Of a DNA stretch of 64,000 nucleotides, positions 1-64,000 are shown piece by piece. The stretch is from Macrostomum lignano. Taxonomy: Eukaryota. The stretch lies in the NCBI GenBank assembly GCA_002269645.1, contig NIVC01000761.1, forward strand, positions 95,152-159,151, in the 5' to 3' direction. Every line of letters starts with the position of its first letter. Positions within the stretch are counted from its first letter, which is position 1. The notes beneath the pieces were generated by a model. It saw only the letters and a list, made by a program, of their open reading frames with translations, had not been told where the DNA came from and searched no databases. Both the position numbers and the translations under genes were made by a program.

Positions 1-40
1 CAAATGCAGCTTGTATTGAGTTAGTAGACACTCCTGTCAC

Positions 41-436
41 TTAGGTGGACACCTGTATCTCTTACATGTAGGTAGACACCCCCTGTTTCTTAGGTGGACA
101 ATACCGGTCTCTTTTGTGGACACCCCATGTCTCTTAGTTGAACAATCCATGCCTCTTAGGTGGAAAATCTCTGTCTCTTAGGTGGACACCCCTGTCTCTT
201 ATGTGGACACCCCTGTCTCTTATGTGGACACCCCTGTCTCTTATGTGGACACCCCTGTCTCTTATGTGGACACCCCTGTCTCTTATGTGGACACCCCTGT
301 CTCTTATGTGGACACCCCTGTCTCTTATGTGGACACCCCTGTCTCTTATGTGGACACCCCTGTCTCTTATGTGGACACCCCTGTCTCTTATGTGGACACC
401 CCTGTCTCTTATGTGGAAAACCCTGTCTCTTTTAAC
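41..436. repeat. 21-bp minisatellite GTGGACACCCCTGTCTCTTAT
   Basis: Tandem copies; block 1-436 recurs at 1922-2356. Confidence 0.95.
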
Positions 437-461
437 TAGATAGACAGACAGACAGACAGAC

Positions 462-496
<35 letters not shown>

Positions 497-505
497 CACA
501 GACAC

Positions 506-568
<63 letters not shown>

Positions 569-577
569 CACAGACAC

Positions 578-616
<39 letters not shown>

Positions 617-645
617 CTAAGACAGACAGACAGACAGACAGACAG
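437..645. repeat. (GACA)n microsatellite in CAP intron 1
   Basis: Direct reading. Confidence 0.95.
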
Positions 646-650
646 CTCAC

Positions 651-818
651 CAAATAGTTGATGTTGGCACCCTGAGGGTAGGCGGACGTTCTCAGCCGGT
701 TATGAGCTCTGGCCGCCTCCGTCTTCTGCTCGGGTGTGAGCATCAATCCAGTGACCAGGTGACTCCAGACGCCCAGCAGCAGCAGGGCCGGAACTCGAAT
801 CATCAGCAGCTCCATCAT
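651..818 (-). CDS. CAP/SCP (venom-allergen/PR-1-like) secreted protein, exon 1; gene continues off the left edge
   Basis: [24 protein letters not shown] signal peptide followed by [30 protein letters not shown] (CAP HN-x-x-R and P-x-x-AN-x-x-x-L motifs); phase-0 GTGAGC donor at 650-645. Confidence 0.8.
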
Positions 819-1131
819 GTTGCCGAGCGACAGCTGGGGGCGCTGGCTGGATCGCAGCAGCCTAAAATAGGCTCTCAGTTTGGCCAAGATTTCCAGCTGC
901 CGCTGATTGGCAGAGACGAGAAGACGGGGGCGCCGATGTCTGTGTAGAGTTTTCTGCCGTCTCCATGGCAACCTGCAATTATACAGCGGCGGCATGATTT
1001 TTATTGCTTTCTAAAAGTCCCTAGCCGACAAAGTCTGGGCAAGGACTACACAGACCCAGGACTTGGAGCAGCAACTCTTTTCCAATGCCCAACCCTTCAA
1101 ATTTCCCCGGACACTTTAGTCTATTTACACA

Positions 1132-1460
1132 TTGGAATGGCGCCTCTCACCTGTAAAACACATGGGAATGGCGCCTCTCACCTGTTAGAAAACGTGGGAA
1201 TGGCGCCTCTCACCTGTAAAACACATTGGAATGGCGCCTCTCACCTGTAAAACACATTGGAATGGCGCCTCTCACCTGTTAGAAAACGTGGGAATGGCGC
1301 CTCTCACCTTTAAAACACATGGGAATGGCGCCTCTCACCTGTTATAAAACGTGGGAATGGCGTCTCTCACCTGTAAAACACATTGGAATGGCGCCTCTCA
1401 CCTGTTAGAAAACGTGGGAATGGCGCCTCTCACCTGTAAAACACATGGGAATGGCGCTTC
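1132..1460. repeat. ~30-bp minisatellite GGAATGGCGCCTCTCACCTGT(AAAACACAT/TAGAAAACGT)
   Basis: Tandem copies; same family as 3877-4265. Confidence 0.95.
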
Positions 1461-1625
1461 CTAGGCATGTACACTTCACTGTGCCTTAAGGGGTTGGCCC
1501 TCAAGCCCATTAATTGCACGAGCAGAGCCAAGCCGAGATTCCAATTTAGCCCCAAATTAGTACGACTGCACTTGGAATCGAGCCTGGGCCGCTGGCTTAT
1601 CGGAGCGCCGCACCAGACCACTGGT
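1461..1625. repeat. Dispersed repeat; second copy at ~51925-52265
   Basis: Shared TAGGCATGTACAC...CCAATTTAGCCCCAAATTA...CGACTGCACTTGGAATCGAGCCTGGGCCGCTGGC. Confidence 0.8.
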
Positions 1626-1959
1626 CTAGGAGCAGCCTTGCATGCCAGAGAAAGTTTTGCTCCATAATTACGCAATTAATGCTCTATAATTGCAGTGCTC
1701 AGAGCCAGTTAAACATCACTTTGTCTGGTCTTGCATCGGCTATTCAGTCCTGCCATTCAGAATGGAAACATCAACTCAGAGTGGAATAGCTGAAGTGAAT
1801 GCTTTCGCTTGCATCTGCAAAGTACTGCTCTGTCAAGGTGGTCTCAGAATAGAAATTGGAGTCATGGTTTAAGTAAGTCTTCTCATTCCAAGATGAGATG
1901 TTAACTATGACTTGGCCGTGTCAAATGCAGCTTGTATTGAGTTAGTAGACACTCCTGTC

Positions 1960-3450
1960 ACTTAGGTGGACACCTGTATCTCTTACATGTAGGTAGACAC
2001 CCCTGTTTCTTAGGTGGACAATACCGGTCTCTTTTGTGGACACCCCATGTCTCTTAGTTGAACAATCCATGCCTCTTAGGTGGAAAATCTCTGTCTCTTA
2101 GGTGGACACCCCTGTCTCTTATGTGGACACCCCTGTCTCTTATGTGGACACCCCTGTCTCTTATGTGGACACCCCTGTCTCTTATGTGGACACCCCTGTC
2201 TCTTATGTGGACACCCCTGTCTCTTATGTGGACACCCCTGTCTCTTATGTGGACACCCCTGTCTCTTATGTGGACACCCCTGTCTCTTATGTGGACACCC
2301 CTGTCTCTTATGTGGACACCCCTGTCTCTTATGTGGAAAACCCTGTCTCTTTTAACTGGACACCCCATGTCTCCTAGGTGCTAGGTGGACACCCCTGTCT
2401 CCTAAGTGGACAATCTCTGTCTCCTAAGTGGACAATCTCTGTCTCCTAGGTGGACAATCCATGTCTCTTAGGTGGACAATCTCTGTCTCCTAGGTGGACA
2501 ATCCCTGTCTCCTAGGTGGACAATCCATGTCTCTTAGGTGGACAATCTCTGTCTCCTAGGTGGACAATCCCTGTCTCCTAGGTGGACAATCTCTGTCTCC
2601 TAGGTGGACAATCCCTGTCTCCTAGGTGGACAATCTCTGTCTCCTAGGTGGACAATCCCTGGCTCTTAGGTGGAAAATCTCTGTCTTCTAGGTGGACAAT
2701 CCCATTCTCCTAGGTGGACAATCCCTGTCTCCTAGGTGGACACCCCTGTCTCTTATGTGGAAAACCCTGTCTCTTAACTGGACACCCCATGTCTCCTAGG
2801 TGCTAGGTGGACACCCCTGTCTCTTATGTGGAAAACCCTGTCACTTTTAACTGGACACCCCATGTCTCCTAGGTGCTAGGTGGACACCCCTGTCTCCTAA
2901 GTGGACAATCTCTGTCTCCTAAGTGGACAATCTCTGTCTCCTAGGTGGACAATCCATGTCTCTTAGGTGGACAATCTCTGTCTCCTAGGTGGACAATCCC
3001 TGTCTCCTAGGTGGACAATCCCTGTCTCCTAGGTGGACAATCCCTGTCTCTTAGGTGGACAATCCCTGTCTCCTAGGTGGACAATCCCTGTCTCTTAGGT
3101 GGACAATCTCTGTCTCCTAGGTGGACAATCCCTGTCTCCTAAATGGACAATCCATGTCTCTTAGGGAAACCCCTGTCTCTTAGGGGTGGACAACCGGTCT
3201 GTTAGGTGGACAACCCCTGTCTCCTAGGTGGACAATCCCTGTCTCCTAAATGGACAATCCATGTCTCTTAGGGAAACCCCTGTCTCTTAGGGGTGGACAA
3301 CCGGTCTGTTAGGTGGACAACCCCTGTCTCCTAGGTGGACAATCCCTGTCTCTTAGGGCAACCCCTGTCTCTTAGGGCAACCCCTGTCTCTTAGGGGTGG
3401 ACAACCTGTCTGTTAGGTGGACAACCCCTGTCTCCTAGGTGGACACCACA
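1960..3450. repeat. 21-bp minisatellite (AGGTGGACA...CTGTCTC family) with higher-order duplications
   Basis: Tandem copies; sub-block TTAACTGGACACCCCATGTCTCCTAGGTGCTAGG recurs three times. Confidence 0.95.
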
Positions 3451-3876
3451 TACGTCTTTCTTTGACACCTTCTGGTTCTTTGGTGAACGAATTTTAAGGT
3501 CAATGCACTTTTTGTGGGCGATTGTCGGACCAACACTCCAGATGCTGCTCCAGTGCTCCCTGACTCAGCCTCCCTCTTGTCCCATCAGACAATTGCCACC
3601 CGTTATGTCCACCTGACGCCAACAAGTCTGACAGAGAGCAGAAATATTACACTTAATAATTGTCTGTCAAACAAAATGCCAGAACTCTCGTTGCGTTCCC
3701 AGCTTATCCTCTGCTCCTCTTCCCTTTTTACCGAGAGGGATTTTTTGTAAAACTACATCCCGCAGGCTGCCACATTTAGATTTGGTACACGAGAACTGCT
3801 AATTTTACTAATAAAACCTTAAAACTATCTTGCTTTCTTCTTTTGTATCGGCTTTAAATATAAGTACACAAAAATA

Positions 3877-4265
3877 ATGGCGCCTCTCGCACCTGTTAGA
3901 AAACGTGGGAATGGCGCCTCTCACCTTTGAGAACACATGGGAATGGCGCCTCTCACCTGCTTAGAACACATGGGAATGGCGCCTCTCACCTGTGAGAAGA
4001 CATGGGAATGGCGCCTCTCACCTGTTTAGAACACATGGGAATGGCGCCTCTCACCTGTTTAGAACACATGGGAATGGCGCCTCTCACCTGTTTAGAACAC
4101 ATGGGAATGGCGCCTCTCACCTGTTTAGAACACATGGGAATGGCGCCTCTCACCTGTTTAGAACACATGGGAATGGCGCCTCTCACCTGTTTAGAACACA
4201 TGGGAATGGCGCCTCTCATGTGTTCGAGACATGTAAGTTGCGCCTGTTAAGTGGTTCCTCGCACC
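3877..4265. repeat. 30-bp minisatellite GGAATGGCGCCTCTCACCTGTTTAGAACACATG family
   Basis: Tandem copies. Confidence 0.95.
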
Positions 4266-4519
4266 TGTTAGATCTGATAGCGTTAGCGTATTATGCTTGA
4301 GTCGAAGTCTCAAGCATACTAAAAACTAAATGGGAGGAATTTTTTAGACAATTAATTCTAGTTAATTGGTGCACTAATTAGTGACTGTCTCCAATTAATT
4401 TGACCAGAGAACATCAATTTTCTTTCGTCTAACGACAATTGATGAGGAGGTCAAAGCTGTCAAAAGCTTATGCACGCTAAATTAAATTCAATACTGTAGC
4501 TACTGAGATCTGAGATGAC

Positions 4520-4735
4520 TGATGACAGATGACAGGTAGGAGATGAGAAATGACAGATAATAGATGAGAGTTTATAGATAAGGATGAGAGATTAGAGATT
4601 AGGGATGATATATTTGAGATGAAATATAATAGAGAAGAGAGAAGAGAGGAGAGAGAAGAGAGGAGAGAGGAGATATGAGAGATGAGAGAGGAGATATGAG
4701 AGAGGAGAGAGGACAGAGGAGAGAGGAGGACGAAG
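4520..4735. repeat. GA-rich low-complexity tract
   Basis: Direct reading. Confidence 0.8.
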
Positions 4736-5407
4736 TACAAAGGAGAGAGGCTAGGAAGGGGGGGGAGAGCTCAGGCAGAGGAGGAGTGCAGCTAACAGAC
4801 ATTGCCAGAGCACAGCAGACCACAGCAGACCACATCAGACACCAGCCAAGTTACCGGACCCCCAAATTAAAGCTTCACGGACATTGCTAGAAGTCCAGAT
4901 GGACCCAGCTCAGAGCCCATCATAATCTGTACAAATCTGTACTGAAAAATAAATCTAAAAATTGGTCCTTTTCGGTAGAGAGAGAAAGACGTGACCTCTC
5001 CACGCCACCCCTCGATTGCGGTGCGTCATAAACGGGGTTTATTATCAACGCTACGTGCCAAGCTGGAGCAAAAGTCTACAGCGTGAGATGCAGAGAATTA
5101 AAATGGAATATTTCTAGGCACGATGCCTTAAGCTTTTTTATCCCAAATTGTAGCTACAGAGTCGTGGGAGTCCACTTTTTGTTATACGAATTAATGAATA
5201 AGTGCAGTTGGCATGGCTGAGTAAATTCTGCATCAAGTAAAGAGCAATTTTCTATTAACTGACGAACTCCAAGCTCTGGACTTTTCAGGCATTTAGTATG
5301 CTCGTTAGTTGTTAGGGGGCTAGGGGGACACTATGAGCACACGCTATTCGCATTCACAGTGGTCCTGAATTTCTCATTACACACTCCTACATACAGGCAC
5401 ATTAAAT

Positions 5408-5670
5408 GGAAATAGCGCTAGAAATGGCGCTGGAAATGGCGCTAGAGATGGCGCTAGAGGTAGCGCTAGAAATGGCGCTAGAAATGGCGCTGGAAATGGC
5501 GCTAGAGTTGGCGCTAAAAATGGCACTAGAAACGGCACTAGAAATGGCGCTACAGGTGGCGCTAGAAATGGCGCTAGAAATGGCACTAGAGTTGGCGCTA
5601 GAAAAAAGGCACTTGAGTTGGCGCTAGAAATGGCGCTACAAACTGGCGCCAGAAAATTATCATTGGCGCT
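5408..5670. repeat. 12-bp minisatellite GGCGCTAGAAAT
   Basis: Tandem copies. Confidence 0.9.
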
Positions 5671-5989
5671 AAAAGTCTCGTTTCCATGAAGAAGCATCGT
5701 TAATTCTAAAAGCCATTTAATTTGCTGCTTCCTGTCAACCATTTCCACAACAATGGCCAGGCCGTGCGGGGACAAAACACCAAAGCAGCCAAGCTGCTGC
5801 ATTCACTTTCACATCTTGCAGCTGCAGGCTTCCGCCGAGCACTCGGCAACAACGGTTTGCTGGGCAAAATGCAAGAATTTCTCTATCGCCCTTCATCTGC
5901 TGCACTCAGCCTCTCTCCGCTCAATTGCTAGAAATTCTGCCGTTCTTGCATGTTTATGTCTCTTTCTCTGCATTTGTCTCCTGCTCCCT

Positions 5990-6355
5990 AAATCTCTCTC
6001 CCTACATCTCTCTCCTTACATCTTTCCCTACATCTCTCTCCCTACATCTCTCTCCTTACATCTATCTCCCTACATCTCTCTCCCTACATCGCTCTACTTT
6101 CATCTATCTCCCTACATCTCTCTCCTTACATCTCTCTCCCTACACCTATCTCTCACTAAATCTCTATCAACAGCTCTTTCCCTACATCTATCTCTCCCTA
6201 CAACTCTCTCTCTACATCTAGACATCTCCTTACATCTCTCTCTTTACATCTCTCTCTACATGCCTCTCCCTACGTATCTCTCCCGACATCCCTCTACCCC
6301 GACATCAATATCTCCCTACATCGCTCGCCCTAAATCTCTCTTTACATGTCTCTCC
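5990..6355. repeat. CTACATCTCTCTC-type degenerate minisatellite
   Basis: Tandem copies. Confidence 0.85.
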
Positions 6356-6685
6356 GTAGGTAGGTCAATGGTTGGCATCGCCCACTTCTCTCTCTCGCCT
6401 CAGCTGCGCCCGCTGCTCCCGCTCCCTGCACGCCCGCCTCTTCCCCTTTCTCTATCCGTTTCTGCATTTTTCATCGCTTTTTACAAGAAAAAGATAATGC
6501 AATATTCATCATTCTACAAGTTATAGATTGAAGCCAACGTGTAAGCACTTTTTTAGAATTATTTTGTCAGAAACACTAGCAAAAAAATACATAGACCTCA
6601 AGCTAGCTGCATTCTATGTGAATTTTGTTCTTAGTTTAGCTGTGTATTGCAAAATTTCAGGAGAGGATGAACGAACAGTCATAGC

Positions 6686-7090
<405 letters not shown>

Positions 7091-7814
7091 AGCAGAAAGC
7101 AGCAATTCTGCTCTCAAAGAAGCAGAATAAAAGGAAGCCGACAGAGAATTAATGGCCCGGCAAGGACGCACAGAAAGAGAAAGTGTTCAGCAAACATTAC
7201 GAGAAGAAACACAGCTGCTAGGAAGGTGGGTTGGTTTGCAGTCGGCAATTAGCAATTTCATTCATTGTCTTTAAGGTCGGGAAGAGAGGCGGCTTTCTTT
7301 GAGAGCGGCTGGTGGCTGCGGTAGAGCTGGAGAACGCGTCTGAGAAAGCAGACGGTTGCACGCTGCGAGCTGCTCCGCCAGTCCGCCAGTGGGGCTCTGC
7401 AGATCCGGGACTGGAATGAAAGAACAATAATTACATTGTTCACGACGAAGTCAGTCACAATGGATGGAGAGGGAAGGAAGTTGATTACAAAAAAGCTGCA
7501 TAGTAAGTGATTACAATAGACGCGAAGGGAAAGTTCATGTATAGCTGTCTGTCTACTCTTGGTAGAGATAGGGATGGATTGAATGAGGGTAAGAGGGGTG
7601 GAGTACGAAATGGTTTGTTAATGATTTATAAAACTGCCTGTCAATTAATTTTACAATCGCAGCTGTGCTTGCCCTCTTGCCCTGGTTGAAACGTCGATGT
7701 CTCGCAGACAAAAGTGCTAAAATTAATCGATTGCATTGAATCCGTGATCAGTTTTTGGAGACTGAGTAATGAGGCATTCCTGAAACTTAGTGCTTAAGTG
7801 ACCAACCCCCAAGG

Positions 7815-8630
7815 CAGGGTGAGAGCGGGTAGACAAGGTAGGGTGAGAGTGGGTAGACAAGGGATGGTGAGAGCGGGTAGACAAGGGATGGTGAGAGTGG
7901 GTAGACAAGGTAGGGTGAGAGTGGGTAGACAAGGGATGGTGAGAGTGGGTAGACAAGGTAGGGTGAGAGTGGGTAGACAAGGTAGGGTGAGAGTGGGTAG
8001 ACAAGGGATGGTGAGAGCGGGTAGACAAGGGATGGTGAGAGTGGGTAGACAAGGTAGGGTGAGAGTGGGTAGACAAGGGATGGTGAGAGTGGGTAGACAA
8101 GGTAGGGTGAGAGTGGGTAGACAAGGTAGGGTGAGAGTGGGTAGACAAGGGATGGTGAGAGCGGGTAGACAAGGGATGGTGAGAGTGGGTAGACAAGGTA
8201 GGGTGAGAGTGGGTAGACAAGGGATGGTGAGAGTGGGTAGACAAGGTAGGGTGAGAGTGGGTAGACAAGGTAGGGTGAGAGTGGGTAGACAAGGGATGGT
8301 GAGAGCGGGTAGACAAGGGATGGTGAGAGTGGGTAGACAAGGTAGGGTGAGAGTGGGTAGACAAGGTAGGGTGAGAGTGGGTAGACAAGGTAGGGTGAGA
8401 GTGGGTAGACAAGGTAGGGTGAGAGTGGGTAGACAAGGGATGGTGAGAGCGGGTAGACAAGGTAGGGTGAGAGTGGGTAGACAAGGTAGGGTGAGAGTGG
8501 GTAGACAAGGTAGGGTGAGAGTGGGTAGACAAGGGAGGGTGGGAGCGGGTAGACAAGGGAGGGTGGGAGCGGGTAGACAAGGGAGGGTGGGAGCGGGTAG
8601 ACAAGGGAGGGTGGGAGCGGGTAGACAGGG
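7815..8630. repeat. 24-bp minisatellite GTGGGTAGACAAGGTAGGGTGAGA
   Basis: Tandem copies with alternating variants. Confidence 0.95.
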
Positions 8631-9239
8631 AGGATGGGAACGTGAGGAAGGAAAAAATGGGGGTGATGAGTGATGAGCAGGAACGATGATCGCATTGAAG
8701 AGCCACTGTCAGTTGTCAATGTCAGTTGTCAACCAGTCAGCCTAATAGTCGGGGATGGCAATAATGGCTAAAATTGATAAAGCATTAATGAGGAATTGTT
8801 GTGGAAGCAGATGAACGGCTGCTGGGGGGGGGGGTGGGCACCATTGAGACTGAGAACAAAAGAGACTACAGGTGTACAGATAGACAGACAAGCTCAGAAG
8901 TTTCTGGCTTATGACTTTGTGTCGCCTCTAGGAGGAAGTGTTAATGCTTCGTTGGGCGCATGTGTGATGCTTTTTCAAACATTTCCCATTTTCCTAAAGA
9001 GGATCAGTGAAATACCCAATATATATCCTAACTAGTGCAGTAAAAAGTCTTACAAAAAAGTTGTCTGGATGCCTAAAGCTTTTCTTTAAATAGTACTAAC
9101 TTTGCCAGTAGTATGACGAGAAAGTGTTAGTACATTTGGTAAAATATTTTTTTATATTTAATATTATGAAGTTCTATTTCACAAGCACAGTATTTGCTCA
9201 GCTCATTCTTTTCATTTGTCATCGTCACAAAGTTATTAT

Positions 9240-9575
9240 CTCACTGTTTCCAAGATCCAATCTCACTATCTCTCAGATCCCATCTCATTGTCTTTCCAAA
9301 TCTCCCATCTCACTGTGTCCCCAAATCTCCCATCTCACTGTCCTCCCAATTCTCCCATGCATCTCACTGTCTCCCCAAATCTCCCATCTCACTGTCCTCC
9401 CAAATCTCCCATGCATCTCACTGTCTCCCCAAATCTCCCATCTCCCTGTCTCCCCAAATCTCCCATGCATCTCACTGTCTCCCCAAATCCCCCATCTCCC
9501 TGTCTCCCCAAATATCCCATCTCCCTGTTTCCCAAATCTCCTATCTTCCTGTCTCCTCAAATCTCTCATCTCACT
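9240..9575. repeat. CTCCCATCTCACTGTCTCCCCAAAT-type minisatellite
   Basis: Tandem copies. Confidence 0.85.
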
Positions 9576-10770
9576 GCGAATGGCCTCTCCTAGCTTCAAT
9601 CTCAGTTTTACTTGAGTCTTTAATCGCTTTCTAAAATAAAAAGAAGCTTTAAGAGTCACATTGGCCACGGTTAAAAATTCAATTAACAGACCAGGAAATT
9701 CGATCCAAAATCCATTAGTTTTCTTACTTACTGAACCAAGGAAGGACAAGGGATAAGGATAGCTGAGAATCGAACTGGACTGGAAACAAGGCAAACCAAC
9801 AGAAAGCCCATACACAACTAACACAACATAAGCTTAATTGATATGGATTATGATCTAGCAAACAATAATTCTATTCTAGAATGTCGAGAATGCAACCTGT
9901 AGCAAAAAAGAGAAAAGGAACAAGATGGAGCCCTTTACTGTATGCGGACTGACCTACGCAATGTATTGTGGTTAAAATTTTAGTAGCTAATAGAATTAAA
10001 AAGAAAACTACGAGTATAAACATTATATTTTATTTAGAGCGATTAACAAGAATCACGATTAAATTGAACAGCGTAAGAAACGAAAACAAACTGGGCTAAC
10101 ATTCTAACGGAGAGGGCCCAGCCACTTACGTGTACGCTCGTATTATTTAATTTAGTTTAATAATCCATGTACTTTAATTAAATAACAGGGGTTGGGGTGG
10201 TGGGTGCACTGATAACGGACGGGGGAGTCAGGGGGACGAGGGACAGACAGAAAAACAAGACGGGGCAAAGTGATAAGGCCAATGGGGTTAGAAAAATAGG
10301 TGGCTGGCGCGCGCGCGCAGAGGGGTAAGCGGGAGGGTTCATGCAAGAAAATCGATAAAATTCATGCAAGAATGTCCACATCCACCACACCGAAAAAGAG
10401 ACCTCAATTATCGTCTGAATTCCGTTAAGCGACCGCTGTGCGATCAGCACAGTCGATCAGTGCAGATTTCACTTTCCAAGAAAGCAGTGATTGGAGGTGA
10501 GGGCCTTTCCAATCCAGACGCAACAGCAGTCCTTGTACTTCAAAGCCCCCGGCCGATCCCGCTCACTCAATTCCTCTCCTCCCCTCGTCAAATTGGAAGC
10601 GAGCTGAGGGACTCCATTTTAAAAGTTGCTGATCTTCAATTGGCTACAAAACATCTCAAGTTAAAACAACTTTGTAAGTTCCACGTTTTTAAGACCCAGC
10701 CTTTTTAAAAAAATAATTCCTAATTTGCTAGATTCATATTGTTGCAAAAATAAACCTCAAACAGCCCACA

Positions 10771-13607
10771 ATGCAGTATTCTGGTCAGCAACAATTTACA
10801 CCAGGCTCAATTCTCTTGACAGTGCCTATGCATATGCAGTACCAGAAGTCTGACTGGCAGTTGTCCAACTGGACCAGTCCCTTGTGGTGGCGTCATCGGC
10901 AGCTGATGATTGGACTGCAGCAGCAGCAGCGCCCACTTCAGCAGATCTGTGTGCAGACGACAGCTATGGACTCAATGCTTCATTTGACTCCAACCAACTT
11001 TCAACCCAGTCAGCAGTTGATCGCAACCACATCGGTGGCAGCTTCGGATTCGCCCATGATGATGACGTCTACGTCTACTGATGCTCAAGGACGCGACTAT
11101 GCACCGCTGGATCTGTGAGCAATCGATATTTTTTGTGATTGATTGTAGAAATAGCTAAACAAGTAAAAATTTAACGGCCTCAAAGACTACCAAGAGTAGT
11201 TCACCGATTTCAAGTCTCTTAGTCTTATGCTAGGGCGCCAACAACAACAAGCATGTGTCTTTATAGGGCGCCAACATTCCAACAACAACAAGCATGTGTC
11301 TTTATAGGGCGCCAACATTCCAACAACAACAAGCATGTGTCTTAGGGCGCCAACAACAAGCGTCTGGGCGCCAACAACAACAAGCATGTGTCTTTATACG
11401 GCGCCAACATTCCAACAACAACAAGCATGTGTCTTAGGGCGCCAACAACAAGCGTCTGGGCGCCTACAACAACAAGCACGTGTTTTAGGGCGCCAACAAC
11501 AACTAGCCTGTGTTTTAGGGCGCCAACGCCAACAACAACTAGCCTGTGTTTTAGGGCGCCAACGCCAACAACAACTAGCCTGTGTTTTAGCGCGCCAACG
11601 CCAGCAACAACTAGCCTGTGTTTTAGGGCGCCAACGCCAACAACAACTAGCCTGTGTTTTAGGGCGCCAACGCCAACAACAACTAGCCTGTGTTTTAGGG
11701 CGCCAACGCCAACAACAACTAGCCTGTGTTTTAGGGCGCCAACGCCAACAACAACTAGCCTGTGTTTTAGGGCGCCAACAACAACAACAACTAGCCTGTG
11801 TTTTAGGGCGCCAACAACAACAAGCTTGTGTCTTAGGGCGCCAACAACAATCTTGTGTCTTAGGGCGCCGAAAAGCCTGTGTTAAAGTTTAAGTGTCTTG
11901 GGCGCCAAATTGAATCATAAGCGTTTATAAGCATCGATCAAATTTCTGTCAATCCTCCCCACGCCCCATCCAGTCGACTTCGAAAGAAATCCGAGACCGA
12001 GGCGCACCAATCGGCAGAGAACCGGGATCCCGCGCTGAAGACCCGCCGCCATCCGTGTCAGCAGTGCGGCAGGCACTTCTCCACCGTCAGCAATCTCAGA
12101 CGGCACAGTCAGACGCACAGGAAATTCGACAGCGATCTGGCTAAAAGCTGCCAGCACTGCGGCAAGCTGTACGTGTCCATGCCGGCCCTATCGATGCACC
12201 TGCTCACGCACAGCCTGCAGCATCAGTGCCGCATCTGCGACAAGAGATTTAGTCGGCCCTGGCTGCTCAATGGGCACATGAGGAGCCACACAGGTGACTG
12301 TGCTAGCAGCCAGATTGCGGATAGGATATTGTGCATTGGTTGCAATCTGCTTCACAATTTGCCTCCCACTCTCCCTCTCACTCTCCCTCTCACTCTCCCT
12401 GACCCAATCTCCCTCTCACTCTCCCCCACACTCTCCCTGACCCAATCTCCCTCTCACTCTCCCTCACACTCTCCCTGACCCGATCTCCCTCTCACTCTCC
12501 CTGACCCAATCTCCCTCTCACTCTCCCTGACCCAATCTCCCTCTCACTCTCCCTCTCACTCTCCCTGACCCAATCACCCTCTCACTCTCCCTCTCACTCT
12601 CCCTGACCCAATCTTCCTCTCACTCTCCCTCCCACTCTCCCTGTCACTCTCCCTCTCACTCTCACTGACCCTGTCTCCCTCTCACTCTCCCTGACCCTGT
12701 CTCCATCTTACTCTCACTGTCTCCCTCTCACTATCACTTCCCCTGTATTCCTCTCACTTTCACTGTCGGCATCTCACTCTCACTATATTTCTTTCACTCT
12801 CCCTGTCTCCTTCTCACTCCCTTTCACTCTCCCTGTCTCCTTCTCACTCCCTTTCACTCTCCCTGTCTCCTTCTCACTCCCTTTCACTCTCTCTGTCTCC
12901 TTCTCACTCCCTTTCACCCTCCCTGTCTCCTTCTCACTCCCTTTCACTCTCCCTGTCTCCTTCTCACTCCCTTTCACTCTCCCTGTCTCCTTCTCACTCC
13001 CTTTCACTCTCTCTGTCTCCTTCTCACTCCCTTTCACCCTCCCTGTCTCCTTCTCACTCCCTTTCACTCTCCCTGTCTCCTTCTCACTCCCTTTCACTCT
13101 CCCTGTCTCCTTCTCACTCCCTTTCACTCTCCCTGTCTCCTTCTCACTCCCTTTCACTCTCCCTGTCTCCTTCTCACTCCCTTTCACTCTCCCTGTCTCC
13201 TTCTCACTCCCTTTCACTCTCCCTGTCTCCTTCTCACTCCCTTTCACTCTCCCTGTCTCCTTCTCACTCCCTTTCACTCTCCCTGTCTCCTTCTCACTCC
13301 CTTTCACTCTCCCTGTCTCCTTCTCACTCCCTTTCACTCTCCCTGTCTCCTTCTCACTCCCTTTCACTCTCCCTGTCTCCTTCTCAGTTCTCACTCTCCT
13401 CCCTGTCCCCTCTCCCTCTCTCGTTCTCCTTATCTCCTCAGGCTCACTCCCTCTCACACCGCTAATCTAACATCAATCTACAGTTACCGCATCTCTATTA
13501 CAATTCCCGCAGGCGAAAAACCATTCGAGTGCAGACAGTGCGGCAGGTGCTTCACTGACAGATCCAACCTGAGGTCTCACCAACGAATTCACAATAGAAC
13601 TCGCTAA
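10771..13607 (+). CDS. scrt: Scratch-type Snail-family C2H2 zinc-finger transcription factor (4 fingers)
   Basis: Exons ~10771-11114 (start uncertain), 11974-12293 and 13513-13607 with GT-AG junctions and consistent phases (2, 1). Fingers [65 protein letters not shown]|[26 protein letters not shown]; YVSMPALxMH is typical of Scratch. Confidence 0.9.
11230..11890. repeat. TAGGGCGCCAACAACAAC-type minisatellite in scratch intron 1
   Basis: Tandem copies. Confidence 0.95.
12360..13390. repeat. CT-rich arrays in scratch intron 2 (CTCTCCCTCTCACT type, then 30-bp TTCTCACTCCCTTTCACTCTCCCTGTCTCC)
   Basis: Tandem copies. Confidence 0.95.
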
Positions 13608-13934
13608 TCCTCAGTTTAATTCCCCAATTCTGGCAACTCCTCTAGAAACCATCTAGTGCAATTTCCCCAAAAAACTAATCATTTTCTTCTGTGTTTTGTT
13701 ATAGCCAGTGTGTTTCATTTTTATAAACATTTTATCTTCACCCTTCATATCCGTGTTAAATGGAAAGAAAAAAGAAGAAAAATATACTTCCGAACCTTTT
13801 CTGGCTTCTCTCTTGGCGTTTAAATTATCTTTTCACTCGATTGTACGCGTAACGGCGTAAGTGTGCTAAGGCAGGACGCCAGGACATCGCATTAAAAAGT
13901 ACAGATCTGTGGTGTCTCTCGCACTAAGCTCACT

Positions 13935-15705
13935 GTACTTCCTACCCTCTTCTGTCCTTCCTATCCTGTCCTACCCTCTCCTGTCCTTTCCTCTCCTGTC
14001 CTTCCTCTCCTGTCCTTCCCTCTCCTGTCCTTCCTATCCTGTCCTACCCTCTCCTGTCCTTTCCTCTCCTGTCCTTCCTCTCCTGTCCTTCCTCTCCTGT
14101 CCTTCCCTCTCCTGTCCTTCCCTATCCTGTCTTTTCCTCTCCTGTCCTTCCCTATCCTGTCCATCCCTATCCTGTCTTTTCCTCTCCTGTCCTACCCTCT
14201 CCTGTCCTTCCCTCTCCTGTCCTTCCCTCTCCTGTCCTTCCCTATCCTGTCTTTTCCTCTCCTGTCCTTCCCTATCCTGTCCTTCCCTCTCCTGTCCTTC
14301 CCTATCCTGTCTTTTCCTCTCCTGTCCTACCCTCTTCTGTCCTTCCCTCTCCTGTCCTTTCCTCTCCTGTCCTTTCCTATCCCGTCCTTTCCTCTCCTGT
14401 CCTACCCTCTCCTGTCCTTTCCTCTCCTGTCCTTCCTCTCCTGTCCTTCCCTATCCTGTCTTTTCCTCTACTGTCCTTCCCTATCCTGTCCTTTCCTCTC
14501 CTGTCCTTCCTATCCCGTCCTTTCCTCTCCTGTCCTTCCCTCTCCTGTCCTTCCCTTTCCTGTCTTTTCCTCTCCTGTCCTTCCCTATCCTGTCCTTTCC
14601 TATCCTGTCCTTTCCTCTCCTGTCCTTCCTCTCCTGTCCTTCCCTCTCCTGTCCTTCCCTATCCTGTCCTTCCCTATCCTGTCCTTTCCTATTCTGTCTT
14701 TTCCTCTCCTCTCCTTCCCTATCCTGTCTTTTCCTCTCCTGTCCTTTCCTCTCCTGTCCTTTCCTCTCCTGTCCTACCCTCTCCTGTCCTTCCCTCTCCT
14801 GTCCTTCCCTATCCTGTCTTTTCCTCTCCTGTCCTTCCCTATCCTGTCTTTTCCTCTCCTTTCCTTTCCTATCCTGTCTTTTCCTCTCCTGTCCTTCCCT
14901 ATCCTGTCCTTTCCTCTCCTGTCCTTCCCTCTCCTGTCCTTCCTTATCCTGTCTTTTCCTCTCCTGTCCTTCCCTCTCCTGTCCTTTCCTCTCCTGTCCT
15001 TTCCTCTCCTGTCCTACCCTCTCCTGTCCTACCCTCTCCTGTCCTTTCCTCTCCTGTCCTTCCCTCTCCTGTCCTTTCCTCTCCTGTCCTACCCTCTCCT
15101 GTCCTTCCCTATCCTGTCCTTTCCTCTCCTGTCCTTCCTCTCCTGTCCTTTCCTATCCCGTCCTTTCCTCTCCTGTCCTTCCTCTCCTGTCCTTCCTCTC
15201 CTGTCCTTCCCTCTCCTGTCCTTCCCTATCCTGTCTTTTCCTGTCCTGTCCTTCCCTATCCTGTCCTTCCTCTCCTGTCCTTCCCTCTCCTGTCCTTCCC
15301 TATCCTGTCTTTTCCTGTCCTGTCCTTCCCTATCCTGTCTTTTCCTCTCCTGTCCTTCCCTATCCTGTCTTTTCCTCTCCTGTCCTTCCCTATCCTGTCT
15401 TTTCCTCTCCTGTCCTTTCCTATCCTGCCGTACCCTCTCCTGTCCTTCCCTATCCTGTCTTTTCCTCTCCTGTCCTTCCCTATCCTGTCCTTCCCTCTCC
15501 TGTCCTTCCTCTCCTGTCCTTTCCTATCCCGTCCTTTCCTCTCCTGTCCTTCCTCTCCTGTCCTTCCCTCTCCTGTCCTTCCCTATCCTGTCTTTTCCTG
15601 TCCTGTCCTTCCCTATCCTGTCTTTTCCTCTCCTGTCCTTCCCTATCCTGTCTTTTCCTCTCCTGTCCTTTCCTATCCTGCCGTACCCTCTCCTGTCCTT
15701 TCATT
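13935..15705. repeat. 15-bp pyrimidine-rich minisatellite CCTGTCCTTCCCTCT
   Basis: Tandem copies; explains the spurious 626-aa ORF. Confidence 0.95.
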
Positions 15706-16244
15706 TCGCGTTCTTCCCCAGCACAAAGTTGTACATGTACAAAAGTTATGAACATCATCAAATGTCCTCCTACCCAGACTTTTGGTTGACTGGATGGCCA
15801 ACAATTTCAACTAGCAAATTCCCAATTCTAAAAAACACCGCGTGGCCCACTGGTCTGATTTTATGCTTTCTGGGGCCGAACCAAACAATGGTAGATTAGA
15901 ATACGCAGGTGAATATGATCCTTCATCGAACAGGCCTTAACAGGCCTTTTTTAACTGCCGCGATAAAAAGTATGTAGTGAGGTGGCGGGGGATCTGAAAG
16001 CAACAATGCCCGTATAAAATTTTGGCTGCATCGGTTCGTGCTGTCTGCTTGCAGTCTGCCTCATCGGTTTTTTAGGCCACACGCCATGACGCGTGAGCCA
16101 TCTAGTCTCAGTTTCAGAGAGGGCCGCGGTTCCTCAAAGTCAAGGACCACTGCGAATCTGGTGCGCAATACGCCAACTGGATTGGATGGCCAAAACGAGC
16201 GAAGCATTTAGGGAGGGTAGATAGATAAAAATCGAAAAACAGAT

Positions 16245-16500
16245 CACAGACAGACAGACAGACAGACAGACGGACAGACAGACTAGGCAGACAGACAGAC
16301 AAGTCAGACAGACAGACAGACAGACAAGGCAGACAGACAGACAGACGGACAGACAGACAGACAGACTAGGCAGACAGACAGACAGACACACAGACAGACA
16401 GACTAGGCAGACACACAGACAAGTCAGACAGACAAGGCAGACAGACAGACAGACAAGGCAGACAGACAGACAGACGGACAGACAGACAGACAGACTAGGC

Positions 16501-16540
<40 letters not shown>

Positions 16541-16659
16541 TAGGCAGACACACAGACAAGGCAAACAGACAGACAGACAGACAAGGCAGACAGACAAGGC
16601 AGACAGACAGACAGACAAGGCAGACAGACAGACAGACTAGGCAGACAGACAGACAAGGC

Positions 16660-16699
<40 letters not shown>

Positions 16700-16885
16700 T
16701 AGGCAGACACACAGACAAGGCAAACAGACAGACAGACAGACAAGGCAGACAGACAAGGCAGACAGACAAGGCAGACAGACAGACAGACTAGGCAGACAGA
16801 CAGACAAGGCAGACAGACGGACAGACAGGCTGGCAGAAAGACAGACAGACAGACGGACAGACAGACACAGGCTGGCAGACAGACG
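16245..16885. repeat. (GACA)n microsatellite with AGGC variants
   Basis: Direct reading. Confidence 0.95.
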
Positions 16886-17474
16886 GAGAGATGCATTAGT
16901 TAGTTACAATCAGCCCAGTCCAGTTGCCAGTATGAGGGGTCCCTGACCAGCCAGAGCTTGCCCCCTCCGCCACGAGCTGCGTCCTGACTCGACACTGCCA
17001 GTTTTATAACCGCTCGTTGCTGCCCCCACAGGCATACGGAAAATGAGCTTTGTTGTTTGTTTAATTGTGCCGCTCGCATGCAGTTCTTATCAGTGACAAT
17101 CCGCATGTCCCTCCACTGCGTTTTTTGGGATCCGAGCTCTTGGGAAGATTCTCACGGTCCCATTCCCACGAGTTTATAATTGGCACTAATTCAGAATTTC
17201 AGTTATCAGTTGAGGCGAAGTTTGAGAACTCCAAGAGACACGAGCGCAAAAGTCCCGCCTGCATTCAGAGTTCATAAAGGCGGAAGCCTCTGTTGAAAAA
17301 TAAGCAGGTGGGTAGCAGACTTCTAGGTTTCTCTTGGTTATAACCCCCGGACAGGTGCTGCGAGGAATCTTTTTTGCCAAGGGGGGGGGCAAGTAAGAGT
17401 TTCCTGCAACCTAGCTGCAAGTCACTGATAACTTGTTTAGCACTACAGAAGGAATTTTTGCATAAAGGGGACTT

Positions 17475-18225
17475 TAAAGCGCCACAATAGGGATTTTAGC
17501 GCCATGGTGAGGGATTTAGCGCCAATTAATCACCGCATTAAAGATTTTAGCGCCAATTAAGCGCCATGGTGAGGGATTTAGCGCCAATTAATCGCCGCAT
17601 TAAAGATTTTAGCGCCAATTAAGCACCAGAATAGAAATTTTAGCGCTAATTAAGCTCCAGAATAGAGATTTTAGCGCCAATTAAGCGCCAGAATACAGAT
17701 TTTAGCGCCAATTAAGCTACAGAATAGAGATTTTAGCGCCAATAAAGCGCCAGAATACAGATTTTAGCGCCAATAAAGCGCCAGAATACAGATTTTAGCG
17801 CCAAATAAGCTCCACAATAAAGATGTTAGCGCCAATTAAAAGCGCCAGAATAGAGATTTTAGCGCCAGTTAAGTGCCACAATACGTATTTTAGTGCCAAT
17901 TAAGCGCCAGAATTGATTTTAGAGCCAAATAATCGCCAAAATACAGATTTTAGCGCCAAAAAAGCTCCACAATAAAGATGTTAGCGCCAATTAAAAGCGC
18001 CAGAATAGAGATTTTAGCGCCAATTAAGTGCCACAATACGTATTTTAGCGCCAATTAAGCGCCAGAATAGATTTTAGAGCCAAATAATCGCCAAAATAAA
18101 GATTTTAGCGCCAATTAAGCGCCAGAATAGAGATTTTAGCGCCAATTAAGCGCCAGAATAGAGATTTTAGCGCCAATATACGGATTTTAGCGCCAATTAA
18201 GCGCCACAAGAAAGATTTTACCGCT
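17475..18225. repeat. ~29-bp minisatellite GATTTTAGCGCCAATTAAGCGCCAGAATA
   Basis: Tandem copies. Confidence 0.9.
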
Positions 18226-18699
18226 AATGACAGAAATTTGACATGACAGTAGCTGTAGCACTAATAAACCAGTTGGATTGTCACAAACCAGTTATAGGTA
18301 AAAATTTTCAGCAATAATTTTAGTTGTTACTCCATGCTAATATAAATGTTTTTAAACTCCAGTAACAATAGTGATAGTACAATAGTATATACGAGTACGA
18401 GCGCTATAGTGATGCTAAATTGGAAATGCATAACATACAGTGAACTAAGTGTCAATGCGTTAATTGAAACTAGGCAAGGATATAAACTATAAGACCTTCT
18501 ATGGCTTCATTGATAATACATGTACACGTGAAGGTCGAATTCGATGTCTTAGTATTTTCGAAGTTACATGTACCTATACTAGCCAAATAAAATTATTTAT
18601 AGGTAGTACACAGTACTATGAAGTGTATCAATTAAACTTTAAATGTCTGTTTCCGGCACAAAGTACACGTAGTCTTTCAGTGACATTCATAGTCACTCT

Positions 18700-18915
18700 C
18701 GCCTTAGCAACCGAAAGTTACTCTCTCCTTAGCAACCGAAAGTTACTCTCTCCTTAGCAACCGAAAGTTACCCTCTCGTTAGCAACCATAAAGTTACTCT
18801 CTCCTTAGCAACCATAAAGTCACTCTCTCCTTAGCAACCATTAAGTCACTCTCTCCTTAGCAACCATTAAGTCACTCTCTCCTTAGCAACCATTAAGTCA
18901 CTCTCTCCTTAGCAA
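18700..18915. repeat. ~24-bp minisatellite with CCTTAGCAACC core
   Basis: Tandem copies; core shared with 21318-21745. Confidence 0.9.
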
Positions 18916-19854
18916 CTTATCTCGTCGATATACTAAAATCATAAATCTGCACGTTAAAAACTTAAAAGCCAAGGCTGTAAATAAAAAATAAGTTAAGGTA
19001 TAAGAAGCACACATCGAATTGAGATGCTACATAATTTATACTTAAACTCAAATCACAGCTTTCATAGGCATGAGCTGTGCAATATAAGGTGAGAGTTAGA
19101 CAGCAGAGAGATAGGAAGGAGATAACAAAATAGTTGCTAGGGGGGGGGGGCATTGCTATTATAAGAAATCTCTATTGAAATATAAAATACTGTCACATAT
19201 ACTTATATATTTTTGTTTTCAGATTTTTAACAATTAAATTGATTCATAAAATATTAGCCTTTATAGAATTTACTTTCCAAACTCGTCACAATACCAAGGT
19301 GAGTTGTGCTAAAAAAAACAAAAGTTAACAGGCTAATTGGGTTAGTTTTTAGATGTAACAAATAGTAAAAATCAGACAACTGACTACTGGCAGTAGCGAG
19401 TATGGGGCATAATAAGTCGCGTGATGGCATTATTATATAAACTGTTATAATAATAGAATATCAAATAATAATATGACAGATGCTGCACATGCGGTGGGGC
19501 TAAGAGATAATAGCAATGGATGAAGCATAATTAAATAGCTCTATTAGGCGCTGCATACAATGTGAACTGCGCACAGTCACTCGTATTATAAATCTAACTA
19601 TTTTTTTTAAATTTCTAAATTCAACAACTAGGTAAGTTTTAGCAGTGCTATTGTTAGTTAGAAATTTGCTACAAAAGCGAGCGGGCGTGAAAGGTGGCCA
19701 AAGTGCCAATGAATTTTGTGCACTGGTGATATTTATGAAAATAAATAAAGCTCTGGCGACTCTTCATTAGCATTTTTATTCTTCATTCTCAGAGCAAACC
19801 TCTTGTCCGGGGCACTGCTGTAGTGGCTTGCCTGTTTTTAGATAGACTGACAGC

Positions 19855-20095
19855 CTGTGTCTGTATTAGTGTTTGTCTGTCCTAGTGTCTTAGTGTCGTC
19901 TGTCTGTGTGTCTTGTGTCTTAGTGTCTGTCTTTCTGTCTGTGTGTCTGTCTGTCTGTCTGTCTGCCTGTATGTGCCTGTGTGCCTGTCTGTCTTTCTGT
20001 CTGTGTGTCTGTCTGTCTGTCTGTCTGTATGTGCCTGTGTGTCTGTCTGTCTGTATGTGTGTCTGTCTGTGTGTCTGTCTGTCTTTCTGTCTGTG

Positions 20096-20130
<35 letters not shown>

Positions 20131-20141
20131 ATGTGCCTGTG

Positions 20142-20180
<39 letters not shown>

Positions 20181-20492
20181 GTGTCTGTCTGTCTGTCTAT
20201 ATGTGCCTGTGTGTCTGTCTGTCTGTCTGTCTGTCTATATGTGCCTGTGTGTCTGTCTGTCTGTCTGTCTGTCTATATGTGCCTGTGTGTCTGTCTGTCT
20301 GTCTGTCTATATGTGCCTGTGTGTCTGTCTGTCTGTCTGTCTATATGTGCCTGTGTGTCTGTCTGTCTGTCTGTCTGTATGTGCCTGTGTGTCTGTCTGT
20401 CTTTCTGTCTGTGTGTGCCTGTGTGTCTGTCTGTGTATGTCTGGCTGTCTGTCTGGCTGTCTGTCTGTCTGTCCCTGTCTGTCTGTCTGTCT
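19855..20492. repeat. (TGTC)n microsatellite with TATGTGCC variants
   Basis: Direct reading. Confidence 0.95.
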
Positions 20493-21317
20493 GGCCTCTG
20501 AGAACAGAAACTGCAGGATAATGTAGAAGAGAGCAAAATTACACAGAAAACAAAGCTAATTTAGCCGATATAGCAAAACAATGAAATGAAAGACCACTGA
20601 AAAATCGCGATAGGTAATAAATCAATATTAATTAATAAACTACTTTTTTTAAAATTCAGCAACAAAAGCTATGTGCCAAGGCCACTCACAATACCCAAGA
20701 CAACAACTTATGGTAGACAGACAGCGCAACCAACACGAACAAAAATACAAAAACCTAACTTAAAAAAACTTCAGTTATAGCACAGCATGCTACTACTCTC
20801 TAGGGTGCAATGATGAGTAGTATAGTTAGAGCAGTAAGGAAAAGCTGAACAAAGATGACAGAGAAAGTCTAGCAGACAGCAACAGTCCGTTATATGTTGC
20901 GCAGGCATAAATAGATGAATTGATTGACTCTAAGAAAGCATGCGGGGAACCAGAGACAAAGAAAAATAGCTATAGACATATTTATAAATATGATAAATAA
21001 TATTTGTATTATAAAAATAGGTCTCGAAGAACTTTCAGTGCCAGACACCTGTAAATTTGAACAAAAATAAATAAACACATAAATAAGTAGTGTGTAGCGG
21101 GCAGCATTATATTATTTAGGCGCACTCTTTAAGGACACTAAGTTAAAAATTCACTAACTGAAAATAAACTGACAATATGTTTACGCTTCCAGGTTTGTCT
21201 CTATAGGCCATTGATATAAATAGGATGCACGAATACTTATTTAGGAAAACATGTCGCTTCAAGATGGAAATTTATCACCTTAGCAATCTAACAATTGCGT
21301 TACTGACTGTACATCTC

Positions 21318-21745
21318 TTTAGCCATTCTCCTTAGCAACCACTAAGCCACTCGCCTTAGCAACCATAAAGCCACTTTCCTTAGCAACCACTAAGCCACTC
21401 GCCTTAGCAACCATAAAGCCACTCTCCTTAGCAACCATAAAGCCACTCTCCTTAGCAACCATAAAGCCACTCGCCTTAGCAACCATAAAGCCACTCGCCT
21501 TAGCAACCATAAAGCCACTTTCCTTAGCAACCACTAAGCCACGCCTTAGCAACCATAAAGCTATTCACCTTAGCAACCATAAAGCCAGTTTTCTTAGCAA
21601 CCATAAAGCCACTTTCCTTAGCAACCATAAAGCTACTTTCCTTAGCAACCACTAAGCCACTCCTTAGCAACCATAAAGCTATTCGCCGTAGCAACCATAA
21701 AGCCAGTCTTCTTAGCAACCATAAAGCCACTCTCCTTAGCAACTG
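21318..21745. repeat. 24-bp minisatellite CCTTAGCAACCATAAAGCCACTCT
   Basis: Tandem copies. Confidence 0.92.
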
Positions 21746-21955
21746 CAGTAAAGCACATTAGAAACATCATAGCAACAGCGTCATAAATAGCCTTTAAGTA
21801 AACTTTAGAAAACCGAACACCTTAGCAACCACCAAGTTGGCTAAACAACAAGCCTCGAACGATATTAAAAATAATAAATTAACATCGACAAAAATGAGCT
21901 AAAGAAGAAAAGCGGACAGAGTAAAAAAATCTCGACAATTTCAGTCTCTGCAGCC

Positions 21956-24900
21956 TCACAGCTGGTTCGGCGAGGTCGGTCCGCCGCCGCTACCGCTGCC
22001 GCTGGGATGCTGCCGGCGCTGGTCCTCCTGCCGCACCCGCTGCTGGATAATCCGCTCAGCTTTGAGCACACTGGCCTGGGAGCCGCTAATCGTTACAACT
22101 CGATTGCGAGTGTGCGACTGATAATCGCCGCGCTTGGACACCTGAGCGAATGGGAAATGGGATTCAAGGGCTACTCGCGCTGTTCTCCCACGGCTCAGAG
22201 CTAGTGCGCGCCATCTTGGCTTGGAGTTGACGTGAACAGGAACTCGAGAACCTAACATCTCACCCCCTAGATCTCCAGTCTACTAGATCTTAGAATCTAG
22301 TCTCTTCTGAGTTTAGAAATACAGAATTGCACCCACTGGATCTCAGAATCTTACCCATTAGATTCCAGAATCTCACCCTCTACATCTCAGAATCTCACCC
22401 ACTTGATGCCAGAATCTCACCCACTAGATTCCAGAATCTCACCCACTAGATTCCAGACCCTCACCTACTAGATTCCAGAATCTCACCCTCTACATCTCAG
22501 AATCTCACCCACTTGATGCCAGAATCTCACCCATTTGATTCCAGAATCTCACCCACTTGATGCCAGAATCTCACCCATTTGATTCCAGAATCTCACCCAC
22601 TTTATTCCAGAATCTCACCCACTAGATTCCAGAATCTCACCCATTTGATTCCAGAATCTCACCCACTTGATGCCAGAATCTCACCCATTTGATTCCAGAA
22701 TCTCACCCACTAGATTCCAGAATCTCACCCATTAGATTCCAGAATCTCACCCACTTGATGCCAGAATCTCACCCATTTGATTCCAGAATCTCACCCACTT
22801 GATGCCAGAATCTCAACCATTTTATTCCAGAATCTCACCCACTTTATTCCAGAATCTCACCCACTAGATTCCAGAATCTCACCTACTAGATTTCAGAATC
22901 TCACTCACTGGATTCCAGAATCTCACCCATTAGATTCGAGAATCTCACCCACTAGATTCCAGAATCTCACCCCTAGATTCCAGAATCTCACCTACTATAG
23001 ATTTCAGAATCTCACCCTCTACATCTCAGAATCTCACCCACTTGATGCCAGAATCTCACCCATTAGATTTCAGAATCTCAACCACTTGATTCCAGAATTA
23101 CACTCACTGGATTCCAGAATCTCACCCACTTGATGCCAGAATCTCAACCATTTTATTCCAGAATCTCACCCACTTTATTCCAGAATCTCACCCACTAGAT
23201 TCCAGAATCTCACCCACTAGATTCCAGAATCTCACCCACTAGATTCCAGAATCTCACCCACTAGATTCCAGAATCTCACCCACTAGATTCCAGAATCTCA
23301 CCCACTAGATTCCAGAATCTCACCCACTTTATTCCAGAATCTCACCCACTAGATTCCAGAATCTCACCTACTAGATTTCAGAATCTCACCCTCTACATCT
23401 CAGAATCTCACCCACTTGATGCCAGAATCTCACCCATTAGATTTCAGAATCTCAACCACTTGATTCCAGAATTTCACTCACTGGATTCCAGAATCTCACC
23501 CATTAGATTCGAAAATCTCGACCACTAGATTCCAGAATCTCACCCCTAGATTCCAGAATCTCACCCCTAGATTCCAGAATCTCACCCCTAGATTCCAGAA
23601 TCTCACCCCTAGATTCCAGAATCTCACCCCTAGATTCCAGAATCTCACCCACTAGATTCCAGAATCTCATCCACTTGATGCCAGAATCTTACCCACTAGA
23701 TTCCAGAATCTCACTCATTAGATTCGAGAATCTCACCTACTAGATTCCAGAATCTCACCTACTAGATTCCAGAATCTCACCCCTAGATTCCAGAATCTCA
23801 CCCCTAGATTCCAGAATCTCACCCACTAGATTCCAGAATCTAACCCACTTGATGCCAGAATCTCACCCACTTGATGCCAGAATCTCACCCACTATAATCC
23901 AGAATCTCATCCACTTGATGCCAGAATCTCACCCACTAGATTCCAGAATCTCACCCACTAGATTCCCGTATGTTGCAGCAGCCAACTCACTTGAATATTA
24001 GTCTGAGTGGTGCTCTGCAGCTCCGCGATATCCTTCCCACCGGGTCCGATGATAACCCGACTAGGGCTTCGGGAATCTCAAGGTCGCGCTTGCACTGGGC
24101 TGTCGAGTCCCACGCCTGGCCGCCGCCAGCAGCAGTCGAGGACACGACAGTAACGGGCGGCGGCAGCCCCGCATTGGCGGAATAAACGAAGGCGTCCCCG
24201 CCCGGCAGACCACCCGCGGCGCCGCCGCCAAACGGCGCTCCGACGCCGAAATCTGCGCCAGCGGCGGCCGCGGCGGCGGCGGCTGCTGCAGCGGCTGCGG
24301 AAGGATCGGCAGACAGCGGCATCAGAGCCGACAGCGAGCCGTGCGACAAGTTGAAGGACGAGTGAGGCGACTGCAACAGCGACATGGCGCCTCCGCCAGC
24401 GCCGCCGCCGCCCGGAGGTCCAGGAGAGATGATGGCCTGCGGAGGAGGCGGCGGCGGAGGTGCTGGCGGAGCAGCCTGAGGAGTCTGCGCTCCCAGTGAC
24501 TGCAGATTGAAGAAGCCATAACTAGCCAGCGTGAGCATAGCGCTAATAATATCCTCAGCCGCTGAGTCTGAATATCCACTCTGCCTCAGCGAGGCTCGCA
24601 GAGTGTCCAGCGAGATGGAACCGGCCGAACCGAACGAGCAGGCCGAGTTCTGAGACGAGTTCAGACTGAGCGGCGCCCCACCACCGCTGCCGCCTCCAAC
24701 GCCCAGCTGCAGGTCAAAGCCGCTGCCTCCGCTGGCTCCCTGTGGAGAGGAGGCCGCGCTGCCGAGGCCGCTGCCGCCCTGGACGAGCGCGTACGGACTG
24801 CCAGTGGGGTAGGCACTGGCCACCGGGCCTGTGATGTTCGAATAGCTGATGTTCGGACAGCTGGCCGACTGTGGGTCCTCGGCGATCTTGGCCAGGATCA

Positions 24901-26493
24901 TGGCGGCCGCGGCACGGTTCTGATCGGGATCGCCTGCCACAGTGACGCAGCGCTCCGACAGGGCCTGCTCCTTCGGCTTCTGCGAGATCTGCACGTAGGC
25001 ACCGCTGGAGTCCATGATCTCCTTGATGAATGCGCCCTTCTTCCCGATGATCATGCCAGCTGTGCTGTTGGGTACCAGGATCTTCAACTGCGGCGGGTTC
25101 GGGGGTGTTTAATGTACTTCTGAGGTGTGCATTGTACAATGTACTTCTGAGGTGTGCATTGTGCAATGTACTTCTGGGGTGTGCAATGTACTTCTGAGAT
25201 GCACAATGTACTTCTGAGATGCACAGTGTACTTCTGAGATGCACAGTGTACTTCTGAGATGCACAGTGTACTTCTGAGATGCACAGTGTACTTCTGAGGT
25301 GCACAGTGAAGAAAAGAACGACTGTGGGAATAATAATTAACGATAGAAAATCCATACATACGATTCAGCAAAGAGTGCGCATGTTTCTCAATCTCACCTG
25401 TCTATGCCGTTCTACATTGAGTTTGCCGTCCCCAGTCAGTTTGGGACTCGGGTCGGGCTTCTCCAATACCCGATCCATGATGTAGTGGCACACTCCCGTG
25501 ATGGCCTCTACAGCGCCCTGGATTAGGCAGATTCGCTCCGTGGTTCCTAAAAAAACAGGTGTGAGAATATATAGAATAGAAACTCCCAGATCCCATTGGA
25601 TTCAAATCCCAGATCCCATTGGATTCAAATCCCAGATTATATTGGATTCAAATCCCAGATCCCATTGGATTCAAATCCCAAATCCCATTGGATTCAAATC
25701 CCAGATCCCATTGGATTCAAATCCCAGATTCCATTGGATTCAAATTCCAGATTCCATTGGATTCAAATTCCAGATACCATTGGATTCAAATCCCAGATAC
25801 CATTGGATTCAAACCCCAGATACATTGAATTCAAATCCCAGATCCCATTGGATTCAAATCCCAGATCCCATTGGATTCAAATCCCAGATCTCATTGAATT
25901 CAAATCCCAGATCCCATTGGATTCAAATCCCAGATTACATTGGATTCAAATCCCAGATCCCATTGGATTCAAATCCCAGATCCCATTAGATTCAAATCCC
26001 AAATACCATTGGATTCAAATCCCAGATACCATTGGATTCAAATCCCAGATACCATTGGATTCAAACCCCAGATACATTGAATTCAAATCCCAGATCCCAT
26101 TGGATTCAAATCCCAGATCCCATTGGATTCAAATCCCAGATCCCATTGGATTCAAACCTCAGATCCCATTGAATTCAAATACCAGATCCCATTGGATTCA
26201 AATCCCAGATACCATTGGATTCAAATCCCAGATCCCATTGGATTCAAATCCCAGATACCATTGGATTCAAATCCCAGATTCCATTTTAAAGATTAACATA
26301 TTTATCAGAAAATGCTAAACAAAGAATACAAACAAATGCATGTTCTACTCACCTGGATAGCAATCATTAACCTTAGACATTTTAACCTTGGCCCCATAGT
26401 CTTTTTGCACCTGGGCCAGAGCTTCTCCACCCTTGCCAATGATAGCACCAGCAGCAATCGATGGTATTAGAACTTTGAGGTGCACATTGTCAT
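21956..26493 (-). CDS. nova: Nova/pasilla three-KH-domain splicing regulator
   Basis: Exons 26493-26353 ([18 protein letters not shown]...YPG), 25546-25398 ([10 protein letters not shown]), 25087-23991 ([18 protein letters not shown]...QISQKP; linker LTLASYG; start of KH3) and 22141-21956 ([20 protein letters not shown]), all GT-AG. One base is missing at 24056-24058; a probable extra 5' exon lies at 28298-28236. Confidence 0.92.
22320..23966. repeat. 22-bp minisatellite CCAGAATCTCACCCACTAGATT in last Nova intron
   Basis: Tandem copies. Confidence 0.95.
25105..25305. repeat. 20-bp minisatellite GTGTACTTCTGAGATGCACA in Nova intron
   Basis: Tandem copies. Confidence 0.92.
25585..26285. repeat. 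23-bp minisatellite GGATTCAAATCCCAGATCCCATT in Nova intron
   Basis: Tandem copies. Confidence 0.95.
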
Positions 26494-28235
26494 CTAAGAT
26501 GATGTGGGGAAAAGGTTGATGGAGTTTATTGATGGTGAAATAAAGTCTATACATTAATATTTTAATAAATGACTATTGCTTTCTAAGATAGCGATTCCTA
26601 GAAAATTTTGAAGACTCAAAGATAAAGTATTTGATTAAAAAATTTTCAATTTTCATTTCTTGAGAAAGATTACAATCTAATGATATTGGCTAAATTTATA
26701 CCCTATTGGAATAGAATCACCAAAACCTGCAGATGCCACACAGGGGTACTTCAAAGGGCTGTGCCTGCGTAGCCCTATTGGCTATTGGAATAAGTGGCTT
26801 GAACACTCCTGTGCAAGACTTAAAAGAGTTAAGTTACTTATATACATGCACACATATGAACTAGGTAAATGGCTGGAGTAAATCTGCCTATGCCTATGCC
26901 TATCAAGTTTCTCAGGCATGCTAGACAGTGTTTGCAAAATGAAGTCTTATTCCAATAGGGGATATATTGAATATACTTAGTGTACTTATATACTTTTTGG
27001 GTAATATTGCAATGATTATAAATAAAACACTAGCAATTAAATGTTTTGACAAAAACTTTTTAATTGTATTTTAATATAATCTCAAATAAAATATTAATAA
27101 TAAATATACTTTAAATACCTTCCTATTAATATTTTATTACTAACTAATTGGCTTTCAAGTTTTAAATGAATAGTTTTCTTTTTTAATTTTATACTTACTA
27201 GTAAAAGTATTTTATATATTAATTTTACTTGTATATGCCTAAAAATTTGGGCATGCATTAGCCTTGCATGCCAAAGGTAGGCATGCATAGTTGGTGCCTA
27301 AGAAAAGTGTGTGTGTATACCTGGCATGCATCTTAATAGGTTTTTTGGCTTTATGCAACTCAAAAAAGGTCATTTATTATTGCAATATAAAAAGGTCATT
27401 TATTATTACATTGAAAAAAGGTCATTTATTCAAAATATTGTTGCAATACTAATATAGATTTGAGAGTATAAATATGCACTCAATTTTTTATGTGCATAAT
27501 TATTTAATTTTTGTATGAGCATACACATATCATGATCTAGACCATAGTCCGGAAAATGGCCTTTATGCCGGGATTTTCCGGCATATTTTTGGTCTCATTA
27601 ACAATCTTGTTATACACTTGGCATATAGAATTTTCAGGTTTGACATGAAGTGTACACAGTTGGCATACAAAAATAGCCAAGTTTCATGTCAATAGCTAAA
27701 AAATGTATGTACAGTGAATTTAACAAACAATTCTGCAGGATAGTCTATTTTTTTGTATTGGCATAAAAACCCAGCATACAAAACAAGGTCTCATCATTTT
27801 TCCAGTATTAAACCCAGCAAACACTAACACACAATTCAAACTATGGGATAGGGTAGGGCCTCATTTCTCTATATTGTCATTGGCTAAAAATAAAGCAAAA
27901 AATGCATTAGGCCCTAGCTATTAATGAAGTCTATTTAGGAAAAAATTGAAGATACTGTATTTTCTATGTTATTGTTCAGTCATTAACAGATAAGGCCTAA
28001 TGCTTATTAATGATTTTTAATTAACTTCTAGTCAACTTAAATTAAGTTACATAAAGAGTTACCGAATAAGTTAAGATTTAAAAAAATAATATTACTAACG
28101 AAGAAGTTTTTTTATTTGAATTAAAAATTGTCAAATTAGAGTTATAATGAAATAAAAAAACTTATAAGTTAGGTTTTAGAAGTAAACCTAAAGAAAAAAT
28201 AGAAGTAACTAGATTGCTTTTAAAATATCACTTAC

Positions 28236-28298
28236 ACTGTGACTGTGCACTTCTCCTTGGGACATTTTCACTATCTGAGTCCATAATCAGGCCATTTG
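28236..28298 (-). CDS. Candidate upstream Nova exon (63 bp, contains MDSDSENVPRRSAQSQ)
   Basis: ttcattAG acceptor and GTAAGT donor in an AT-rich background; phase-1 end joins in frame to the 26493 exon (T+AT = Tyr); ATG at 28284. Confidence 0.5.
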
Positions 28299-30047
28299 CT
28301 AATGAATATACTGCGCAAAAGCTAAGCTAATTTCTACTTTAAAAGTAACTAACAACTACAAAGCTATAGCTAGTGCTGTAAGTGTAAAGGTTTAGTCTAG
28401 CAATAGGCCCAAGAAATTCTTAATCAAAATAAAGAAGGTACTTCTTGATACTAATAACAATGCTAAAGCAGTAATTATGGCGTGCAGTAATGAGAGCAAT
28501 GAAGTGTCTATTACAAATGTTTTAGATGAAGTATGAAACGAAAACTCATAAGTACTGGCAATCTATTTCATTATAGTTAGGGAAAGAGCCGGATTTTAAG
28601 TTTAATCATCGAACGAATCATAAATTTTCATCAAAAGTAATTTGAGTTATTGAAAAGAAAAATCAGGGAAATAAAGCCATTGTTTTAAAAAAAAACTTAT
28701 CTTAAGAAAATGTTTTTTCCATGTTAATTTTGTACAACTTTCTAAAGAAACGACTGAGAAAACAATAAATGTGTTTTCTTTTGTTTAGTGCTTTACAAAA
28801 GCAAGCCGCTAGCGAAATTGATGCTCGCAGTTTTATTTGTATTACTTAAAAATACTTAAGCCGTCCTTGCGTAGAATGATTATTTTAAGTTTTGCTTAGT
28901 TTACTCGTAAGTCGTAACAGTAGCTGTTTTGCGGCAACACTTTTGAATTCCATTTTGGCATTACGATCATCTTGTCTACGAGGTTTGACCTGAAACCATT
29001 TATTCCTACCGTGGTCCCGGTTGAATCTAAATGAAGAATAATTTTAATGAGCTGATAATAATAAAATCTAATTTTGTTGGTGGGCGCCCCTTATTTTGGT
29101 GGCGCTTCTGTCTCTTAGGTTTTGTTCCAGTCAATTGAGACTTGAGAGTTTTGGAGGAGTGAATTTTGTGGTCGGCGATCGATTTACCCGCTCCCCGGGC
29201 CTGCCTTCGCCACACTGGACTTTGGGCCATTATACATGCACATATAGCATCAAGCTAAACTTCATCAATCATCAGATACATTATATGTATGTTACATGTT
29301 ACATGTTACAACAGGGTGTCACAACATCATTTATGCATGCCAAATCAGTTGATTCAAATCCAATGCAGCATTTTCTAACGATACATATTCATACCATGTA
29401 GTGTATTTCGCATATTGGTTCATATTGGTGAACACGGAATTTCTATATGCATTAATTCCCCCCCCCCACGTTTGCAATACATGTACACATGTTTTCTGAC
29501 ACACTCTTGACTCTTCACATCAATTCTCTCTGCATGGAAGCATACTTGTACGCGACTCCATTTCTCCTCTCCTAGCCCATATGCAGTAATGGGAGAATTC
29601 AGGCAGCAAACAATTAGAAATCCTAATATTAAAAGCATTATGCATGATGCTGCAGGTATCTGCTACTCCTCATGCTTAACCATCGATCATCAACCCCTGT
29701 CCATCCGGAGCCAATGGCTGATGGCTTTTCAACTCTGCGCGCATTGCGCTATTGTATATTCCCCTCTCTCCCTGCGGTAGCAATGTTCCTGACAGACACT
29801 CCTCTAACCTCCCCACCACAGCGCGTCTGCAGTCAACCATTTTTTTCTATATTTATGCAGCAACTTGCAGGAACTTCTCTATTTTTAAAGCTTCTTTCAG
29901 GCTTGCCTGAAGCGCGCTCTGTTTCAAAGCGCGTCTTCTGTGTTGTAGATTCCTGCTGTACTAGGCTGAAAATTCACCCAGATTAAGCTTTAGATTTAGA
30001 AGCAACCAGCCGTATAGCAAAAACCCTTGGTACCAGACCCGTACCCG

Positions 30048-31240
30048 TAGCATCTCAGACCCGTAGCATCTCAGACCCGTAGCATCTCAGACCCGTAGCA
30101 TCTCAGACCCGTAGCATCTCAGACCCGTAGCATCTCAGACCCGTAGCATCTCAGACCCGTAGCATCTCAGACCCGTAGCATCTCAGACCCGTAGCATCTC
30201 AGACCCGTAGCATCTCAGACCCGTAGCATCTCAGACCCGTAGCATCTCAGACCCGTAGCATCTCAGACCCGTAGCATCTCAGACCCGTAGCATCTCAGAC
30301 CCGTAGCATCTCAGACCCGTAGCATCTCAGACCCGTAGCATCTCAGACCCGTAGCATCTCAGACCCGTAGCATCTCAGACCCGTAGCATCTCAGACCCGT
30401 AGCATCTCAGACCCGTAGCATCTCAGACCCGTAGCATCTCAGACCCGTAGCATCTCAGACCCGTAGCATCTCAGACCCGTAGCATCTCAGACCCGTAGCA
30501 TCTCAGACCCGTAGCATCTCAGACCCGTAGCATCTCAGACCCGTAGCATCTCAGACCCGTAGCATCTCAGACCTGTAGCATCTCAGACCCGTAGCATCTC
30601 AGACCCGCCCGTAGCATCTCAGACCCGTAGCATCTCAGACCCGTAGCATCTCAGATCTGTAGCATCTCAGACCCGTAGCATCTCAGACCCGTAGCATCTC
30701 AGACCCGTAGCATCTCAGACCCGTAGCATCTCAGACCCACCCGTAGCATCTCAGACCCACCCGTAGCATCTCAGACCCGTAGCATCTCAGACCCGTAGCA
30801 TCTCAGACCCGTAGCATCTCAGACCCGTAGCATCTCAGACCCGTAGCATCTCAGACCCGTAGCATCTCAGACCCACCCGTAGCATCTCAGACCCGTAGCA
30901 TCTCAGACCCGTAGCATCTCAGACCCGTAGCATCTCAGACCCGTAGCATCTCAGACCCACCCGTAGCATCTCAGACCCGTAGCATCTCAGACCCGTAGCA
31001 TCTCAGACCCGTAGCATCTCAGACCCGTAGCATCTCAGACCCGTAGCATCTCAGACCCGTAGCATCTCAGACCCGTAGCATCTCAGACCCGTAGCATCTC
31101 AGACCCGTAGCATCTCAGACCCGTAGCATCTCAGACCCGTAGCATCTCAGACCCGTAGCATCTCAGACCCGTAGCATCTCAGACCCGTAGCATCTCAGAC
31201 CCGTAGCATCTCAGACCCGTAGCATCAGACACGTAGCATC
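30048..31240. repeat. 16-bp minisatellite CCCGTAGCATCTCAGA
   Basis: About 70 nearly perfect copies. Confidence 0.98.
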
Positions 31241-31327
31241 TTCTTACCAGCAAGCAAATCCAGCATCCGAATCTACACTAGCAAGCATTTCCTGGTCTTC
31301 AGAAGCAGAAGCAGAAGCGAAGCAGAA

Positions 31328-41758
<10,431 letters not shown>

Positions 41759-42326
41759 ACAGAAATTCACGGTTATGACCGAATGGATTTTTCAATCGGG
41801 TCTTTTTTACCGCCATAAGTACTCAAGTAACGACAGAGTTTCGGTTGATCATATGCTTTGATAACTATCGATTCTCGGATTTCAATTTAATCTTTCTGTT
41901 TCTGTGATTGGAAATTATCTGCGCGAATAGATTAGCATTGTTTCCGTTCGTTAGTACAACCGGTGCACCTTTGCTTTCGAGTACGAAGACTGCGACCTTG
42001 AACATGTTTTCACAAACGTTATGCAGCTGAAACTATTTTTTAGCACAAACTGGCTGGCATAAAACACCTGCTTCTCGTGAAAGAATTGTTGAAATATTTG
42101 AATGCCGTTTAGAAACAACTGTTAGCAAAAAATATTTCCAAGAGAGGCAACTCACGCAGTCATCCGTAGCAACTTGCTGCGAGCGTAGCTAACAACATCT
42201 GCTCCACTATGTCAGATAGGCAGATAAATTAAGCCACAGCTGCAGATGCTTTTCACGTTCGAAATTTTTCGCGACCAGCTCAGCATCTCTGACAAAAGCA
42301 GAAAAGCCTGATTTTCCCACACTGCA

Positions 42327-43169
42327 ATGCTCACCGGCTCCATCATTCCCCTGCTGCTGCCGCTGCTGCTACTCTGCCGACCTGCGACCTGCTGCACGCG
42401 GCCCGCCTCCTTCCACTCGATCCTCGCCTCCAACTGCGTGTCGCCAGCCCACTACCAGCGGCTCGACCTGGACATCGCCAGCTGCGCCTTTCGCTGTCGG
42501 GCAGCTCCGCGGTGCCGGGCCTTCGCCATGGAGGCCGGACACGCCTCGGGCGCTCAGGTCTGCCTGCTGTTCTCCTTTGATGCCTGCAGCTCGCAGCTGC
42601 TGCTCGATGCCAGCTCGATGGCGAGCAGCGGCTGCGCCAGCCGGCAGCTCCGAGTCTTCGTCAAGCAGTCGGAGGGTCTCGAGCCGGGCCGGCTCTGTCC
42701 CGCCGAATATCGCTGGGTGTCCGGCGTCAGCGGCAGCAGCTTCAAGGGCTCGCTGTACAAGACTGCTGGGAGCGGGCAGGAGGCCAGCTGGAGTGCTCAG
42801 GCCGACAGCTGCCGGAGCTTCTTGAGCAGCTCGGACGGGTCCGCCATGCCGCTGACGAAGCTGACCGATCTCAGCAGCGTCGATGAGCTGCAGGACGTGA
42901 GGGCGTCGGCTGGACTTTCCAGCCAGGAAATCTGGGTTGGCGCATCGATTCTGAGCAACGGCAGCTGGGCGTGGGCGGACTGCGGCTGGCCGCTGCCGCT
43001 GCTGAGCGCTGCATATGGCGGAGTCTGGGGGTCCAGCGCTCCTAACGATTCACCGAAACTCAACTTACGTGCCAGAATTAGCCATTCTGGTATAGACGAC
43101 AAGCCGGATTCAACTGACTATTTTGGCGCCTGCGAATGCCTGGATCCGTTCTGGGGATTTGAAGTTTGA
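42327..43169 (+). CDS. Secreted PAN/Apple + C-type-lectin-like protein, copy 1 (intact, single exon, 280 aa)
   Basis: Signal peptide; PAN pattern CAFRCRAAPRCRAF...CLLF; CTLD features SWSAQADSC, EIWVGA, GSWAWAD, VWGSSAPND, GACE. Confidence 0.8.
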   Translation: MLTGSIIPLLLPLLLLCRPATCCTRPASFHSILASNCVSPAHYQRLDLDIASCAFRCRAAPRCRAFAMEAGHASGAQVCLLFSFDACSSQLLLDASSMASSGCASRQLRVFVKQSEGLEPGRLCPAEYRWVSGVSGSSFKGSLYKTAGSGQEASWSAQADSCRSFLSSSDGSAMPLTKLTDLSSVDELQDVRASAGLSSQEIWVGASILSNGSWAWADCGWPLPLLSAAYGGVWGSSAPNDSPKLNLRARISHSGIDDKPDSTDYFGACECLDPFWGFEV

Positions 43170-43649
43170 TTACTAGCACCTTGAGTTGCTAGAGATATGC
43201 TCAAATCGCCTGAAACAGAAGGTACTTTACTCTGCAATTCACATTCTGTTGCAAAAGTGAAAATAAGATTAATAAAAACTTTTGCAAAATCAGTGAGTGC
43301 TCAGCTGTACTTAGACACTTCACCCATAACTTTTGAGCGCATTCCAAAGCGATGTGTTTGGACTTCTTTCAAGTGACTTTTGGGACGTTTAGGAGACGTC
43401 TAGGAGAGTTCGATCTTGCACTTGACAAGATTCGCCCGTGCTGTGTCCCACAAATTTCACCTTTCAAATATTGCTTGTCGATCTCGCCCACAGGAAGGTT
43501 GCCCACGGAGAGTATTTTGGATTATAAAAGCTCGAAAAAGGTTAGCTGGCAACAACAGGCAACACAGGTATCCGACTAAAAGGATTGCCGCAAAAAGCAA
43601 ACCAGCAGGCTCAGTTGCCATCGTTGCGACTTAAAACGTCAAGAGCATT

Positions 43650-44310
43650 CTAGAATGCTGGCCTCGACTAATGCAGTCCGCTGCAGTACCGCAGGGGGTG
43701 ACTTCCAGCACAAGGCCTGCATTCCGCTATTTGCATGCTGTTCTCCTCAAAGTGGTACCAGACCTGATCATCCAGCCGTTTTTGTAGAGTCTACGTCGAT
43801 TCTGTGCTTCCTTCGTGGCATCCCGTCGATAATTTCGGACAACTTCAAGACGTTCCACGCGGCTGTACGATTGCTTGACGCTCAAACGGTACCACTGCAG
43901 ACTACCGATGGTCAAAAGCTCTTAGCTGCCAAAAGAACCACGACTAAGCAGCAGACTACATGTAGACAAACGTAGAAGACACAACCGAGTCACCGCTGTC
44001 ACGACGGTAATGCACAGCTTCAACAACTTTTACTGCAACCTTGGTACTCCGGAATCCATGAACAACACCACATCGCCGACTTGGACCTCGCGATTCTGCG
44101 ATCCTACGAAAGTCTACTAGGCGTCATGAAAGCAGACAATATTGGCGATGGATTCCGGAGTAGCAAGGTTGCAGTGGAATTTGTTGTTGAAGCTGTTCCT
44201 CACGGTCGTGACGGCATGGCTCAGTCCCGTCTCTTCCGTTCGTCCCGTCTGCTGCCTCCTTAGTTCCGTCGGCCGGTGACATTGCTGGTTCGTGTGGAGA
44301 TGTCCGAGCG
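43650..44310 (+). mobile_element. Degenerate BEL/Pao integrase and C-terminal remnant
   Basis: Broken frames AVLLKVVPDLIIQPFL*SLRRFCA / LRGIPSIISDNFKTFHAA and VVEAVPHGRDG...RPVTLLVRVE resemble BEL/Pao integrase and its GRDG/RP tail. Confidence 0.6.
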
Positions 44311-44553
44311 TATTTAGTTTCTATAGTTATTTAATCCAGTTTTCATCATGGGACTTCAAAAAACAGTCTTAGTAAAGTGAGCAGGCACTGGCGTCGTATG
44401 ACGGTGCAAAAATTGGTCTCGTCATTCTCTGTGCCCGTCAGACTCATCTACGGGCGTAAGTATGACATCAAACAAACAATGCTAAGCTGAAAGTCAGTTT
44501 TTATTTCAAGCCAGACGCTAGACAGGACGATCGGTCTGAGACATATGTAAAAA

Positions 44554-44789
<236 letters not shown>

Positions 44790-44849
44790 CTGCGTACAAG
44801 CGGCGTGGCGATATTGAAAGTGTCTGAAGAACACAGTCTGCCATTTTCT

Positions 44850-45805
44850 AACTCAAGAACCATAGACACAATCTGTCATTGTCTGACTCCACAACCATGG
44901 ACACAATCTGTCATTGTCTGACTCCACAACCATAGACACAATCTGTCATTGTCTGACTCCACAACCATAGACACAATCTGCCATTGTCTGACTCCACAAC
45001 CATAGACACAGTCTGCCATTTTCTAACTCAACAACCATAGACACAATCTGCCATTGTCTGACTCCACAACCATGGACACAATCTGCCATTGTCTGACTCC
45101 ACAACCATAGACACAATCTGTCATTGTCTGACTCCACAACCATAGACACAATCTGCCATTGTCTGACTCAAGAACCATAGACACAATCTGTCATTGTCTG
45201 ACTCCACAACCATAGACACAATCTGCCATTGTCTGACTCAAGAACCATAGACACAATCTGCCGTTGTCTGACTCCACAACCATAGACACAATCTGCCATT
45301 GTCTGACTCAAGAACCATAGACACAATCTGCCATTGTCTGAGTCAAGAACCATAGACACAATCTGCCATTGTCTGACTCAAGAACCATAGACACAATCTG
45401 TCATTGTCTGACTCCACAACCATAGACACAATCTGCCATTGTCTGACTTCAGAACTATAGACCAAATCTGTCATTGTCTGACTCCACAACCATAGACACA
45501 ATCTGCCATTGTCTGACTCCACAACCATAGACACAATCTGTTATTGTTTGACTCCACAACCATAGACACAATCTGGCATTGTCTGACTCCACAACCATAG
45601 ACACAATCTGCCATTGTCTGACTCAAGAACCATAGACACAATCTGTCATTGTCTGACTCCACAACCATAGACTCAATCTGCCATTGTCTGACTTCAGAAC
45701 TATAGACCAAATCTGTCATTGTCTGACTCCACAACCATAGACACAATCTGCCATTGTCTGACTTCAGAACTATAGACCAAATCTGTCATTGTCTGACTCC
45801 ATTGT
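44850..45805. repeat. 35-bp minisatellite CAACCATAGACACAATCTGCCATTGTCTGACTCCA
   Basis: Tandem copies. Confidence 0.95.
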
Positions 45806-47970
45806 CTGGTTGTAAAACTGAACCACACCTGTCAAGGCTCAACAAAAATTATCGCCTCCTTTGTGTGGAGCTATAAAAATGCAGGCCTACTCAGATTCAA
45901 CGGCATTTGGTGCGGCTAAGGTGCAATGTGAATTCTAGTCAAAAAGCGCTGCTTAAAATCGTACAAGAACAAGTGCTACTTCTGACTGACAGCTGCATCA
46001 CAGCTCTGCACAAATCAAGTACTGCCGCAAGCTGAATCAGGTGATTGAAGCGGCCAAAAAGGTCCTGTTGTGTTCCGAGACGGACCAGCCGGCATGTTCC
46101 GCGCGCGGTACGAGCAGGGAGAGTCAGCACTAACGCGCAGGCAGTAGAACCGCAACCAGGATTGCATCGAAGGCACAGGCCCTGGCGACAATGCCCTAAG
46201 TGAACCCGAAAGAACAGAGGCAGGCCGGACGAGCGGTGCTGACGCAAAAACAAATTGTACAGGCCTGAGGTGGGGCTAAAACTGCAGGGTAAGAGAAACG
46301 GCGGGGTGGGGCAGAGAGAGAGAATTGGCTGCATTCACGCTTAATACAACTGGGTAGAAAAACTAGGGGGGCAGGCGACAAGGAGCCAGCCAATGGGAAG
46401 GCACGGCGAGCAAAGAATTACATGTACAATAATCGGGGGAAGGGGGAGAGAAAATCGCAGACAGCGGCTGCGTAAATATACTAAAACCAATCAACAATCA
46501 ATAAATCAAATAGGCCCAGTGCAAATGCAACAAAATCCAGTAAATTACATTATGCTATACGAGTATGATGGAGGAGGTGGGGAGGGTCACACAGAAACAG
46601 GCGAAGAAAAAGCAAGCAGCCAATCACAGCGGGGGAAGATAAAACACAACAATAGGGCGGCTAAAGTACACTGCGGGCCAATACATTGGATCACAACAGA
46701 TCAGGTGAGATAAGTTTTATAGTCTCAGAAAATTATAGACGCAAATTAGCAGTCTGCGCTCCTCATTGGGAAGACCACAAAGAAAGGAATCACAGTGTTT
46801 AAATAAGTATACCCAACAACAGTCAAAAGTTCCACCCGCCAAGCAAAGATGTTTTTATCCACCTTCCACCGTAAATTTTAAATGAGAAGTTTTCTCTCTA
46901 AATACGCGTGATTTTCCTTCAATAGCACTTGACATGCGACACTCACCTCCTACAATACTCGTACATGATTTCTGCTTTTTGAGGATCTTAAAATGGGGAA
47001 ATAAAACATCATTAAAATGCAAGCGATAGCCTATAAGCCTGACCCGAAAAGTTGGCGATTTTTTTCATATAAATTTCAATGCTGACTCGCGTGTATTTTT
47101 GGAGATGCCTGTCAGAGGAACAACACGTCAACTTTAGTATATAGCAATAAAGAACAGAGAGAAGAGAAGAGAAAGAGAGACGAAGAGATGGAGAGAAGGA
47201 AATTGCTAGCTATGCCTGATGGCATGCGAAGACTAAAGCTCACTCAGAGAAGTAAGACAGTAAGTAGAAGAACCTGAGTCGACCAGCTTCTAGCATGCTG
47301 AGCATAGCCAATGACAGATGCTTGAAGAACACACCCGGAAGGAATATTTGATAAAATCCACTCAAAATGCAACAAAATGAAAAGATAGACAGCAGCAACG
47401 TTTTCCTCTGCACTCAAAACTCAACGAAGTGCCTCCACTGTCGAAGAATATGAAATCCTGTAACTTCGTTCTCCTGCTGCTGCCGCTGCTGCTGCTCCGC
47501 CGACCTGCGACCTGCTGCACGCGGCCCGCCTCCTTCCACTCGATCCTCGCCTCCAACTGCGTGTCGCCAGCCCACTACCAGCGGCTCGACCTGGACATCG
47601 CCAACTGCGCCTTTCGCTGTCGGGCAGCTCCGCGGTGCCGGGCCTTCGCCATGGAGGCCGGACACGCCTCGGACGCTCAGGTCTGCCTGCTGTTCTCCTT
47701 CGATGCCTGCAGCTCGCAGCTGCTGCTCGATGCCAGCTCGATGGCGAGCAGCGGCTGCGCCAGTCGGCAGCTCCGAGTCTTCGTCAAGCAGTCGGAGGGT
47801 CTCGAGCCGGGCCGGCTCTGTCCCGCCGACTATCGCTGGGTGTCCGGCGTCAGCGGCAGCAGCTTCAAGGGTTCGCTGTACAAGGCTGCTGGGAGCGGGC
47901 AGGAGGCCAGCTGGAGTGCTCAGGCCGACAGCTGCCGGAGCTTCTTGAGCAGCTCAGACGGGTCCGCCAT

Positions 47971-50900
47971 CCCAGTGGCAAAGCCGAGCTCGGTCCGAGC
48001 TCGGGCCGACGTCGGCCACTCGGCATTCGATCGGCCATACTAAAGTCGGCCAGCCGACGTCGGCCCGAACTCGGTAGAACCTCGGGGTGCCGCGCCGTTA
48101 ACCGATTAAAAGTTTTAATCAATTATGCAGAATTTACCTACGCTAATGAATTCAATATGATTAAAAAAAACCCGCATAAATATAGATGAATAATTTACAC
48201 TGAAAAAGTGACTCTTTTGCAATAAACAAAAACAACGCAATCATACAGCACTTTTGATCCACCAAAGTGGTGTAATGTGCTTTTTACACATACTAATTGT
48301 GTTTTTACTGAATTAGTTTCCTCGTTGAGTAGGTGATTTGACTTTTATGGATTTATTCTCCTTCGAGACGACCATGAAGTGCATGCGTTATAGGTACGGA
48401 AAATTCGAAGTACTGGATTTTAACAATTATATATATGAGTAATTTACCAGATTAAAGAACATAGCTTCGTTAGTAAAAATATAAATAAATAATTAACTGC
48501 TTTAGAATTTACTTAAGGCGTAATTATTGCTCATTTTTTGCCATTCATTTGAATATATTGCTCCCGTGCAGGTCAAGTCAATTGTAAACAGTGTCTAGCT
48601 CTTTTTAACGTGGCAATTCATTTAGCTCGTAGCTTCTTAGTTATTATTTTTATTACACGTTCTTTGGAAGCATTTAGATGTTTCGGCAAAAATTCCAGAG
48701 ACATACTTAGTCTTACAGTTAAGCCGTAACTAATTGAACTATAGCTACACTGTAATGCAATGTAAACTTGCTTTTTTGGGTTTAATGAAGATTTGCTTAC
48801 AATTTATGAATAGGCGTATGAAATATGTTTTCATTAATGATAATTAGACATATTACGATGGCAATTCATCAGCTATTTTCAGAATGGCCATCAAATAGTT
48901 ATCTAGGAGTTAAAAGTGAATAAATCCGAGGAGAAGAATTTCTTGTCGCGTCCCAAATCCTGGACTTAGCTCAAGATTCTTAAATGGAAATTTTACTAAA
49001 CAATTTATCTACAAAAAGCATATTTTCATGATAAAATGTTGAAAAGTATAGGATTGCAATAGGAGTTACCATAACTTAACTGTAGGAATGATATCTAGCT
49101 TAGGTCATAAATCCTGTGATTTGAAAAGTCTAAAATGGCCTAAATAAAGCCAGATTTTTAGGCTCCTATGATATTTTTATCCCTACTATATTAGGTCTAG
49201 CTTCTTATTTTTTTATTTGTCTATGGCAATGCCATCATGAATTACATACTATCAATTAATTTAAGACATTGTTTATGTACTATGGGCCAGGATATAATGC
49301 CAATTGTGCATTTTATGGCAGGCAATTTAATGTAATTTTGCTGTATATGCCAATTTTTTACTCTTTTGAATAGATTCATAGTATTCATATTATACTATAT
49401 TGTTTTTCTAATGACTTTTTAGTACAACTATAGTATACTTATTTTACTATTATAGGTTTTTACTTTATTTTTGCACCATAGACTAGATATTGATGCTATT
49501 TTTATATACTAGGGCCCTATGCCATATTTGGCATCAGTTTTGCACTGCAGGCCAGATTTGGGTATCATTTTTGTATTTTCCATTTATGCATTTGATTCCA
49601 ATTTTTTTACTTTTTCATCATATGGCTTCAATTCTAACCCCCTTGATGTTCTAGATACAACACTTTGAGAAAATGGGGCGAGATTCTAAGGCTACCCACA
49701 AGCGATCCAGAAGCAGCAGCACGACACCCATGCCCATGACCACCACATTGAGATGGGCAACGCAGTCGTTGCGAGGGACTTTGCTGCTGATGGCAGCTGG
49801 AAGCCTGCTGTTCTGACCGACTGCTCCAGGGCTGTGTCTCTTGCCAGTTTGACGATGGTCGAGAGGTCCATCGGCACATCAATCAAGTGCCTGCGGCGCC
49901 TTCCAAAGTTGAGCAACCGCTATGTGCCGAGGTGTCTGACGATCAACCAGAGGCCCCTGCGGAGACGCCTGGCCAGGCGCCAGAGTTGAGCTCTGCGGCG
50001 CCACTTTGACGTTCGACCAGGGCAAGAGCTTAAGCTGACCGGCTGCGCTACCAGTGACTATGGACTGTTCCTCTATGGACTGTAAACTGATTTGCGTCTT
50101 TTATTCCCGTTTTTATCTAACGCTTAATCTTTGTGGGGAGGAGTCTGGTGACTTGGCTGAGCAAATTGTTGTTTGTTTTGTTAGCTTGTTTTTACTCCGT
50201 GTTTTGAGGTGGTTTTTTACCAGTTTGCTGCGTGCTCCATTCTGCGATATTTCGCTGTACATTCTTATGTGCGCTCTGCATTCTGGCCGCTCTTGCTCTC
50301 CACCCTTAAGCCTCTTACACCCAATGTATCGTGCTCAATATTTACAATATAAATTGCAGTCGCTTTCCTCGTATCAAGCGTCTCGTTCTACAATCTAAAG
50401 TGAAGTCTTTACAGTTTATAATGTTAATAAATGCTCAACCAAATCCGTATCACAACCCTTAACTCAACCTCTGTTTTCAGCTGTTTAGCTACTTTTTCTC
50501 TGTTTTCTTGCTTATTGGTTTGAAAGTTAATCTTGTATCATTATTAGCATTTGATAATACACTAGTGTGCTTGTGGTGGATTTACTGTTGCGGTGTTCTT
50601 TTAATTCAATTATTTTAAGTTCTAAATCGTTGTCTTATTTCACAATCATTTAATCCTGAACATGGTTGTTGGTTGTATATTTGTTGGGTCAGAGAACTGA
50701 GTCTGGTGGATATGTATCTAATTCCGAGGGGAAATCAATTAAACTAGTTATACTAGAGGCTCACCATAACTAGGCTCATATACGAGCGTACATTACCACT
50801 GCAATGCACTAACATGCTAGGAATGACATGGGATCTTTAACTCGATGGTTTCAATTCGTGTCATGTCGTTTTCCCATTCACCTTTTCTTTTTCATGTAAT

Positions 50901-51151
50901 ACCGAATTGTACATGTACAGTAAAATTCTATAGAAAGTGAAAGTGGCACCTACATGTAGTCAATCTGCAAGAAGCAATATAAGCTTTATAATAAGCTAAA
51001 TAGAAAGTATAGTGCAAAGCTACTCGGCATTACCGCGGTCAGCCGACCTCGGCCCGAGGTCGTCGGCCCGAGCTAGAACCGCCGTCAACCCGCCGAGCTC
51101 GGCCCGATCTCGGCGGACCGAGCTCGGGCCGAGCTCGGCTTTGCCACTGGG
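47971..51151. mobile_element. 3181-bp non-autonomous TIR DNA transposon (CMC/EnSpm-like)
   Basis: Perfect 23-bp TIR CCCAGTGGCAAAGCCGAGCTCGG (33/34 over a longer span); subterminal CCGAGCTCGG repeats; 2-bp AT duplication compared with the empty site in copy 1 (42846); no transposase ORF seen. Confidence 0.85.
49685..50454 (+). mobile_element. Gypsy-type LTR retrotransposon 3' remnant (integrase C-terminus, PPT, probable 3' LTR) nested in the TIR element
   Basis: Frameshifted IEMGNAVVARDFAADGSWKPAV...FDDGREVHRHINQV...L*RSTRAR; [12 protein letters not shown] at 50135-50143; LTR-like 50144-50454 with AATAAA at 50426, ending TATCACA. Confidence 0.6.
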
Positions 51152-51999
51152 ATGCCGCTGACGAAGCTGGCCGATCTCAGCAGCGTCGAGGAGCTGCAGG
51201 ACGTGAGGGCGTCAGCTGGACTTTCCAGCCAGCAAATCTGGGTTGGCGCATCGATTCTGAGCAACGGCAGTTGGGCGTGGGCGGACTGCGGCTGGCCGCT
51301 GCCGCTGCTGAACACGACCAGTGGCGGAGTCTGGGGGTCCAGCGCTCCTAACGATCCACCGAACTCCAACTTACGTGCCAGAATTGTCGATTCTGGTCTG
51401 GACGACAAGCCGAATTCGGTTAAGTACTACGGAGCCTGCGAGTGCCTCGACCCGTTCTGGAGCGACAATTGAATTCTATTTTTCAACAGCTACAGCTTTG
51501 CGCTACTCACTAATATCGTTACTTACTCGTACCTACAAAGCCACTTGTAGTAAAAACGCTTGTGCTTTTTAGGAAAAAACCATTTGTTTTTGGCCCAGTA
51601 ACTCTAAATCTCTAAATCGAGTTCCAATACATTCGATACATCCGAGCTCAGCAGAACTGTCTCGGCTGCGTCGCAAAACTCCAGAACGTTTTCCGATGAT
51701 TTTGAGATTGCATTTTAAACATGGTTTTTGATGTTTGTACTCAAAATAAAAAGTTTCATAGAGTTTAGCTCAGTTAGAATCAGTGGGGTTGTGCGCACCC
51801 TGGCGCACTTTAACCGACATTGTCACACAACCGGCGAGAGGTATTACTGCCCATTCCGCCGACTTTCCTGAGCAGGCACACACTCACACAGGAGTGTACA
51901 GCGGCCCTAACTTTATTTATCGTTAGGCATGTACACATCACTGCGCCTTGATGTTTGGCCTTTAGGGCGTTAATTACAGGTGCAGAACCAAGCAGAGAT

Positions 52000-52178
52000 G
52001 GGTCTATGAGAATTTCCTGCTAAGGTTTTCCCGGAGGGTTTTTCCTATCGTAAGTTCAAGTCAAATCCAATCGAATTCAAAAGCTAGTCTAGTTCTAATC
52101 TAGTCCAGCATTGTCTATAGACTGGAGTTGACCTGAAATTCCGACAGGAAAAACCCTGCGGGAAATTCTCGTGCTCCC
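52000..52178. mobile_element. 179-bp MITE with 8-bp TSD
   Basis: GCAGAGAT duplicated at 51992-51999 and 52179-52186; imperfect TIR GGG...GAGAATTTCC; inner inverted pair AGGGTTTTTCCT/AGGAAAAACCCT; empty site at 1532-1539. Confidence 0.75.
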
Positions 52179-53172
52179 GCAGAGATCCCAATTTAGCCCC
52201 AAATTAATGCGACTGCACTTGGAATCGAGCCTGGGCCGCTGGCACATCAGAGCGCCGCGCTGGACCTCTGGGCTACGGCCCCAATCCTTCACTCCACTTT
52301 GCGCCAACTTGTTAGTGGAAGACTGGCTCCCCTGTTCCCAACAACAGGATCTATGGGGATTTTTGAAGGGAGATGTTTCTCGTGGATGGAATTGTTTCTT
52401 CATGAAAGTTGAGCGCGATTCCTCGTATCTATTTATAGAAACACGCTTTAACGTTTTTGAGCTGGTAAAAACGTGTTTGAGTAGTAAGAACGTGTTTGAG
52501 TAGTAAAAGTTTAAATAATTGTGCAGCAAAGGCACTACAAGGAAGTATTTTCTCCAGAAAAATATTGATTGACAGCATAATTTGACAATAGGCCTGCCAG
52601 AAAATGTCGCACTTGAAAACTAGTCGCTCCAAGACACCCGTCAACAGGTGCGTGCGAGGTAGAGCTTACAGGTGCGAAATGTTGAGCGGCTGAGGTGTGG
52701 GAACGACTGGATTCAAAACCCCGATATAACTCACTAAAGTGGGATAGAAAACACCTGTATGTTAAGCAAACACTAAGAAAATTGTTTATTGGTACGGCAA
52801 TTGTTAGAAAAAATGCATCGCTTGCTTCATTCGCGTCAACTTTTCATAGAAGCCTGATTCAATTGGCAGTGACGGAAATACGCGATTTCATTCCCAGAAG
52901 AGCTTCCATGTTTTCTTTCTTCCAAGGGCTCTTCTGTTTCCAGCGCTGCCGATCTGGAAGGGGCAGACGCGCCATGCTTGCAAATGAGGCCGATGATCTC
53001 CCTAGGGGCAGGACGTGCAGGTTGTCGCCCGCCTCTGCCTCGCTTCGGCTTCGGCATCAAGGATGTTGATGTTGCATTTTCCTGAAGGTTGTGACACTGT
53101 GTTCATAGCTGGGAGTGGGTGTTCAGGGACCCCTCGCAGATGGGGCTGCATGCCCCAGGAAGGTCACACCAT

Positions 53173-53805
53173 ATGGTCCCGATTCCCCTGCTGCTGCCGC
53201 TGCTGCTGCTCCGCCGACCTGCGACCTGCTGCATTCGGCCAACCTCCTTCCACTCGATCCTCGCCTCCAACTGCGTGTCGCCAGCCCACTACCAGCGGCT
53301 CGACCTGGACATCGCCAACTGCGCCTTTCGCTGTCGCGCAGCTCCGCGGTGCCGGGCCTTCACCATGGAGGCCGGACACGCCTTGGACGCTCAGGTCTGC
53401 CTGCTGTTCTCCTTCGATGCCTGCAGCTCGCAGCTGCTGCTCGATCCCAGCTCGATGGCGAGCAGCGGCTGTTCCAGCCGGCAGCTCCGAGTCTTCGTCA
53501 AGCAGTCGGAGGGTCTCGAGCCGGGCCGGCTCTGTCCCGCCGACTATCGCTGGGTGTCCGGCGTCAGCGGCAGCAGCTTCAAGGGCTCGCTGTACAAGGC
53601 TGCTGGGAGCGGGCAGGAGGCCAGCTGGAGTGCTCAGGCCGACAGCTGCCGGAGCTTCTTGAGCAGCTCGGACGGGACCGCCATGCGGGCATCAGCTGGC
53701 CTGGCTGGAAGCGCTGGGCTGGCACCGCTGCTCTGGGCAATGGCAGCTGGGCCTGAGCGCCGAGCACTGGAGGTGGTTGAGTCTGGAAAGCAGATGATTC
53801 AATAG
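53173..53805 (+). pseudogene. PAN/Apple gene, copy 3, with a deleted and frameshifted lectin domain
   Basis: Near-identical signal and PAN region; after DGTAM the CTLD is internally deleted and the GNGSWA remnant is out of frame and ends in TGA. Could still encode a PAN-only protein. Confidence 0.7.
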
Positions 53806-54234
53806 ATGGATTCAATGCGGACAACCAGTCCAGGTTTTACAAGTCCGAGCTGAGAGATTCTCCGAGCTCCAGTCTCCATTTTGAACCTGCGAGTGCGTTG
53901 ATCCGCTTTGGCACTTCATTGCTGCCTTCATTGCTGTCGTTTTTGCGAGAACCGAGCGTAAGTGCCTCGGTCTGAACCAATCGGTGTCTGTTATACTGGT
54001 TATTAATAACAGAAAGTTTTCGTTCTTTCGAAGAAAAGCTTCCAGGATGGAGTGTAAAAATACTAAAAAGCTGAGAACTACATTGTTATACTCAAGTATT
54101 CAGATTCGGCATGGCCGAGTTTCTGAGATAACTAAAATTCCAGAAAATACGAAGTCCGGTAAGACGAAGTCGTGAATCGATTTGTGCCAGCATTTTTCCA
54201 TCCCACACAGTTACTCCCCTACCCTGAAGACACC

Positions 54235-54830
54235 CACCCACTCTCTGTTATTTCCTAACCCAAGGACACCCACCCCACTCCCTGTTACTCCCTACCCCAA
54301 GGACACTCCACCCCACTCCCTGTTACTCCCTACCCCAAGGACACTCCACCCCACTCCCTGTTACTCCCTACCCCAAGGACACTCCACCCCACTCCCTGTT
54401 ACTCCCTACCCCAAGGACACTCCACCCCACTCCCTGTTATTTCCTACCCGAAAAACACCCACCCCACTCCCTGTTATTTCCTACCCGAAAAACACCCACC
54501 CCACTCCCTGTTATTTCCTACCCGAAAAACACCCACCCCACTCCCTGTTATTTCCTACCCGAAAAACACCCACCCCACTCCCTGTTATTTCCTACCCGAA
54601 AAACACCCACCCCACTCCCTGTTATTTCCTACCCGAAAGACACCCACCCACTCCCTGTTATTTCCTACCCGAAAAACACCCACCCCACTCCCTGTTATTT
54701 CCTACCCGAAAAACACCCACCCCACTCCCTGTTATTTCCTACCCGAAAAACACCCAACCCACTCCCTGTTATTCCCTCACCCCATTCCACTCATTGTTAT
54801 TTTCCTACCCTAAAGACACCCACCCCACTT
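54235..54830. repeat. ~37-bp minisatellite CCCACTCCCTGTTATTTCCTACCCGAAAAACACCCAC
   Basis: Tandem copies. Confidence 0.92.
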
Positions 54831-55679
54831 TCTTTATAATTGTATCAGTTACACGTGAATAATAGTTTGTAGTCAATCGATATTATAAAAACAAGATAGT
54901 TTAATATTATAGTTTTCAGTAGCAAAAACCTACTAAACATACATGGAAGCGATGCTTTGAGCAATTATAAAAAAATAGCGTTTTACTGTCTCGGGCATCA
55001 AGACTACATACGAGCTCGAAAAATTACCGCAGGTGAGTCCAGCTCAAATAAAAATGGAATTAATTTACATGTCCAAGTTGTTGTGCTGCTAAAAGTTTAA
55101 AGCTAAAAGCTATTATGTACATTCGGTACATAATACATCCCTACGCGGCTAAGTGTCAATCAATGAGAAATAAAAACTCAAAAATAGCTTGGCCCCTAGA
55201 AGTGGATCTGGCCATGCAGATTAACTGAGTGCTAATAAGTAACAGTCTTGTTAATGAGGATACAATAGAAAAAACTACAATGCATTACAAACAATGACAG
55301 CTAAACCAGAGCTGTTGAAACATGATGCAGTTATTGAGCAAAGCAAGGGCTGTCAACGCAAGAAAGCAGTTTGTAATTAAATTGGACAATAGAGAAGTCG
55401 ACAATCAGACAATTAGACAAGTACAGATAAGGAAAACTGCATAGCACACGTTGAACTAAGCTATGCGATAAATTCACAGCAATTCAATAAAAATTAAGGA
55501 AGCATTGATAATAATGTTAGCACCAAAGCTACGTCCAATATGATTTGGATAAAGATTTTTGCTCAAAAATAGGTTTTTAAAATTTCCGATAAGTACTTCG
55601 TTGTCAAACTAGTCAGCACAAATTAAAGAAAACAGTTACATAATTGTATTAAAACCTAAAATTCGCACAATCAACTTCT

Positions 55680-55950
55680 CACCCCACCGACACCCACATC
55701 ACGCCACTGACTTTCCTATCCCTCCGACACCCACCTCACACCATTGACTTTCCTACCCCTTCGACACCCACCTCACGCCATTGACTTTCCTACCCCTTCG
55801 ACACCCACCTCACGCCATTGACTTTCCTACCCCTTCGACACTCAGCTCACGCCATTGACTTTCCTACCCCTTCGGCACCCACCTCACGCCATTGACTTTC
55901 CTACCCCTCCGAGATCGACCTCTCGGCACTGATTTTCCTATCCCTCCAAT
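55680..55950. repeat. 37-bp minisatellite CCACCTCACGCCATTGACTTTCCTACCCCTTCGACAC
   Basis: Tandem copies. Confidence 0.9.
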
Positions 55951-56181
55951 ACCTCATACATCGTACACTTTATACTTACTGTAAACCCCACGACTGCTGC
56001 CTTTATTTGGCTTGACCAAACCCCCCTCTTTGGTCAACTAAAAATCAACGAAGCAATAACCACACCGATTGTTTATCGTATTTTTTGAACAAGCAAAGCA
56101 ATTAAGATAAAGTTTGATTCAATTGTAACAAACTGGCCGCTTAGTTATAATGGTTGGCGACCCGATTCAATCAAAAAGCAA

Positions 56182-59100
56182 CTAAAGCTCTCCCTGAGAC
56201 CGCGGGCTGCTCATAAGGCTGTTGAGACCCGCGCGAGCTTCTTCCAGGTTAGCACGAGTCTGCCGCAGCATGTCCAAGTCGGCCGATGCACTGCAAACCG
56301 GGATTTTTGAAGGGGACACAGGCTCTTTGGTAATGAGCTCGTAATTAATCTAGTTTATAACGACAATAGTTTAAGCATTCTCACCTGCTAGCTGGCTCCA
56401 CACCTCTTGATCTGTCGCTTGTAACCTGCAGCTGCCTGTAACGCTGCCTGTGCTGACGGAGATTCTCGTCCACTGTCTGCACCAGATGGAATTCAAGATC
56501 ACATAGCATTACTTATCAATTTTTTCTGAAAAAGCTTTTTAATTCCTTGTCCTTCACCCACCACGCCCTGTGATTTTCTACCCCAACTGCACCCACCCCC
56601 ATTACCTCATACTCTGTGACTTTCTACCCTAACTGCACCCACCCCATCACCCCATTCCCTATGATTTTCTACCCCTACTGCACCCACCCCATCACCCCAT
56701 ACCCTATGATTTTCTACCCCAACTGCACCCACCCCATCACCCCATACCCTATGATTTTCTACCCCAACTGAACCCACCCCCTCACCCCATACCCTGTGAT
56801 TTTCTACCCCAACTGAACCCACCCCCCTCACCCCATACCCTGTAATTTACTACCCCAACTGAACCCACCCCCCCTCACCCCATACCCTGTAAGTTACTAC
56901 CCCAACTGCACCCACCCCAACTTTCTACCCCTACAGCATCCACCTCACTATGAAAAGGTATAGAAGTAAACTCTAAACTATAATAGTGACGATGTAGGGC
57001 AAAAAATATACGTATTTAGATAACATGCAACTACGATAGTTAAAAAATCCAAGCAAATGAAAAACAGTGACGTAAAACAGTTCTTACACAGAACGGCAAA
57101 TCGGTAAATTGCGACTACTTCAACTAGTTAATATGTTACTAACTCACTACTGGTTAGTAAAGTCAAGGAATTGTACAGTACAGTAGATACGATGACGTTA
57201 AAGCTATTGGCAAACTGTATGAATAGCACAAATCACAGCGGCATCAACAGGACATCTGATTTCTTTTGATCACAACTTTTAGGTTAGTAAAAGCTCCAGA
57301 GAAGTTCATCTATCAGGCGGAGACTTACACTCGGCAGCTCTGCTGCACTTCTGTTGGCCGTCACGAGAGCCGCCGCGACAATCTTACGAGATTAAAAATC
57401 AAATTTTAAGCAATTAAACATAGTAGCAAAATGCCAAGCATTTGTTTTAACGTGTCCAACTAGATAATTTAGCGTACTCAAAGCCGAAGCATGACCAAGC
57501 AATTATTCAAATGCAGGCTAGTATCAGGACGTAAATGTCACCTTTTTTAGATTTATATGAAGGCCTAATTCTGGCTAGAATGAACTACAAGTAGCCACAC
57601 AAATTTTCAGAAATACAGCACTCATAAGTAGGTCATTGATACTACTATTTAAGCTTTTATAACAATAGTAGTGTGAACTGACATTTATTCTACTAGATTC
57701 ATAGGATTGAAACTCCCTGTAAATTGAATTCGCGGTTAAAAGACAAACTTTTATCACCAGTCACCATATTTCTTTTCACTCTGAGGAGCTGGCATAAAAG
57801 AAGCAATTAGATCAATGCGTGTACACCTATTGTGTCTTGTTGCCTCAAAGCAAGCCATTTAGATGCAGCTGCGTACAAGCTGAGTAGTGATATTTAAAGT
57901 AGCTGAATAACACAGTGAGAATAGCAGAGGCAGTTCAAGGAAAGTGGCCCACCTGAGATATCCGAGCCGATCTGTTGATCGCATCCAGCGCCGACCCCGT
58001 GCGGATGGCAGGGCGGCCCGATCGGTCTAGGAAGGACGCGGTGGCGGTCACAGTTCGACGCGGCGGGCGCGTTCGGTAAATTGGCAGCGGCGGCGGTGGC
58101 GGCGGCGGTGCTGCTTGAGAAGCAGCGGCCTGCTCGGCTAGACTAGTCGACGAAGTCGACTCTTGAGACCGACGATGATAATCACCGCCAGCTGCAGTGC
58201 CAGCCTGAGCATTCCCAGACTCTGCCGTTGGTGCTTTCGGTACTGTTGTCGCCGTCGTTGTCGCTGAAGCCGCCGCTGACGAATGCTCTGAAGGCTCGAC
58301 TGTCTGTTCAGCAACAATCGGCCGCAGCAGTTTGCTCCTCTCCGCTGTGAGTTTGCGCGCGTAGTTTGTGGCGCCGGAAGCCGGCTCGGCTGCGGGAGAG
58401 CGCGTTCCAGCCAGCTGACATTGCGACAGTAGGCGCGTCGCCTCCAACTGAGAGTTGGCAAACTGTCTCTCTCTCTTGAACATCTCCATCTGGGTGCGCC
58501 ACTCTTGATTTCGGATTTCCATGCGCAGTTGGTTGATGCGCGGATTCGGCTGGGTCAGTGGCTCCGCCGGTCTTCCACGGGCTGGAGTTTGCTGAACGGT
58601 TGTGCGAACTGAAGCCGCCACTTCCACCGTGCGCTGTTGTTCCGGCTCAGGCTCAGGCGATGGAGCTCGTGTCGGCTCTGGAGAGCTGTCTACAGTCTCA
58701 AGCAGCAGGTCTGTCTGGCCTCGAATATAGTTCAACTGCGCTTCAATCATCTCTTCCAAGTGCGACATCGGTTCAGGTCTAGCATAATGAAATCACAAAC
58801 ACCACGACTTGATCGTGGAGTTCCTGTCTCGGCATCTGTAGACACTGAAATCTCCCGGGTTCTACGGGGCTGCCTCTGCGTCTCAGAAGAAGCAGCCTCG
58901 GCAGGCCTGCCGACAACCAGAGCGTCAATTTGCTCAACCGATCGAGAACGCACAAGTTGAGACTCCGAGCAACCAAGCGAGGGCGGCAGGCGACCAATAT
59001 CGCGCGACGACTGCGATTGGCGATTGTTGGCACTCTGGTCTAACAAGCCCGGCGAAGCAGTTGCTGGCGTCTCTTGTGAACTGCCGAGACTGTCGGAAAT

Positions 59101-62100
59101 AGCTAACGCAGGAACCAGGAGACTGGTCTCAGTTACACGGTCTGGCATCGAGGCAAACGACATACGACGATCGTCCTCAACGGGAATATTTTGAAGAGAC
59201 AGAGACAGCCGGCCCGAATCCTCCCATTGATCACTTTCATCGCGGACTTCCAGCTTCTCTGTCTGGGTAGCACATTCAATAACAGTCTTTACCTTTGCAC
59301 TGTCTTGAGAAGGTATAGTGGGCGAAAAACCGGGAGAGCTCCTAGCCACAGGCATTGCCGTAGCAATACTAGACGGCTGTTCAGTAGCTTCTAAGAGACT
59401 ATCGGAAACTCGACATTCAGAGTCTAACACTGCATTCAAAACGCCAGCTGATGTTTTTTGTCCAGGCATAGACGATATCACCTCTGAGGTCTGGGTGCTA
59501 CCAAAGAATGGAACAATGTCTAATTCATTGACATCAGAAAAAGCGATTTCAACCTCATCTGGGAGTCCTTTCATCTTATCTAGTGGTCGTTCTAAGAGTT
59601 GATGCACCTCAACGTCATCTAAGGATTCTTTCATATTATCGGTCAATTTCTCTAGGGCAAGGGCGTCCTTGTCGAGGCCAGCCTTCTCAGCGGCACTCTT
59701 GTCGAGCGGTCCCTCCGAGGCTTGACGCAAAGCGTCGCTCAGCGCGTTCTGCTCCTCGGGAGTGAGATCGGCCGTTTTGCCGCTCTCCTTGGCGTCATGC
59801 GTCTTTTGCATTGCCTTGGCTAGAGCGCCGTCGTCAGCAGATGGCTCGCCGTCGCTTGGCTGGCCAATAGCCTCCAAAATGTCTTTGGCCGTGTCGGCGT
59901 CCACCTGTCCGCCTGACCTTTCCAGCTCGGTTAGAGCCTGTCGGCTTTCATCGGCTTTTTGCACTTTGTCGCGTCCCTCCTCGACCATCTTGGCCACCTT
60001 GCCGAGCGCTTCAAGCTGCTCCGGACTGACCGTGTCGCCAGCCTTCTTGTTCTCGAGAGCGTTCAGCACAGTGAGCGCGTTGCGCGCCTCAGCGTCGGAT
60101 AGGCCAATACTCTCCGGGTCCTCTTCGAGAACCTTCCTCATCGCGCTGGCGCTCTCGGTTAGACTATCAGCCTGGTCGTCGTTCAGCTTCTTGTCCTTGC
60201 CGTCGCTGGCTAGCCATGAGAGTGCCTTCAGCGTATCGGCCGCATTCTCGGCGTCCTCAACTGCGGCGGCCTTCTCTGCGTCGCGCAGAGACTCGGCCGA
60301 CTCGCCCTCCTTTCGCTTCTTGTCGGCCTTCTTCTTCTTTTTGTTCAGCAGCTAGCGCTTTGGCCAGCTGAGCGCGTCCTCGTCGGTCAGCTCGTCCAAC
60401 GGACGATCCTTGATGCGCTGCAGCGTCGCTGCTAGCATTTCTCGCTCCTCGTCACTTAGGCCGCTTGCGTCGGACCCAAGCACCTCATCGAGTGCGTTCA
60501 CTGCGTCGCCGACCGCTTTGCGCTCTTCCTCAGTCAGGTCGCCAGCCTTGACGCCGCGTCGCTTCAGCACGTCTTCGGCAAGCTTCAGTGCGCCAAGGGC
60601 GTCCTTGTCGAGGCCAGCCTTCTCAGCGGCACTCTTGTCGAGCGGTCCCTCCGAGGCTTGACGCAAAGCGTCGCTCAGCGCGTTCTGCTCCTCGGGAGTG
60701 AGATCGGCCGTTTTGCCGCTCTCCTTGGCGTCATGCGTCTTTTGCATTGCCTTGGCTAGAGCGCCGTCGTCAGCAGATGGCTCGCCGTCGCTTGGCTGGC
60801 CAATAGCCTCCAAAATGTCTTTGGCCGTGTCGGCGTCCACCTGTCCGCCTGACCTTTCCAGCTCGGTTAGAGCCTGTCGGCTTCATCGGCTTTTTGCACT
60901 TTGTCGCGTCCCTCCTCGACCATCTTGGCCACCTTGCCGAGCGCTTCAAGCTGCTCCGGACTGACCGTGTCGCCAGCCTTCTTGTTCTCGAGAGCGTTCA
61001 GCACAGTGAGCGCGTTGCGCGCCTCAGCGTCGGATAGGCCAATACTCTCCGGGTCCTCTTCGAGAACCTTCCTCATCGCGCTGGCGCTCTCGGTTAGACT
61101 ATCAGCCTGGTCGTCGTTCAGCTTCTTGTCCTTGCCGTCGCTGGCTAGCCATGAGAGTGCCTTCAGCGTATCGGCCGCATTCTCGGCGTCCTCAACTGCG
61201 GCGGCCTTCTCTGCGTCGCGCAGAGACTCGGCCGACTCGCCCTCCTTTCGCTTCTTGTCGGCCTTCTTCTTCTTTTTGTTCAGCATAGCTAGCGCTTTGG
61301 CCAGCTGAGCGCGGTCCTCGTCGGTCAGCTCGTCCAACGGACGATCCTTGATACGCTGCAGCGTCGCTGCTAGCATTTCTCGCTCCTCGTCACTTAGGCC
61401 GCTTGCGTCGGACCCAAGCACCTCATCGAGTGCGTTCACTGCGTCGCCGACCGCTTTGCGCTCTTCCTCAGTCAGGTCGCCAGCCTTGACGCCGCGTCGC
61501 TTCAGCACGTCTTCGGCAAGCTTCAGTGCGCCAAGGGCGTCCTTGTCGAGGCCAGCCTTCTCAGCGGCACTCTTGTCGAGCGGTCCCTCCGAGGCTTGAC
61601 GCAAAGCGTCGCTCAGCGCGTTCTGCTCCTCGGAGTGAGATCGGCCGTTTTGCCGCTCTCCTTGGCGTCATGCGTCTTTTGCATTGCCTTGGCTAGAGCG
61701 CCGTCGTCAGCAGATGGCTCGCCGTCGCTTGGCTGGCCAATAGCCTCCAAAATGTCTTGGCCGTGTCGGCGTCCACCTGTCCGCCTGACCTTTCCAGCTC
61801 GGTTAGAGCCTGTCGGCTTTCATCGGCTTTTTGCACTTTGTCGCGTCCCTCCTCGACCATCTTGGCCACCTTGCCGAGCGCTTCAAGCTGCTCCGGACTG
61901 ACCGTGTCGCCAGCCTTCTTGTTCTCGAGAGCGTTCAGCACAGTGAGCGCGTTGCGCGCCTCAGCGTCGGATAGGCCAATACTCTCCGGGTCCTCTTCGA
62001 GAACCTTCCTCATCGCGCTGGCGCTCTCGGTTAGACTATCAGCCTGGTCGTCGTTCAGCTTCTTGTCCTTGCCGTCGCTGGCTAGCCATGAGAGTGCCTT

Positions 62101-64000
62101 CAGCGTATCGGCCGCATTCTCGGCGTCCTCAACTGCGGCGGCCTTCTCTGCGTCGCGCAGAGACTCGGCCGACTCGCCCTCCTTTCGCTTCTTGTCGGCC
62201 TTCTTCTTCTTTTTGTTCAGCATAGCTAGCGCTTTGGCCAGCTGAGCGCGGTCCTCGTCGGTCAGCTCGTCCAACGGACGATCCTTGATGCGCTGCAGCG
62301 TCGCTGCTAGCATTTCTCGCTCCTCGTCACTTAGGCCGCTTGCGTCGGACCCAAGCACCTCATCGAGTGCGTTCACTGCGTCGCCGACCGCTTTGCGCTC
62401 TTCCTCAGTCAGGTCGCCAGCCTTGACGCCGCGTCGCTTCAGCACGTCTTCGGCAAGCTTCAGTGCGCCAAGGGCGTCCTTGTCGAGGCCAGCCTTCTCA
62501 GCGGCACTCTTGTCGAGCGGTCCCTCCGAGGCTTGACGCAAAGCGTCGCTCAGCGCGTTCTGCTCCTCGGGAGTGAGATCGGCCGTTTTGCCGCTCTCCT
62601 TGGCGTCATGCGTCTTTTGCATTGCCTTGGCTAGAGCGCCGTCGTCAGCAGATGGCTCGCCGTCGCTTGGCTGGCCAATAGCCTCCAAAATGTCTTTGGC
62701 CGTGTCGGCGTCCACCTGTCCGCCTGACCTTTCCAGCTCGGTTAGAGCCTGTCGGCTTTCATCGGCTTTTTGCACTTTGTCGCGTCCCTCCTCGACCATC
62801 TTGGCCACCTTGCCGAGCGCTTCAAGCTGCTCCGGACTGACCGTGTCGCCAGCCTTCTTGTTCTCGAGAGCGTTCAGCACAGTGAGCGCGTTGCGCGCCT
62901 CAGCGTCGGATAGGCCAATACTCTCCGGGTCCTCTTCGAGAACCTTCCTCATCGCGCTGGCGCTCTCGGTTAGACTATCAGCCTGGTCGTCGTTCAGCTT
63001 CTTGTCCTTGCCGTCGCTGGCTAGCCATGAGAGTGCCTTCAGCGTATCGGCCGCATTCTCGGCGTCCTCAACTGCGGCGGCCTTCTCTGCGTCGCGCAGA
63101 GACTCGGCCGACTCGCCCTCCTTTCGCTTCTTGTCGGCCTTCTTCTTCTTTTTGTTCAGCATAGCTAGCGCTTTGGCCAGCTGAGCGCGGTCCTCGTCGG
63201 TCAGCTCGTCCAACGGACGATCCTTGATACGCTGCAGCGTCGCTGCTAGCATTTCTCGCTCCTCGTCACTTAGGCCGCTTGCGTCGGACCCAAGCACCTC
63301 ATCGAGTGCGTTCACTGCGTCGCCGACCGCTTTGCGCTCTTCCTCAGTCAGGTCGCCAGCCTTGACGCCGCGTCGCTTCAGCACGTCTTCGGCAAGCTTC
63401 AGTGCGCCAAGGGCGTCCTTGTCGAGGCCAGCCTTCTCAGCGGCACTCTTGTCGAGCGGTCCCTCCGAGGCTTGACGCAAAGCGTCGCTCAGCGCGTTCT
63501 GCTCCTCGGGAGTGAGATCGGCCTTTTGCCGCTCTCCTTGGCGTCATGCGTCTTTTGCATTGCCTTGGCTAGAGCGCCGTCGTCAGCAGATGGCTCGCCG
63601 TCGCTTGGCTGGCCAATAGCCTCCAAAATGTCTTTGGCCGTGTCGGCGTCCACCTGTCCGCCTGACCTTTCCAGCTCGGTTAGAGCCTGTCGGCTTTCAT
63701 CGGCTTTTTGCACTTTGTCGCGTCCCTCCTCGACCATCTTGGCCACCTTGCCGAGCGCTTCAAGCTGCTCCGGACTGACCGTGTCGCCAGCCTTCTTGTT
63801 CTCGAGAGCGTTCAGCACAGTGAGCGCGTTGCGCGCCTCAGCGTCGGATAGGCCAAGACTCTCCGGGTCCTCTTCGAGAACCTTCCTCATCGCGCTGGCG
63901 CTCTCGGTTAGACTATCAGCCTGGTCGTCGTTCAGCTTCTTGTCCTTGCCGTCGCTGGCTAGCCATGAGAGTGCCTTCAGCGTATCGGCCGCATTCTCGG
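56182..64000 (-). CDS. 3' part of a giant protein: tandem 313-aa helical repeats, Ser/Pro-rich disordered region, short coiled-coil C-terminus
   Basis: Large exon >64000-57953 (ends RISQ|GTGGGC), then exons 57382-57329, 56476-56385 and 56290-56182 (phases 0, 0, 2; ends LEEARAGLNSLMSSPRSQGEL*). Several 1-2 nt indels break the frame, and a frame switch near 58770 is unresolved. Confidence 0.75.
56560..56935. repeat. ~45-bp C-rich minisatellite in an intron of the giant-repeat gene
   Basis: Tandem copies of CCCAACTGCACCCACCCCATCACCCCATACCCTATGATTTTCTAC. Confidence 0.9.
59658..64000 (-). repeat. Coding tandem repeat, 939-bp unit, 4 full copies plus a partial one
   Basis: The same CAAGGGCGTCC anchor at 59658, 60594, 61532, 62469 and 63408 (spacings 936, 938, 937, 939). 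Confidence 0.95.

What the first reader, a model, noticed from the sequence alone, without database searches (positions are those of the whole stretch)
59658..64000. Giant protein built from near-identical 313-aa all-helical repeats
Seen: at least 4.6 copies of a 939-bp unit lie in one exon and differ almost only by 1-2 nt indels and rare substitutions. The unit is A/E/D/K/L-rich and Cys-free, with recurring helix-cap starts (LTPEEQ, LTEEER, LSDEER, VSPEQL, LSDAEA) and one basic run NKKKKKADKKRK. Inference: a recently expanded or homogenised array of helical bundles forming an elongated intracellular structural protein. I recognise no family for it, and the fold style recalls bacterial helical surface repeats.
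Basis: partly seen in the sequence, partly recalled or inferred. Interest (0 to 1): 0.7.

Follow-up and report, generated by a model that had tools for sequence, protein, structure and literature searches.

The report
Orphan flatworm giant helical-repeat protein gene
The window ends in the 3' part of a real but uncharacterised Macrostomum lignano gene whose huge exon is a string of almost identical 313-amino-acid all-helical modules with no known sequence or fold relatives; it is a genuine curiosity, but its function cannot be read from the sequence.

Summary
On the minus strand, 59658-64000 holds 4.6 head-to-tail copies of a 939-bp unit. The copies differ only by six small deletions and two substitution sites. 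The array runs in frame into a unique C-terminal region and three small 3' exons, with the stop at 56184-56182.

The window is 95-99% identical over about 20 kb to a Macrostomum lignano Mlig_3_7 contig. That contig carries a sister array of at least 7 units of 924 bp. Twelve substitutions and a 15-bp indel are fixed between the two arrays, while each array is nearly uniform inside, which is concerted evolution. The frameshifts look like long-read consensus errors.

Among 1.84 billion representative proteins only two relatives exist. One is the M. lignano paralogue or allele. The other is a 46%-identical collapsed repeat of 305 aa on a 1-kb contig from a brackish-mat metagenome. That contig is labelled bacterial, probably through mis-binning.

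Pfam, NCBIfam, PDB sequences, 185,579 prokaryotic species genomes and Foldseek (PDB, BFVD) give no significant match. AlphaFold predicts 12-13 helices per unit (pLDDT 81).

Homogenisation, helicity and the lack of a family are supported. Intracellular location is untested, and the bacterial resemblance is not supported. The function remains inferred: a modular structural or scaffold protein.

The parts
59658..64000 (-). Tandem array of 4.63 units of 939 bp (313 aa each), cut off by the window end. In the register of the ORF the units start at 63477, 62538, 61601, 60663 and 59727. Six singleton deletions break the frame at about 63523, 61758/9, 61633/4, 60883/4, 60376/7 and 60350/1.
61693..63480 (-). 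Longest intact stretch of the array: a 595-aa ORF (1.9 units). It was the query for all searches and the first AlphaFold model.
57953..59657 (-). Unique C-terminal part of the same large exon. It is Ser/Thr/Pro-rich, contains a Gln/Arg/Glu-rich putative coiled-coil stretch and a PPPPPPPLP run, and ends at the donor CAG|GT (57953|57952). It is 99.4% nt-identical to L001.
58756..58757 (-). GG where the sister locus has GGG. This 1-nt deletion splits the C-terminal reading frame into ORFs 58747-60141 and 57935-58768.
   Evidence: P0001 reads RTWEEMIEAQ across the site
57329..57382 (-). 54-nt exon (IVAAALVTANRSAAELPS), with an AG acceptor and a GTAAGT donor.
56385..56476 (-). 92-nt exon (TVDENLRQHRQRYRQLQVTSDRSRGVEPASS).
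56182..56290 (-). Terminal exon (ASADLDMLRQTRANLEEARAGLNSLMSSPRSQGEL) with the TAG stop at 56184-56182.

Best explanation
This is the 3' portion (at least 7.8 kb, four exons visible, minus strand) of a genuine, lineage-restricted protein-coding gene of the flatworm Macrostomum lignano.

Shown:
- A very large exon carries a head-to-tail array of nearly identical 939-bp units.
- Each unit encodes a 313-aa acidic module with no Cys and almost no aromatic residues (one Trp, no Phe or Tyr).
- The array is kept uniform by concerted evolution, that is unequal crossing-over or gene conversion within the array. The evidence is that the sister locus carries its own fixed unit variant.
- The coding sequence is conserved much better than the introns.
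- A distant relative keeps the same unit length and order.

Inferred:
- The frameshifting deletions are long-read consensus errors in a stretch that short reads cannot polish. The native product would therefore be one long ORF.
- The product is large, and its full size and N-terminus are unknown.
- Each unit folds into 12-13 alpha-helices, probably two helical bundles, separated by a Lys-rich linker. This would give a beads-on-a-string rod.
- The unique tail (disordered Ser/Thr/Pro region, two short coiled-coil-like segments, a polyproline run) would serve to dimerise or anchor the rod.
- The protein acts as a modular structural spacer or scaffold. Whether it works inside the cell or is secreted cannot be decided.
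For: Repeat anatomy.

Organism and sister locus:
- The only close relative, P0001, lies on NIVC01000762.1 of GCA_002269645.1. That assembly is M. lignano Mlig_3_7 (PMC5730564).
- Window and L001 are collinear at 95.2-99.4% nt identity.

Concerted evolution:
- 12 substitutions plus a 15-bp indel are fixed between arrays, against 1-2 variable sites within each array.

Purifying selection:
- Nucleotide divergence is 0.6% in the unique exon and 1.3% in the unit consensus, against 3-5% in introns and downstream DNA.
- dN/dS is 0.43, and all amino-acid changes are conservative.

Cross-species conservation:
- L002 is 46% identical and collinear over the whole unit. Only the sense frame is open, and it is itself a collapsed 915-bp tandem unit.
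- Hydrophobic positions are conserved more than polar ones, 56% against 31%.

Error signature of the indels:
- All are deletions and all are singletons. At least four of the six array deletions lie in homopolymers, as does the one at 58756-58757 (GG for GGG).
- L001 shows the same kind of defect: 3 of 6 units lack one G of a GG.
- Mlig_3_7 is a PacBio/Canu assembly.

Expression (indirect):
- The P0001 model joins three 3' introns exactly. The Mlig_3_7 annotation paper describes an RNA-seq-guided transcriptome.

Fold:
- AlphaFold2 gives an all-helical unit with mean pLDDT 80.8 and pTM 0.55. The two-unit model has pLDDT 73 and pTM 0.36, which fits flexibly linked modules.
Against: - No direct read-level or RNA evidence could be examined here.
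- 3 of the 4 full units in the window and 3 of 6 in L001 are frameshifted as assembled, so a decaying gene copy is not formally excluded.
- The AlphaFold alignment had only 3-4 rows. The tertiary packing is therefore weakly founded and no coordinates could be inspected.
- Nothing in the data speaks directly to function or cellular location. The N-terminus, and with it any signal peptide, is missing from both loci.
- The unit has almost no aromatic residues and 39% charged residues. It might be only marginally folded in isolation.
Confidence: 0.6

Rival explanations
1. The protein is a secreted extracellular material, such as a component of an adhesive or releasing gland, rhabdites, egg shell, cement gland or seminal fluid. 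It would then be a polyanionic helical polymer rather than an intracellular scaffold.
For: M. lignano already has a secreted giant with long near-identical repeats: Mlig-ap2, with 21 x 255 aa and 25 x 221 aa. Long homogenised repeats are typical of secreted materials such as silks and mucins (established knowledge). The gene is lineage-restricted and its unit diverges somewhat faster than the unique exon. The unit is strongly acidic at pI 4.6.
Against: No Cys-rich or other extracellular domains are present in the 680-aa tail. The tail has a polyproline run and coiled-coil-like stretches, which are more usual in cytoplasmic proteins (inference). The released detachment factor is postulated to be a small molecule (PMC6410801). 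No signal peptide can be assessed.
Confidence: 0.25
2. This is a decaying pseudogene copy or a coding-derived satellite. The frameshifts would be real, and this locus would make no full-length protein.
For: Seven frame-breaking deletions occur in about 6 kb of coding DNA in the window. The DV1 genome carries much recent duplication, so a redundant copy could decay.
Against: Every lesion is a singleton deletion, at least five of the seven in homopolymers, which is the signature of long-read error. There are no stop-creating substitutions. Exons are 3-8 times less diverged from the sister locus than introns. The sister locus keeps a 1241-aa open frame across two units and the tail.
Confidence: 0.1
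3. The array is an assembly artefact. One or a few units would have been multiplied by the assembler, or the true array would be much larger and collapsed.
For: Both arrays end at a sequence boundary, the window end and position 1 of contig NIVC01000762.1. So the copy number is unknown.
Against: Tandem arrangement is seen independently at two loci with different unit variants. It is also implied in the metagenomic relative, whose 1032-bp contig overlaps itself by 117 nt at an offset of 915 nt. Unit-to-unit junctions are in frame and identical.
Confidence: 0.1
4. The repeat is of bacterial origin, through contamination or horizontal transfer. The basis is that its only distant relative is deposited as a Kangiellaceae MAG protein.
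For: P0002 carries the NCBI label 'MAG: hypothetical protein, partial [Kangiellaceae bacterium]'.
Against: - The window gene has spliceosomal introns and lies in flatworm DNA.
- No relative exists in one genome for each of 185,579 prokaryotic species, and there is no NCBIfam hit.
- The MAG contig is a 1-kb collapsed repeat, the kind of fragment that binning misplaces. Only 1 of its 53 Ala codons is GCG.
- The sample is a brackish coastal microbial mat (PMC8605020), a plausible habitat for meiofaunal flatworms.
Confidence: 0.03

Closest known systems
Mlig-ap2, the surface-binding adhesive protein of Macrostomum lignano (Wunderer et al. 2019, PMC6410801)
   Same: Same organism. It is a giant protein whose centre is dozens of near-identical units several hundred amino acids long, and it is hard to assemble for the same reason.
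   Different: Its units are 255 and 221 aa, not 313 or 308. It has vWD/TIL/C8/LDL domains at the N-terminus and TIL/TSP-1 domains at the C-terminus. The 680-aa tail here has no Pfam domain at all. The sequences were not compared directly.
Aciniform and tubuliform spider silk proteins (about 200-aa iterated helical-bundle repeat domains)
   Same: Long units that are almost identical at the nucleotide level and kept uniform by concerted evolution. Each unit is a small all-helical bundle, giving beads-on-a-string architecture. They are also very poor in Cys.
   Different: There is no sequence or significant fold similarity (Foldseek E 4-5). Spidroin units are Ser/Ala/Gly-rich and poorly charged, whereas this unit is 39% charged and acidic. 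No spidroin terminal domains are present.
Spectrin, plakin, vinculin, talin and alpha-catenin type helical-bundle rods
   Same: Predicted strings of 3-5-helix bundles forming an elongated cytoskeletal linker. The best, though non-significant, Foldseek neighbours are vinculin, HMP-1 and talin.
   Different: E >= 0.06 and TM about 0.2-0.25. There are no Pfam spectrin, vinculin or talin hits. Repeats in those families are diverged from one another, not near-identical.
Amphipathic-helix proteins with no Cys and few aromatic residues (exchangeable apolipoproteins, group-3 LEA proteins)
   Same: Ala/Glu/Lys/Asp/Leu-rich composition, helices often starting at Pro or capping boxes, no Cys.
   Different: There are no Pfam hits to these families. 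No 11- or 22-mer periodicity was detected by the self-comparison, where the only signal was a weak relation between two parts of the unit about 100 aa long (z = 3.9). This resemblance is recalled from memory and was not tested further.

Membership tests
Mlig-ap2-like flatworm adhesive proteins | Central repeats of 255 aa and 221 aa | tested here: not met
   The unit is 313 aa in the window and 308 aa in L001. The published repeat lengths come from PMC6410801 and PMC8621496.
Mlig-ap2-like flatworm adhesive proteins | C-terminal TIL and thrombospondin type-1 domains (Cys-rich) | tested here: not met
   A Pfam scan of the window C-terminal ORFs and of P0001 finds no TIL, TSP-1 or vWD domain.
Mlig-ap2-like flatworm adhesive proteins | Expression in adhesive gland cells, and a non-adhesive RNAi phenotype | not testable with these tools
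   No expression data are accessible by sequence.
Spectrin, vinculin or talin helical-bundle repeat families | Significant sequence-profile or fold match to the family | tested here: not met
   No Pfam hit. The best Foldseek PDB match is vinculin at E 0.063 and TM 0.20 for the two-unit model, and E 0.97 for the single unit.
Spidroin repetitive domains (aciniform type) | Fold match to solved repeat domains, and spidroin N/C-terminal domains | tested here: not met
   Foldseek E 5.2 (9lif) and 4.1 (9lie). No Pfam spidroin domains in the tail. The N-terminus is unavailable.
   NCBIfam gives 0 families. The genome-contig scans with the alignment and with P0002 found nothing. The Pfam aRib and Int_EF-hand hits are far below cut-off.
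EF-hand helix-loop-helix pairs | 12-residue loop with Asp/Asn/Ser ligands at positions 1, 3 and 5, Gly at 6 and Glu at 12 | tested here: not met
   By reading the sequence, the loops keep only the hydrophobic-8 / Ser-Thr-Asn-Asp-9 / acidic-11-12 part, which is a generic N-cap box. Positions 1, 3 and 5 are Lys, Gly or Ala. No Pfam EF-hand hit and no EF-hand protein among the Foldseek hits. AlphaFold does draw short beta-bridges between successive loops, so a degenerate relationship cannot be excluded.
Pfam DUF5053 (PF16476) | Score at or above the gathering cut-off (26.6 bits) from a real domain match | tested here: inconclusive
   The window ORF scores 19.7 bits, below the cut-off. P0001 reaches 32.6 bits only by summing three copies of one roughly 32-residue partial match, and no single stretch passes. 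I treat it as not meaningful.

The most novel reading that the evidence does not exclude
The 313-aa unit is a previously undescribed helical fold family confined to macrostomid flatworms. The protein it builds would be a megadalton polyanionic polymer secreted as a biomaterial, for example a component of the duo-gland adhesion-release system or of rhabdites. In that role the regularly spaced acidic bundles and Lys-rich linkers would drive reversible electrostatic assembly. The unit length (305-313 aa) and order are conserved at 46% identity, and both lineages keep their arrays uniform. That would then reflect selection on a material property.
Probability: 0.1. Interest if true: 0.65.

Novelty: new variant of a known kind. 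Interest (0 to 1): 0.4.

Why it matters
If the reading is right, M. lignano makes a very large protein from a module that matches no described family or solved fold. M. lignano is a tractable model with transgenesis, RNAi and in situ methods.

The module is preserved in length and order in at least one other organism, and each array is homogenised independently. That makes it a clean natural case for studying concerted evolution of long coding repeats. It is also a candidate new structural or biomaterial protein.

Practically, the locus shows how PacBio-era assemblies fragment and frameshift such genes. The public model P0001 starts at an internal Met of a repeat and holds about 2.1 units. The protein is therefore under-represented in proteomes and orthology tables.

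On present evidence it is an interesting orphan, not a finding that opens a long-standing question.

Tried and rejected
- TRF missed the array because its longest period is 500. The repeat finder recovered it.
- The search for homologous proteins found nothing beyond P0001 itself. I tried the 595-aa ORF, the P0001 tail at residues 645-1320 and the P0001 repeat part at 1-640. The word pre-filter is swamped by low-complexity candidates and the length window excludes giants. As a result the N-terminus could not be recovered.
- The four related-loci scans found no relative. These were metagenome contigs twice and genome contigs twice, with alignment A1 and with P0002.
- Pfam, NCBIfam, PDB sequences and a PDB profile search gave only sub-threshold noise: HBS1_N, DUF6511, DUF5053, HTH_3, MatB.
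- Foldseek against PDB (two models) and BFVD gave nothing with E <= 0.001.
- For internal sub-repeats within the unit, the self-alignment z is about 3.5. Only one pair of thirds was marginal at z = 3.9, reached by 1 of 300 shuffles. That is too weak to claim.
- The EF-hand idea was rejected on loop ligands.
- A literature search for peptide strings returned 0 papers.
- The identification as Mlig-ap2 was rejected on repeat length and domains.
- The DUF3432 ('EGR') hit, which I first took as a metazoan marker, lies on a 24-bp minisatellite and is an artefact.
- Antisense ORFs of 160-200 aa on the plus strand of the array are a by-product of composition. In L002 only the sense frame is open.
Full report
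**1.

The repeat finder reports five in-register copies between 59639 and 63995, with start-to-start spacings of 935, 937, 939 and 938 nt. TRF missed them only because its longest period is 500. The coding strand is the minus strand.

Alignment of the units shows they are identical apart from a few differences:
- Six deletions, five of 1 nt and one of 2 nt. All are singletons, and at least four lie in CC, AAA or CCC runs.
- A synonymous CGT/CGC site.
- One Ile/Leu site in the partial unit at the window end.

An intact unit is 939 nt, or 313 aa. The stretch 59658-64000 holds 4.63 units and is cut by the window end.

The longest open stretch, 61693-63480(-), has 595 aa. The unit has no Cys, Phe or Tyr, one Trp, 72 acidic against 49 basic residues, and pI 4.6.

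**2. Gene structure**

The array runs in frame into unique sequence. tblastn with the tail of the relative P0001, together with reading the DNA, gives these pieces:
- the large exon, ending at 57953 with donor GT at 57952-57951;
- a 54-nt exon at 57382-57329;
- a 92-nt exon at 56476-56385;
- a terminal exon at 56290-56182, with TAG at 56184-56182.

All introns are GT-AG. One more 1-nt deletion (GG for GGG at 58756-58757) splits the tail into two ORFs. P0001 reads straight through that site.

**3. Whose gene it is**

A full HMMER pass over 1.84 billion representative proteins found only two relatives.

P0001 (1320 aa, 96% identical) lies on contig NIVC01000762.1 of GCA_002269645.1. Papers identify that assembly as Macrostomum lignano Mlig_3_7. 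It is a PacBio/Canu assembly of the DV1 line, and it carries 180 Mb of duplicated blocks that are at least 95% identical. An RNA-seq-guided transcriptome was built on it.

The window is collinear with that contig over about 20 kb:
- 99.4% identity in the unique exon;
- 95-97% in introns and downstream DNA.

So the window is M. lignano DNA. The two loci are duplicates, homeologues or haplotypes of one gene.

**4. Concerted evolution**

The sister array has at least 7 units of 924 bp (308 aa) and runs off the start of its contig. Between the arrays, 12 substitutions and a 15-bp indel (EKAAA) are fixed in all 4 full window units against all 6 L001 units. Each array is almost invariant inside.

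The partial unit nearest the window end carries the L001 state at one of these sites. Homogenisation is therefore not perfectly complete.

This is the expected footprint of unequal crossing-over or gene conversion within each array. Independent re-expansion from one unit in each locus would leave the same pattern.

**5. It is a gene under constraint, not a satellite**

- Divergence from the sister locus is 0.6% in the unique exon and 1.3% in the unit consensus. In introns and downstream DNA it is 3-5%.
- dN/dS between unit consensuses is 0.43. The seven amino-acid changes are conservative: D/E, M/L, K/Q, I/L and T/K.
- The second relative, P0002 (343 aa, 46% identical), is collinear with the whole unit and wraps around into the next one.
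- The 1032-bp contig of P0002 overlaps itself by 117 nt at an offset of 915 nt. It is therefore a collapsed tandem unit of 305 aa.
- Only the sense frame of that contig is open.
- Hydrophobic positions are conserved more than polar ones, 56% against 31%. The blocks TLKxLSWLASDGxDKxL and LExKKxGDxVxPEQLxALG stand out.

**6. The frameshifts**

All seven lesions in the window are deletions, all are singletons, and at least five lie in homopolymers. L001 shows the same kind of defect, with 3 of 6 units lacking one G of a GG.

Long near-identical repeats cannot be polished with short reads. I therefore read these lesions as consensus errors, which is an inference. I could not examine reads, and I searched only intact ORF pieces.

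**7. The 'bacterial' relative**

P0002 is deposited as a partial protein of a Kangiellaceae MAG. It comes from IMG co-assembly 3300040801. That sample is brackish coastal microbial mats of the Etang de Berre, France.

Several points argue against a bacterial origin:
- No relative turned up in one genome for each of 185,579 prokaryotic species.
- There is no NCBIfam hit.
- The contig is a 1-kb collapsed repeat with almost no GCG codons.

Mis-binning of a fragment from a meiofaunal flatworm is the simplest reading, and it is an inference.

**8. What the module looks like**

AlphaFold2 of the 595-aa ORF gives an all-helical chain with mean pLDDT 73 and pTM 0.36. Low-confidence breaks fall at the Lys-rich run and at two Gly/Pro/Ser loops.

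A single unit in the register from one Lys-run to the next gives 12-13 helices, mean pLDDT 80.8 and pTM 0.55. The alignments had only 3-4 rows, so the helices are credible but the packing is less so.

Searches for relatives of the module gave nothing significant:
- Foldseek against PDB gave nothing with E <= 0.001. Vinculin was best at E 0.06 and TM 0.2.
- Foldseek against BFVD likewise gave nothing.
- PDB sequence and profile searches found no significant match; the only hit was MatB at E 0.43.
- Pfam hits are sub-threshold noise. DUF5053 passes for P0001 only by adding three weak partial matches.

The recurring 'L-S/T-x-E-E' helix starts are capping boxes. The loops lack EF-hand ligands. Evidence for internal duplication inside the unit is marginal.

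**9. How it probably works**

Shown: a very long reading frame made of identical acidic helical modules with basic linkers, followed by a unique tail with no known domain.

Inferred: the product is an elongated beads-on-a-string protein, and its length is set by copy number. The tail contains a disordered Ser/Thr/Pro-rich region, two short Gln/Arg/Glu/Leu-rich stretches that look like coiled coils, and a PPPPPPPLP run. It would dimerise or anchor the rod.

I rate 'real homogenised repeat gene with error-induced frameshifts' at about 0.85. I rate 'structural or scaffold rod' at about 0.35. I cannot choose between an intracellular and a secreted location, because the N-terminus is missing from both loci. 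Three protein searches failed to recover it.

**10. Comparison with known systems**

The nearest analogue in the same animal is the adhesive protein Mlig-ap2, with 21 x 255 aa and 25 x 221 aa repeats. This gene differs from it in unit length and lacks its TIL/TSP-1 ends. So it is a different gene.

In architecture it resembles aciniform spidroins (long, near-identical helical-bundle units) and spectrin- or vinculin-type rods. No membership test is met for any of these.

The sequence already sits in public databases as an unnamed hypothetical protein. The object is therefore not unseen, but it is undescribed.

**11. Verdict**

- Novelty is a new family within the known kind 'giant proteins built from homogenised long tandem repeats'.
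- Interest is moderate at 0.4, because function is open and orphans of this sort are not rare in repeat-rich genomes.

Noticed in passing
window 1-57000, e.g. 13946-15702, 22322-23966, 30043-31241, 36495-38292: The window is saturated with minisatellites: 53 TRF rows with score >= 200 and periods of 4-118 bp. One is a 15-bp CT-rich array of 118 copies, which explains the extreme GC/AT skew at 12-16 kb. This fits the reported 15% simple and tandem repeat content of the M. lignano genome.
   Followed up: partly
window 36340-38325 (-): A 661-aa ORF hits Pfam DUF3432 (an EGR-associated family) at E 1.7e-12. The ORF lies almost entirely on a 24-bp minisatellite (36495-38292, 75 copies), so the hit is a low-complexity artefact, not an EGR gene.
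   Followed up: yes
window 23987-25087 (-): An ORF or exon with a clear KH_1 RNA-binding domain (E 5.5e-17). It is probably a real neighbouring gene and was not analysed further.
   Followed up: no
window 42345-42849, 47469-47970, 53183-53686; L001 12314-12818, 15249-15752, 18263-18767: An element of about 500 bp occurs three times at spacings of about 5-6 kb in the window and three times at about 3 kb in the sister contig. The window also has about 6 kb extra between 51152 and 44787 relative to L001. This is a structural difference between the two copies of the region.
   Followed up: no
window array units starting at 63477, 62538, 61601, 60663; partial unit 64000-63478: The only within-array synonymous polymorphism (CGT/CGC) alternates T, C, T, C in successive units. 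That hints at a two-unit higher-order repeat or mixed haplotypes. The partial unit at the window end carries the sister-locus state (Leu in ESLG), so units further upstream may be less homogenised.
   Followed up: partly
L002 (IMG 3300040801, Ga0450804_0071181; NCBI MEE4247509.1): A 1032-bp self-overlapping contig from a brackish microbial-mat co-assembly is deposited as a Kangiellaceae MAG protein. It encodes a 46%-identical homologue of this flatworm repeat and is probably eukaryotic DNA mis-binned into a bacterial MAG.
   Followed up: partly
L001 4669-10055 (protein P0001): The public gene model starts at an internal Met (MQKTHDAKES...) of a repeat unit, immediately after an assembly frameshift. 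It therefore holds only about 2.1 of the at least 7 units on the contig. The annotated protein is a truncated version of the real one.
   Followed up: yes
window 56566-56918, 55681-55947, 54218-54782: A 45-bp minisatellite sits inside the intron between the 54-nt and 92-nt exons. Two 37-bp minisatellite arrays (with different consensus units) lie downstream of the stop. Repeats at corresponding positions in the sister contig have different copy numbers, and the second has a 48-bp period.
   Followed up: no
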